Shown: in pieces, positions 1-64,000 of the stretch
How positions within the stretch are numbered: the stretch's first letter is position 1
Layout of the letters: every line of letters begins with the position of its first letter
Assembly (NCBI GenBank): GCA_030704615.1
Contig: CM060731.1
Location: 25,234,001 to 25,298,000, forward strand
DNA length: 64,000 nucleotides
From: Takakia lepidozioides
Taxonomy: Eukaryota; Plantae; Bryophyta
Direction of reading: 5' to 3'
Notes under the pieces: generated by a model
Databases searched by the model: none
Seen by the model: only the letters and a program-made list of their open reading frames with translations
Told to the model about the DNA's origin: nothing
Position numbers and translations under genes: made by a program

Positions 1-3000
1 CTCCTTTAAATGCCCCCCCGGGCGACTCCCACTTCTCCCTGAGCGCTGCTCTCAGGTGTCAAGCTGCGAATTACCCAAAAAATGGGTTCTTGGGGCTGAA
101 AAGAGTCCTATGACCTTTCCGTATATGATGTTGGATTGCCAGGCTGCAAGGCTGGCCCTGCTTCGAAAGGCTTGCAGAACCACAACAGAAATTTCACACC
201 TTTCCCCTCAGATGATGATGAGACGAATCGCATTTGACTAAGATCTCCACAACTCCTCTCCTTGCAAGAAGGAAGCTCCCCAAAAGACTGGCTCACAAAG
301 TCCATTAGAGTTTAGCCTCTTGGATCTGCCGATGCATCACACACATCTCAATTACTGCCACGACAGCATGACTGCTGGGCTGGAGAAGAATTGGTCTCTA
401 CAGCCAGAGTGCCTCGAATTCCAACTTGTGGCCTCAAAAAACCAACTTGGCGAGTTTGGCCCTCATAGTAATACTCCATCTCGAAGGCATGGATCAGGAG
501 CTAACACCAAATTTAGAAAATTTTAACCGATCTGAGAGGAGCCCATCAAACAAAACTTATCCCTAATCATGGAAGCATTTCCTTGCACGGAAGCCACATG
601 CAGATACCAATTGATGCCATATGCAATTGTAGAACACAGGTCAACTATTATACGGTAGCTCCCGCGGACAGACAGACAGCGAAGATCTTTGTCAGCTCAG
701 GAAACCCGAACAGCTTCAGACACCCAAACACAAAACAGGAGTGCGGGGCAAATTACAATGAACGAGCGAGGGGCTGAACAAAAGCAACCCATCACAGACA
801 AGATCCGATATCCTGAGCATTACAATCGGCCCGTAATAAGAAAATAAGGCATCACTGTAACAGAGGACAATCCAAGACCAATGAATCCAAGGGTGTACCC
901 AGTACTGTCGAACCCAGGCGTTACTTCTTTCAAGTCACCCATCAGGACAGATCCAGCCGTGCCACTGACGCCATCCATCGAAGACCTTGGCTCCCATATT
1001 CTTCGTTCTCGGTACTTGTTCTTTGCGGCTCCTTCTCACTTGGACTTGTTGTGTGCTGCAACGTGGCATGTTGTTCAGCATATGCTTGACCCTTCCATTC
1101 TCTCACGTCTGCAGTGCGTTGCTTTGACTCTTCTGCCTCTGAAACAACACTTGTTTATTGTCATGGTCTCAAAGTGCATGCCCACGTTGTGTGTGTGCCA
1201 AACAAGTCTTTGCCCACCCGCCCTACAAACACCCTCTACACTTACTAACTTGGGAAAAGGCCTGTCCCATGACTTTGTTGGATGCCTAGACAGGTATTGC
1301 AACACAAAACTCACACAAGACCTCAGAATTGCACTGTTGGGTTGTGCACTTGCCGGCTACAGCCATCTCTCGTCTCATGTGACACTTAGAACATTTCTGT
1401 CTGACCCCATCGCATTCAATGTTTTGTAAATGTTGGGCCTCAACTGTCCCAATGTGAAGTCACCCACAAGAGCCCACAAGTTTGTGAGCATCTTCAAGTA
1501 GCACTAAGTATTGAATGGCAGGCTGGCGTTGCTTAGGAGATGCAAACAGCAGCTCTCCTTTGGTTAATTTTTTTTCTTTTGGTGTTTGTGTACTTGTCAT
1601 GTACAGATGAGGCACACAGAAAATGATTCCCACACAGACTTCATGCCTTCACCAACCAGCCAAAAGATTTTTGAATGGAGGCTGTGGTGTGGGTTTGTCA
1701 CCATGTGGTGAGGGTCAGCATTGTAAAGATGTTATGCCGTGGTACTCTCCCATGTAGAAAGGACAGATAAAGGGATGTCAGACAATTTAGTCGTTTCAGG
1801 CATTGTGGGGTTGAGGTAATTTCTTTTAGGTAATAATATTGGTATAAAGTGTCCCCTGCTCAAATGTTGGAATTTTTATTTTAGTTTTCAATGGTACCCA
1901 GATCCATAGCTCAAAGGCAAAGCCTAGGTTCTTCCTTGTCCAACTCGGCCAAGAGTTGGTATCCTAGAAGACGTTGTCCTACTTTTTGGCCACTAGAAAT
2001 TGCTACAGGAGCATAGCAGACATCATGTGGACATATGGGTGTTATAGCTTATAAGTGGCCCTAACAGTTGAAAACATCATTTAACACTTAAAAGGTCCAA
2101 TCGCACTAGGAATATAAGGGTTAACATTTGTCACCTTTACCCCTCCATCTAGTCTAGTCGTGGGTCAAAACTATGATTCCCCAACACCTATTCCATTCCA
2201 CTGAACCCAATACTTGTTCACACCACGATGAATGACGGGGACAACGTTGCCCAAGCTTTTACCCCCCGCGCCATGCATTTGCCACGTCAAATTTTGAGAC
2301 AAATCTAATCCCCGTCCCAAGTCCCACAAGGTCAAATATATTTGGCTTTAATCCCTTATATAATTAGTGGCATTTAGTGCTAACAGAGGACGAGGACTTT
2401 TTGTTCAAAAACAGTACCTACGGTTGTATGCCCATTCATCCACAAGAATGAATGGTACAAAGTCATCCTTAACTACTGCATCCACATGCTCATTGAATGT
2501 GGGCAACTTTCATCCTTATGCTGACAAAAGGAATCAGGTGGTCAATTCTCTAAATAGACTCCAAATAATTACCTCCCAAAAACAGGTTTGACCAGCCTGG
2601 ATTTGCTCATGTTACAGTTTTTTCTGTGAGAATGTCTGAGTCCATATCATATTTAAGATGAACTTACCTCCAAAATTGAGACCCAATTAAAAGATTTTGG
2701 GAAGGGTCATTTGTATATTGTGAAATTGCTCTGAGATCATCAGAAATGCCAATTAATAAGGTAGAAACACCCAAATATGAGCAGGTCTCAAAATGGACCC
2801 CTACTTTTGGGGTGTAAAGTGGTCCCGCCTGCCCTTAAATGGCGACCTTACTGCCAACGGGCCGATTTAGGTTCCTTCGTGGGCATTGTGGGCCCCATGG
2901 TGCTTTGTTAGATGAACAAAAACGTACTGAATACATACTGTGACCAGCGCATTTGCCAAATGGAGGCCTTTTATAGGATACCTTTTGCTCTTGTGGGCCG

Positions 3001-3300
3001 AGCTGTTGGGTGGGTTATTGGGCCATTTCAAGTGCACATCTCGTGCATATCAGGTCACATGTAGGCTTCATATTAGATAATATTTCAGTGAGTTATGGTA
3101 CCCTCTATAGCTCAGGCATAGCATTTTTGTGCCCTGCCACTTTGATAATATATATCAATTAGCCACTTCGTCCAAAATTCATGCAATTCAAGCCACAAGC
3201 TATTTGTTCAATTGCTCATCCAGTCATATATTTTTTCCCCTTACTGCACCAATTGTACGGGCATATCTGCTTAAGTGCTCACATTTGGGTGTAACTACCT

Positions 3301-3569
3301 TAGATGGGGCCTGGAGTTCAATGTGAGGGAGCCGGTTCAGCCAGCGTGGACCCCCCGCCCACCCCCGCGTCCGTCGCCCGCACACCTGCCGCGCGGTAGC
3401 CCTTCCCGCGCCTCATGTACCCTCTGCCAGGACATGACACATGTCCTCACCCATCCCCATCCCCATCCCGCCTCCCATCCTCACCTCATGCATGGCATCG
3501 TCCCCCATCCCCCCTGCATGCCTTCATCCTCCCCATGCCACATGCTTGCGTCCATTGCATACATGGTAT
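3301..3569 (+). repeat. MULE-1 left TIR
   Basis: Reverse complement of 15665-15924 with few substitutions/indels. Confidence 0.9.
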
Positions 3570-3889
3570 CCCCAAACATACATCATGCCCTCAATTCAAA
3601 TTCGTTCTGATATCTTTTCAAATTTTAAAATGGCAAATCTGAAGAAAGAGAATGGACGTTGGGATATATGTCACGTCGTCACATACACTGCCACCCCAAT
3701 GGAGGGTTTTGCTACCCTCATTGTGCATTTCCTAGTAGAGCAGTTCTCTCCATGCGTTTCTAGCTTGCCCACATGAATTGGCAGCATTCCATTATACATG
3801 CCCAGAATATGAATGCAAAAAGGCGCGTGTGAGGATACGGCAGCGAAAGAAGACATCAGCAAACTCAGAAGCGTCTTATTTCTGTAAAC

Positions 3890-6701
3890 ATGGCTGAAGA
3901 GGTTGAACATGGCAAGATTTTGCCCCACCTTCTTTCTAATCTGCAAAGTCAGCTACAGACACCAAAAACAGGTACTTTCACACACCATGACTTGCAATGG
4001 AGGTCCCAATGGCACAGACAGATACCTGATGAGAACACAACAGAAATTGTATATATTCCTTGGAATCGGGTGGCGGACTTCATTGCTGGTGAGTCCTCCC
4101 AGAAGGAAGCCCCATGCACGTTCTGCACTCATCGACAGAAAGGCACCCCTACTGGGACTCTCCAGGCACCACGTATCAATAGTGACATGAACATTACAAG
4201 GTATGAATTCAACTTGAGCATGCCATGATTCATGAAAAATGAAATGAATGCTGCCACTACACAGGTTTTGTCCAATCCCACTAGCCATGCACTTATGCTT
4301 TCATAAGAGCGGTTCTAAAAGGCCACTCATGTTTTTGGCGTAGGTATCACTGCGCATATGGCCCACAAGACAATACCCTGAACACTGTGGAGGTAACAGA
4401 GGCTATGCGTGCGAAGAAATGGCGTGCAGGTCCACCAAAGAAAAGGGGGAGAAAGCCTACAGTGGGGCCAACATCCACAGGAAAAAAACCTAAAAGGACT
4501 ACAAACAACAAAACAGGAGAAAGCATCAAAAGAGGATACATGTGCCGATTTGTTGTCAAGCAATGCTACCTGGACCCTACTATGGCAGAGATCATTTATT
4601 ATGAGAAACAACATGTAAATGGAAGAGGTCAGATATGCCACGGACCTTCATGTCACTTGAACCAATGTGCAATGGCTCCCCATCTTAGCGATGACATGAA
4701 ATCATGGATTTTGCAAAATTTGCGTCTTGGGCTGAGCATAAACAAGATAATGGCCAAGCACACCATGCGAGTGAAGGAGTTGATGGAGCAAGGGCTGGAC
4801 GTCAGCCGTGACATTTTTCTCCTCTCCCATGACATACGGAATATTGCGAAGCTATGCGATGAGAGACATTCAAAAAACACCCAAATGATGCACAGAATGT
4901 CCGCATGTGGGTGCATGAAAATATGGCTAGTGTTTTCTACTACCAAGAAGAAAAGAACCACAAGGGTTGGACATCTAGTGACATCAAACTTGATCTTCCA
5001 TTCGTTCTTGGCATACAGACAGTGTGGCAGCGAGATCAAATGTTGAAATTTGGCCATCACCGAATTGTCGCATGCGACGCCACCTTCGGAACCAATGAGA
5101 AAAAGGTGGGATCTGTCTTTTTACTTCATTGCAATCGTTAAAGCCAGGTTTAAGGTGTATTTGCCATACTGCATCCCCACATCGTACAAATCTCATACTC
5201 ACTGCTTTCTCCATACAAATCTGCCTCAATTGTTGTACATTGATTGTTGTTTATGTAATACCCGCTATACACCATGATGGTATTCGACGAGTGGTTGAAT
5301 GGAATCCCAGTTGCATTCATCATTACAGCAAGATCAAAGGCAATCGATTTGGAGCCATGGATGTTCGCACTGAACGGGAAGCTTCAGGCAAACCAGGCAG
5401 GATGGTGCCCACATGCTTTCATTGTTGATGATGCAGATGCTGAAATAAAAGCAATCAGGTGAATCCCGATTCGCAACTTTCTGGAATTTTTGGTTTTCTT
5501 GTAAATCTCCACATTATAAAGTTGTCACATGTCTTTCTATGTCAGGGCCGTGTGGGGGCAGTCTGCAGTTTTTCTATGCCTTTGGCATGTGAGGAAAGCA
5601 TGACAAAAGAACAAAGATGCAGATTTGCGTGCATGTGTCATGCAAGATATGTCAAAAATCATGTATAGTGCTGTAAAAAGCAAGGGTGACGCAGGTGAAG
5701 CATGGGCAGTGTGCGAAGTTGTGAATTTGTGTTTCAAGTACCCCACCGTAAGTGAATTTTGTGACTACTTGGAGCAGGAGTGGGTTCCCAAAGCTAAGAT
5801 GTGGACAATGGGTTCTCGCAACATTCCACACGCAGAACAAGACACAAACGCCGCCATTGAAGCTTATCATGGCAATCTGAAGGCACGACTGAAATGCACA
5901 AAGAGCAAATTGGTTAGCAGACGAGTCGATTGGCTCATTCATGAACTCACAGTTGATTTGCTTACTCATTACTGGAATATGTCATATGCCAAAACATATG
6001 GCTTCATCCGCAACAAGCGACTCGAAGGCTTTGTGTGCAGCTCTATTTTGCTTGCCAAACAGATTCCCGATTGCAATGTGAACCTTCCGCAGATAGAAGG
6101 GGGCATCACCACTGTCAAATGTATTTGGGATGAGGGGACTACATATACGGTTCACAATCCATAGTCCAACTGGGGATGTGGTGATTGTCGGCATGCCCGC
6201 AACAGTAATATGTGTGCGCATCAGGTGAAGGTGTTGCAAATGTTGCACCCCAACTTAGAAGATGGCACCATAGCCAAATTCTGTGGAAGCCTTATTGGGA
6301 GCAGTAGAGGTGGCATTCATAGCTTGTTTGCACCACCTCAATCACCAGCTAACATGCCTTCCAAAGCACCCATGCGTCCTATCCAAAACGCATCACCATA
6401 TTCCTCCCAGAAAAGTCCAGGACTGGAATTACTGCCATGAATATCCAATGAGTTCGAGCGGGTTCTAGACATGACAAGACATAATAGGGTCTTGCAGCAA
6501 CATCTCCTTGCTATGGTTAGAGTAGCCAAAGGGAAAATTTGTGACTTGACGTGCAGCATGGACGAGGGTATTCATCATCCCCAAGAAGACCCCACTTTCA
6601 CTGAGGTTGACGATGGAGCAACCAACTCCCTTGTGAGATGGAAAGATTTGCTGGAGACGCGCGGTAGAAAGCGTCATGTGGCAAACCTGCCTGAACGGTA
6701 G
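3890..6701 (+). pseudogene. MULE transposase with SWIM zinc finger (frameshifted/stop-interrupted, intron-containing)
   Basis: Motifs IPWNRVADFIAGE, KRGYMCRF..H..CHG, GIQTVWQ, ACDATFGTN, FDEWLNGIPVAFII, FIVDDADAEI, CLWHVRKA, DTNAAIEAYHG, RRVDWLIHEL and SWIM CDCRHARNSNMCAH. GT-AG introns start near 4201, 5105 and 5459. Several frameshifts and stops. Confidence 0.9.
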
Positions 6702-7389
6702 AATGTAGCAAAGAGACAATTGTACGCATCTTGATGCACATGGAGGTGGGGGGGGGAGTTCAGCATGCTCCTAGTGTGCAAATGCCCTATTTGTTATGCC
6801 AAGTAATAGATGGGGCCCTGGAGTTATTTGACCACAATGACATTGGTCCCAACATTTGCAATCCTAATGTTCCCATGAGCTTCATGTAAATGTTTCGTTC
6901 TCAATTGACTTTGTCTTCTGAAATTGTGTGGATATGCAGGCTACAATTACCATACATGTATGAAGTGGTTAGTGCTGAATCATGAAGGCGTGTTGATATG
7001 AAATTGCATGGATTTTGGACTGTGTTTGGTGTTAATTTTGCATGTCATGGCATGTCTAATGTGTTCTTCCCACAGGGTGTTGCATTCATTTCATTCATTC
7101 ATTCCATGCTCATCAAAAGCCTCAACAATGGATATTGCCTTGCAAACTTTGGCACATGCAACCACATTGCAAAAATAGCCGGGATACAAGACATAATTTG
7201 CCTCAACCATCCTAAAACCATGTACATTACATTGTTTCATATGCATCCTACGTAGTGGTAGAGTGGCCACCTTGAAGGCTGGCTGATAGACGGCTGCTCA
7301 CACGCATTTCAGCCATGGAAACAGGGACATGCATACAATGCAACGTACATGACAAGAGGAACCCTAAAACTTTTCAGCCATATCAAGCC

Positions 7390-7860
7390 TATGCATATTA
7401 CCATCCCGTATTCAGGCCGTCACCATTCATCCCATTCTAGAAATGCATAGGAATCCTATGCATGTTATCATGTGATATTTCGTCGTCACCATTCATCCCA
7501 TTCATCCATATCCATGTTATCATCCGTATTCGACATCACCATTCACCACATTCATCCCATCAATCTCAACCCTATCCATATTTCATCCATAGTGCGCCAT
7601 CACCATTCATCCAATTCAGCACATTCATATCATCCTATCCATGTTATCATCCGTATTCAACATCACCATTCACCACATTCATCCCATCCATCTCAACCCT
7701 ATCCATATTTCATCCATATTGCGCCATCACCATTCATCCAATTCAGCACATTCATATCATCCTATCCATGTTATCATTCATATTCGACGTCAACATTCAT
7801 CCCATCCATTCCAACCCTATCCATGTTTCATCCATATTTCGTCGTCACCATTCATCCCGT
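7390..7860 (+). repeat. CATCC/ATTCAT-rich tandem array (~127-bp period with ~40-50-bp subunits) inside MULE-1
   Basis: CCATGTTATCATCCGTATTC-like unit recurs at ~7512, ~7639 and ~7766; CACCATTCATCC recurs throughout. Confidence 0.85.
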
Positions 7861-8487
7861 GAGAAGAAAACTGTGGATGCACTGCATGAAGTGAAAAATT
7901 GTTGTGGGCACTCTATAGGGTAAGGGCATCCACCACTGTGTAAGGGCATTCACCATTCCACCAGGGTAAGGCCCCGATGTGAAAGATAACCAAGGCTCTA
8001 GCACAATAGGATCCACAACATTCATGGACCCGATATATGAAAGTGAGCCCCGATCTCTAGCAGTGATCGGAGATAGTTCCCTGGCAGAAAGGGTAAGGCA
8101 AGGACCCTAGGCTTATGGGTGACACCATCAATGTGACCCCATTCAGGGGCAGTACTATCCCATGTTACATACCACTTCTTTCACTGGACCTAGGAAGATT
8201 ATGAGTATGCACTTACATTATAATGAAGGAACACATCAAAGCAAGATTTTCATGAGTTACAACAGATTTGGCCTCCTCTGTTCTGTGTGCAGACTGCCAT
8301 GTGCCAACCTACATACATTGATTGGCTCATTCATAAAACTTTACTTTGTAGAGTGAAAAAATTGAGTGTACATCATAATGCTCACAAATGTTGTAGACAA
8401 CTTCCTAAAGAGGCAGAGAAGGCGGCCACCAACACCCTTGACATGAAAGGGATCATGCTACAGTCTCATGTCCCTGCCTTGAATTTC

Positions 8488-10377
8488 CACTACAACACAC
8501 CCTATGTAATTTCGACGATTTAGTTTGACATTGGCGTTGACTGTTGTCACTTTCGACTGTTCCAACCATTTTGCAGTCAAAATTTATATTATAATATTCG
8601 AAGTGCTAGACAATCGCAAAATTTTTGACTGTAGTGAGAGACTTTGACTATCTAAAGTGAGCTGACTGAGACAACCACTTAAACAATGGCACGTGTAATC
8701 ACAATATATAAATTATATAGCAATATATACATGTGGATAATAAGAAGTAAAAACATTTAACTATTTTTTTACTGACCCATCACATTAATATTAAACTAAT
8801 CGTGTGCTGGTTAATGTTAGTGAAACAAAACAACTGAATTATGTGAACGAATGATAAACAAAACGCCTTGCTGGCAGCTATTGGATGAACGTATCAAACA
8901 TAATTTTTGCGCACTGGATGAACGTATGAATGAATGATAAAGCAACTATTGGATGAATGTATGAACGCATAGATTGATGGAAAACCCAAAATCCAGCTAT
9001 CTCTAAATACATTCATCCATCAAGAGATGTACCTATCACGTGCGTGAACAAAAGGGGGTTAATTTAATACCCCCACATACAAACTATCAGGCTGGAAAAT
9101 TTACAAAAGTATATATACATACTTTTAGAATGAAACTTCAAATGGGTGTATGTAGCTTGTTGGTAAGGGCTCTCCCTGTCCACCGTGGCGTCGCGGTTTC
9201 AAACTCCTCGCTTAGTTTTTTTTTCCCCTCATGCACTAAGCCCCACTAAGCCCTATCGCTGATGCGCGCACTATGTCCTCGTGTTGGTCTTAGCAGGTCA
9301 TGTTTCAATCTCTGCTCGCTCAGCTGCACCGTGGTGGTTCTCGAGGAGCGGATTTCTTAGCAGGTCATGTTTCAATCTCTACTCGCTCAGCTGCACCGTG
9401 GTGGTTCTCATGGACCAATCCGCTCCTCGCCAGGTTGGTCTTAGCAGGTCGTGCTTCAATCTCTGCTCGCTCAGCTGCACCGTGGTGGTTGTCGAGGAGC
9501 GGATTTCTTAGCAGGTCGTGTTTCAATCTCTGTTTGCTCAGCTGCACCGTGGTGGTTCTCATGGACCAATCCGCTCCTCGCCAGGTTGGTCTTAGCACGT
9601 CGTGTTTCAATCTCTGCTCGCTCAGCTGCACCGTGGTGGTTCTCATGGACCAATCCGACATTACCGGACTACAGACATCCACCTGTTAGCTGACGTGTCA
9701 CAGTGGTAAATTAACCACTGTGACATGTCAATGACGTGTCACAGAGGTAAACTAACCACTTATGACGTGTCACAATGGTAAACTGACGTGTCATAGTGGT
9801 AAAGTAATGACTTCTGTTTTGCAATGGACACGTGTAAGCCGGTGGTCTGTGGATGATATTGGAGATTATGTCGACACGTGGCAACACTCTCAGCATGGAC
9901 ACGTGTCATGTGTCAGTGCTACGAAATGGATGGAGTGAAAAATTCAATGACTTCCGAAACCACTCGTTGAGTGATCACAAAATGACTCATATAGTCATTC
10001 TATGAAAACTGAGAATATACAATATCATTCACAGTGTGGTTATGTGAGTGGATGATGTCTCTCAGCAGGTCATTGGAATGATTACCCACAGAGTGGTATG
10101 TAAGTTGTTCGAGTCATCCATGGTATCTCTCTGAGTGGGAACTATGGATTGGAGTGATTACTAACAGAGTGGTGTGTAAGTGATTAGGAATACCACTGGA
10201 AGAATCCATACCACTAATACAGTAATATGTAGGTGATTACTTATACCACTATATGAGTGGTAATGTGGGCAATTGTGTGCATTTGGCTACTCCCACAGTT
10301 TTAAATTATACCACTATTACAGTGATGTGCAAGTGATTAGGAACTTGACTAGAGGAACACATACCACTAGTGTAGTG
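8488..10377. mobile_element. Probable non-autonomous CACTA-type insertion (or two CACTA ends) within MULE-1
   Basis: CACTACA at 8488 followed by TTCGAC/TTTGAC subterminal repeats; ...TGTAGTG at 10377 preceded by GAGTGG/ACCACT repeats. Only 7 bp of TIR match and no 3-bp TSD. Confidence 0.4.
9284..9657 (+). repeat. Five copies of a ~54-bp core with alternating spacers (68/84-bp period)
   Basis: Core CTTAGCAGGTCRTGTTTCAATCTCTGCTCGCTCAGCTGCACCGTGGTGGTTCTC; spacers alternate GAGGAGCGGATTT and ATGGACCAATCCGCTCCTCGCCAGGTTGGT. Confidence 0.9.
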
Positions 10378-10884
10378 AAAGAAGTACCATTGGGGATTCA
10401 AGCTCCACAAAAAAGAATAGAATCCCAGAGAGTAAGTGCTAGAACACTGTCAACAAAATCCAGCCATGATAAAAGTCTGAGCCTAACTTCTACACGGCGT
10501 CTCTGCATGCATGCTAGGAACACTGAACTCATGCCTTAAGTTCATGAAGTTTTTGCCTCGGTTGTCCCACCATTGACTGGGGTCAGAAAAGTATTCATTC
10601 CACAGCTTCTCCTCGTTTTAGCTGTTACCTGGTTCTGGATACTTCCCTGTTGTCACATTGGCAGTACCATGTCAAAGTCGCTCCAAACTATCAAAGGCTC
10701 ACTCAACCAGCTAACTTGCATAATTCAACATGAAAACTTAGGGCCGATTCTGATAAGAGGGAAAAACAGGGTGAAATGTGTTGAAGAAGGTGTCTTCATT
10801 ACCAGTGCCTGAGTTTATCAATGTGCCGCTGCTGCTGCGGCTTCTAGTTGACCATCTACCCATGCATGTTTCTTGTAGCTATTG

Positions 10885-11225
10885 ATCCATCTGGAACATT
10901 TCCAGCTTTGGTGATGCAACCATGCACCTCCGATGCCCTTTTCCAGGGCTACCAGGCTTGCACACGCACTGCAAACGCACACAAACATGATGTGGTCGAA
11001 CTTCACCCCTTCCCCCATCATTTGCTTTCAGGTCTCCAAAGCCCCATACAATGCCCCTGCTCTGCACACCCTGCAAGCATCACATTCCACAACACTACAT
11101 CTCATTCAGCCATAGTGTTGAACACTCCCTTGGCATCCTCAATGCTACCATATTTGGCATACATGGCCACCAGAGCAGTGTTCAGGATGACATCTGGAAC
11201 AATTGCAGATTTGATCATGTCACCA
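10885..11225 (-). pseudogene. PLS-class PPR gene fragment inside MULE-1
   Basis: Translates to IVPDVILNTALVAMYAKYGSIEDAKGVFNTM...MMGEGVKFDHIMFVCVCSACASLVALEKG, with stops/frameshifts. Confidence 0.85.
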
Positions 11226-11561
11226 GGGAGTAATTTCATTCGCAAATAGAAATCCTTGACTCTGTCACTTGTCCACCCCTTGGGGTTAATCAGGAGATCT
11301 GCGTTGGCTAGTCTAAGGGCGATATTGGGGCCTACACAATTCTGGAAAAACCAGACGTTTGATGTTTATTTTACTTCTGCACCAGCTGATATCCTGGAGA
11401 CATACACCATCACGATACATGTCAAACGCATGCACAGTGGCAAGTAAAGTGCATAATGCAAAAAATTACCATTTGAATTCAACGAAAATAAGACGATTGT
11501 TGACTCACAGCGCTTTTTTCAGCCCTTCGTCAAGCCTGCAATGACATACAACAAGTTCATG

Positions 11562-14500
11562 TCAGAAAAACCGGCAAAGGGGTTGCCCAAGCAGAGGTAG
11601 GATATGTAGAATTGTTAGATGCAAAAAGAGGGCATTCAGTATTAAAGGGGATGTGTGTAAATGAGGAGGCTCCAACTTCATCTTCTCTTCTGTTCTGTGG
11701 AATGTGCGCCATGAAACAATATCCGCACATGCACTCGTTGATGCTCCCATAGTGCCCACCTCACTGCCACAGACACCTTTCAATGTTGGCCAAGGCAGAG
11801 CTCTGGGTGAAGGAGCTCCGAGGGCGTTCCTTCCTCCAAAACCGAGCAAAGGGTTCGCATGCTGTACATGGGGTCTGGACGACACCATTCGTGTTACTGC
11901 AGGCACCATAACAGGCACATCGAAGCGTTTGTCAGAAGGATCCCTAATGCCCAAGGGGGCACATGCATGTGTAGCGTTGTTCATGCACTACAGGCAAGTG
12001 CACCTGTTCAGTCACAACCTCGCTTGAATGCAATTCGATTTCCATTTGAGTAAGAGCACCTAGTTCAGTGGCATTAATAACAAGGAGGGTAAGGTCTGTG
12101 GCGGCGGTGTCATGGTTACACAGACGACCGTCATGTACATGGTCGGGCATCATCGGCCCCGATGCGTTCATGTGCAAGCTTCCCTTCCACTCCAGGTGTG
12201 GGCTCAGCGTCTTGCAACAGCTTTGTTGGTGACCCGAACATCGGAGAAGTAGGCGTGACTGGAAGGGGCTGATTGTGAGCACGGTGCACGACACCACAAT
12301 CTACTTAATGAGAAGGCAAAGCCTGAGGGGGTGTTGTGACTTCACCATAATTGGAAGTCAAAACCATTCATTCGGGAATGATCGAGGTTGCGTCTAATAT
12401 CCCCCACCCGCTGCACATCAGCAATTGCAGCCATGTACGTAGCCTGCAATGCTTCATTCCCATGGTCCACATCACCTACAAAATGAACAAAACAAACAAT
12501 GAGTATAATGGCTCTATGTAAACAATGCATGGCATGATGATGCAAGGCAAATGCATTCAGGCAAAGATGGGAACAATATCACCTTCCGCGCTGAAAATCC
12601 AGCCCATGTCAATGTCTTCATGGTGTTTTAGGGTATTCTGGAAGTTCCCGATTTCTTCATGTCTCTCAGAAAGGATGCTTGTGTCAATACACCACAACGT
12701 GTCAAAACCCTTTGGATTGCAGATGGCAAAATCCCCCAAAGCTCTCCATCGAGTCATGTCTATGAATTCTTGCATATCCTTGTTCACACCATCTGCCCCG
12801 CTCGGGTCGGAATGCAACAAGTCCTCCACGCATTTGTTCGTCTCATGCATCAGATTAACTGGCAGGTATGCAAACAGGCAGGGACCAACCGACAAGAAAT
12901 TAGCTGACGCATGCTTGAGCATGGAATTGCCCTCTGGCGTTCCAACAAGTTGAACCATGACATCATGCAACCGTGTGTTTGTCGATGAAAAAACTGCATC
13001 AGTGCTACTGGCATATGACATCCAAATAGTCCTCAACACCTGCAAAATCAGCGGGCATTTCATAGGGGGCCCTGCCTTGCGGTACGATGTAAAGACTTCT
13101 CGTAGGAGCTTCGATTCGTCATCCGAGTGTTTGAAGAAAGTGGGTAGGATATCCCTTATGAACAATGGTGTAAAGAGGGGACCAACCCCACTGATGCACT
13201 TCATTTTCACGATGCCAATTGGCATCCCAGGCAGCCAACTGCTCTTGAACATACTGGTTTCTGATGGACTCCAACTCGGCTTGTCTTGTTTTTTTTTTAA
13301 ATTCAAAGCTTGAGAGGGCAGACTTGCATTCATGATAGGATGTAATGGCACTGCACTCATTGTAGACAGCTCCATAGTCAAAGGCAACGCCAGGCTTCTT
13401 TGCCCAGATAGCCATGGTCTTGAAGACATCGTCCTTCTCCTCCTCTGGTGTTGCATGCTGGTTTGCAGGGAAACAAATACAAACACATTAATATAAACCA
13501 CAACATTTCCAGCGATTATGTTGCATATTTGACCCCAAACATGAGCATGTGTGAGTGAAATGGAAAGGGAAATGAATATGTGCATGAAATATTGTAGTGT
13601 GAATTCACTTGTCGATTGATCCATCAATGGCCATATGCTGCAACCAAGTTACATTAAGCAAAGCCCTCCGCGTCAACAAGGTGCCTGAGGGACTGTTGGA
13701 ATTGAGGATTTTCCATGCTTGGGAAGGGTACATGAAGCAATCCGTAGTTGAGAAGGGTGTGAAGGCCAGGACACCGAACAGGTGCAGGTTTTTTTGGAAC
13801 CTCCATGGATGAAGTTAGAGATTTTGACTTGTTGGTAAAATATAAAATGGCGGAGGATCAGGAGCCCGTGCCCCACTGACCACTTTGTTGCTTGCTAACG
13901 ATTTGGATGCAAGCAACTTCCCTGCCTTTGAACCCCCGGTTGGAGCCCCTTTCCCAGAGTTTTCAGGAGGAAGATTACCTGATGGCAATTTTTTTCCATG
14001 GCCTACATGATGGGAGGAAAAACCCTTCCAAGTTTGCAAATGTAGAGCCCCCATGCGTTTCGGCGGTTCATCAAATGTGTCATCATCGGAGTCACCTGGA
14101 AGCTGACATGATGTGGAATGTGTCTGATAGGAAGCGTCGTCGGCGTCTGATGACAAGTCCTGGACTACCTGACTCTGCGACCTCATGGACCTCCTTCCCG
14201 ATTTCCGCTGGAGATGCTCCATTTCTTGGGACACGTCCGCCTGGGAGGCCTGGCCCTTCTTCCTATTTGTGGTTTTGCGAGGTGGCATATGTCCATGGCG
14301 CCTGAGGACATCTTCCATAATACCCTTCTGGCTTGGTTAAAAAACAGGGTACATTTTGAGGACACCTTCATCTTCCCCATGCTTCATACAACCATCCATC
14401 GTATGCAAGTTCAGTTCTTTTTATCGGCAAAAAACAGATCACAGTGTATGCATCTGTATTGTCGTCTATTAGACGCACCAGGTTCATGGACCCTTGCTCT

Positions 14501-14636
14501 CGTGTAGGCCTCGCATATGAGGGACTTGTATTCATCAGTATCATATGTCTCACGGTATTCCCTCCGGTTCTCTATCATTCTGCTCTCCTTCATCATGAAT
14601 GCGCAGTCTCCCAACAATTGCAGCGCCAGCGTACAA
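11562..14636 (-). pseudogene. MULE-1 accessory gene: N-terminal C2HC zinc finger, K/S-rich linker, long C-terminal region of unknown function
   Basis: Chain of minus-strand ORFs (14411-14617, 13815-14318, 12557-13627, 11944-12297, 11562-11984). Repairing a 1-bp frameshift at ~14413 gives YRCIHCDLFFADKKELNLHTMDGC, homologous to the MULE-2 ORF at 56503-57207. Confidence 0.6.
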
Positions 14637-15664
14637 ACCTACACAAACAATGCCTAGCATAAATCCACAGCAACGACACTTTTTTGAACCCTGAAATTGC
14701 ATGCATGGGCATTCAACCCCCTAAAACCTCTAACAATGGAGTGCATGAGCCTAAACCCTAAACCCTAAACACCAAAACAAAATGAAATGACTTCAGATAA
14801 TATGAAATATCTCCGTATGGAGAGTGTTCATGGCCGCATATGTGCACATCCCTGCAGCTCACAACTAAACTATGGAAACAACACTTTATCCGGGTCTGCT
14901 CTTTCAAATACCAAGCAAATGAAACATGCAATAAGTTGCCCTCACCTACAATTTTTGTAACACACAAAAGTAACAAGCGTCTTATCCTAAACTCCATATG
15001 AAACAAAGTGTTCACCTCAGCTTCATGTCAATGTTTGCATGAAGTGCCCATAAGTACCAGACAGCCCCACTTTTGCAGTTTCCTAAGTACCGTAGTGAGA
15101 AAACGATACAGGAACGCGGGTAGTGTGCATTAAGGCTAGCACACACGTACTTCTCTAGTTCACTCATTTTCCACTGCTATTGCCCTGATTGATCTGTTCC
15201 CTCATTTTCAGTATCTGTACTTCTGGAATGTCCCACATTTCTGAACCTATGCATACAGTATATGTGAAAGTACCCACAAAGAAGGGAACCTGCGAAGATG
15301 ATTGGGTTTCGGATGCTCGATGCAGAACTCACTCACTTGCAAGGTAAATCATGGGAGAAGAGCACAATGACAATCCGGATAACACAGAAGAGCAAGATTG
15401 AGGTTGTGGAGCGATAATAAGGACCTGCACGCAATTCAGATTTGGAGCGGAAGCGGTGCAACCATTGAAGACGGCCACAACATCCTGCTTCGTATGCCGA
15501 TTCTCCATTCCTATCCACAAACTCGACCTGCATGACGGGACGCGGTACGCCAACACCATCAAGCGCAACGATAGCGACATTTCGTGATGCCTGCCAACAA
15601 TGCAACGTCCTGTCTCATCTGGTACGTCTATTCCACCTACCCTCATCATTTTACATGCAATGCC

Positions 15665-15924
15665 ATACCATGTATGCAATGGACGCAAGCATGTGGCATG
15701 GGGAGGATGAAGGCATGCAGGGGGGATGGGGGACGATGCCATGCATGAGGTGAGGATGGGAGGCGGGATGGGGATGGATGAGAGGACATGTGTCATGTCC
15801 TGGTAGAGGGTACATGAGGCGCGGGAGGGGCTGCCGCACGGTATGCGGGCGATGGACGCGGGTGTGGGCGGGGGGTCCACGCTGGCTGAACCGGCCCCCT
15901 CGCATTGAACTCCAGGGCCATCTA
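15665..15924 (-). repeat. MULE-1 right TIR
   Basis: Inverted copy of 3301-3569. Confidence 0.9.
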
Positions 15925-16543
15925 TTATTTGGCATCAGAAATATGGAGGGAATCCTAGTTCATGTGTGGTTATGTAACTCAATGCAAGGAATCAAAGTGC
16001 ATATGGGCAAATTGCCACCTCAAATCTTGCATGAGAAATTTGACTTTTCCGTTTATTGTCAATGTAGGATGCAGATAGAATCAGAATAGATGTCGGAGTT
16101 GGCAATACTGGTTGGAACTTACACTCCACCGATATCTAACATTACATTTCTTTGTGATTCGTGTCTCTACTTGGAAAATAAAAAAATGGGATCGATTTAG
16201 AAAATGGTACCTTATACTATTATTGGGAGAACAATGTATAAATTGGAATTTTGGAATAAATGCAATTTGTTTATTTATTTATTTTTAATTTGGGCAAAGA
16301 CAAGACAAGACGGATTGTTACTCTGATCGTAACACTAGTTCCTACAATTATTGGAAGGTTGCAATCATGCGGACATCTGTGGCTGCCGGACGGAAAATAT
16401 TATTGGTTGGTTAGTGGTGGCGTACTCTCTTTCAAGATGCACTTGAAATGTTTGTGAGATTGTGGGAAAACTTGTTGTTTCCAGTTCAATGCCATGGGTT
16501 CCAATTTTAGTTTAGCATGCTCATTTTGAAAAATAAACCAACA

Positions 16544-16767
16544 GTCAGTAGCTCAGTTGGTTAAGTGCACTGAGTGCTACCCAGACGATTCTGGGATCAA
16601 ATCTTGCTACTGACGGGTGTGGTATGGTTCTTGGGTGGTGCCCCATTCCTACGCCTCATGGAGGGTTACTGTGAAAGAGGTTATTTTCTCCTCTCACTAC
16701 CAAGGGGCCTGATTTGTGAGCGCCTGTCGCTCCCAGGTGTTTCCCTTTTCAAAAAATAAATAAATAA
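16544..16767 (+). mobile_element. tRNA-derived SINE
   Basis: A-box TAGCTCAGTTGG, B-box-like GGGATCAAATC, ~150-bp body, tail AAAAAATAAATAAATAA. Confidence 0.65.
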
Positions 16768-17364
16768 TGAATTGATTTTGTAGGGCCAATCATATTGCAC
16801 TAGCTTTCCATATTGGACGGTTTCTGGATTGTATTTGGGTAGCTATGGAATATGTAATGAAGTGGATGGAGGCTCTGGATTGTACGCGAATCAATACGAC
16901 GTCAATGAGTTACATTTTGAAATATTGACCAAGACGATGATGGGTGTAGGGTCTAATTAGGAAACAAAATCATTTGGAACACTATGGGCCTATAAATTAC
17001 AATGGTGCATTTCCAATTTGGTTTATGGTCAGGAACAGTCTTACTTATTGAACGAGAGTTACTATACTCACAAAAGAGACATTGAAGAGTCAGCCGCCAT
17101 GGCCCTACGCACAAAATAGACCTACGTCACAAAATAGAGACATGCTTGGACAAAGGGAAAGAGACCCCATATGGGACTCAACCTTATTTTTAAGCTGCTC
17201 TTACCAGGGTGGCAGGGTATGGTGGGGTTCATAGCCCTAGTCATACTCGAACAGACAGATTATTAAACGTAATAGCTATGTAAGTGGTACCTGCGGGGGC
17301 GGGTCTTTGACCCTTAGGTTGATGACCGGGTTGATACTCGAGAAAAATACGATACATTGGACAT

Positions 17365-18963
17365 TGCCAACAACTTCATTTTTGATATATTCCTCATCCA
17401 ACTCGAAATTCTTCAGATAAAGTCGTGCCAACAGAATGCCTTTGTAATAGGTTGTGAACGATACACAACCCACAGCAACATAGCAATATCAATGTTAAAC
17501 ACACAGGAATGTCCCCGCACTGAATAGCACAATCCACAATCCATAACTAGTTTAGAAGCACGCCACCAATGCCATCACTTTCCATAAGCTAATTGTAAGC
17601 AAAGAGGTCAGCTACAGTGTTGGACTGGTATCACGAAAATATGATACCAGACTGGTCCTGTTATCCCAAGGGCCCACATTTCCCAGTATTGGTATGATCC
17701 TGGTATTATTTGGGGGTAAAGGGGCCGGGTAGGGATAAGAGGGGTATCAATAGCGTAAAATTGTGGATGTATACCAGTAGGGTATCAATATTTGTTTTTT
17801 CCATCTCATATGGGGGGATATGAATATTAGTATATTCAAGAAAATATTCAATAACCTGAGAACCTCACTGGCTAGTTGCCTGCTCATGCTGTGCTCACAT
17901 GATACCAACCCCCTCCCAGCAAGCCCCTGGAATCCTAGGGGGTAACAAACCCACACAAGACCCCAAATTATTAAAAAAAATCAAGAATGCCTTACAAGCT
18001 CAGGAGTGCTTTCAGAGAAGCTATTCAGAAAAAACCTATGAGATATATATCAAAGACATGTTCTAGCACAAACACTTGCGTCTCCTAAAGTCCCAAGGGG
18101 CACATTTGTATGATTATATTTCTCCATGCACACAAGTAGGATAACTTTGGAAGATACAAATTGTATAATTAACCAGTAGTTAGGTGTATTGTACTTGTTC
18201 TTGTCTTGGGTTTGCCGGATGTTGGTAGTTGGTGAGCATCAGCCCTTTTTTCCTTTATGCCTAGGCGTGGATGTGGCGAATTGTTTTTGGGATTAAGTGC
18301 AAAGCTGACAGTACAATGTCCACTTGGATCCTACCTGGCTGGTCTGCAATATAGTGTGCAATATGGCGATTTCTTCACCTAGGGACATAGGGACATGGGA
18401 CATCCGTGCATGGGCCCGCTGCCTGGCTCACACGTGAGCCTTAAACTCCCAATTATTCAATAATGAGAAGCTTAATTTATAGAGAAAAACATTTGTTTTT
18501 GTATTTGGTTTGGGTTGGAGTTTGGCTCGGGATTAGGTTTGGCGTCATGTATTTTTCCAGCGAACCACCTGTCGCTGCAGGGTCTGAGGGTGGGGGAGTT
18601 GGAGGAGTTGGCTGGCGGCAGTTAGCAAAAGAGAGTTAGCAGGAGAGAGGCATAGCCAAGAGAGAGGGCCTACCACAACTATGCAACGTAAGGGACTGCT
18701 ATCCAACGGTGCTACAATGAAGATGATGGTGTAAAGGGTCTCCAACAACTATATATTTATTCATTTCTGTATACATGGATGTTATGTGACGTAGGTTATA
18801 AGTAGGTGTTCATTCGAGGTGATTTTTCTGCTTCAAATTACTTCCACGATGCACTTTGGTCTGCTCGATTTCGACGTTCCATGGCTATGGATTGATATAA
18901 AGAAACTCCTGGCCGGCGTTTGTAATTCACCTGGAACCGTTTCAAGGATGCCTTGACGAAGGT
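17365..18963 (-). pseudogene. RPL5: Decayed genomic (intron-containing) copy of 60S ribosomal protein L5
   Basis: Exon-2-like TFVKASLKRFQVNYKRRPG (18906-18963), exon-3-like [17 protein letters not shown] followed by GTATCT (~18153-18210), exon-5-like YYKGILLARLYLKNFELDEEYIKNEV (~17370-17450). Flanking intron sequence also resembles the RPL5 intron. Confidence 0.85.
17615..17800 (+). mobile_element. Left end of hAT-type element (same family as 45112-60204) inside the RPL5 pseudogene
   Basis: CAGTGTTGGACTGGTATC followed by GGTAT/ATACC subterminal motifs; partner end not found. Confidence 0.55.
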
Positions 18964-20772
18964 CTGAACATCCACACCAACAAAATCCCTATAAAACTTG
19001 CTTGCAAATATATTCCTACAACACTGATGCTGCTCTCACTTCAACCAGAACTGAAGTTCTTCAACATCCAGGAAATCTGTATGTGTGTGCAGGGGCTTTC
19101 CAGCACATCTCCCATGCTTCGGCCACCCATCAGATCAAAACCAGGGGTACAATGAGACGTGCAGCTCACCATCGCTACCGTGACACTCCCTCATCCGCTC
19201 CGATAAAAGAACAAGTTTTGGAAGCTGATTAGGGCCTTTAGATAGGGCTTAAGATGCCTCCGTCACCAGGAGGAATGAAGTCAATGTGTCTGGTGCAGCA
19301 CTTACAGCTGGCGAACTGTGGTCTTTTTCAGTATAAAGTCCGTTGCTTATATTATTGCTGCTCCACAGGCACCTCTTTTCTTTGCATCTTGCAATGACGC
19401 TGTCAGCGGGTGCACATGGTGGCACGATGGACCTCACACGCCTAGTGACATTATACATGGAGACAATTCTGGATCACCTCGCTCTTGCGTAATCAGTTGT
19501 TGTGCAGCAAGTGGGAATCCTTCTTCGCCTCCCCTTACTTTATTGCGCGAGTATAAGGAGGAGGAAGGAGGACCCCCCCAAATGTATGAGAGAGAGTCCT
19601 ACATCCTATTTACATTACACAAACACCAGAATACGAAGCAAAGGTGTTTTGCTGAATATGATTTTGCTAAAGCAAGCTGGGTGAGAGGTCGTTCCTTTGG
19701 CGTTATGTAGGAAAGGACAGCAATTTGTGTGTCATGAGGAGAACCACCCCCAAAAGACTGGCCGACAATGTACCAAACTCGCAACTACAGTTGCAGCGAT
19801 GGGTGGTTGGAGGATATAAGAGCCTCAATTATACAAACGGTGATGAATGCGGATCTATGACCGCTTGCCACAAAGGTACTTGCAGTTTAGTTGGCATGTA
19901 CACCCACTCACCTTGAAATAACAGTGGGTGAGGTGGGTTCCATCTACACACTCACCTATTAGTATCTGGCTGTTGACCAAGCGGTTTAAAATAGTGGATG
20001 GAGAATTCCTAAGTAAGAGTGTAGATGGAGAAACACTCTTACATATCTTTGGTGTCTGGGTTATCCCTTACATCGGTAATTCCTTCACACTCTGTTTATG
20101 CTGAGTCACATGGGCCAGACTGACCTAACATACACCTACTAAGGGTGCCTTTCTCCCATCTACACTCATTTTGAGCTCAATGCTTAAAATTCAGGATAAC
20201 AGCTAAGGAAATACTGGGCGAAGGGTTTCCAGTAATGTTGTGTCCAGTATTTATGTATGAGTTCTTGGAACCCTCCTCACCTACTTTGAATACACTTACT
20301 ATACAGGATGGAATCAGGGTGAGTAGGCATAGATGAAAAGAGAACAAGATAGATTCCATGGATCCACTCTGCGCCCAATGATCTTGAGCTGTGGAAGACA
20401 AGTTCCATCACTAAAAGTTCAGAGCGCCCTTCGCTAGAGACTGTTGGCAGGGCGGTAAAGTGGAAATCACACCCCCGGGATATTGAAGGAAGTCAGAAAC
20501 GAAGTATAAAAAGAGTGGTGGTCATTAAGAGGGTGGGTGGCCGCGCGGTCTCTCTTTTTAGTTCCTATATGCAGTCGACCACTGGACTTCCCGTGTCGTC
20601 ACTTGAAACTTGCTGTTCCGGCTTGTTGATTCAGGGGAGCTGGGCACGGCTGTGGCCTGCATGTCGGTTTGACTCCTTAGAAAGGAAAACTGTCTCCATT
20701 GTAGTGGCAGGTTTGCCTATCTAGTAGTTCTGTCAGTGTGTGTGTCTGAGAGAGAGAGGTAGAGCGAGGGAG

Positions 20773-23700
20773 ATGGGGGGGATGGGGGTGGCAGGGGTGA
20801 GGCATGCGATTGAGGAGGCTGGAGTGCCGCATGTAGTGCTATTGGTGCTTGCAGCTATTGGATTTTTGGATTTGTTTCATTTGACGGTGTTGCTGCTCCG
20901 ATGGACTTGGGTCACTTTTCTGAGATCCAGGAAGCGTCTATCCAGGTAATCAATACATCCAGGACTCATCAAAAGTGGAGCTTTGATTGTTTTGTCTTCG
21001 CGAATGAGAGAAACAGGAAAAATCTGAAGATGAAGTTTGCTTATGATATCAGCTTATTTTCTTTGCATGGATAATAGCTGGAGTTCTATTCTTTGGAGGA
21101 ACCTATTGCATCGTGTGGTATGTCAGCATATTGAGCTTGTCTTGGCAAATGGAGTGCCTCTGCCACTAACTGACCTCTCTTAGAACGAAAACGGGTCTGG
21201 TGCTGATACTGCATTGCCTTTATGTACGATAGAAATAGAGAGAGAAGGTACTCTATTGACCTGTGCATGTCATAGTCCCTGCTAGGCTCTGAAGCTAGGC
21301 TTGTGGTAAAACTCCACCAGGTAGCTGCTCGTTTCACAATGTTTATGTGCCTTGCGGAGCACACTTATGGCATTGCAGTTACAGGGGTAATTGTGTAAAT
21401 GCTATCACTGACAACTCACTGGAAATGGCGAGACTGAGTGCAGGTATGGATCTTGGGCAGTTGTGACTGGTGCAACTGATGGGATTGGCCAGGCAATCAC
21501 AGTGCAATTGGCCTTGGAGAAAATCAATGTGGTCATTGTGGGACGCTCAGAGTCCAAGCTGCAAGAGTTTGCAAAGGAGCTGGAGGCCAAATACAGCATT
21601 AAGGTCTGTCCTTAGCTCAGGACTTTCTCTCTACCTAGCCCACAGAAGCTCTATGGCAAATAATGTGAGACTTTGTTAGTAACGTTGGAGTGCTTGCCTG
21701 ATGGATCAATGTTCCATCAGTTCTGCTGTGTACTCTCTTTGCATTGCCGCCAGAAGTGCACCAGTACTGAAACATTTAGAGGGCTACTTAGCAGTCTTCT
21801 ATCAACACATCTTGACATGCCTGTATGGCTTATGCGGCAGAGAGTAGACCCGGCATGCCATTCATCAGTGCAGGATCAATGGCAAGCTCTCAAGCCTAAA
21901 TTGAACAGATTGCAGCATAATTATACCACTATGGACCTCCCCGGTTAAGGGAAATCCACCGTGAAGAGTGTTGAGGAGTTGGAGGTTTGGCCTATCTTCA
22001 AGCTACAATCACAGTTAGAGCGTCTTTTGTATTGAAGAGGTATTTTCATTTCTTCAGTAGCTGAAATACGGATGGTGCAGGTGCGATCTGTAGTGGTGGA
22101 TTTCACAGATGCAGATTTGAATGCTGGAATATTGCGCATTGAGCAGACAACAACAGACCTGGAAGTGGGCATTTTGGTCAACAATGTGGGGATGTCATAC
22201 CCATTTGCCCGCTTTTTCCATGAGGTTGATGCAGAGCTGACCAGGAATCTATTGCGGGTAAATGTGGAAGTTACCACACGCATGATACAGCTGCTGCTCC
22301 CATCCATGTTGAAGCGAAGACGGGGGGCTATCATCAATGTGGGCTCAGGGGCGGCATCAGTGTTACCCTCCGACCCTCTGTACTCTCTCTATGCTGCCAC
22401 TAAAGCGTACATTCTCAACCTACTTCTCCCACCTCCCAGCCAATTCTATTCAGTCTTTTTTTGTTAGCAATCTTGTGGAGTGGCAGTCTCCAGCCTCAGA
22501 TCTTGTGCAGTGGCCCTTATGGAGCAACGTGTTTTGGCCTTTTGTCTTAGAGCCAGAATTAATATACAAACGGTACCCCAGTTGATCTAGAATAAAATGT
22601 GACCTGTGTCTGTAGCTGTGCTTAATGTAGTCTTTAGTTCTCTCCAGGAGAAACTGCAAGATAGTTTGTCGCCAGGCTGTGGCACGTTCTAGTGAGATGT
22701 TCTCCTTTCTCTGCTACTTCTCCCACCTCCCACCCTTAGCTAGCAGCTTACTTGGGGTTGCCGCATAAGTGCACCCGCACCTAAAAGTGCTACATTGCCT
22801 ATGGACAGCCTCAACTGGATATCATTATGAGCAACCCATGTCCAGAAGGTCCAGCTCCACTAAAAGCATGTGCAATTTCTAGAGTAGGGGCATTTCTTTA
22901 CATGACCTGTTACAAAGTGTATGAGCTCTTGTAGGTGCTGTGCATAGTTCCTTGGTTTGCTCCCCAGACATGAAGTCCGGCCAGCCCATGATGCATTTTC
23001 ATTGTTGGTGTCTGTTTGCTCTATGGTCTTTATGTAACTATTGGGAGCAGGGTGTTTGAACAAACTGTTGGCTGAGGTCTGAGATATGCTCAACCTTGGC
23101 AGGTTTCTGAGCAGCTGTCCTCGTGGCATTGAACAATTTGGGCGGTATGGATGACAGATATGTGGATCAGCTTTCACGTTCACTATATGTGGAGTACAAG
23201 CATAGTGGCATTGACGTGCAGTGCCAGGTATTCCTCTCACATCTCTCTTCATTTTGGGTTCTGAATGCATTGAATATCTTAGGTGGGCTTTTTCTAACAG
23301 CGGCTTACAGTTGTGACTCGGTCATTTGTCAATTTTCACTTGACTTTTGGAAGCTTCCAGGTGCAAAAGCACAGTATGTACTCACTAAAGGATGCAGTCT
23401 TTGTGCTGGTGAAAGGAATACGCAGTTTGGCAGCCTCATGAATATCGATTCTATAGAAACTTGCTGGTTTAAAAACATTTTATTGAACCAAAAATCTCCC
23501 AATTCAGAATCATCCTTAATCTATGGTGGATTGGTGGTTGCTAGTCCCTAATTTGAATGTGACCAAGGAACCAAATTTGAGGACATTTCCCTTAGTAGTA
23601 AGGATCTAGCAAATTTGAACAACTGTAACTGAGCTGCGGGGTGTGCTTCTGCATCACAGGTTCCCTTGTATGTGGCCACCAAAATGGCAAAGATCCGTAA

Positions 23701-23917
23701 GGCTTCCCTTGCAGTTCCATCAGCCAACACATATGCGAGGTCTGCGGTGCAGTGGATTGGATATGAACCACGCTGCACACCCTACTGGGTGCATTCGGTG
23801 ATATGGTGGCTGATTTCGAAGGCGCCAGAGCCCATTGTTGACACAATTCGTCTCCGCAGCTCCCTGGATGTGCGCAGGCGTGGCCAAGCCAAGGATTCTC
23901 GCAGCAAGAAAGAGTAA
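20773..23917 (+). CDS. KCR1: Very-long-chain 3-oxoacyl-CoA reductase (SDR family); exons 20773-20945, 21444-21603, 22081-22406, 23158-23227, 23660-23917
   Basis: N-terminal TM segment, YGSWAVVTGATDGIG, LVNNVGMSYPFARFFHEVD, catalytic YAATKAY, GIDVQCQVPLYVATKM, C-terminal KDSRSKKE; all GT-AG junctions keep frame. Confidence 0.93.
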
Positions 23918-26640
23918 TCTGAACATCAAGTTCATGATTGTCAAAAGAAGTGAGACAATCCAGAAATAGAGCTTCGCTCGATTGTCACCCCAAGAAATTT
24001 AAAAGAATCTAGATATTTAGTCCCAAACGTCGTGATCACCAGAGAGTCTGCCACCATACTCGTCCTTTTGATGCATTGTGTAGCGCTAAGCAATGACACT
24101 CCCAACATTATGGCTGAATCTTGCTACGATTGTACATAATTATCCCATTGTTGGAGATGAGTGCATCACATAATCAAAAGGTCGGTAGCGAAGCTTGCGA
24201 ATGATTATCTTGAACTCTACAGTGAAATGTGAGACATTCGGTTTTTTCTCTATTTTGTTGCTCGTGTGTATGCGCCACACATCGGTGGTCGTTCATGTCC
24301 GAACGATTGCGTATCTTCTTTATATGAGCATCACGTCAATCATCAATTGCAAGTCTAAGCGGGAGATGATCAGAGTAAGGAGAATGAAGATGTTGTCTGC
24401 CATGCCATTACCCCTCATGCGGAGAAGCAGGGAGTTGTCGAGACTAGTGAGAGGGAAAGCTTTCTGTCTATGAAAGTAGGCGGGTATCGTTCCGGGCGCT
24501 TCGGGTCGGGTGGACGGTCGTGGCTCGGCCCGTGGAAACTGCGGGCTATCTCGGATTGAGTAAGGAGTCTTGTGTTAACGAACTGTTTGCCGTTGCTGCC
24601 CGCTCTCTGGCTACTCCGTGACCCAGGAGCCTCTCAACAGCGAGTCATCGCGCGCTATGGACGTATGGTTGCCGATCCACCTTCTTTCTTGTAGAGACGA
24701 TGATGAAATCTTGTTTCTCATTGCTCGTACTGTGATGATGGCAAGATTTATTGGATTTTTTTGCGTTCTTGCGTTATTTTCAGGCTAGTTCAGTTTTTCC
24801 CCTAACACTCACTCTTCTGCCTACATATGGTCTTTTGATGCGTATTGTATTGTTACTGATCCAGGATTGACTCTGTGCTTCTTAGATGTCAGCGACTATT
24901 TCGGAGCTCTTGTTTGTACTACCTCGGAGTCGTTAATCTTGAGCCCTTTGTGCAAGACTTTGCATTGTTTTCAAGTCCACAGGCGATTATCGGAGATCTT
25001 CCTTGATTATATTTGAGCAGTTAGCTCCTGCAGGCCGGGCCCTGTTCTCTACAGTGTTGTGTTTCAGGAGTTTAATTAATGTGCCGTGATTCCCGTAGTC
25101 GGCTTGCGCATAATTTCCTTGATAGGAAGCAGCAGGTACGGGTCTTAATCCCCGTGTCTCTTTTCTACATTGCACATAGGTACTTTCTCCATCAAAACAG
25201 AGGGGTCAATTTAATTGTATGTGAGTTCTTCGAGAATAAGTCTAGGGCCTCTGTGTACTGCAAATCAGGCTGACAAGCTTATAATTCATAACTGGAAACG
25301 TTCATTCCACTGAGATGGAAACTGTATGGTGCGGCTGTAGCCCCCCGTAGCCGCGTCAGTCTCTGCAAAAGTCCATACTAACCCTGTTCGAAGTATGTCA
25401 AGTTTCGTTAGAGCTCGAATCTGATTCCTAATCTTTAGCCATCAATTTCATACAACTCAGAAGGTTTTGAGAAAAGTCAATTTAAGATTGTGATATTTTT
25501 GTGAGATCGTGTATATACGGTATGTCAGCAACGCATTCTATACTGGGAACAATGGCAGAGCTGGTAATTGAAACATGGGAAAGGGTGAAATTCGCTGTTT
25601 GCATTCATATATGGTCATTCTTACCCATTCTTGTCCGAGGAGTTTGGGGATTGAGCATGCTTGACAGCAGCTGTTCAACCAGGTCATATACTCTGTGAAG
25701 TTCGTCAATGGGAAGCTGCTTGCGTGCCTCGTGTCAAAAATGGTGTCATGTTTCAATAGGTTCAGCAACACGAGCGCTGGTTCTGCTCTTTTTGTCAGCT
25801 CTCGCCTTCCGAGCGTGCACTTCACATGCCAGTAAGTCTAACGGTTTAGGGCCACTTCTGATTATACCAGGCTGGAAGTAAGCTCCATATCGATAGTACA
25901 GCTACAATCTCCCTTAAACTGTCTCAAAATTTTGACGCTCATTGTCGACGTGGTGGAGGAGTAAAAATGAGGCACAGAACCGGCGTCACTGTCTTTTTCT
26001 AGAGCTATGTTATATTCTGGTTTGGACTTTAGAACTCTTTGTTCCCCGTGGGCATGTGCTACGAAGTAGTTATTCACTTCGTAAAAACCTACGGGTTTTT
26101 TCTCTTTGTATTTTCAGGGAGCTTACCTGGCGGAATGTCACGTCAACAGTGGGCGGGGGATATTAGGCGGGCCCTGGATCTTACGCGTAATTTCCCTAGG
26201 GAGATTATGCATGCCATCTTTTCCTTACAATGTCATCTTTAATGTTAGATGCCCCAATCTGAGCCGTCCAAAGCGAATACTATGTCTTTACCCAGCGTAA
26301 GTCCCCCTGGTACCTTGGTATTCGTGTCGTGACCTCGGGCTCGGTCACTCCCCTCACACCGCGGTACACCCTCGGGTGGGGGACTTACCCTATACAAAAA
26401 ATCGAGGCAAGTACCCTTCCCATCTGTACTACCTATGTAGATGCAAGGTATTCCCGATGCGATGATGTGAAGGAAGGCTATTTCATAAACTTTCCTTGAT
26501 TTTCCAGGGACTTCAAGATATTTTCCTTCCAGCTGTACAATCTATTAGCAATTAAATACAAGTTTCTGTATTTTATTCAGTAAACGGTATTGAACGTTAC
26601 CTTCGGTGGATCCATGTTGCTTGTGTCTGTTGTATAATAG

Positions 26641-28707
26641 TTGACCCGATATGTTTTACGGGAGCCAAATGCGAATGTCCGATAGGCTACAGGTGGAGTC
26701 GAACACAAACGAACAGCTGTGAAGGTATTTTTGTCCAAGATTGGTTTTGATGTGATAAGTTCTTCTAATTCTCTCAGTACTTTGCACGTTCAAATGGAAT
26801 CAACTTCTCCATGCCATGAGAAAGCTCTAATAAACGCTCTGTGTAATGTCAAACGTTAAGTATCGTGTTACTCGTCACTCGAATTGGGCGAGACCTATTG
26901 ATGTCCGACGAAATGAGACGTGTGTATATAACCTGTCTCGTTTGTGCAGATATTGATGAATGCCGGCGACAGAGACTCAATCTTTGCCCGAAACTTGAAA
27001 TGTGTGTGAATTTGGAGGGAAGCTATGAATGCAAGAGTTCAGGTCCTGGAAGCCTTCCATTATTCTTGTCAATGTACAAATTTTTGCATTGAAAAAGTGT
27101 ACCCTGGCATTGTACCGAGTATCCCGTAACTAGGGATCCTTACAGCCTCCTCAATGGCACTAAGTACCTTTTCCCAAACGATGTAGTGTCTTCTGGTTTC
27201 GTAAGCCTTCACTGAATTGTACTTGTTTGTCATGACACGAACATTTTTAATCTGCAGTGTTTTAAAATCATGATCTGATCTTACGGATCTGACATCATCC
27301 TCAAAATCTCGGCATTTTGACGTATATTGCCCAGTGCTCTAAAATATTGCAGGGTGTCAAAATAATCCATGTGCGAACAACCAGGACTGCACGTCTGGTT
27401 CAGATGTAGATTCATTTGTGTGCAGCTGTTCGACAGGCTACCTCTACAATGGCAGTGATTGTATCAGTAAGTTCGATCGTGAATGTTATTTGGATTGTTC
27501 ATTATGCTTTAGCCTAGTCGTTGCCAAGCAGCCCTACAATGTGGCATGTGCTCAGTGCCCCGCAAGGATCATTAAACTTGTCGACATTTCGTCGACATCT
27601 GCCCATAATTGTGGGTCAGACATTTTTTGGTGTCTCTTATTGTGGTGTGACGCTTGCTGTGTCCGTCGTACCGTTTGTGCTGTCGTCTATTCGTTAGTGA
27701 CTATGGTAATGAGTATAATCATGCTGAAGTTTGTGTCCTGCTCGAAAGTAGAATGAGATTTTGGATACTCTGCTCTTGCTGGCAGGTTTTTCAGGCTGTG
27801 GAAAATGTGGTACCTCTTTTACGGCTCCTACTGACACAACAATGGACTCCATTGCCAAATTTTGTGGGACAACTGTTAACCGGCTGCTTGCAAACAACCC
27901 ATCCTTTGCTGGAAAAACGTTCATAAGGAAAATGACCACCTTAAGTATCCGTTGCACTGGAATAGACAGCCTCAATTGTGGCTCCTGCGGTGTGAGATAT
28001 GTAGCTGAGGGTGGAGAGACCGCTCCAACAATAGCCTGTACGTCTCTACCAAGGTGGTTTTATTGCGGTGAATTGCTGTCTAAAATGCTCCTCGAAGTCT
28101 ACCAAACTAACCTTGATGCAGCTATTGAAGTGGTGTTTAGAAAGCTCAGAAGTTCTAGAAGTTCTAGCCTCTAGAGTATATTGGACATACAGCTATGCAC
28201 TTCTTCCTAGGTCTCAATTTATGACCACATTGACTGTTAAGCATACGGGGGTGGGTTCTGCAGACAGATGTGGCATTCCTGAAGCAGTGCTCGCGGGGGT
28301 CGTTCCCCTCCCAGCAGGGGCTGGACAAGTGATCAACATTCCCTGCTCCACTTACTTGCTTCCAAATCCACTGCGCTGTGGTACGTGCGGGGCATGGTTC
28401 ACGGTGACAGAAAATGCAAATCTGCAGAACTTCACAGCCGCCTGCAATGTGGATATGTCTCAAGTGCAGGCTCTCAATCCAGCCGTGGGCCTGGAACTGT
28501 CAAATTATTCACAGGTTTTCCTGCCATGCAATGCCCAAGCTCCTCAATGTGGGCCTTGTGGGGCTTTTTACAAGGTGCAACCCATGGACTCTGTCGCATC
28601 GATTGCCAGCTTGTGCCAAGTTTCCTCAACTGCACTCCGGCAAGTTAACTCGGAGTATGCGAACTTGCGATTCATCAGACCGAACCAAATTCTCGACATT
28701 CCATGCG
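26641..28707 (+). CDS. Extracellular EGF (incl. Ca-binding EGF) + four-LysM protein, core exons 26641-26724, 26950-27042, 27353-27466, 27786-28037, 28264-28707 (5' and 3' exons unresolved)
   Basis: CECPIGY..SCE|DIDEC..CVNLEGSYEC (cbEGF), GCQNNPC..CSCSTGY..DC (EGF), then four LysM repeats such as YKVQPMDSVASIASLCQVSSTALRQVN..IRPNQILDIPC, each preceded by CGxCG. All introns are phase 1. Candidate signal peptide MMARFIGFFCVLALFS at ~24735 and a Ser/Pro-rich exon at ~32131. Confidence 0.8.
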
Positions 28708-28969
28708 GTAAGTTATCCACAAATTGGGGTCAGTACCTCGGAATATTTCATGGTTAATTGCACTTGGTCAGTCCAAAAATTAGTGGATGGCTCACTTTGT
28801 CTGAAAGCTGCACCGTGGGATTGGTAGTTGGTCTGTCAGACTGATGCCCAAGAAATGATCCTTAGCGTAGCATCCATCGCTTGCCTTCCGCACTCAACCA
28901 AAATGGCTACGTTTCCTGGGTTCAATGTTCAGTCCTCCGATGTAAATGGTGGAATCCATGGGTTTAAAC

Positions 28970-29180
28970 CAGTGTTGTGCGGGTTCTGCCTTTTTAAGGA
29001 ACCCGCAGGGACCGGGTGCGGGTTTTTTAGGAGCCAAGTCCGGGTCTGGATCCGGGTTTTTGAAATTTGGAAAATCCGGGTCCGGGTTCGGGTCCGGGTT
29101 TGTCAACACGGACTCGGGTTAGGGTCCGGGTAGTTGTTGGAAAATATTAGCGGGTTCACGGGTTCGGATCCGGGTCCTAA
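28970..29180 (+). mobile_element. hAT-type MITE end with CGGGT/ACCCG subterminal repeats
   Basis: CAGTGTTGTGCGGG start followed by dense CCGGGT/CGGGTT motifs; other end not found. Confidence 0.5.
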
Positions 29181-29529
29181 TTTATTGATTAAATAAATTA
29201 GAAAAATAAGATTAATTAGGGATAAAATTATTTTTGGCTGGAAAAAACTTTAAATCCTAATAATGAATTTTATTTTAAGAGACATTCCTTCAAAATATAC
29301 CATGAATATGAATATGTATACCACGAATAAGAATTAAAATAGAAGTTTGAGTTCCATTTTCTATTTTTCAATATCAATTCTTTAAGCTTGTTAAGAATAG
29401 TAATATGCCTCAAGGGTAGATCACTATAGCATGGATGTGTGGGATCTGGCCTAATAATAATATATGACGCCTCCTTTGGGAGGTGTAAATTATGGTCCCA
29501 TAGGGCACAACTTTGTGACACCACTCCGT

Positions 29530-29770
29530 GGATTGAACCCACAACCGCTTTTGAGGTGGTGTGTGGGCATTACCACTGGGCTATAACGTGCTGGGGTTGG
29601 CTGCTGCAGTGGCCTATTGGTATCCAAAATGTCTGGATCTGGAAGGACTACCTACCTTCAGGCAGGAAGGTGGACACCTTTGTAACACCAATCGATGGAT
29701 TGAACCCATAACCACTTGCCAGGTGGTATGTGGGATTAGGTGGTATGTGGGATTACCACTGGGCTACAAC
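29530..29770 (-). mobile_element. Tandem tRNA-like Pol III heads (SINE-like repeat)
   Basis: Two minus-strand TAGCCCAGTGGTAAT...GGGTTCAATCC units; related unit with the same downstream GGTGTCCACCTT at 42939-43050 on +. Confidence 0.5.
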
Positions 29771-31193
29771 TTGGTTGTCAACTTTGTCTTCATATATGGG
29801 TTTCAAGAACGGGAGCAAGTACCCGAGTACATAGTTGCCTGTGCATGCATGACCTAGGTGATCTGGGGTTCTAAGTCTCCACCTTCCAAAGCAAGGCAGT
29901 AGTTCTTCACACCATAATTTATGCTTCCTTCGGAGGTGCGCCCTCCATTGGAAGGTGGAAACTTTAAGCCTAGATTATGCAAAGGCAAGGCACAAACAGC
30001 GAACCATTGGGCTACCTACAATAGTGTGTGGCCTATTATAGTGAATCCAGCTGTAAGAAAACCTAATGTGTTTAGAATGTGTTAGGGTAAAGAACCAAGG
30101 CGCTTCACTGGTACTGGGCCCTAACCCTCCGGTTCCGCCCTTGGCTAAGGGGCTCATAAGCACTTGCCCTTGTTCTATTACAGAACGTAACCCTCATTCA
30201 TGGGGTAATATGACTATAAACCTAAATGCTAATTCGATTCTAGGAAATAGCACAACTGGAAGAGACAATGAAAATTTCACCCCGTCCTTCCTCTTCGGAG
30301 GGAGTTCAAGTTCTCAAAGGCCTTTGGAGGGCCTTGAAAAAAGCTGGAACCCAATGCCACAGCCAAGCTTTCCCAGAAAGCTCCCAAAGGGGAACTATCC
30401 AGTTACGTATAGGTAGTTGATTATGCCGCTTTGTAGGTCTCCGACTTGAGCAGGTTCGCGATCTTTTTCCGCGAGCGCCCGTATTGGGATTGGCTACCTA
30501 CTAATACGTTATGCAATGTAATGGGCTAGATAGATGACATTCTACACGGTTTATCTGTCCGCCTCGGAAAAATGTCAGGCCCGTAGTGCTAAGGCTCGCC
30601 ACTTTTCTTGGCGGGCAGCTTGCCAGGCATAATGTCATCTTATGACCCATTCCACAATATACAATACGGGTTAACTTATGGCAAGACCTTACACGGAGGA
30701 ACATGGACAATGTAAAGTTATGGGAAATTATTTACACTATGTATGCCTGCTTTATAGGTCTTCATGAGTAAATTGACGTTTACAAATCCTTCTAATTACT
30801 AGGTGAAGAGATTCGCACTTTCTTTGACAAGAGACGAGCTTTTCATTTTGCACTTGTTTTTTCCTAATCTCATGTTATTCTTGGATACATAACTTGGGGA
30901 AAAAAAAAATTATGTACAAATTCATATTAAACAGAAAACAATAAGAATAATATAATAACTTAATGCAAGCGTTCGTCGATCTAACAATATTTTGGTTGGA
31001 TTTTGGTAGTGTCAGCTCTCCGGTAGACCTCTATCAAATTCTCCTCAACCTCTCATATCCCATGATTACTATTAAATATTTTAGAATGCAAATTGTTGCT
31101 ATAAAGTGACGAGTAGTACGTTAGGAAGGTGATGACAGTAGTAGTTATGAGCAATAAGGTTGATTTGTGATGGACGCTGGTGTCACCTCGATC

Positions 31194-31546
31194 TGTAGTG
31201 TAACTTTGTTGTTGTATGTTTTGTTGGTCAAATTTCAAGACACCATGTGGGAGTTACACCAATTAGATGCTCATTCCATGTCAGACTGATGTCGGTGTTA
31301 CTTCATTCCATGACACTCCAATCTGTGTCACTCTCAAAAGAAGGTTGGGAAAGATTTACGTAGCCCCAGTCTGTGGTGTAACTTCATCTGTGTATGTTTT
31401 ATACTTGGTCAAATTTGATGATACCAAGTGGGAGTTACACCGATTGGAGTGACATTCCGTGTCACTCGGGTGTTTAGTGTTACTCCATTCCATATTACTT
31501 CAATCTATGTCACTCTCAAGACGGAGGTGGGAAAGATCTGACAAGC
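31194..31546 (+). repeat. Diverged ~180-bp tandem duplication
   Basis: TGTRGTGTAACTT...TTGGTCAAATTT...GTGGGAGTTACACC...TGTCACTCTCAA...GGGAAAGAT occurs twice. Confidence 0.75.
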
Positions 31547-32570
31547 CAAAATTGGCTTACTGTACTGTCAAAGATCACACACTTGCATTAAATTCTTACA
31601 TTGTCGTTAGTGTTCTCTGTATGAAACATGTTTGAAAAGTTTTTGTGGGCACTTTCGGCTCATTGTGTTATAAGTACAGTACTCCACATTAATCAATACA
31701 ACAACTAATACGTACATCACATCCATGTACGCCCAGAAGATGAGCAAATTTCATTCATAAAATGGACTATCTCACAAGATATATAACAATTTTTATTAGT
31801 TGTGATAGCTTCATAGACATAAAAAAAAACTCTAGCGAAAGCAGACGTAACCTAGTTACCTTGTGGTTACTATCTCCTGTCAAGGGTGGGCTATATAGGG
31901 AAAGAGTAGGACCGGGGTACGATAGGTTCAAATCTAATAAAGGAGGATTTATCTTGCAGTACAAAAAATTGTCACTATATTGGATTGATGTACTAATAAG
32001 TAACTATTTGTCTATTACCATTTTGTATCTTTTAATATTAGTGCCTTCTAATTTGATTGTATATACATATACCGAAATGAATCTTGAGATTAGAAATTGA
32101 ACAGTTTTAAGTTGCTTTGTCTTTGTGCAGGTTTGGTGCCATTTTTAGAGAGTCCATCCCCATCTCCAAGTCCATCAGTGGCAAATCTATCAAACAACAT
32201 GCATTTGTTTATTTATTTTGTTCTTCATGTGCTCCTAGTATTCCTATACAATTTGTGATATGACTATGTCAATCTACATAGCATAACAAAGTCATTGATT
32301 TCAATCTCCTTGATCCCTATTCAAATTGTAACCTTGAACAAACATATTTATGAAAACATGATGGATACATAATGATTAGTTAATATTGCATAATGGTCAT
32401 AAAAAACGAATCTGCGTAATAATATTCCATTTTTATTAATTTTTAGGCGCGGAAGTGCCTAATAAGCTAGGTCAGTACGGTATGCATGGTGAGACATGGA
32501 TAAATTGCATCCTCTTAGACATAAATAACAAATATATATATATATAAGAATGGACATAGAACGTCTATAA

Positions 32571-33377
32571 CCCTTAAGTTCCCAAGCGACCTGAATCGGG
32601 TCACTTTGAATTTGCAGTTCCACCTAATTGGGCCCAATCCTGAAGCTTTAATGACAAGGGATTTGTCTAGAGTATGATGCAAAAAACAAAATTTAAAAAA
32701 AAAAAAAAAAGCTGCGACTTACAAAAAATATCTTAGATCTTTAATTTACGTTTTGGGGCCTGAAAAGGGCTGTTGACCGCTGACATGGCAGGTAAACAAG
32801 CCCAAAACAGATTGCACTCCAAAGGCCATTTTTGGCAGAAAATTAGCAATTTTGGAAAAAACACTTTACCTTGTGGTGTGTGAGCATTACATACACACAT
32901 CCACCATTGGCTTTTAAAAAATTTGTAGAAAAAAAAGTACTTCATTTGGAGGCACATTTTCTGTTGTCAATTTTGAGATTTCAACCCCCATGTAATTGCA
33001 TGAATAGCAACCATAGGTGAAAAAATCAGTTGGACCTGCAATTTAGTGGGGTCATGGCCACTCCACTATTTGATTTGGAAATGGTGGGTCTTGGGGCAAG
33101 CAAAATTGGAGAAAGCTGGGTTTTGATTTGGTCAAACCTATTTCTTTCTCACTTTTTCTTTGGGACCTGATATTTGAGGTCCGGGCCAACGCTATAATCT
33201 CACAATTTCCACAGTGGACTTGGCTCATTTTTTGGTATGTCATGCATAAATGAGTTGGGCCCATTGCTATAAGGCTGGAATCTGTGGATGAATTTTGGTA
33301 GGTTTCTAGGGGCAATTTACTGCAGCTGGGTACCCAAAATTGGTAAAAAGTCAAAAAAGGGCTTGGGAACTTAAGGG
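32571..33377. mobile_element. Non-autonomous piggyBac-like element, 17-bp TIR, ATAA target duplication
   Basis: CCCTTAAGTTCCCAAGC (32571) / GCTTGGGAACTTAAGGG (33377); ATAA on both sides (32567-32570, 33378-33381). Confidence 0.85.
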
Positions 33378-34419
33378 ATAACAACGTCACAATATCACTA
33401 TATTTTGAATCATTTTCATTGGTGTCTCTATAACAAAGCTCATGATATGGTGTTCAAATGAGGGAGTTATGTTAGTAATATGTAAGAAGTAGTTGTTGGA
33501 GCGATCCAACCATTCTATCATTCTACGCAACCATATGTCTTTTACGATTGTCTGCTATGAAGCCACAACAGACCCCTTACGACCCATATTTTATTTGCAA
33601 TGTAGAATTTTCTTCTCTATAACATTTATAAGGTTGTTGTAGCTACCTACTATGAACCTTATCACATAGACCTGAATGAACGTAAAAACATCTATTGCTT
33701 GCAACAGTAACGATGTCCATTGTCATATATATAGTTTTTATCTATTATAGAAGATCAGTTCAATGTCTTACACCTCCAACAATAAAACAGATACATTTTT
33801 TATCTATCCATGATTATTGTACAATTCATCCTACCATGACAAGCAATATATGTTTTGACATCTTTAGTGGCAAACTAAATCACAATAGGTTATTGCAACA
33901 CTTTTGTTTTAGAAAAAAAAAAGGCGGTGCCAGCACTTGTAGAGTAAGATCCCCTCAAGTGATCATGTATATCAACCCCACGCATGTTGGGTTAATATTC
34001 CACATGAATGGGAGATCATTGCACACCACCCGTGCACCAACAGCCCCATCCCATCTTCGAACTGTTACTAGTTCAATGGTATTAGGGAGGGGATTAGCAC
34101 CAGTAGATAGCAAAAAAAACCCTTTCTGGTGGATCCCACGACATCAAAGCACAAATCTTCCGAGACCTATGCATTTTGTATTACAGATTTTCGCGAGTCC
34201 CTGAAGTATGTCCAAGCAAAGATAAGGAGACACCAATACGATTAGTCTTACAAGTGCCAGTGGCATATGTTCCCAACTTCAACAACCCCCATAAAGGCGC
34301 AAAAGATGTAAATAAGTTATCAAAGACCATTATGTGACTCACATGGAAGAGCATTTACATTATCTTCATCACCACATAAAATCCATGCCCAACTGCCCCT
34401 TTCCTCTTACAATTTAATC

Positions 34420-34850
34420 CAGCACAAGCCTGGCAGCCCTGGAAAAAGGCAAAGAGGTGCATGGTTGCATCGCCAAAGCTGGAACTGTACCAGGTGTGAT
34501 CCTGAACACTGCCCTGGTGGACATGTATGCCAAATGTGGGAGCATTGAGGATGCAGGGGAGTGTTCAACAATATGGCTGAATGAGATTTGTTGTCGAGGA
34601 TATGCACAGCAGGGCGTGGGATGGAGGACTTGGAGACCTATGAGCAAATGTTGGGGGAGGGGGTGAAGCGCGACCACATCGCGTTTGTCTGCGTTTGTAG
34701 TGCGTGTGCAAGCCTGGCAGCCCTAGAAAAGGGCAAAGAGATGCATGGTTGCATTGCCAAAGCTGGAATTGTACAGATGTGATTCTGAACAATACCCTCG
34801 TGGACATGTATGCCAAATGTGGGAGCATTGAGGATGCGGAGGGAGTATTC
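34420..34850 (+). pseudogene. PLS-class PPR fragment
   Basis: SLAALEKGKEVHGCIAKAG..VILNTALVDMYAKCGSIEDA, repeated twice with frameshifts. Confidence 0.85.
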
Positions 34851-35208
34851 ACTGCCACCGTCAGCTCCCAAATACATTGAAATGTTGTACACAAATTTTG
34901 ACTCAACATGGGCCAAACACCATAATATACCTTGATACCCCATTTAATAGGTTATTTTCATGTATTGATGGAAGGAACAATATTTATTTTCTTCTATTTT
35001 TCGTCTTGCATGCTTTCACCTTTCTTCATATTTCTTCTTGCATGCAAATGAGATTTTTGACCCCAGTTAGTTTGTTTGCTAACCACTTTCTTCTCTCTCT
35101 CGCACACCCACAAATTACAACACTAAATACTTCTGCAAAAACTTGCGATGACGACACCGTCACCTCCTATCCATAAAGGCAGTACAATTTTGCAGTCGAG
35201 TTCTACCT

Positions 35209-35589
35209 TCATTTCTGGGACGCGTCGGTATCTCTTCTCTGTTTTGGACCCTCCATCATTTTTGGTTGTCCCCTCTCTACCACAGTTCCTCTCCCTCCTC
35301 TTCCCTCTTCCCCAACTCCACTTTCAGCTTTTTCACCATCATCAAGATCATCGCGCTTGTCGTTGTTGTATGGTAGGAGTTTGTTTCGTTTGCTTCTTCC
35401 AGAATCCAAAGAATGTGTTTTCCTTTTACTAGTCTCATGATCTTGAAGGTCGTTCAAAACTGCAGGAAGGGCACTTGTGGCAGAACAGTTCGACTTCGAC
35501 TTGACCCGTCCAAGCAAGTAGCCCACCAATAGTGCAGTACCTCCAATTGCAACTGATTGGAAGTCCAGCATCGCGGAATGAAAGTCCAT
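35209..35589 (-). other. Gene-fragment-like ORF with N-terminal hydrophobic segment, unknown origin
   Basis: MDFHSAMLDFQSVAIGGTALLVGYLLGRVKSK followed by a charged tail; lies within the interrupted piggyBac. Confidence 0.3.
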
Positions 35590-36537
35590 ACTTAAATCAC
35601 TAGACCTCTCCGTCTCTCCACGATTGTGATCTACAACCACTCCAACCAAGCACATACAGTTACACACTCGTCTTCACACACCAAGGCCTTCTTCCCTATT
35701 TGATTTCATGCTGAAATTCTGAACCCAACAATCAGTTACGATAGTTGCCAGGAGCCCCCACACCCTTTCTCTTAAAAATTTATTAAGAAACACTTGGGCA
35801 AAGTTGGCCATAAATGGAAACCCTCAGAGAGGAATGCACGAAATTTTGGGTTGAGATAATCTATCATTGGACTTAGCTCCACCCTTCTGTAATTTTGGTG
35901 TCATGCACAAATAGCCACCTCCACTTGTCAGCATAGTAGATGTGGCGGATTTGCTTAAAATACTTCATTGGGCGAACAGTATTCAATTGCAGTTAGGAGT
36001 GTTACTTCCCTCACCCAGATGTCCCTTTGTAAAGGCTTTTCAGAACAAAATTCATAGCAACAAAAGAAAACAAAAACCATCAACAAATCCTTCCATGATA
36101 CTAGCTTGGCAAGGGATAAATACATCTGAAACAGGTGATGGTGCGTGAAGCTTGAGTCACCTGAAACAACAAGCTGGCAAGCTTCATCTTTTGTCTGCTT
36201 GTACCAGATCAAGGCACCCAGGCTGCAACAATTATAGAGAAATGGATACCCTACATGGATAGCATGAATATGGTACAACAGTATCTCAGAAAATTGCAGT
36301 CCAAATCAAGTCAAAAGCACCAAATTGGTCTATGGGGAGGTTGTTTAAGCAGACTCCCAAGTGCATGAAAGCATCAATAGTAAGGTATTTGTCCGGGTTA
36401 TACAAGTTACGACTGATTTGCCTCATGTCATCTACAAACAACAACATTTCTCTAATCTATCATGCTTAGGATTGGACTTGTCTTAACAAAATGTAGAATT
36501 GTCAACCAAATGAAGATATTGCATGATGGCCTCAAAC

Positions 36538-36937
36538 CATGGTGACATCATCAAAGCTGGAATTGTACCAAATGTCATTCTGGACACTGCCTTGGTTCAC
36601 TTGTATGCGAAATGTGACTGCAATGAGGATGCAAAGGGAGTATTTGACAATATGGCTGAATGAAATGTGGTGTCGTGGAATGCGATGATCGCAGGATATG
36701 CCCAGCATGGTTGTCATAGGGAGGTCCAACAACTATTTGAATGAATGTAAAAGAAAGGCTTGAAGCTAGACAGTATCACCTTTATATGTGTTCTCTCTGC
36801 CTGCAGCCACACTGACCTACTGAATGAAGGAAGATGCTACTTCGATTCCCTGAGTGAAGATCATGGTATCAATCTGACAGTAAAGCACTTTGGCTGCATG
36901 GTGGACCTTCTTGGACGTGCGGGACAACTGGATGAGG
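36538..36937 (+). pseudogene. PLS-class PPR fragment (C-terminal repeats)
   Basis: HGDIIKAGIVPNVILDTALVHLYAKC..NVVSWNAMIAGYAQHG..TFICVLSACSH..HFGCMVDLLGRAGQLDEA, with stops. Confidence 0.88.
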
Positions 36938-39900
36938 CGTCTTCATCCCCGTATGGATATATGAGCAAAAAATGAATTGGAAGCTAGATTGGAAGAAGTA
37001 TACCAATATGACCTCATACTTGGCTGTTTTTTCAGACCCATGTACAAACATATGTCATAATGTTCTCAACTCACAAACAAGAAACGAGGACGAACGTGAG
37101 GATCTGGCGCAAGGATAACTCCTCCCAGGGCCCATTATTAATTTTGGGCCCTGGATTGACACTTGGGCAAAATCAAGTGTCAATACGAAACAATTAGTTA
37201 TTCTTAGCTAGTTTTACACTAGCTACATTAAATTAGATATTTTCTACTAACTAGTAAGTTAACTTGACAATCCAATGGAATCCAGCCTATCCCCCCTTTG
37301 TTCTACCACTACTGGGTCGAGTACATAACTTGCATATTTGTTGGTCTGATAGCATATACTAACCAGGTTCACTCGTGGGAAGAAAAGGTCGAACCAAGAA
37401 AGCAAGTGCTCCCTAAAAGTGCTAGGCAAAGTTGGGCCTGCAGCATGAGGACCAACAAATTTACATGGGTTCCCAACCAAGGAGTCGTTACTTGACTGTG
37501 TTGTCTTTGAAAATATCTCTAAATTGCTTAGTGTCCAAATAGTGTCATCATAGATACCCCCACTCACCCACTTTCAACTTTCAACTCGACCTGTTCCTGC
37601 TGTCAAAGTATTGTTCATTCTTGTATTTGTCTTCGGTGGGAGCAATTCATTCCAAAGACCATCTAATTATTCTTTCCGCTGTGTTCCAGAGAGTATATGA
37701 TTGAGCTAGATAGCAATCATCATTAGGGGTGCCCCTAGAGATTCCAGCCCTCAAAATTGGATCTACTATGTCTGTGTATTCTATCAACATGAACAGTAGG
37801 AAACATGCCCAACCCAATTCTAATTGTCTCCATCATTCGTGTTCCCCAAATGGGCTTAGGATCATCACCATAGTCCTCATCAGTAGAAAATTCAGGAATG
37901 TCAATGTATCCATCAAGTGTCTTAGTATTTTTGAGCACAAATCCCCTCTACCATTGAAGACCAACTTTGCCTTTTTGTAACTTGTGCCATCCCCAAACAA
38001 AGTGCCAATAGGCAGCCCAAACAAATCGCACGACCCAATGTCAAGTGTCCTCAAACCAAGTAATGAATCAAAATCAGTCTCCACCATTTTCTATTATGAA
38101 GGCACATGAATTCAATCTCCCCATAACACACAAGCACAACAAGCTTGATCAGACATGATTCAGACCTATCAACAGATGTACTGGCTACGTTTACTTTCTT
38201 TGACATATGAGACCCCAAGGTTAAGAAAATTCAAAGAATGATGACAAAAAAATTAGGAGTCCTCCACAACAATACATTTTCCCTTTTCAGGATTGGATGG
38301 CGGACTCGCTGCTTGGCTGTGGCGGCGGCGCACTGGGAGCATGGCGAGGCACAGCCCCCGTGGTTCTCAACACAAGGAGGATTCCTATCCGGGCCTATCT
38401 CTCTTAACTGCAAGCTGGTGCTAAGAGTGGATGTCAAGGCACTAGTACCTTCAAGTGCAAGAGGGTACTTGTCACTCAAACATCTAGGCTCAGAATGAAT
38501 CAGGCCAATTGGGGGATGTTTCAAGGTCAAGTTCTGGCCATGGAACATTGTTGATTCCATCAATAGTGGGGCGGACCGTAGCAAGGTATCAATCAAAGGT
38601 AGGTGCACTAGGGGGCTGAAGTCTGCTAGTTTCCTTTGGTCATGACTCTACATCATTTGCATTTTGGTTTAAGGGAAGTTGTGATAAGTGTTATAAGCAC
38701 CTCTGTTTGGCCACTCGTATGACCATCCTCTTTAGATGAGTCCACTGTCCAAACATAGTGTAGATAATCTGAGTAAACAATTGTATGCAAGAGGCGATTT
38801 CAAAGATCATTGAACCCTGAGCTAGACCGGTCAACTGTACATAATCATATAACTTGTGTTAAGCCCAATATTCTAAGGACTATATACGCATTGTCTTGTA
38901 GTTTTTAAATCAATGAATCACTTATTAATTTATAAATAATTATTGACTTTCCATTTCACTAAGATTCAACTGAAATATTAGAGCATCAATTTCGTAGTTG
39001 TATTTCCTACAATTTCATAAGTTTTTGCATATTCTAGTCAAGTTATAGTCAAATATTTCGCTGTTATTTTTTAAATTATCATGGATTTTTAATTATATTA
39101 TTCCCAATTAGACTTACTCATAAAAAATATATAGTATCATATCTCACTACTACACTAAAATATATAACTAGTACCTAGCAACTTGTTTATCTTGTCAACA
39201 ATTCTTAACTATTTAGTGATAAAAACAGTGAAAAGTATCATTAGTGCAAATAATAGTGAAACTTCACTGGTTGGGGAAGCAGTGGTGTGTTGTAGTGAAT
39301 GACATCATGAGTACGTTTTTTTGGGACTACGTCATAAGTTTTTAGGAATACATCAAATATCTTTGTGTGCTCGTGTGAGCATACATACATGTTACCCAAT
39401 TTACCTAATCTATGCATGCAACATCATTGCACCATTTCTTTTCCTCCAAAATGAGCAATAAAAACTCACACGAGCTTTTTGACAATTTGATTGAATAGTT
39501 GCAAATCACGTTAGAATGCTAAAAAAAAACTCATCTAGAAAGAGAGGCCTCCAACCAAAGCCTACATAGCTAAAAATCAAGTCATATTTCGTAGCTACTG
39601 TCATTTTCAAGGATGGGCCTTGTCATCAAACACCAAAACATAGACGCATATATTGCACTTCGGGGTAGCCTAGAGAAAGAAGTGGTATCTAAGTTAATAT
39701 GCTTGGTAGAGTGATAAAGGCCTAGGGTAGAAGCACCGTTCATGGAGCATGTACCCATAGTGGCGCTCCAAAGTACACCCATGGTGCAAGAAAGTATGCC
39801 CATTTTTTGAACATGTCAAGGTGGAGTGCGCCATGATAGGCCATCAAGCTTAAGGAATGAACTACAATTATAGGTAGATGTCCTCTAATGAAAATAGCTC

Positions 39901-40459
39901 CAACTACAAATAGATGGGTCACATTAAGCACTTTCCAATGGTATTTTGGGTTTTTTTTTCCATGATCATCTCAAGTAGAAAAGATATTAATGAGACATGA
40001 ATGAGTCATGATAGGAACAAGATGCGCCACAGGCTGACATTGACATCCTCTACTTCTATCCACTTTTAATAGCAGATAAAGTCATAATATCATTTAATTT
40101 TCAACTAAGAAAAGTTGTCTTATCTTAAGAGCTTTTTGTTAAGATATTACATGATCTCATAGGTTAAAAGCAAAAAAAGTTATTACATTTACCCAACTTG
40201 GTGCACCATGAAGAGTTCTTCTACCCTAAGTGATAAAAGATGTATTGGAACGAATTGTGGTAAGACAGATCTTTTCATAGTTGCGTAAAATGACGTGAAG
40301 TGGCACTAATACCTCAACGGTACGTCTGAAGTCACGTCTTGACGTGCGTTATATAACCTCAAAAATTAACTTTATACCATGTAATTTTTTTAATTTTTTT
40401 AATTTTTTTAATTTTAACTTATATATTGCATAGTTAACCTTGATAACACGTAAAGCCGC

Positions 40460-40865
40460 TTGGTCAGCTCTGATAATCCCAATTTATTTTATAAATAACT
40501 TAATAAATTTGGGACCACCAGCTCTAGCACTCCTGTTTTCGTAAGAATATATTATTAAAATCTGGGACAGTTTATTGTGGCGATCCCAATTTATATTTTA
40601 AATTTCTGATAAATCTAGAACCGCCAATATTCTAGTTTTTTGTTTAATTTTTTAATAAATCTAGGACCGTAATTTTTATGGCTATGGATGTACTTTTTAT
40701 TTTTAAAATAAAACTGAGCCAGCCATCTTGAGCGATTTTTTTTTTAAAATTTTAATTTTGATTTATTTTGGGTAAAATCAGACTGCCAGCTTTGGTGATT
40801 TTAATTTTAATGTTTTGGATAAAATTGAAAACCCCAGCTCTAGATCCAGCGCTAGCAGTCCCCAA
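40460..40865 (+). repeat. Degenerate AT-rich tandem array (ATAAATCTGGGACCGCCAGC-like motif)
   Basis: Motif recurs roughly every 55-60 bp; probably TE subterminal repeats. Confidence 0.5.
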
Positions 40866-41077
40866 ATGTAGTAAAATTCTTAAGTAATCAGTTTTAAATA
40901 TATAAGTTGGCTTACATGTTTTTCTTGTTTGTCATTTTTTCGCTGTTTTTTGAGGTCACGTTGTTGTCGTTTTTTTTTTTTTTTTTTTTTTTTTTCCATA
41001 TCTTAGCCTTAGTGGCATTTATTTTCATCCCCTATTTTTATTTATTTTTAGGTAACAGAGGGGAGATGCCCTGTATA

Positions 41078-41742
41078 CCGTCCCTGGACAATCGTTTAGG
41101 CATTTATGCGCCTAATAATAAAATCAATCAATCAGAAAATTAGGCATGTTTTGAAAACAATTTCTCAAATTAGGCATCTTCATGCTGAAATTTTTGGGAA
41201 TTAGGCACATGAGAAGACAAAACATTTATTTTCTTAAGAATAAAATTACACCCAATGCCCATGGGCCCTTCCAGGCTCAAGCTACATTTCATTTCCTTTG
41301 AAACCCTAAAAATGCCCCTCTTTGTTGTACGCGGTGCTCCAAGGCTCAAGCTGGTAGAGACAAACTCTCCCTTCGCTCTCACACTTTCGGTGAGTTCAAT
41401 ATTGATAGTCCACACTAGTGTAGGCACGTTGGTTTCAGGGCTTTGGTACATATTGGTATGTTGGTGCATGGTGAAACCTCTTACATAATGGTACTCTTGA
41501 ATTGTGGTAGGCTAGTTATTTCCGCACACATATATTTGTATTGATTTTTGTTCAAAGAAATTTTGATCTTATTACAAACAACATGAGAAGAGGCTCGCAA
41601 GCTTCTTGGTGGAATTTTTGGGCATTAGGCACTTTGGTCCCATAATTTCCCAATAATTAGGCCAAAATCTGAAAAATTCACAGAATTGATTAGGCACTTT
41701 CATTTTGAATTAATTATCGCCTAAACGGTTGTCCAGGGACGG
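41078..41742. mobile_element. Tc1/mariner-type MITE, 24-bp TIR, TA TSD
   Basis: TA|CCGTCCCTGGACAATCGTTTAGGC ... GCCTAAACGGTTGTCCAGGGACGG|TA. Confidence 0.88.
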
Positions 41743-42646
41743 TAGCACATGAAGGCTGTTATTATGAATGCCCTTTCTAGTGCTTGCTTTTATGACGGTG
41801 AGTGGCTTAATCTTCCACCTTGTATGTTTGATAATAAAGGTTAGTGAAAAATATATTTTTCGTTCTTAAAGGATGGATGCACTAGTGGAATCAGCAGTGT
41901 GATATCAAACGTGATAGAATATGAATTTGATGAAATGCATGGTGAGATTATGGATGGAAATTATAGTAGTTGGGGGGACGTTTATGATATGAAATGATAG
42001 CTACTTCTTACATCTGATGTAACCCCACTAGATCACGAGCCTCGTTAAAAAGATTGCTTGATACATCCATAGTCAATATGTGGGTACTCTATCGCAGGCA
42101 CATGGCTTCTTTGGGCAGAAATGCATTGACTCATGCCCACTTTGAATTATTGATTGTTGACGCTCTGAGAGGGACATGACAACACATGTGCACATGTATA
42201 TATTTGGTGGTACCTTCAAAAGAGCTAGCTATTCATATGGTTGAGCGTTCTCATTTAGATCGCAGATGTATTGTTTGCAGTCGGAGGTGTTGCACATTTA
42301 ATTGTGGATGTTGTGGCAATCGCTGCAACTGTTTTCAAAGAGTTCATCGTTGACATCGCTAGGTGTCATAGATGTCAATTTTGATAGTGGCTACTTGGAA
42401 CTCTTTACATTGGTGACAATCATTTTTGCTATTTTTGTTTATGGGTAATGTGTATTGTAGGGGATGACGGGAGCGTGGTGGGGTGATATGCTCAGATTTG
42501 TGGGTTTATGTGCGTGCATTGCAGGGGGCTGATTTTTGACATGATAGTTTGACATTCTACTTCGACTAGTAGTAATCACTAACATTTTAGGATCGCTACC
42601 AATAGCTAGAGGGAGGGGAAGAGGGGGCTATGGGATGGTAGTGGTA

Positions 42647-43631
42647 CGGTGCAACGACGCTATCGCGTGAGCCTGGCGTGTGAGCGTACGCTCACACAAT
42701 GGTGATGTGGCCCGAGCCTACACTCACAACGCTGACGTTGCGCTGGTGCCGATGTGGCGTGAGCCCACCCAAGGTCGTGCCACGTCACCACAAAGATGGT
42801 GGGCCTATAACCGTGGAGCCTATAAGTGTGGGATTTCACCATCTGAAGGTGAGATGGGTTAAGGGTTTAGGGCGTCCGCAGAGGAGCAACAACACCTGAC
42901 ATGCTTCCAGTGGAGGTAGGGAGAGAGACATCCAATGGATAGCCCAGTGGTTAGGGCGTAACACTGCTTCATTAGTGGTTGTGGGTTCAAAACCACAGAA
43001 GTCTGTTGGATGTCATAGGGTGTCCACCTTTCCATCGGAAGTCAGTAGCCCTTGGGGGTTAAGTGACACCATAAGTTACCCTTGCTTCTGCAAGAGTCCA
43101 TATTTATTTTAAGGGAGAGATGTACTCCTAAGACGTTTGCAGGAGCCTTATGGCTATAGACCCTGTGTCCGATTTAAGTGGAACAAGAGCAAACAATCAC
43201 TATCTTTGTGAGGGGCTCACCCCAGTAGTGGGACTTACCTTGATATAAACAATTTGTTCGGGATTTCATGGTGTTTGTCTGGAGAACGTCTATCAATGAA
43301 AAGTGGATGTGAATTGGGGGGAAGGAACTTCGTTAGAACAAATTCATTCTCCTTCGTGTTCATTACGCAATAGGACATTGTACTATCTGAAATATCTTGT
43401 GCTCATGGACAAAAACCATCCACAAACCACCCGTGATTTCTCATCCGACCAAGATTTGGATGAGGGATGAGACTTCTTGGAAAATAAAGTTGGCAAATCT
43501 GGGGCGTGGTAGTCACCTACAGTTCCGCAGAAATAGGTGGCATCCGCGGAATTAGGTCATGCACATGGGAAACCTTGCTGACGTGGCGTGAGCCTGGCTA
43601 GGCTCACAGGCTCACGCGCAAGCATTCCCCG
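42647..43631. mobile_element. Possible non-autonomous TIR element containing a tRNA-like head
   Basis: CGCGTGAGCCTG / CAGGCTCACGCG inverted pair near the ends; flanks TAGTGGTA / TAGTGGTG (7 of 8 match). Confidence 0.4.
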
Positions 43632-44287
43632 TAGTGGTGGGGATAAAAAGGGTCCGCTCGGCTGCGATGGGCAGTTCAAGTGGGTTCAATTCCCACTCGA
43701 GTTTGGGTTATGGTAGGGAGATGTGTAGGACTCATTGTAGAAAAAACATGTATCACTAAGTTTAGTACCTGGCTGAACTAGTATTGATATGTATGTATCA
43801 TGAACAAATTCAAGAACCCCTTGAATCGTTGTATATTTCCTTTGGCACCTTGGATGGAATTGATATGTTGGCACGAAAATGTGTGAGATCAAATCACAAA
43901 GACAATATGAAGACTTCAAGGGATGCATATCTTGACAGCAAATAAATGACTTAGAAAATTTGAGGGCGTTCCACATAGACTTGAAAGCACACAAATGACT
44001 TAGAACAAATTCAAGGGGCTTCAAGCATACACATATAGTATCCATGATCATTGGAGGGAGAGTTGAAGGTGCTAAAAATAGAGAGCGTGGGAACGACCAA
44101 TAGGGCGGCAAGGCAAGGTTACGATGACAATTCTAGTTTTGCGATAGATTTTTGACAATTGTCCATGCTGCGACAACCATGCATGCTTCCAGAAAATTCC
44201 ACTACCGCTTGAAGGTCTCTGCTTGCCGTTTGAAGCCCCTGTTGGAGCCCGCAGTAGAAGAGGTGAGTAGAAGAGGAGAGGTTCAGG

Positions 44288-45111
44288 ATGGGCATGAAGG
44301 CAGATGCTAGGAGGAAGGCAATGGATCGATTTAGAGAGGGTAAGAATTTCATTCAAGAAATTGTTACTATTAGCGTGGGAGGAGTTTTGTGTTTCTTGTT
44401 GTGTTTGTTTAAGGACCTTACGAAAGTGCTCAATGACTTCAGACTTTTTCTTCATGCAAACGATCGTACATGTATGACAAAAATGGATGTCTTCCTGCGT
44501 CGATACTGTGAAGCCGGTATTTGTTCTTTGGAAAGAGGTGGGAGTCTTCTACATTTGCATTTGCAAATGGTATGCAAATTGTTTGTGAAAAGTCTGGTGA
44601 CACTCAATAAATTCATCAAAATTGAATTGGGGTGGGATAATCCAAAAATTGCTCCACCTGACAATTATGTCCATTGTAAACTCTTGAAACACACAGGCTT
44701 GCATACGTATACTGGAATGGTTGGGTACTGTTTGAAAGATAAAGATGAACCCGACTTTGAGTTTGTTCATAGCAATGTTACGAGTGATGAGATGAACCAG
44801 GGTATGGAGGAATATATCAAGTTTGGTGCTAGTGTTGCCAAGAATCGTGTGTGTTTGACACATCAAAACCTTGTACATCGAGCACATATGTGGTGTAAAT
44901 ACAAGATGCAGAGTGTTCTATCTTCCACGTTGCCAAAAGTTCTGTTTGATAAGATGAAATCTGGACAGTTTTATCCTATTGCGAACTGAGTGGTTTCTTT
45001 TCATAACAGGGGAATGGATTTAGAAAGATCAGCCTCTATATGGAAATGCATGGTTGCCTCTCATCAGTTACAAATGGTGGATGTGGCAAGGATCGTTTTT
45101 GATGTTTCAAC
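44288..45111 (+). pseudogene. Replitron-type HUH endonuclease, 5' part (continues at 60213-60453 after nested insertions)
   Basis: ERGGSLLHLHLQ (HUH motif), GLHTYTGMVGYCLKD (catalytic Tyr motif), SGQFYP; no helicase domain; in-frame TGA at 44987. Confidence 0.8.
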
Positions 45112-45320
45112 CAGTGTTGGACCAGTATCATCAACATTTCATACCAGCCAGGGTATGGTATTGTTGGTGAAGAGGCCTCCTTCATACCTGGCAGGTAATG
45201 GTATCAAGGTAGGTATTAAGTTTTTAATGTACTAGTTTGGTATGTATATTGTTTTTGGCCTGGTATGGTATGGTATCAATATTTCAAATTTCAAATCTTA
45301 TACTAGGGGTATATCAATAA

Positions 45321-45721
45321 GCCTCTCATTTTACAATAATTGGGACGTTATAGCGTACGCGCGAGCTGACTGGTGGGCCCCGCGCACGGACGCCCGGCTC
45401 CCCCCACCCGCCGCTGCGCGCGGTCGCCCACCTGCTGCCGCGGCCCCACCAGCCGCGCCCGCGGCAGCCCTGCCCGTGCTCCGCCGCGCCCCCAGTCTGG
45501 CACGGCCAGTCCGCCCGCCAGTCCGCTGCCCGTGAGTCTAGTTCCCCTCAGTCCGCCAAACCGCCAGTCTGTTGTGCACGCCAGTCCGCTGCCAGTCCCC
45601 GCAAGTCCACCCAACAGTCCGCTGTGCCCGTCTGCTGCCCCCCAGTCTGCCAGTCTGCCAGTCCGTGCCGGCCGAAGGATCTGGATCGTCCATTCTGCGA
45701 AACCCATCCGCGCCATCCATG
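45321..45721 (+). repeat. MULE-2 left TIR
   Basis: Inverted near-copy of 59192-59615. Confidence 0.92.
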
Positions 45722-46008
45722 CCAGTCCGCTGTGCCAGTCCCGACTAGTCCACCCAACAGTCTGCCCGCCAGTCCACCGCCCATGAGTCTGCTTTCCTCC
45801 AGTCCACTGATGATGCCGCATCTGGACCGTCCGTTCGCAAATGCCATCTGAGCCCTCCATTTTTAGGGCATGAATTCTAAGCCGCCTACCACTTGCCAGC
45901 AGCCGCGAACGTGCGCACTGATGCTCCTTGCACGTTGTCCATCATGTCCAGTGTACTGCGGCGCGTTTCTTGCAGGTTCTGAAGCGCGTCCTCTGTACTA
46001 TACAGGGC

Positions 46009-49000
46009 ATGGACGTGGAAGTAGAAGGTGATGATATACTAAAAACGAGATGCTGGATTATACGGCCTCTTCGACAAAGTTTGCAAACACCCAAACCAGG
46101 ACCCTTCAACATGAATGACCTCCAATGGAAGAGAGACACGCAATATGGTTATATGGGTGCCAGACAGAATGTTCTGAAGGCCTGCATACCATAGGATAGA
46201 GTTGATGACTTTCTCCTTGGAGAGGAGAGTTTGGTGGACTACCCCACTCAGTTTTGGGTGAATGTCCATACTAAAGTGCAACCCGGCATGCTAAAAGAGC
46301 CGAGAGCCAGCAGTTCTCTGAATAGTATCATGTGTGCTCCATCCTCATCGTCCTTTTGTAGTCTGATTGCATGTCTGTTGCCATTTTTTGTACCCACATT
46401 TTGTGATTTCATGCTTCCAGAAGTCGATGGATATCCATTGTGATTTTTATGTCCAGATATCAATGCTGCTACGGTCCAGATGACAAGTGCACCAACAATG
46501 CGATAGTGGAGGATCCCAAACTGAAACGTGGAGGACCTCTTGTGGGTGCTGGAACATCTCACATTCATAAATGCCCAAGGAGAAAGAAGTTGGAATATGG
46601 AGAGTCTTACAAGCGTGGTTGCCAGTGCTGTTTCAAGGTCCAGCAATGCTATCTCGCCCCCGATATTTGTGTCTTCACATACTACAACAATATGGAGCAT
46701 ACAGACGCGAAATGGAACGCCTGTCATGGGAAGTCCGTTGAGTTCAGGAACACTCGCCACGCCTATGTACCACACATTAGCGAGAAATTGAAAGCATGGG
46801 TCATGGAGTGTCTGTGCTGAGGCCTGTCAGTCGCCCAAATCATGATGGAACATAAAGAGCACGTCATGAACAACACCGGGTTGGGGGATGCATGGACATG
46901 GGACGATTTTTTGCTGGAGCAGGATGTGCGCAACCTGGCCGAGAAATGGGCGTAGCAAACGTTCAAAAAACATGCCAACGATGCGGAGAGTGTCCGCATG
47001 TGGAAAGACCAGAACCCGAAATCGGTCTTCTTCTATCAAGAGGAGAAATTGGCGCCAACATTCAAGCACTACGATGGCGACTTAACATTCACAATCGGCA
47101 TACAGACTGAGTGGCAGAAGAAGCGAATGCTTCAATTAGGCCATGCCTGTATCGTTGCATGCGATGCAACCTTTGGGACAAATCACCACAAGGTACTTTT
47201 CATCCCTTTCAGACATTCTGCATTTGAACAGTTCCCATTGTACACGTTGATGGTCTTCGACGAGTGGCTTAACGGTATACCAATTGCGTACATCATATGC
47301 GCCCGTGAGCAGATAACAGACCTGGTGCCGTGGATGGCAGCCTTGCGAGACTCTCTCCTCGCAGAAATGCCGGACTGGCGACCCAATGCCTTCATTGTGG
47401 ACGATGCCGATGCCAAAATAAACGCCATTACGTAAGTTTCACGTACCCTCCTGTACACTCGCGTGCAAGTCCGTCGTCTACGTCCATTGTTTGTCTCTTC
47501 GGCAAGTCCCCTGCCATACAACGTCTGCTCCGACCTCAGTCTGGTCCAGCAAGTCCGCTGGCAGGCAGGTCCGCTGCAAGACTCACGTGCGCGAGTCTGC
47601 TGCGACCTCAGTCTGGTCGAGCAAGTCCGCTCACAGGCGAGTCCGCCGGAGGGGACTGTTCGCAAGCAGTCCGCTGCAAGACACACGTGCAAGAGTCTGC
47701 TGCGACCTCAGTCTCGTCGAGCAAGTCCGCTCGCAGGCGAGTCCGCCGGAGGGGACTATTCGCAAGCAGTCCGCTGCAAGACATGTGCGCAAGTCTGCTG
47801 CGACCTCAGTCTGGTCGAGCAAGTCCGCTCGCAGGCGAGTCCGGTGTCGTGAGGGCAACACTCATGGTAGGTCAGAGTGGGCGAGTCTTCTGCCTGAATC
47901 CGTTTGGAACAGACAGGCAGACCAGTCAACTAGACAGTCTACTGGGTTAGTGCCCAAGTCCATCGGCGAAGTCCTCTTTGAAGTCTCTCATGTGGGCATG
48001 TGTACTTTGCATGGCTGTTTTTCGAGGAGTGCTCATTTTCATGTGCCTTTGGCATGTCCGGCGGGCTTGGGTGAAGCAATCATGCGCGAAAACCAAAGAT
48101 CCTATCATTGCCGCAAATTTGCTGAAAGATATGGGAGACCTCATGTACTATAGAGGTGGACCAATCAATCCCAAAGAAGGTCTTGCATGGGTAGCAACAA
48201 CACTCCGACACATGAGAAAGAAATATCCGAATGGGCATGAATTTCTGGACTACATCGATAAGGAATGGCGTCCTAAAATAGCAATGTGGTGTACAACAGC
48301 TCGCCATGTTCCGCATGCCAGTCAAGACACCAATGCTAGCATTGAGGCATACCATGGAAACTTGAAGGCAAGACTGAGGATGGGGAAAGCCAAAATGACT
48401 GGGCGTAGAGTGGATTGGCTCATATGGGAACTCACAGGCCGTGTGCTAACATACTACTGGTATGCAATTCACCTGAAGATGCACGGATTCATAAGGAATG
48501 ACAAACAGGAGAAGTACATGTCCAGTTCTGTGCTTGCGGCACGCGATATCCCAGCTTGCAATGTCAATCTTCCATTCCATCCTGGGCAACCAGCCTATGT
48601 TCTAAGCACCAATCACCCAAACACAATTTACATTGTTTACAACCCCGGATGCGAATGGGCTTCTTGCACTTGCCCATGGGCAATGAAGGGCAATTTGTGC
48701 AAGCATCAAGTCCGAGTCCTGAAGTTGCTTCATCCACACGTGCAGGATGGACTCATAGTGCGCGCTTGTGGCACGGCGCTGGGAACCATTCATGGAGGAT
48801 TGCATAATGTGTTTAGGATTCATGCAAGTATCGGCGACGAAGAGGGTTTGGGAAATGCAACAGAGGGCCCTTCCACAGATGACTTCCCCTATGATGCGGA
48901 GCCTGTCCTCGTACCATCCTCCATAGATGAAGAATTTGCAGACATACTTCGCATTGTTGGGGACGACAAATACCTGCAGAAACATGTTTTGTCTTTTCAT

Positions 49001-49261
49001 CGTATCTGTAGGGGGCAACTTGTTGATATTCTCGCCAAGAGTGCTGCAGTAATGCTGCACCTTGCGGCATCAAAGAGCTTCCATCCTGTAAATGACAACA
49101 ACAATATGTCGCTGAAAAGGAAACGAGATTTCGTTGAGGCATGGAAAACGCGACCCAGGGTCTTACGCAAAACAGGGAAGAGGGTTGGTGCCCCAACACC
49201 TGCAGCACACATATACTCCACAATCCGGAGAGTCGCAAACCGTATACCAGATTTAAAGTAG
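46009..49261 (+). pseudogene. MULE/SWIM transposase of MULE-2 (premature stops)
   Basis: KRGCQCCF, GIQTEWQ, ACDATFGTN, FDEWLNGIPIAYII, FIVDDADAKI, CLWHVRRAW, DTNASIEAYHG, SWIM CTCPWAMKGNLCKH; stops at ~46194, 46820 and 46935; intron positions match the MULE-1 transposase. Confidence 0.92.
47523..47845 (+). repeat. ~100-bp AGTC-rich tandem array inside transposase intron
   Basis: GTCTGCTGCGACCTCAGTCTGGTCGAGCAAGTCCGCT starts at ~47523, 47595, 47695 and 47793. Confidence 0.9.
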
Positions 49262-49373
49262 AGTAGGAAATGTAAGAAATGGTACAGTATCATTCTCCCC
49301 ATGAAATAAAATTTCAGCGGTACGATTGCATGTGTACCAGACGTCCAACCTGCCTGCCAACCAGCCTGGTAAA

Positions 49374-49501
49374 CCAGTCTTCTGGCGTCTGAACCAGTCT
49401 GCTCAATCAGTCTTCTACCGTCTGATCCAGTCTGCTCAACCAGTCTTCTGGTGTCTGAACCAGTCTGCTCAACCACTCTTCTGGTATCTGAACCAGTCTG
49501 C
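49374..49501 (+). repeat. 33-bp tandem repeat x4 (CCAGTCTTCTGGCGTCTGAACCAGTCTGCTCAA), with CAGTCT-rich sequence continuing to ~49920
   Basis: Direct reading of the sequence. Confidence 0.9.
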
Positions 49502-50247
49502 CGTACCAGGCTGGGACTCAGTCTTCAAACAGTCTGCTGTGCCAACCTTCTCTTGAGCAGACCAGTCTCCCGGTTCTGAACGTGCCTGCACTTGGCTGAC
49601 CAGTGAGCCTCATGTGGTCTGCTCATCAGACTGGCCATTCTCAGCACGGTGGACTCTCATTACTCTGCTGACTAGACTTGGCAGTCTACTGGCCAATGCC
49701 ATCCGCCTGTCCTATACCACTCTGGCGACTCTCGACAGTCTACTCACCAGTGCAGACTCATGGTTCCCAATCGCATCTGCCAGTCTGCCGGACTGGTCCC
49801 AACTCCTCAGTCTGTCGGACTCTCGTCAGTCTGGCGACATTGCCATCTGTCTGCTCACAAGCCTAGGCATACCCTCTTCCCGTACTCTGGCAGTCTGCTG
49901 ACTCTTGGCTGTTTGCTGACCAGTGGACTCCATTGGTATGTTAAACAAAATGATTGTGTGTGCAGAGGTAAGTCCGCTTAACCACATGCAGTGAATTGGT
50001 CACAAATCTACAGCGACTACTCCACACTGCACTCATATGTGACCAATAGGATGTGTATACAAAGTCATATTTTATTTCGTTGTAAATGCTCAAAAGCATG
50101 CTTTCAATACACATAAATTGAACATAAATCTGAAATCACAGAGGTGGAAGACGGCAGGGCACAACCTGTACGGCGTCATTGGAAAGAAGCGACTGGGCAT
50201 ACTGCTCCCCTGCTTGAATGTCAGTATGTCTGTGCTGCTCAGAGCGG

Positions 50248-50865
50248 TTAGTCTGGTGCTCTGCTCGCCGCTATGGTCAGTTTGCTGTCGAGTCTGGTGG
50301 ACACTCTCGTGTGCGGGGGGAACGGCATGTTGGCCCTTAGTCTAACATGAACAGGGCTAATCTGTCTTTCCACATCATCCTCAGGGGGGCTACGTTCTTC
50401 CACAAAGTCTTCGTCTTCGGAGTCGACACTCTCCACCTGCATGTTCACCTGCAAACTATAAGAGTATAGCCTTGTCCAAAATGTAACGTGTTGCATAAAA
50501 CAGGGAATCTCCAAATTGACCGTGCTAGTTTCCATACAGTAGTCCACCGTACATGTACAGTGGAGGGCCGTTCAACATTACCATTCTAAGGGCTTCATCC
50601 TAAGTTATGTCTGCAAGAAGTGAGGCGAGAGATGCACGTTACTCACCATGGGATAACCCAACAGTGGATCCCGGTCGTTGGCAAGCAAATGCAATTTGGC
50701 AGTTTCCACGAATTGGAGTCGACCTCCATGGCAGTCGTTGCAGGGACACTTTATCTTTGAAATACCCAGTCTAGTTGCACGTCGTTCCTCGATTTGCCAA
50801 AGTCCTGCGTCAGTGTGGGGCACCGCAGTGCGGCGCCGGGTGTTTCTAGTTCCGGCCTCTCTCAT
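50248..50865 (-). CDS. Small spliced gene with CACTA-type transposase-associated domain
   Basis: KIKCPCNDCHGGRLQFVETAKLHLLANDRDP matches the CPCxxC...HL pattern of Pfam Transpos_assoc; donor GTGAGT at ~50646; acidic downstream exon. Confidence 0.6.
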
Positions 50866-51091
50866 CCCCCACGAAACGCTTCTGGGTTTGGCTAGTTTTT
50901 GAAGTGGGAAGTCAGCGAGTGCTCGGATGTGGGGAACCTACGTTTGTGCTTGCAGGCGTTGGAGTATTCGTATGGCGGGTCCACCTCCCCTCTGTTTCCT
51001 ACATGCGCTCCTTCTGTTGTTTGATCAGTAGATCATGGTAGTCTTGTTTGAGGTCGATTACTGCGATTTGAGCGACGAGGAGGAACCCGCC

Positions 51092-54000
51092 ATGGCACGG
51101 ACATGCAAGGCCTCTACACCCGACACCCCTCCACGCACTGCCTACGAGGAAGAGCGAGAGAGGCGCATAGCGGCCAACAAAGAGACGTTGGCTCAGCTGA
51201 ACATTGGGAGCGTTGCGCGCAGGTGAGCAGATCACCCTTGTCCTTAGTATGCATGCTACACAGGTAGTGAGTAGGGGTTTCCCACCACATTAGCCTACTG
51301 TTTTTCCCTCCCATAGGTTTCATGGTGATGGCACTTTCACGATCGCCTTTTGTTTAGGGCAAGATTCACACAGGGTTTTGGAAATGTGTGCGCAACATAG
51401 CTAGGAGTGTACAACGGCCGACTAGGAGCTCCAAAGTTGTGTGGAACGGGCCTCCTCGACGAAGTGGGCGCTTGAAAGAACTAGCATTACCTTCGATGGC
51501 GGAGGAAGAGCCCGAGACTCCCCAGTCGGTGGGCTCTGAGGCAGAGGAACTCGACGAGCGTGATCAGGAGCTCGATGAGGATTACAACATAGATGACGAC
51601 GACGATTCGGAGGAGGAAATGCACGAGGACATAGAGGAGGACGAGGATGGAGATGATGTGGACAAGGTATCAGATTTGGAGAACTACATCAGTGGTGCAT
51701 GTGGACTGACCGAGCCTCCCAATGCAACGCATGCTCCGAGGGCACCAAAACGGCCAGCTCCTCTTCCACGAGAGGTAAGTGGGCATTTGCTGTACTGATT
51801 TCTTAGGTTTGTGGCAGGATTTGCATCTTCTTATTTGTTGTTCCTTTTGGTCCCAGCAGTTTTTTCCATTTTCCACTAGCAGGATGAAGCACCACTTTCT
51901 TGCCCTCTATACCTCATGATACAAGGGTTTATCTACTGTCTATTCCTTGGAACCCAAATCTGTTATTGAAGTCTTCTATACATTTTTCCATTTTGTGCCA
52001 TGAGAAATGCAACTCTGCAGATTGCTGACTCCCTCACAGGAGGTTCAAACTTGTGATGGCCTGTCTTAATACCCAAAAAGCGCAAAGGGGGTTGTGGGAG
52101 GGAGGGACCTGCACATGTAGGGGGCTGCATATTGTGGTGTCATGTTGCAACAAGAAAGAAATTGTAGTGGGAGAGGAGGAACCCCCAGGAGCACGATGGT
52201 AACCGCCTCATCAGCCAGCCATGTCCGAGAGGGGGCGCTCACGACTCTTCCTCCCCCATCTTCCTGCCCCCTCTATTGTCAAATGTTGATAATATGTGAA
52301 GCCATTATCAGCCATTATCATATTGTACTCTCATTGATATGTACGATGGTCATCGGGGCCAGATTGTGCCTACAAGGGATTCCCCAAAGAACCCCGAAAG
52401 AGGGTCGAAACATACAAGGAGGACTTTCCCAGTGACGTTTGGCGTGTTCAATGGATCAGACCTAAATGCATTTTGGGTGCGATTTCTGCTGCATTCGGTG
52501 TATGTATATTATAGAGCGCGTTTTTTGTTGATGTATCCTACATGATGTTCATGCTTTATCTTCCTACATAACTTTTTCCCACATGTTGATTTGCAGGATC
52601 CAGTGAGAAAGAAGAAGGGAGTTGCTCCGGCAGGTGTCTTCAACCATCCATCCCCACGTCTTCAACCAACCCCGGATGGAGGAGGCCCTCCCTCCTTTCC
52701 ACGTAACACTGGTGCGTTTTATCCCCTTGGCATTCAGAGGTATGCACAGTATGAACAATAGACTGCTCATGTTCCAGCCGCCCCTGAAATTCACCCGCCC
52801 TTTTCTCAGTCGTACCATGCAAACAACCCGTCAGGGGAGAACCGGTCATGTGCAGTTCCGTGTGGGGCATTTCCGCAAACTGGGGAAGCACAACATGCTC
52901 CTGTTCAGCATGGGCACTACCACGAAGGTGTGTGGTACCCTCACCCCATCCCTCCCCCACCTGCGCATCCTCCCCAGGCAACGTATCCCAGAAGCCCCAT
53001 GTATAGTGCGCCGTTGCATGGCCCTTATTCCAGGCAGCCCATAGCTTCACCCAATTGCAACGCTTCGCGGCCTCTTCAATTCCCAAGCTCACCAGCTCCG
53101 AGCACAGGTTATGTTCCTGCCCACCCCACACCCCACGTTGGTGCGTGGCAGGGTTCATGTCCGCCCGAAGGGCCCCATGTTGCAGGTTGTGAGGGAGGAG
53201 AGGAGGCCCGTGATTCCAATATGACTCCAGATGCGCAACATTTGACTGGCAAGGACAGAGCCAATTTTTTGCGCAAGGCGAGGAGAGTAGCACGGAGAGG
53301 GTTGAAGGAAACGTCTTGTGCAAATGTAGCTGCTGGGCAAAAGAGATTCATAGTTGCGTGTGGCAAAAAGGGCCCATGCGGGGATGCACGAATGACTGGC
53401 TGGCAGCCCTGCGAGGGCAATGCCAACGTGTGCTGGACTGTTCTGTGCCCATCCATCTTCAACCTCAAAGTCTGATTGACGAGGTGGGTGAACTATTAGC
53501 AGATGATTGGGAATATTTACCTCCTGGGATAACTGGCGCCCAACTTCGAACTGAGATTGGAGGCGTCATTAAATACCAGCGCATCAAACTGTTTAGAAAA
53601 GTGTACTCCCGTGGCAAACCTAAGCCCCACTATGTTGCGGACAAGACTTGGGCAGAACTTGTGAGGCATTGGAACACGCCCGAATGGCAAAAGAGTCGTG
53701 ATAATGGCAAGCATGCACGGGGGCATATTGGTGCCCCTTCGAGATCTGGACGCAGTGGCCTTAGCGGCGTTGAGGAACGTCTGGTAAATCTGCCTGTCTC
53801 ATGACATTGCCAATATATTCAGGTAGTGAGGTGTCTTGTCATTTGTATCTTACTCTTAGAGGATGGCACTAATATTCCCATATCCTGTCCATGTGTAGGC
53901 TAAGACAAGTGGTCGTCCTCCACTTCTATCCGAAATTTCGGGGAGCAAGAATAGCAAAGGGGTATGGTTCTGATTCAGCAGGGGCCACCCGATCTGTAAG

Positions 54001-55354
54001 TAACTAACCCACCTGCATTTTTTGCAATGATGTGCTTGTCAATTATTTATGGTTTTGCCTTCATGTGTTGTTGTCCAATAAATTACCTCGCATGGCTAGT
54101 GCGATAGATGTATTGAATCGTATTTGCACTCTTTTTGTGGCAGGGCCTTGGAGCATTGGCTTCTCGGCTTGATGGCTTGGAAGGATGGAAACATACAATG
54201 GAGGCCAGCTCAATGGAGCACAAATTGGAATTGCAGGTAGTGAAATCCATGTTTGCCACTGCAGTATCTAAGACAGACAAGTTCAACATGGCATTGGCAG
54301 CGAAGCTCGGTTTGGACCTGCCGAGGGATGAATCTCCATCAACATCAAACATTGTGTGTGAGTTGTCGCTCCCTGTTCATGGTGTTTTCCCACCTGCGAC
54401 TACTGTGGAAATGACAAGTACAGGTGAGCAGCCTCCTAGCAGTGGAGGCAGTGGACAAAGGAAAGGGGGCAGTATTGTGGAAGAAGATGCCACAGGTGAG
54501 GACAAAGTTCAGAACATGGCATGTGACGATCCTTGCCTTAATTATGGTGCCAATGATGACCTATCCCCCCTTATTGAGAAGGGAGTGCCTGTACTGGAGG
54601 ATCACACCGGCAGTGAACTTAGACAGAGTGCCCAAGACATAGGGGCAGGGGCTAAGGGCACAGGAGTGGTTATTGTTGGGGCAGGGAAGAACATTGATTC
54701 AACAACAAAATTGCCCGTTGTACGGAAGGTAAGTACTCGTGTTCCTATATTCTTGTGCTGTTCCAAGTCGATTATGCAATACCTGCAGGCCGTTCATGAC
54801 TTCTGTGTACATGTGTGGGTTTCTATTGATTCAGAAGCCACCAAAGGAAATTGTTGCGGTGAATATGAGGAAGAAGTCCACAAGACTTGCTGCCAGCAAC
54901 GTTGATGGGAGCCGTATGGGAAGCTTCAAAGCGTCGGCACCTATTGTAAGTTTTCCTTCGTGGAAGTACATCCGTATTTTGTTTGTAGGGCTATATGATG
55001 GCATCTCGCGTTTTCCCTGTCCATAACTGTTGCATGTGCATAACAAATGACAAGGGCACACATTGGTGGTGTTGGCTGTCCCAGTTTCAGGTTGGTGACA
55101 AGGTCACAATGTTTGACCCCAATGCACCCAAACGGAAGGCAGGTGTGGGCCATATATTGGGCATGTCGACTGACTGGCTGGCTTATGTCGTTCATGCCGA
55201 TTATCATGTTGTCTCGGTTGAATCAGTACATGGGGCAGATGTTGCTCTACCATACCCCAACAATGATGTTAGGCCTCCCATTGTGATGCTCAGTGACACT
55301 GTAGGCAGCACGGCCCTGTGGTCTGCCAAGTTCCTCAAACTGACCCAAACATGA
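51092..55354 (+). pseudogene. CACTA TnpA-like gene (Ptta/En/Spm Transposase_24-like core and Tnp1/En/Spm-like C-terminal domain), multi-exon, frameshifted
   Basis: YEEERERRIAANKETLAQLNI N-terminus, acidic and Pro-rich tracts, KPHYVADKTWAELVRHWNTPEWQKSRDNGKHAR..GRSG, C-terminal VSVESVHGADVALPYPN..LSDTVGSTALW. Confidence 0.7.
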
Positions 55355-55929
55355 GGTTGTGGGGGATCCTCAATTTGAAGGCAATTTTGACTGAACGCCA
55401 CTTCATATCGATTTCACCTTTTTTTCGTTATTGTGCGCATCAATGTAGGATTTGGGTACATTGTGGGGTTGTGATCAGCAGTGCAGACTCTGCAATACTT
55501 GCATGTTCAGACTAAACTTTATTTGGGCAATGAAGGGCGCACCCAACTTTGAAGCACCCTTGCATTTGGTCATTCTTTCTGTTGTTCTGGCCATGCTTAG
55601 TCAATTGTACATGTCATGAGCAGGTTGTTGCCGCAGTGCTTTGGAATTGTGTTTATGTATATGAGTCATATTTCACATGGACTGTGAAACTGACAGTGTG
55701 GACAGTATCACGATTTGTGATATGATCATGATGCCTATGGAATAATTGTGTACACCATGACGTCACAAATATGTGAAATCAACCGTAGCTTGCCTGTGGC
55801 ATCTTCCACATTTTTGTGGAATGACCTACAACATCAGCAGTAGAATATTTCAGACCCACTATGATATGCTCCTGTGGCTATGTGGAATGACCTACAGTAT
55901 AGGCAGTAAAATACTACACACCCACTCCA

Positions 55930-56400
55930 TGCAGATTACGCCACGTGCCGTCCTCTCCAGAATACACGCGTTGCCCATACCGTTGCCCACATGTCGTCAA
56001 GCCCAGGTAACAGGGTGTCGCATCATTTTCCCATAGGTGTGGACAAGTCCACACCCTTTGTACGTTTAGGATCCACGTGGCGGTGTTTGCCACGGAACAC
56101 GTGGCCCCCAAACTTGCTGAAGCTGTGAAAACAGCCAGTGGATGGTCTCACACCGAATGGCTTTTTTCATACCCACATGCCACGCCAGATGTCCGCTCCA
56201 CATAAGTGCACATCGCCTCTTTGTCTCCATACACGTGTCATCCCCACAAAAATACACGTGTTGCACACACCGTTGCCCAGATGTCGTGAAACCCTGGTGA
56301 CAGGCAGTCGCATGGTTTTCCCGTAGGTGTGGACAAGTCCACACCTTTGTACATCTACAATCCACGTGGCGGTGTTCGCCAAAGCACACGTTGCTCGTGG
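55930..56400 (+). repeat. ~300-bp direct duplication rich in CCAC/CGTG
   Basis: CCGTTGCCCA.ATGTCGT...TAGGTGTGGACAAGTCCACAC...ATCCACGTGGCGGTGTT occurs twice. Confidence 0.75.
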
Positions 56401-56502
56401 AAAAAGCCATGAACCCCGTGAAAAAGGCCACCCGTGGACTTTTCCACAGGGCCACCCGAGAGCCAGGCCGTCCACGGGGTGTCCGAAAGCACTCGTCGTT
56501 TC

Positions 56503-57207
56503 TTACACCCACGGCAGGTGTGGCCTGGGGCGGATTCCACAGAAAAAAGTGTGAAAAAAACCGTGGAAAAAGCCATTTTTTCTTCTAGTGGTCTGCGTCT
56601 GCTGCGTAGACCGTCTCCCTGACACAACCCGTGACACTTCCCGACTGCCTTGGGGACGAGTCTGCTGTTGAGATTTCGCCCTCGCCTCCCGAGCAGACCT
56701 TGTAGCCTTTTCTTTTTTTTTCTTCTGGGCCCCATCACTAAGTTTCCTTTTTCTGGGAGCCACAGGCGATGGCGATGTCAGGTCATGCACATCTTGCATT
56801 GAAATATCCGAACCCACCCCATACCGTGCGCGCACCTCCGCCAAAGTGCGGGCCTTTGGGTTTGCGCCACGGAGTCTGGCGGTGGCCGCATTCACCACCC
56901 TCATTGAACTTTGAACTGGCCACGGCTTGAAGCCAGGTGGGATATAGCGCTTGTTTTTGCAACCCGTGTCAACACAATGGCGGTTTAGCTGCACTTTGTC
57001 CTTGATAATTTCACTACAGAAGGGACAGTGGAGCTTATCCTTCTGCCAGTTGGAGTCTGCAGGCTTGATTGCGCGGAGGTCTAAGAATGCTTCAACTATT
57101 TTCGCATCATACTCCTCAGGTGAGTACCAGTACCTTCGCTCCTTTATCTTGGACTTGTGCATGAAATGCAACCAGTCTGCTCCACCCTTTGCACAAACAT
57201 CCTCCAT
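56503..57207 (-). CDS. MULE-2 accessory C2HC zinc-finger protein with basic NLS-like tail (open ORF)
   Basis: CPFCSEIIKDKVQLNRHCVDTGC; PRKRK..KKKKEK; homologous to MULE-1 14340-14617. Confidence 0.7.
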   Translation of the reverse strand: MEDVCAKGGADWLHFMHKSKIKERRYWYSPEEYDAKIVEAFLDLRAIKPADSNWQKDKLHCPFCSEIIKDKVQLNRHCVDTGCKNKRYIPPGFKPWPVQSSMRVVNAATARLRGANPKARTLAEVRARYGVGSDISMQDVHDLTSPSPVAPRKRKLSDGAQKKKKEKATRSAREARAKSQQQTRPQGSREVSRVVSGRRSTQQTQTTRRKNGFFHGFFHTFFCGIRPRPHLPWV

Positions 57208-57569
57208 GGCTGCAGAATCAGATAAGAGCTGCAGCGGCAATGAGCGACAGACAGACTAAGAATAAGAAAGCAGAGAAGAGCGGAAAAGAGAATGGAAAGA
57301 AACCAAAGCACAAAGCACAAAGAGGAAAGCTCACCAGGCAACAGGCGACGGTTGTTGCGACGATTCGGTGCTCACGCGACTGTCCTCGCCTCGAAAACCT
57401 AACACGCACAAAGGACCAATGGGAGGTGGATAGTGCGAAAGAAGTCTAGTGGGAAGTGGACCCTGCATGTGCGGAGTGACGTGGCGAGATTTCACCGGTG
57501 CCCCTTTTTGGCCGCCATCGCATTAATTAGTTGCAGACCCCTCACACGTGCTGGCGGTATGCCACTGCA

Positions 57570-58400
57570 CGGACAGACTCGTATGCCACTGCACTGACAG
57601 TCTAGCAGACGGGATGAGTAGGACTATCGTCAGTCTGCCGTCGTCGCATTCATCAAGTCCAGCAGACTTACTCCTGATGACAAAGACGGCCGAGCAGACC
57701 CAGTACCCTCCACAACAGACTCATATGCCACCGCAAGGACAGACTGACGACTGAGGTTAAGCGGATTGACGAAGAGACTAAGGCGAGTGCGGAGTTTGGT
57801 GCGGAGTCTGATGACATGCCGCGACGTGACTGGGCCTTCTTACTGCCGTCACTACTTTATTGCGTCCAGCAGACTTAAACCTAATGACAAAACAGACCCA
57901 CTGCAAACAAACTTGCGCAACAATAGACTCGTATGCTACTGCACGGATAGTCCAGCAGACGAAAGGTTCAACAGACTGACGAAGAGACTGACGCAGAGTA
58001 ATTTGCGCGACAACAGACTGATTTCTAACAGACTAATATCCCAAAAGACAAAGTATCCCCTAGGCGGCCGGGTGATACGGGAGTAAACCGTAAACCGCGT
58101 CCAGCAGACTTACACGTGATAATAATCACGGCTCAACAGACCCAGCAGACTCACGACAATGTGGATAATTAAAAGGTAGTAGTTAAACGGACTCATATCC
58201 GAAGAGACGGACTTCCAGCTGACCAACGGTTCAACAGACTGACGAGAGAAGAGACTTCGGGGATAAGACGAGAGAAGACACTTTAGAATTCGGCAGGCAG
58301 TGACGGCCCAGTAGTCCAGTGAAGAACAGACTCACGCCACACCAGACTTGTATCATTACAGACCAACAGACCAGCAAACCAGACTGATATCCCATTAGAA
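57570..58400 (-). repeat. CAGACT/GACT-rich degenerate array (AGTC motif on minus strand)
   Basis: Many CAGACT/CAGACC copies; partial repeats such as AGACTCGTATGC.ACTGCAC and GTCCAGCAGACTTA. Confidence 0.7.
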
Positions 58401-59191
58401 CCACGCTTGGCGTCGCCGTCATGCCGTGATTGCATTTCATCCGTCCAATAGACTTGCATATGCCAATACTCATGGCACAACACACTGCTTAGAGAAAGTA
58501 CTGACAAAAACGCAGTCGAAGAGCCTGTTAATCCACGTGCATTTGCAGTCGTAAGGACCTCGAACATCCACAAGCAACGTGAATCCACATCTCTCAGGCT
58601 ACGTCTCCTTTCCCAGTGTCCAGTTTTCAAGGAGACGGTAGTGGTTGAGATGTGATGTTTCAGGAGGTGCATCTAGATGTTTGAGGACCTTCGGACTGGA
58701 TCCTGTTCCGTTCACACTCTCCGCAGTTCCCAGACATGTGGTGGCAGAGACGTCCTCCCCTGAACAGTCTCATCGGTGGACATAAATTCTGCAATGTATA
58801 CATGCCCCCACGTGCATATGCTTCCGTGATTTCCGCTATCGTGTTACCAATGGTTTCCTGCTCCATACGAAGGAGCTCGGACTTGGAGACACACCACAAA
58901 CCATAAACGCATGCAATTTTTCCACATATCGTCCTAAAAAATAAGCACGTCAACACAAAACAAAGGCAAAAATAGTGGAAGCATATGCACGATGGTGGCT
59001 GTAGAGCCCCGCCAGCCCTCTCATGTTCAGGCACACCCTTCATCGTCATTAAAATCGCCATAAACAAGAACAACAGCCGCATGCGTACAAAGTCACCTCC
59101 GCAACATTGGACAACAAAGAGCCGCAAGAAGAGACAACAAGAACGAGTGGGCGAGTTCGTGGCAGGGTGTTACGATCTTCCATGCCCTAAA

Positions 59192-59615
59192 CATGGATGG
59201 CGCGGATGGGTTTCTCAGAATGGACGATCCAGATCCTTTGCCCGGCGTGGACTGACAGACTGGGGGGCAGCAGACGGGCACAGCGGACTGTTGGGTGGAC
59301 TTGTGGGGACTGGCACAATGGACTGGCATGCACAGCAGACTGGCCGGCAGACTGGCAGTTTGGCGGACTGAGGGGAACTGGGACCACGGGCAGCGGACTG
59401 GCGGGCGGACTGGCCGCGCCGGACTTGGGGCGCGGCAAAGCGCGGGCAGGGCTGCCGCAGGCGCGGCTGGTGGGGCCGCAGCTGCAGGTGGGCGACCGCG
59501 CGCAACGGCGGGGGGGGGGGGGTCCGGGTGGGGGGAGCCGGGCGTCCGTGCGCGGGGCCCACCGGTCAGCTCGCGCGTGCGCCATAACGTCCCAATTATT
59601 GTTAAAATGAGAGGC
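59192..59615 (-). repeat. MULE-2 right TIR
   Basis: Inverted copy of 45321-45721. Confidence 0.92.
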
Positions 59616-60212
59616 TATCAATAATGGTATCAATACAATTATTTTTTATTTTTATTTATTTTTAAACTGAAAAATAAAAATCTGTCCAAATTATACTGCT
59701 GAGGTGATCATTTCAGCGGCTGAAGTGATCACCCCAGCGGCTGAGTGCCGCAATTCATAACAACAAAGAGCTGGATCTCACCTTAGGTAATTTGAGGTCA
59801 CCTTATAAGAGCCATATTACAGGCTGATAAATGAGACAATGGTCCAAGCCTAAGCAGATTTTTGAATGGCAAAATCAGAGCCCCCAAAATCGCCATTCAG
59901 ATCATCTCAATCAAAGAGCCACAACTCTCCATTGCTGCACCCTAAATCCCTAATGCTCCACATATTGATACCTAGGGTGCAAGCGACAGCGGAAGACATA
60001 GTATTGGTATCAACAAAGTTGCGTTCCTTGCAATACCAGGTTGGTTTGGTAGGAGCCCAGGTATTAGCGTTATACTATATTGCCCCCAATATGTTCTGCC
60101 TGGGGTATTGCCAGTTGCTTATACCCGCCTGGTCTGGTACCCTGCTGCGATACCCTTACCCGCGCTGATACCCCGCCTCACCCCCATATACCGGTCCAAC
60201 ACTGGTTTCAAC

Positions 60213-60453
60213 GCCTTGCAGCCGTCTCAGGGAGGAATGATATATTGCGTTAGAAAATAGAGTTCCCGATAATCCTATTCCTTGTCGGCCTGTGGTTCCA
60301 CCAATAGTTTCTTCTTCTAGTGCTTCGTCTGCTCGTGCGGTGCACAATGTTTCCTCTTCTTCTAGTGGAGAACGTTGCTCAGGTTGATCCGCTCGTCGGG
60401 TGCAATATATCCCTGTTCATGTTCCAGATACAGTTCCATTTCACGTATTTTAA
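60213..60453 (+). pseudogene. 3' remainder of the Replitron ORF
   Basis: Joining across the GTTTCAAC TSD reads ..IVFDVST|PCSRLREE*YIALENRVPDNP..VQYIPVHVPDTVPFHVF*. Confidence 0.55.
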
Positions 60454-61460
60454 ATTCTGTACAAAGCTACTTGTACAAATTTGTATTTTAATCTTTGTGA
60501 ATACAACATGCCACTTTCGCTTTTCTGGACCAATGGATGATTTTGTATTCCACTTCCCTCCAACATTCATTTTTGCACCATCAAAAGTTAAAAAAAAACA
60601 GCCATATATAAGGGACTTAAGCAATTCCGGTGATGGGTAGGCCATACATATGTAGGGTGGGAAAGTCCAAAATCGCCTCAAATGAGGGGTGGGCCGAACC
60701 TAGGGCGGGTGTTTGATAGGGTTAAGTGGGCATCCATGAAAGCAGGGCCAGGCAGAGCTCCTCCAAAACCCGGTAAACTTGTGATGGGCTATGGCTCCAA
60801 ATATCCTAGGCCTGCAGGCTATAACATAGGTGTGCCATATGAAGTCTTGGGCAAGGAACCTATAAATGCAATGCCATTGTCTGATTGGTCCCAAATTGTC
60901 TTGGGGACTTCATATGGATGCCCATAACACTTCAACCGGAGGGATTACAAATTGAACGGCTGTTTTTTCAAAATTCTAGGAAGAGACATTTTGGCCTGCC
61001 CAAAGAAAAAGGAATAAAAACATACCAGAAAAGACTGAAAATTTCAGAGAATGTATGTTATCAGGTATGGAACATCATTCTTGAGATCACCGTAGTCAGT
61101 GATTTTTTTTTTAACAAAGGGAAATACCTGGGAGCGAATGCTCGCAAATCAGGCCCCTAAATTACAGTGTGACGAAAAAATAACCTCTTTCAGAGTAACC
61201 TTGCCGTGAAGGCTTTTGCATGGGACACCGCCCAAGGCCGCCAAAGGGAAGGGGGAGAAGAACATACCACAACCATCAAGTTAGCAAGATTTGACCCCAA
61301 AATCATGTGGGTGCACTATCCAACTGAACTACTGACTGTTGGTGTGAATTTAAAGGAACTCGACATTTTCTGAAAGAAGTTAAAGTTTTATGGAAATTTT
61401 CAAATATCGGCCGAATATATAAACTTCAGACCTTGTCAACCGTCGATTTCGAGCCCTAAT

Positions 61461-61468
61461 TAGGGTTT
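61461..61468 (-). promoter_or_regulatory. Telo-box (AAACCCTA) upstream of RPL5
   Basis: TAGGGTTT ~130 bp before the ATG; typical of plant ribosomal-protein promoters. Confidence 0.65.
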
Positions 61469-61594
61469 GAGATGGACAATATGATTTGAGATGGCGGGCA
61501 GCGGCCGAGGCCTCCAAGCGGGGCATCTAAACCAGCCTCTGCAATTTGACTAGCCCTTTCTCTGCCGTGCGTGTGCTGGAGTTCCTCCGCAGTG

Positions 61595-63944
61595 ATGGTG
61601 AGTCTTCCTTCTCCTTTTTCGACTTCTGTTTGTGTTTGTGTTTGTGGGGGATAAAGCTGTAGGAAGACTGACTTTTACTATGGCTGGCTAGGCCTTCGTG
61701 AAGCCGAATAAGTCGAAGGCGTACTTCAAGCGGTTTCAGGTCAAATACAAACGCCGACGAGGTTGGTTTTCCCAATTGCTATCCTCGATGGGAATTCGTT
61801 GCTGTAAACCCGCGCCTTCCTTCCATGTTGGCACTCAGATGCATACCTTCCAGTGTCGCCAACTTATAGCCTGTGAATCACAGTGCCTTGGGTAGAATAC
61901 TGATGGCTATTGGGTTCAGGGTAGTTTAAGTTTCATCCTGTTGGGATCTGGGGTTGGAGACTGCAACATTCAAAAGGCTGCACAGTTTTGTGATGCTAGT
62001 CATGCGTGAGTGCCATGCTCGCATCTCAGTTCGTTCGATTGGCATTCCTCTGATGTGCAGCTGGCAAGACTGACTACCGGGCGAGGATTCGCCTAACATC
62101 GCAAGACAAAAATAAGTACAATACTCCTAAGTACCGGTTGGTCGTGAGATTTGTATCCTCAATTTGTGCAGGGAGAATAGCAGGTTTCAAAGCTGAATAA
62201 GAAATGTGTTTCGTGAGATTAGGGCTTATGTGTTCTTGGAATTATGAGCTGCGAAAGTGCATTTAGAATCTGCACAAGTGACTGGACGCGCTGTCTTCTC
62301 ATTGTTATGCAATTATCGTGTAGCTCGGAATGTTTCACTAAATTAGTTTCTTGTAAATCATATCTTCCTTAACGCTGCGCTCATATAGACCAACAAGGAT
62401 ATTGTTGCACAAATCGCGTATGCCACCCTTGCCGGTGACATTGTTCTTACCGCAGCTTACGCGCATGAGCTTCCCCGCTATGGCCTAAAGGTGGGCCTTA
62501 CAAATTATGCTGCAGGTAATTGACCCACCTGATCAGTGTCTGTGTTATGGTAAATCCTTTCTGGTGCCCAGTTGGTAGGTGTGCTTGCAGAGTTGCATTT
62601 CTGGAATCTTGCTATTCAGTGTCATGGTTGCCTTTTTCTCTGGTTGATGTTTGTTGAGCACAAGAGGGGTGTGGGTTGTATGGTGCACAGCCTACTGCAC
62701 AGGCCTTCTCTTGGCACGAAGGCATTTGAAGAATTTCGACCTGGATGAGGAATACATCGGGAATGAAGTGGTTAGTGATGTCTGCTTTACTCCGACATCT
62801 TGGAATGACTGACATTGCCAAAAAACATGTGTACTGGCAAGCATTTTTGGTCCAGGGAACTTAGTATGTGTTGGAATATTTTTTGATACCGAAGAAGGCA
62901 TCCAGCATGATTGCTTCAACTTGATGCTACTGTCTCTGGTGTTGACCTTTGTTGGGACTGGTTTGAGCTGTAGGAGTTAATGAGGACTTTTTGATGGATG
63001 TGATGCATGCAGGCTACTGGCGATGACTATAACGTTGAAGAAGGGGAGGGAAAGCGGCCCTTCAGAGCCCTTCTTGATGTGGGTCTTGTCCGAACTACAA
63101 CTGGCAACAGGGTCTTTGGAGCACTCAAGGTGCGTCAGTTTGTAAGTGAAAGAGATTAGGTCGCTGGTACATTTTTGTGCTGTTTCTGTTGCTGGAGGAC
63201 AGGTGTGAAAGCCAAACTCAGCTCAGTAAAGAACATAGGGTTTAGTGAGAAAACAAGCAAATCTGGTGATAATGTTTCTTGGAACCCATGTAAATGTGCT
63301 GTGGCGTCCTTTAATAGTCAGCTGTGGAATGAAACGTACTTCTGCTTGCACCTTAGTATCTCTCCTGTCAAAACTCACTAATATGTGGAATTTCTTTAAG
63401 CATTTAGAGAATTGCATATAGAGTGTGTCAGTGACTCTTAGAATTTGGGACTTTTACAGGGTGCTCTCGATGGAGGGTTGGACATCCCTCATGGCGAAAA
63501 GAGGTTCCCTGGCTACGGCAAGGAAGATAAGGTTTTGAATGCCGACACCCACCGGAAGTACATCTTGGGTGGTCACATCGGGGATTACATGAAGGTTTGA
63601 ATTTTACGTGTTAATTTTACGAGTATTGGTGTTACAGAGCCAATGATTTGACAGTAAAAAAGTGTGCCACTTACTGCAGTACTGGCATTCCCATGGCACA
63701 GTAGTGTTCAAGCTGTTGTTCTGATTCTTGTCAAATATAACTCTTAATTGTAGTTGTGGTGTGGATCATCACAGCTCCTGAAGGAAGAGGAGCCCGAGAA
63801 ATACCAGGCACAATTTAGCAGTTTCGTGAAGGAAGGTGTGGAGCCCGAGGGGCTTGCAGATCTGTACACCAAAGTGCATGCGGCAATCCGGGCAGACCCA
63901 TCTCTCCAGCACACCGAGAAGAAACCTCCAGCGGAGAAGAAAAC
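61595..63944 (+). CDS. RPL5: 60S ribosomal protein L5 (uL18), 3' end beyond window; exons 61595-61597, 61692-61761, 62061-62152, 62389-62515, 62691-62770, 63013-63129, 63460-63594, 63775-63944
   Basis: [100 protein letters not shown]. Confidence 0.97.
62153..62388 (+). other. U12-type (minor spliceosome) GT-AG intron in RPL5
   Basis: 5' site GTATCCTC; branch point TTCCTTAAC at 62365-62373, about 15 nt before the 3' splice site. Confidence 0.85.
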
Positions 63945-64000
63945 GTAAGTCTTCAATTCCTGATGGATCTTTTTCTTTGGGCTCTTGCAAATTACATTCA

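Follow-up and report, generated by a model that had tools for sequence, protein, structure and literature searches.

In MuDR, two convergent genes, mudrA and mudrB, lie between long TIRs. MuDR is described as a two-ORF element (PMC6446971), and the AtMu1 transposase binds motifs in the TIRs and demethylates (bioRxiv 10.64898/2026.08.24.746577). In the Arabidopsis VANDAL elements, the sites of the VANC proteins are short family words arrayed in introns and upstream regions (PMC5735166, PMC10398659). A 2026 preprint describes TnpA-like proteins as apparently restricted to flowering plants.

We analyzed a window of Takakia lepidozioides DNA (the whole stretch, 64,000 nucleotides), in which the MULE at 45321-59615 resembles VANDAL elements in layout but is not a member of them; by analogy, anti-silencing and binding are candidate functions. 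It has in common with them a 9-bp TSD, an accessory gene, and a short family word, multiplied by tandem repeats, that crowds non-coding DNA (introns and upstream regions) at high density in a single orientation. Unlike VANDAL elements, whose TIRs are degenerate, it keeps long TIRs; its word has 6 bp rather than 9; and its accessory protein combines a helical core with a C2HC finger and gave no match to DUF1985, DUF287, or Ulp1 and none by fold. The lack of a Ulp1 match also distinguishes this accessory gene from those of the Ulp1-carrying MULEs of the VANB/KAONASHI type. Two convergent genes between long TIRs recall MuDR, but here the second gene has a zinc finger. Long TIRs with motif clusters are shared with the self-regulating transposase systems of AtMu1/MuDR, from which the MULE differs in having an accessory gene and in carrying the word throughout its internal non-coding DNA as well. 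The segment at 50248-56590 is like CACTA/En-Spm elements in its terminus and subterminal repeats, and also in a candidate Transposase_24 gene and a Transpos_assoc domain; it is unlike them in being one-ended, in having no Tnp2 catalytic region, and in its head-to-head gene arrangement, and the host of its TnpA-like gene is not a flowering plant.

Features of the MULE and of the probable nested segment (positions in the window)
Feature	Coordinates	Strand	Remarks
Left TSD	45312..45320	.	9 bp, TATCAATAA
Left TIR	45321..45721	+	~400 bp; AGTCYG exclusively on + strand
MULE transposase	46009..49261	+	four inferred exons
Transposase exons (inferred)	~46009-46331, 46455-47193, 47229-47432, 48002-49261	+	
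Transposase intron	47436..48000	+	AGTCYG field; 100-bp x2.8 tandem array at 47561-47843
Post-transposase spacer	49262..50100	+	AGTCYG field; 33-bp x4.3 array at 49359-49501
Uncertain segment	50120..50400	-	possible far side of zinc-finger gene, or 3' end of CACTA gene fragment
CACTA-derived gene fragment	50248..51036	-	Transpos_assoc PF13963, E 1.3e-3 (below Pfam cut-off); stops 51027, 50940
CACTA TnpA-like multi-exon gene	51035..55354	+	Transposase_24 PF03004, E 6.3e-5 (below Pfam cut-off)
CACTA subterminal repeats and terminus	55850..56590	-	terminus CACTAGAAGAAAAA, reads inward from 56590
C2HC zinc-finger gene, 5' third (~206 codons)	56591..57207	-	60% identical to P0001, aa 1-200
AGTCYG field upstream of zinc-finger gene	57541..58450	-	16 on - strand vs 2
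Right TIR	59192..59615	-	AGTCYG exclusively on - strand
Right TSD	59616..59624	.	9 bp, TATCAATAA, exact copy

Structure of the MULE and its repeated word

The preliminary description had proposed a TSD-bounded 14.3-kb MULE with a transposase, and this is confirmed by the exact TSD, the TIRs, and the Pfam matches. The ~400-bp TIRs align with 371 matches and 20 mismatches (95% alike over 391 columns); a partial internal duplication of the left TIR runs on to ~45860. The MULE-type DDE transposase is decayed, with three in-frame stops (46192, 46818, and 46953). Searches of the spliced gene models, conducted one exon at a time, recovered the MULE domain on one exon (PF10551, E 1.2e-3) and SWIM (PF04434, E 5e-4, above the cut-off). 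This transposase is 39-47% identical to that of a second MULE in the window, and metagenome scans with it as a query gave no matches. A domain search of the ORFs at 58283-59127 gave no credible domain.

Amplification of an AGTC motif in both TIRs, a transposase intron, the post-transposase spacer, and the region upstream of the zinc-finger gene, likewise proposed earlier, also holds. An unbiased scan ranks AGTC/GACT first among 4-mers, and AGTC[CT]G (AGTCYG) is enriched 10-30x over dinucleotide shuffles of each region: 13 observed versus 0.6 expected in the left TIR, 16 versus 1.6 in the transposase intron, 14 versus 1.3 in the post-transposase spacer, 18 versus 1.2 upstream of the zinc-finger gene, and 8 versus 0.3 in the right TIR. 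By the same measure, counts in the flanks of the MULE do not exceed expectation. The words point inward, with strand counts (+:-) of 13:0 in the left TIR and 0:8 in the right. Masking both tandem arrays leaves the signal in place except in the intron, where it drops to 3 in 282 bp. The non-coding DNA of the MULE holds 72 occurrences in 4392 bp, whereas that of the CACTA part holds 2 in 2883 bp. In the sister element (relative L001), a 330-bp intron holds 10 versus 0.6 expected, and the second MULE has a different word, TTCATCC, contributed largely by one tandem array.

The zinc-finger gene and its moss homologues

The ORF at 56503-57207 had been read as a complete zinc-finger gene. It is not: a CACTA terminus that the preliminary description had overlooked lies inside it, at 56590, interrupting the gene at codon ~206; homology to the closest relative ends at codon ~200; and the tail at 56503-56590 is read-through into the CACTA end. 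The relative L001 runs on past the junction position into a long gene. The uncertain segment matches the CPG block of the family weakly (~50165-50125; rank 2 of 3042 ORF pieces by profile, E 1.3), and the DNA at 50.1-50.4 kb, aligned to the relative, does not rise above background.

Intact relatives, of ~600-900 aa, are found in the sister element, in the second MULE, and as moss host genes; the family is built of four blocks, namely, the C2HC finger, the CPG block, a coiled coil, and the helical core. The MULE copy and its sister-element relative are 72% identical in coding DNA, with a dN/dS of 0.28 (bootstrap 0.17-0.42), which shows that the gene is under purifying selection between family members.

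No accessory ORF or homologue has a Pfam match to DUF1985 or DUF287 (VANC), and Peptidase_C48 (Ulp1) was matched neither in the two MULEs and the host homologues nor in L001, which ends before the gene end. A Ulp1 protease in this family was rejected on the lack of a Pfam match and the all-helical predicted core. In PDB fold searches, neither the core nor the finger model had a fold match: the core model (pLDDT 71) has no Foldseek match at E≤0.001, a best Z of 4.8, and Atlas TM≤0.26, and for the finger, which was modeled poorly (pLDDT 52), the best fold Z of 5.2 is meaningless. Metagenome scans with the finger profile found no matches. None of the RNA runs searched holds the window stretch; because run X7 has contigs that join the terminus to a flank, it may consist of DNA and was not counted as evidence of expression.

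A tblastn search recovered full-length homologues in the second MULE as well as in Ceratodon and Physcomitrium (E 1e-21 to 1e-26). The host versions are uncharacterized moss genes, KAG0615240 (Ceratodon M758_5G026400) and Physcomitrium LOC112277411, LOC112282765, and LOC112293720, which have all four blocks of the family; unlike the transposon copies, they are syntenic, with a cullin gene upstream and a PEP carboxylase gene downstream, and their loci are without AGTCYG fields. They are 53-78% identical to one another and 22-31% identical to the transposon copies, and no transposase occurs within the flanks retrieved.

The finger profile matches fingers of ZFP57 (E 7e-5) and CTCF (E 8e-4), and a single zinc finger covers no more than 3-4 bases. 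Its helix is DKVQLNR or DKIQLNR in the two AGTCYG elements and DKxELNL in the second MULE (x being a frame break), whereas all 8 host-type proteins have DKNKLNL; it thus differs with the element word and is invariant among host homologues. DKVQLNR resembles the engineered GAC-reading helix DRSNLTR (PMC3607563 Table 2), and GAC occurs in AGTCYG/CRGACT, a match that concerns two related elements and a loose code.

A probable one-ended CACTA remnant within the MULE

Of the three accessory genes first ascribed to the MULE, the Transpos_assoc and TnpA-like genes do have their domain matches (23.6 bits versus a Pfam cut-off of 28.7 on one exon for Transposase_24), but their ownership by the MULE is not supported. 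The Transpos_assoc fragment is probably the 5' part of a TnpD-like gene, of which this N-terminal piece is the sole representative, the Tnp2 catalytic domain not having been found. A length-limited search yielded no homologues of the Transpos_assoc exon, a PDB sequence search none of the Transposase_24 exon, and the C-terminal exon of the TnpA-like gene has no Pfam or Atlas match. The TnpA-like gene itself has a stop at 52759 and a frame break near 53460, and at 53956 it lacks 2 bases that sampled copies have.

The CACTA arm has repeats of its own (CACGTGG, GTGGA/TCCAC words, and a 117-bp duplicate); occurrences of the consensus YGTGGMAA are too sparse for scoring. Public contig 24 of run X7 covers 56415-56590 and then continues with 295 letters of other sequence; such a related CACTA end with another flank, stopping exactly at 56590, supports this position as the terminus. 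A left CACTA end, a 3-bp CACTA TSD, and a GTC+CACTA junction were not found within the window, and none of the contigs listed spans 56590. AGTCYG occurs once in the 4.3 kb of the TnpA-like gene. In the rows listed, the CACTA part diverges from the X5 contigs by 1.3-1.7% versus 2.9% for the MULE parts (Fisher p 0.002-0.02). From the terminus, the CACTA domains, the separate repeats, the near absence of AGTCYG, and the lower divergence from sampled copies, we infer that 50248-56590 is a one-ended CACTA remnant, whose nesting in the MULE is judged from one end.

Decay of the copy

Every gene of the MULE copy carries lesions. Among the rows listed, decay is 24:1 in favor of C/G loss, and 17 of the 24 losses fall in CG/CHG context (p 0.002), a pattern of methylated-DNA decay that makes the copy look methylated. 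It appears so despite its own AGTCYG arrays. The VANDAL-like protein-plus-motif system of the preliminary description stands as a layout, which recurs in the sister element, but falls apart as a multi-protein system, because the CACTA genes are probably nested, the zinc-finger gene is cut, all genes are lesioned, and the copy looks methylated.

Candidate readers of the word

Our preferred reading, with a probability of roughly 0.65, is a decayed and methylated two-gene moss MULE interrupted by a CACTA element. The original element would have had a transposase gene facing the zinc-finger accessory gene; a CACTA element would have inserted at codon ~206 of the latter; and the far end of the CACTA element, most of TnpD, and most of the remaining zinc-finger gene would have been lost later. 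In intact family members, an element-encoded protein may bind the massed, inward-pointing AGTCYG/CRGACT words and keep promoters and TIRs accessible, in the manner of VANC, TnpA, and the AtMu1 transposase. The words served by the TnpA-like gene would be the subterminal ones of the CACTA element rather than AGTCYG. The best candidate for the reader is the zinc-finger protein, at somewhat less than even odds. It is a tentative and rather doubtful further proposal that a VANC-like system evolved independently in moss MULEs, in which a C2HC finger with a family-varying helix would read the element's own word and protect the element, the conserved host gene of the same family being its source or domesticated form.

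The transposase is a possible but less probable reader. AGTCYG would then be a candidate transposase site amplified from the TIRs into internal spacers, with another role for the zinc-finger gene, and the TIRs indeed hold the densest and perfectly oriented fields; in AtMu1, the transposase needs no partner to bind TIR motifs and demethylate cognate copies. However, fields also occur 2-10 kb into the element, both within introns and in the region upstream of the accessory gene, like VANC sites (PMC5735166), and the finger helix changes with the word but not among host homologues.

Slightly less likely still is that neither protein reads the word, the fields being by-products of duplication and slippage (repeat turnover) or host-factor sites, and the zinc-finger gene captured host cargo under mild constraint. 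Consistent with this are the contribution of tandem arrays to the AGTCYG signal, the origin of most of TTCATCC in a single array, the conserved moss host homologue, and the methylation inferred for this copy despite its arrays; against it, repeat units unrelated to one another (100-bp, 33-bp, and dispersed) contain the same six bases, which are also kept in a relative only 72% identical in coding DNA and maintain strand polarity across 14 kb.

It is improbable that captured CACTA genes are a stable part of the MULE and act on the arrays jointly with a short zinc-finger gene, the chimera spreading as a unit. In favor of this, contig depth is alike over the CACTA and MULE parts (~900-1050 in X1 and 5.5-9 in X5), the TnpA-like region assembles even in the 4-Mb skim X6 and is therefore repeated, and for TnpA proteins a role in demethylation through motif binding is proven (bioRxiv 10.64898/2026.08.24.746577). 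Against it, the parts differ in divergence, the CACTA end and its repeats are retained, the TnpA-like introns lack the word that fills the relative's zinc-finger intron, the zinc-finger gene is severed at the junction, and the sister element and second MULE are without the CACTA genes.

Should the zinc-finger protein read the word, sequence-specific anti-silencing would have had a separate origin in mosses, in a classical finger with a readable and changeable code, making protein-word coevolution directly testable; the conserved Physcomitrium homologues offer a knockout route to the function of the family. The literature searched, with most subscription journals outside it, contained no description of a bryophyte motif-plus-finger system. 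Being broken and nested, the copy at 45321-59615 is a poor example; it serves chiefly to caution that the TnpA-like "accessory genes" of giant MULEs here can be remnants of CACTA elements. That a moss-like plant has a TnpA-like gene weighs slightly against a restriction of these proteins to flowering plants.

The focal MULE and its word fields

The focal element (window 45321-59615) is a MULE by every test that we applied: exact 9-bp duplications (TATCAATAA) flank it, its ~400-bp TIRs are identical in 371 of 391 aligned columns (transitions making up 16 of the 20 mismatches), and its transposase, with MULE and SWIM domains, is 39 to 47% identical to that of the second MULE in the window. The preliminary description of a TSD-bounded MULE with a transposase is thus upheld. 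The spliced gene models were searched one exon at a time, and in-frame stops interrupt the transposase at 46192, 46818, and 46953.

A short motif had also been reported as amplified in both TIRs, the transposase intron, the post-transposase spacer, and the region upstream of the zinc-finger gene. Its best spelling is AGTC(C/T)G (AGTCYG), which is enriched 10- to 30-fold over dinucleotide shuffles in all of these regions, with no enrichment in the flanks or the second MULE; an unbiased word scan placed AGTC, AGTCTG, and AGTCCG at the top. Left-arm copies of the word are on the plus strand and right-arm copies on the minus strand; the word is embedded in unrelated repeat units (a 100-bp array, a 33-bp array, and dispersed copies), and most fields remain when tandem arrays are masked.

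A probable nested CACTA remnant

The preliminary description overlooked a CACTA terminus at 56590, on the minus strand and reading inward, adjoined by ~740 bp of repeats with words (CACGTGG and GTGGA/TCCAC) unlike those of the MULE. A 672-nt contig from public run X7 aligns to 56415-56590 at 87% identity and continues into 295 unrelated letters; since it leaves the window sequence at 56590, such a CACTA end exists with another flank. Inward lie two genes with domains of CACTA type, a Transposase_24 (TnpA-like) gene and a Transpos_assoc fragment, the usual N-terminal part of TnpD, arranged head-to-head and both carrying stops or frame breaks. Their possible start codons share a CATG palindrome (51034-51037), and the real start of the TnpA-like gene may be 51095. 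AGTCYG occurs only twice in 2,883 bp of noncoding DNA in the CACTA part versus 72 times in 4,392 bp of the MULE part. Given the CACTA end, its own repeats, and the AGTCYG-poor DNA, these genes are probably not the MULE accessory genes for which they had been taken but part of a CACTA remnant within the focal MULE. No left CACTA end was found within the 64-kb window. The window copy differs from contigs of run X5 by 1.3 to 1.7% in the CACTA part and by 2.9% in the MULE parts (Fisher P of 0.002 to 0.02, computed on printed alignment rows only), as expected if the CACTA element arrived after the MULE.

Features of the two MULEs, the CACTA remnant, and the moss homologues
Feature	Position	Strand	Remarks
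Focal MULE transposase	~46009-49261	+	MULE and SWIM domains
Transpos_assoc fragment	50248-51036	-	Pfam E 1.3e-3, below cutoff
Transposase_24 gene	51035-55354	+	Pfam E 6.3e-5, below cutoff
Second MULE	~3301-15919		270-bp TIRs unrelated to those of focal MULE; decayed transposase
TTCATCC tandem field, second MULE	7416-7874
151-bp tandem array, then TGACGTGTCA-containing repeats, second MULE	9283-9812
PPR-like fragment, second MULE	~10890-11230
Zinc-finger copy, second MULE	14596-12581	-	Nearly full-length, broken; E 1e-21 to 1e-26
Conserved syntenic uncharacterized moss homologue	L003 10001-12838; L004 6212-9253; L005 10001-12999

A truncated zinc-finger gene with conserved moss homologues

The only close relative of the C2HC zinc-finger gene encodes P0001, on contig L001 (60% identity over residues 1 to 200). 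The alignment stops at the start of the CACTA end, and the final 28 codons of the gene as previously delimited (56503-57207, minus strand) are read-through of that terminus. The gene is real and related to P0001 but not complete as proposed, its tail being CACTA terminus; it is cut by the CACTA end. Past the junction, L001 has an intron with 10 AGTCYG words in 330 bp (0.6 expected), followed by exons matching the zinc-finger gene of the second MULE. Against P0001, dN/dS is 0.28 (bootstrap, 0.17 to 0.42), indicating purifying selection between members of the family.

A profile search retrieved full-length homologues: one gene of Ceratodon purpureus, three paralogues from Physcomitrium patens, and further public sequences. 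Their affinity points to a moss as the source of the window. The moss host-type homologues share 53 to 78% identity and are syntenic, with adjoining cullin and PEP carboxylase genes and no transposase in the flanks fetched. The family comprises four blocks, of which the focal copy retains block one; a faint block-two trace at ~50165-50125 (rank 2 of 3,042, E 1.3 in the profile search, with no confirmation by DNA alignment) may be the far side of the CACTA insertion.

The finger pattern, C-x2-C-x12-H-x4/5-C, resembles the classical fingers of ZFP57 (E 7e-5) and CTCF (E 8e-4). The core is predicted (pLDDT 71) to be all-helical and to contain a long coiled coil, and it had no Pfam, PDB, or Atlas match; VANC domains and Ulp1 are absent. 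At helix positions -1 to 6, the focal MULE has DKVQLNR, P0001 has DKIQLNR, and the second MULE has DKxELNL; the eight host-type proteins all have DKNKLNL. DRSNLTR is an engineered GAC helix (PMC3607563, Table 2), and GAC is the core of AGTCYG on the other strand. We treat this possible helix-to-word match as a lead, drawn from two related elements with a loose code and a poor finger model; by a rough estimate, any given triplet would occur by chance in a 6-mer, counting both strands, about one time in six.

At ~1700-1900 of L001, the family word is also part of coding sequence, where it forms QQTP-type peptide repeats in tandem; these recall the peptide motifs repeated in the variable regions of VANC (PMC5735166). 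A 1,228-nt X7 contig maps in four pieces to window 58430-59121, and summed contig depth is highest at 58901-59100 in three runs. This stretch is common to many family members and may represent the promoter of the zinc-finger gene or its 5' exons.

Silencing, predicted function, and alternatives

Loss of C or G accounts for 24 of the 25 best-supported transition differences between the window copy and sampled copies; 17 of these 24 are in a CG or CHG context (P of 0.002), and the transposase stops are all TAG or TGA. Such decay, of the kind expected of methylated DNA, suggests that the focal copy was not protected. Beyond the anatomy, truncation, homology, and constraint, which the data establish, we predict that a protein encoded by the element itself would, in intact copies, bind the massed AGTCYG words and, by analogy with VANC, keep ends and promoters open. 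The motifs on which VANC acts are densely packed, point the same way, and lie within introns and upstream regions (PMC5735166). The analogy drawn earlier holds for the layout, but the long TIRs and the lack of DUF1985/DUF287 place the focal MULE outside VANDAL. A search of largely open-access literature found nothing on such a motif-plus-protein system in bryophytes; new here are the probable nesting of the CACTA, the truncation of the zinc-finger gene, its conserved host homologues in mosses, and the hint of a helix-to-word match.

The transposase itself is a serious rival as the reader of AGTCYG, the AtMu1 transposase alone binding TIR motifs and demethylating its own copies (bioRxiv 10.64898/2026.08.24.746577). 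That a MULE-CACTA chimera spread as one unit is unlikely but stays a rival, since both parts are clearly repeated at similar contig depth (~900 to 1,050 in run X1, where lone divergent contigs have 42 to 64, and 5.5 to 9 in X5, contig depth not being copy number) and no contig among those listed bridges 56590. A working role for the chimera's TnpA on AGTCYG is more improbable still; TnpA proteins work on their own termini (bioRxiv 10.64898/2026.08.24.746577), with which the separate CACTA repeats here fit.

The second MULE and surrounding repeats

The top word of the second MULE in the unbiased scan is TTCATCC; no exact TSD was found for this element. Left of the focal MULE, a 233-residue ORF (44288-44989, plus strand) encodes a Replitron HUH endonuclease domain (PF21859, E 3.8e-17) and stops 330 bp short of it; the MULE may lie within a Replitron, at its 3' end. 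A lone 46-bp end at 18426-18471 is 74% like the focal MULE terminus and has no AGTC fields. Another repeat is present as inverted diverged copies (17360-18954 with 61716-62782; 16526-16563 with 61317-61354), and PPR-like repeats at 34425-36710 resemble an inverted fragment within the second MULE.

What the first reader, a model, noticed from the sequence alone, without database searches (positions are those of the whole stretch)
56503..57207. Same C2HC zinc-finger accessory gene in two MULEs with unrelated TIRs
MULE-2 YSPEEYDAKIVEAFLDLRAIKPADSNWQKDKLHCPFCSEIIKDKVQLNRHCVDTGC aligns by eye with MULE-1 YDTDEYKSLICEAYTRARVHEPGASNRRQYRCIHCDLFFADKKELNLHTMDGC (after one frameshift repair at ~14413). 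Both are on the minus strand near the right TIR, convergent with the transposase (mudrB-like position), and followed by a basic low-complexity tail. The TIRs show no visible similarity, so the gene looks like an ancient, fast-evolving core component rather than chance cargo. The MULE-2 copy is still open while its transposase has stops.
Basis: partly seen in the sequence, partly recalled or inferred. Interest (0 to 1): 0.82.

Follow-up and report, generated by a model that had tools for sequence, protein, structure and literature searches.

The report
Moss MULE helper gene with host twin
Two unrelated-looking Mutator-type transposons in this moss window carry the same second gene, and the reported zinc-finger ORF is only its first exon. 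A well-conserved, uncharacterised host gene of mosses is its relative, so the gene moved between transposon and host, in a direction I could not settle.

Summary
The ORF at 56503-57207 (-) and the frameshifted stretch at 14340-14638 (-) are homologous: BLASTP E=1e-5 on one piece, and a local score of 79 against at most 60 in 9000 shuffles.

The "C2HC accessory gene" is only exon 1 of a roughly 650-850 aa gene. The gene has a CxxC-x12-H-x4-7-C finger, a basic NLS-like stretch, a CPG motif, an intron, and an all-helical C-terminal domain with no known fold.

- **MULE-1** keeps the whole gene (12560-14638) as a pseudogene.
- **MULE-2** keeps only the first ~200 codons.
- **A MULE-2-like contig (L001)** has the full gene, with the MULE-2 motif CAGTCYGC packed into its intron.

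Ka/Ks between MULE-2 and L001 is 0.28, so the transposon-borne gene has been under purifying selection.

The nearest database relatives of the MULE-1 copy are single-locus host genes (Ceratodon M758_5G026400 and three Physcomitrium paralogues). They sit beside PEPcase/Cullin genes, without TIRs or a transposase, and carry an EAR-like DLNLNL motif.

Whether the host gene was domesticated from the transposon or captured by it is unresolved. It is not VANC, since DUF1985 and DUF287 are absent. The zinc fold was not confirmed.

Other notes of this scan mention zinc-finger accessory genes in MULEs elsewhere in this genome. I did not test those.

The parts
45321..59615 (+). MULE-2: 14.3-kb element with long TIRs and a 9-bp target-site duplication TATCAATAA (45312-45320 and 59616-59624)
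   Evidence: Inverted repeats I1/I5/I9/I10; ends and TSD read from the sequence; weak MULE domain and a SWIM finger in its transposase
56503..57207 (-). MULE-2 accessory gene, exon-1 remnant (234 aa ORF). Homologous to relatives only over 56608-57207; the 3' end is unrelated sequence
   Evidence: 60-64% identity to P0001 over about 200 aa; the nucleotide match to L001 ends at 56659
56959..57027 (-). Putative C2HC zinc knuckle (CxxC-x12-H-x5-C) of the MULE-2 copy
   Evidence: Invariant C61, C64, D70, K71 and conserved H77 in alignments A2/A5; fold not confirmed
45964..49258 (+). MULE-2 transposase region, several ORF pieces with at least one in-frame stop
   Evidence: tblastn against MULE-1; PF10551 MULE E=0.0016 and PF04434 SWIM E=5e-4; stop shown
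45507..45765 (+). Left subterminal cluster of the MULE-2 motif CAGTCYGC. The mirror cluster lies at 59283-59412 (-), with internal arrays at 47561-47843 and 49395-49898
   Evidence: 26 of the 28 window matches lie in MULE-2, against 3.3 expected in the window; TRF arrays
3301..15924 (+). MULE-1: 12.6-kb element with long TIRs (one 113-nt stretch is 100% complementary); no clear target-site duplication
   Evidence: Inverted repeats I2/I6/I7; ends
12560..14638 (-). MULE-1 accessory gene, full length but decayed. Pieces: 14414-14638, 14340-14420, 13818-14336, 13600-13800, 13122-13487, 12560-13159. It has a frameshift near 14414-14420, an in-frame stop at 14337-14339 and further frame changes
   Evidence: Colinear tblastn with P0003/P0004/P0009/P0013/P0008 over host residues 1-594; alignment A4
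3833..6437 (+). MULE-1 transposase region
   Evidence: tblastn against MULE-2, 33-65% identity; PF10551 only E=0.19

Best explanation
The reported ORF is the first exon of a second, non-transposase gene that belongs to a clade of moss Mutator-like elements. The full protein is about 650-750 aa in the transposon versions. It has an N-terminal region with one CxxC-x12-H-x4-7-C knuckle, a lysine/arginine-rich stretch that looks like a nuclear localisation signal, a short CPG motif, an acidic run next to an intron, and an all-helical C-terminal domain of roughly 300 aa that ends in an LWC...DMGW motif. The gene lies near the right end of the element and converges on the transposase. Shown: both elements carry it, MULE-1 as a full-length pseudogene and MULE-2 as a 5' remnant. 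A MULE-2-like relative (L001) has it complete. It has been under purifying selection in that lineage. It is homologous to a conserved single-locus host gene of mosses. Inferred: the two MULE families inherited it from their common ancestor. Also inferred: the protein is a nuclear factor that targets DNA or chromatin and acts on the element's own non-coding DNA. In the MULE-2 lineage the candidate targets are the CAGTCYGC arrays in the subterminal regions, downstream of the transposase and inside the gene's own intron. This would resemble VANC of VANDAL elements or TnpA of En/Spm, but with an unrelated protein. The direction of exchange with the host gene is unresolved.
For: Homology of the two window copies. 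Only shared coding region besides the transposase. Larger gene: in L001 the two called ORFs are in one frame, separated by about 250 nt with GTAATG...AG ends. The profile search found 658-846 aa proteins that begin with the same domain. MULE-1 is colinear with them over residues 1-594, and its break at 13600/13445 falls where the host intron lies. The second ORF of L001 matches the MULE-1 ORF 12560-13627 at E=2e-5. Selection: Ka/Ks=0.28 with Ks about 1.06 over 198 codons, MULE-2 against L001. Link of L001 to the MULE-2 lineage: 9 CAGTCYGC matches against 0.27 expected, 5 of them in the putative intron, and the same motif marks MULE-2. The MULE-2 family is multi-copy in DNA run X1, with about 500 contig pieces at 80-100% likeness. 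Regulatory character of the family: the host relatives carry a conserved SPDLNLNL EAR-like motif.
Against: There is no direct evidence of zinc or DNA binding. AlphaFold gave pLDDT 30-55 for the finger region, and Pfam gave only sub-threshold hits. MULE-1 has no subterminal motif comparable to that of MULE-2, so pairing of motif and protein is seen in one lineage only. The same motifs could be transposase-binding sites. Linkage of the gene to a MULE transposase outside this window was not shown, because L001, L008 and L009 are short contigs. Both window copies are defective. The closest named relatives are host genes, so the gene may simply be retained captured cargo.
Confidence: 0.6

Rival explanations
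1. Domestication: the gene arose in, or was long resident in, the MULE lineage. One copy close to the MULE-1 type was exapted in an ancestor of Bryopsida mosses and became the conserved host gene (Ceratodon M758_5G026400; Physcomitrium LOC112277411, LOC112293720, LOC112282765), which gained a C-terminal extension with an EAR-like motif.
For: The non-host lineages (MULE-1, MULE-2/P0001, P0005, P0006) are far more diverse than the tight host clade. The host family has no detected relatives outside mosses and no Pfam domain. The host locus is syntenic and lacks TIRs and a transposase. The intron position is shared.
Against: The tree of 120 columns is unresolved and unrooted. Host versus non-host is one split at 57/91 support, which fits either direction. 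Faster evolution of transposon genes could explain the greater diversity. P0005 and P0006 have no genomic context.
Confidence: 0.45
2. Single old capture: an ancestor of both MULE families transduplicated the complete host gene, intron included, and the element has kept it since. MULEs are known to do this.
For: Gene capture by MULEs is well documented (PMC6446971). A host homologue exists, and the MULE-1 copy is 44-49% identical to it in the finger region. The shared intron fits DNA-level capture. A single clade of the transposon copies is not rejected (AU p=0.42).
Against: Captured genes in Pack-MULEs are usually fragments and decay. Here a full-length gene was kept, with Ka/Ks 0.28. The transposon versions lack the host's C-terminal extension. 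The host gene appears restricted to mosses.
Confidence: 0.4
3. Two independent captures of the same host gene by unrelated MULEs ('chance cargo').
For: The best tree places MULE-1 on the host side and MULE-2 on the other side (66/95).
Against: The position, orientation and 5' gene boundary are the same in both elements, and their transposases are homologous. MULE-2 is only about 21% identical to the host proteins, far below the identity among host orthologues, so its capture would have to be extremely old or from an unseen source. A single clade is not rejected.
Confidence: 0.07
4. Chance resemblance of two cysteine-containing ORFs.
For: The alignment is short and the by-eye match covers only about 55 residues.
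Against: 0 of 11000 shuffles reach the observed score. Homology extends colinearly over about 600 residues through third-party proteins.
Confidence: 0.01

Closest known systems
mudrB (MURB) of maize MuDR
   Same: A second gene of a Mutator element, placed near the right TIR and convergent with the transposase gene. It is not a transposase, and its biochemical role is poorly defined.
   Different: MURB is reported only from Zea (own knowledge; PMC6446971 describes it as a protein of unknown function needed for integration). I had no MURB sequence to compare. The gene here has a host homologue in mosses and a zinc-knuckle N-terminus.
VANC/VANB of Arabidopsis VANDAL elements (anti-silencing factors)
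   Same: Accessory genes of MULEs. In VANDAL21, short element-specific motifs in tandem arrays lie in non-coding regions and in the introns of the accessory genes (PMC5735166). In L001 the accessory-gene intron is packed with the MULE-2 motif. The proteins combine conserved domains with fast-changing regions.
   Different: VANC carries DUF1985 and DUF287, and neither was detected here. VANDALs lack long TIRs, while these elements have TIRs of several hundred bp. No effect on methylation was shown here.
Uncharacterised moss host genes: Ceratodon purpureus M758_5G026400 / KC19_5G024800; Physcomitrium patens LOC112277411, LOC112293720, LOC112282765
   Same: True homologues over the finger, basic stretch, CPG motif, intron position and helical C-terminal domain. 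The MULE-1 remnant is 27-49% identical to them over host residues 1-594.
   Different: They are single-locus and syntenic (next to PEPcase/Cullin), with no TIRs and no transposase, and are highly conserved among mosses. They have an extra C-terminal extension of about 200 aa with an EAR-like DLNLNL motif.
Classical C2H2 zinc fingers and their C2HC variants (for example the FOG-type CX2CX12HX5C; own knowledge)
   Same: Ligand spacing CxxC-x12-H-x4-7-C. Faint hits to zf-Di19 (E=0.046) and to a ZNF473 finger (E=0.77).
   Different: A single finger only. All profile hits are below threshold, and the beta-beta-alpha fold was not recovered by AlphaFold.
TnpA of En/Spm (CACTA) elements
   Same: A non-transposase protein encoded by the element that binds short subterminal repeats (own knowledge). 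MULE-2 has such subterminal repeats in inverted orientation.
   Different: No sequence relationship. MULE-2 separately contains a weak Transposase_24 (TnpA-like) ORF at 53214-53801, which is an alternative candidate binder of the motif.

Membership tests
Mutator superfamily (MULE) element | Long terminal inverted repeats | tested here: met
   MULE-1 arms near 3301-3569 and 15665-15924; MULE-2 arms near 45321-45765 and 59192-59615
Mutator superfamily (MULE) element | Target-site duplication of 8-11 bp (usually 9) | tested here: inconclusive
   MULE-2 has a 9-bp TATCAATAA on both sides. MULE-1 has no recognisable duplication
Mutator superfamily (MULE) element | Transposase with a MULE (PF10551) catalytic domain and often a SWIM finger | tested here: inconclusive
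   PF10551 E=0.0016 (19.3 bits, cut-off 27.6) in MULE-2 and E=0.19 in MULE-1. SWIM scores 19.9 bits against a cut-off of 19.6 in MULE-2
mudrB-like accessory gene | Second gene near the opposite TIR, convergent with the transposase | tested here: met
   Both copies are on the minus strand, 1.3 kb (MULE-1) and 2.4 kb (MULE-2) from the right end, with the transposase on the plus strand
mudrB-like accessory gene | Sequence similarity to MURB | not tested
   No MURB sequence or profile was available in the tools used
VANC/VANB anti-silencing family | DUF1985 and DUF287 domains | tested here: not met
   No Pfam hit to either domain in the window ORFs, P0001, the second ORF of L001, P0009 or P0013. 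Domain content of VANC is from PMC5735166
VANC/VANB anti-silencing family | Element-specific short motif arrays in non-coding DNA and in introns of the accessory genes | tested here: inconclusive
   Present in the MULE-2 lineage. No comparable motif in MULE-1. Binding was not tested
Classical-type C2HC zinc finger | Conserved CxxC...H...C ligands with classical spacing | tested here: met
   C61, C64 and H77 are conserved in all rows that cover them, and the fourth Cys lies 4-7 residues after the His
Classical-type C2HC zinc finger | Beta-beta-alpha fold or a significant profile match | tested here: inconclusive
   AlphaFold pLDDT 30-55 in this region. Pfam zf-Di19 E=0.046 and PDB ZNF473 E=0.77
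Pack-MULE-type captured host gene | A host homologue exists outside the element | tested here: met
   Syntenic host genes in Ceratodon, Physcomitrium and two further assemblies
Pack-MULE-type captured host gene | Captured piece is a fragment evolving without constraint | tested here: not met
   The full-length gene is present in MULE-1 and L001. Ka/Ks is 0.28 between MULE-2 and L001
Exapted (domesticated) transposon gene | Host copy is immobile, syntenic across species and conserved | tested here: met
   PEPcase is adjacent in 3 of 4 loci and Cullin in 2 of 4. No TIRs and no transposase were found. The N-terminal domain is nearly identical among mosses
Exapted (domesticated) transposon gene | Host clade nested within transposon-borne diversity on a rooted tree | tested here: inconclusive
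   The 120-column tree is unrooted and poorly supported. Host versus non-host is one split at 57/91

The most novel reading that the evidence does not exclude
A conserved, uncharacterised moss gene family with an EAR-like repression motif (Ceratodon M758_5G026400 and three Physcomitrium paralogues) is an exapted Mutator accessory gene rather than an exapted transposase. Its transposon-borne relatives would then be sequence-specific regulators that evolve together with element-specific motif arrays. That would be an anti-silencing or self-regulation system analogous to VANC, built independently from an unrelated zinc-knuckle protein, in bryophytes.
Probability: 0.3. Interest if true: 0.75.

Novelty: new variant of a known kind. 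Interest (0 to 1): 0.55.

Why it matters
Accessory genes of Mutator elements (mudrB, VANB/VANC, MutB) are few, restricted to particular lineages and mostly not understood. This one is shared by diverged moss MULE families, has been under selection, and has a conserved host counterpart in the model moss Physcomitrium. That makes it experimentally tractable by knock-outs, DAP-seq and methylome analysis.

If the host gene derives from the transposon, it would be a rare case of domestication of a non-transposase Mutator gene. If the transposon took it from the host, it would be a rare case of a complete captured gene being kept functional. Either way it gives a first functional lead, transcription or chromatin regulation, for an orphan moss gene family.

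Tried and rejected
- **Pfam** on all window ORF pieces, P0001, the second ORF of L001, P0009 and P0013: no family above threshold for the accessory protein.
- **ESM Atlas by features:** only generic C2H2-like leads for the N-terminus, and nothing for the C-terminal domain.
- **PDB by sequence profile:** nothing below E=0.77.
- **AlphaFold of the N-terminal 141 aa with a 3-row alignment:** pLDDT 51.5, unusable.
- **AlphaFold of P0013 with 11 rows:** only residues about 190-600 were modelled with confidence, as helices.
- **Fold searches on that model:** Foldseek against PDB (best E=0.19), the shape search of the Atlas (TM at most 0.2) and VIA-align wide (Z at most 6.1, helical hairpins only) gave no fold assignment.
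- **Word searches:** the MULE-2 ORF returned one relative and the second ORF of L001 only itself.
- **Two metagenome scans** (accessory gene, then transposase) found nothing.
- **The search of earlier findings by sequence** was blank.
- **VANC membership** was rejected because its domains are absent.
- **A MULE-1 subterminal motif** was looked for and not found.
- **The rest of the gene in MULE-2** was looked for by tblastn and not found.
- **Expression:** no run on record as RNA holds the stretch. One run guessed to be RNA (X7) has contigs of 2063 and 1079 nt carrying a copy under 90% alike. This is a hint only.
- **Spliced models:** exons were searched separately by reference.

Full report
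**Setting.** Earlier scan notes describe this genome as that of a moss. The window holds two large elements bounded by long inverted repeats:
- MULE-1, at about 3301-15924.
- MULE-2, at 45321-59615.

MULE-2 is flanked by a 9-bp duplication, TATCAATAA, the usual size for the Mutator superfamily. MULE-1 has no recognisable duplication.

The plus-strand coding regions at the left of each element (3833-6437 and 45964-49258) are homologous at 33-65% identity. Their Pfam support for a MULE transposase is weak: PF10551 at E=0.0016 and a SWIM finger just above its cut-off. The TIRs share only short G+C-rich matches.

**The observation.** The ORF 56503-57207 (-) and the MULE-1 stretch 14340-14638 (-) exist as described.
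- The first MULE-1 piece alone matches the MULE-2 ORF at BLASTP E=1e-5.
- With an X at the frameshift, the local alignment scores 79. In 9000 shuffles the mean was 26.6 and the maximum 60. An earlier run of 2000 shuffles also had none reaching the observed score, although one came within a point.
- In an all-ORF tblastn between the two elements, this is the only significant match besides the transposase.
- Both copies are followed by a lysine/arginine-rich stretch.
- MULE-1 has an in-frame stop at 14337-14339 in addition to the frameshift.

**What the ORF really is.** A word search found one relative, P0001: 334 aa, 60% identical, on a 2862-bp Logan contig, L001. On L001 a second called ORF of 411 aa follows in the same reading frame after about 250 nt. 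That gap starts with GTAATG, ends with AG, and looks like an intron. The C-terminus of the second ORF matches the MULE-1 ORF 12560-13627 (-), which lies just downstream of the MULE-1 finger, at E=2e-5.

An exhaustive HMM search with the N-terminal profile found proteins of 658 and 846 aa (P0003, P0004) that start with the same domain, plus two short relatives, P0005 and P0006. MULE-1 is colinear with these long proteins, in five pieces, over host residues 1-594. Its break at 13600/13445 coincides with the host intron after the YMERE motif.

The reported "accessory gene" is therefore exon 1 of a larger gene with these parts:
- a finger region,
- a basic stretch,
- a CPG motif,
- an acidic run and an intron,
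- a helical C-terminal domain ending in LWC...DMGW.

MULE-1 carries all of it as a pseudogene. MULE-2 is homologous only to about codon 200 (56608), and I found nothing resembling the rest of the gene in MULE-2.

**The finger.** Across all lineages the invariant positions are two Cys in CxxC, a DK pair five residues later, a His twelve residues after the second Cys, and a Cys four to seven residues after the His. A few upstream residues are also invariant (R, Y, E, R). The spacing is that of a classical finger whose last His is replaced by Cys.

The fold is not confirmed:
- Pfam gives only zf-Di19 at E=0.046.
- The PDB profile search gives a ZNF473 finger at E=0.77.
- AlphaFold models this region at pLDDT 30-55.

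The C-terminal domain is modelled as helices at pLDDT 70-88. It has no convincing structural neighbour.

**Is it maintained in the transposon?** Between the MULE-2 copy and L001, Ks is about 1.06 and Ka about 0.30 over 198 codons, so Ka/Ks is 0.28. The ratio is similar in the finger half and the basic half.

L001 belongs to the MULE-2 lineage by another criterion. The octamer CAGTCYGC occurs 28 times in the window, against 3.3 expected, and 26 of those are in MULE-2. They lie in both subterminal regions in inverted orientation and in arrays at 47.6 and 49.4-49.9 kb. L001 has 9 matches against 0.27 expected, five of them in the putative intron.

Contigs of a DNA run of the same organism give about 500 pieces at 80-100% likeness over 55800-58300, so the family is multi-copy.

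**The host relatives.** A profile of P0003 and P0004 found eight proteins in all, the two queries included. The named ones are:
- Ceratodon purpureus M758_5G026400 (also KC19_5G024800 in the second isolate).
- Three Physcomitrium patens genes on three chromosomes: LOC112277411, LOC112293720 and LOC112282765, with RefSeq isoforms.

Their loci have PEPcase nearby in three of four assemblies and a Cullin gene upstream in two. No transposase and no TIRs were found. Their N-terminal domain is almost identical among mosses. They carry a C-terminal extension with a conserved SPDLNLNL motif, which resembles an EAR repression motif; that resemblance rests on my own knowledge. These are host genes.

**Direction of transfer.** A 120-column tree puts the eight host rows on one side of a branch (57/91) and the five others on the other side. 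MULE-1 is nearest the host clade, and MULE-2, P0001 and P0005 lie far away. Nothing is strongly supported. Holding the three MULE-type rows (MULE-1, MULE-2 and P0001) together is not rejected (AU p=0.42).

The tree is unrooted and transposon genes evolve faster, so it cannot separate two scenarios:
- **Domestication of a MULE gene.** Points in favour: greater diversity outside the host clade, a host family seen only in mosses, and no known domain.
- **One old capture of a complete host gene.** Points in favour: MULEs are known to capture genes (PMC6446971), and the intron is shared.

Two independent captures are unlikely. The position and orientation are identical in both elements, and the transposases are homologous.

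**Mechanism.** The best-supported reading is a nuclear protein that targets DNA or chromatin and acts on the element's own non-coding DNA. The grounds are:
- a zinc knuckle next to a basic stretch,
- motif arrays specific to the lineage, present even in the gene's own intron, as reported for VANC21 and VANB21 introns in VANDAL21 (PMC5735166),
- host relatives with an EAR-like motif.

This is inference. The protein is not a VANC family member, because DUF1985 and DUF287 are absent. MULE-1 lacks an equivalent motif. The motifs could instead serve the transposase, or the weak TnpA-like ORF inside MULE-2.

**Verdict.** It needs three corrections: it is a much larger gene, the MULE-2 copy is truncated, and there are conserved host homologues. 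It is a new variant of a known kind, namely MULEs with accessory genes. The open question of domestication versus capture can be tested in Physcomitrium.

Noticed in passing
window 44288-44986 (+): An ORF with a clear Replitron HUH endonuclease domain (PF21859, E=3.8e-17, above the cut-off) lies about 340 bp outside the left end of MULE-2. This points to a Replitron-type element in a moss genome.
   Followed up: no
window 53214-53801 (+) and 50608-50937 (-): Weak hits to Transposase_24 (En/Spm TnpA-like, E=1.2e-4) and to the Transposase-associated domain (E=0.002) inside MULE-2. These could be a nested or captured CACTA-type gene, and an alternative binder of the CAGTCYGC motif.
   Followed up: partly
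window 55942-56394: A tandem duplication of about 290 bp (82-83% identical) lies just downstream of the truncated accessory ORF. Many contigs of the DNA run pile up at about 56390-56560, which suggests that a different repeat abuts or replaces the 3' part of the gene.
   Followed up: partly
window 10888-11225 and 34454-34851: Several inverted-repeat pairs (84-91% complementary) link a segment inside MULE-1 with a segment 23 kb away. Probably two copies of another repeat, one of them nested in MULE-1.
   Followed up: no
L003/L004/L005 host proteins (alignment A4, columns about 868-880): The moss host homologues carry a conserved SPDLNLNL motif in a disordered C-terminal extension, resembling an EAR repression motif. 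It is absent from the transposon-borne versions as far as they could be read.
   Followed up: partly
window 28068-28757 (+): An ORF with a LysM domain (PF01476, E=1.3e-6). It is part of the EGF/LysM gene that another note records.
   Followed up: no
L008 (P0005), same sample as L001: A third, strongly diverged version of the finger protein (300 aa, His-to-Cys spacing of 7) occurs in the same plant metagenome sample as L001. At least two deep lineages therefore coexist there.
   Followed up: partly
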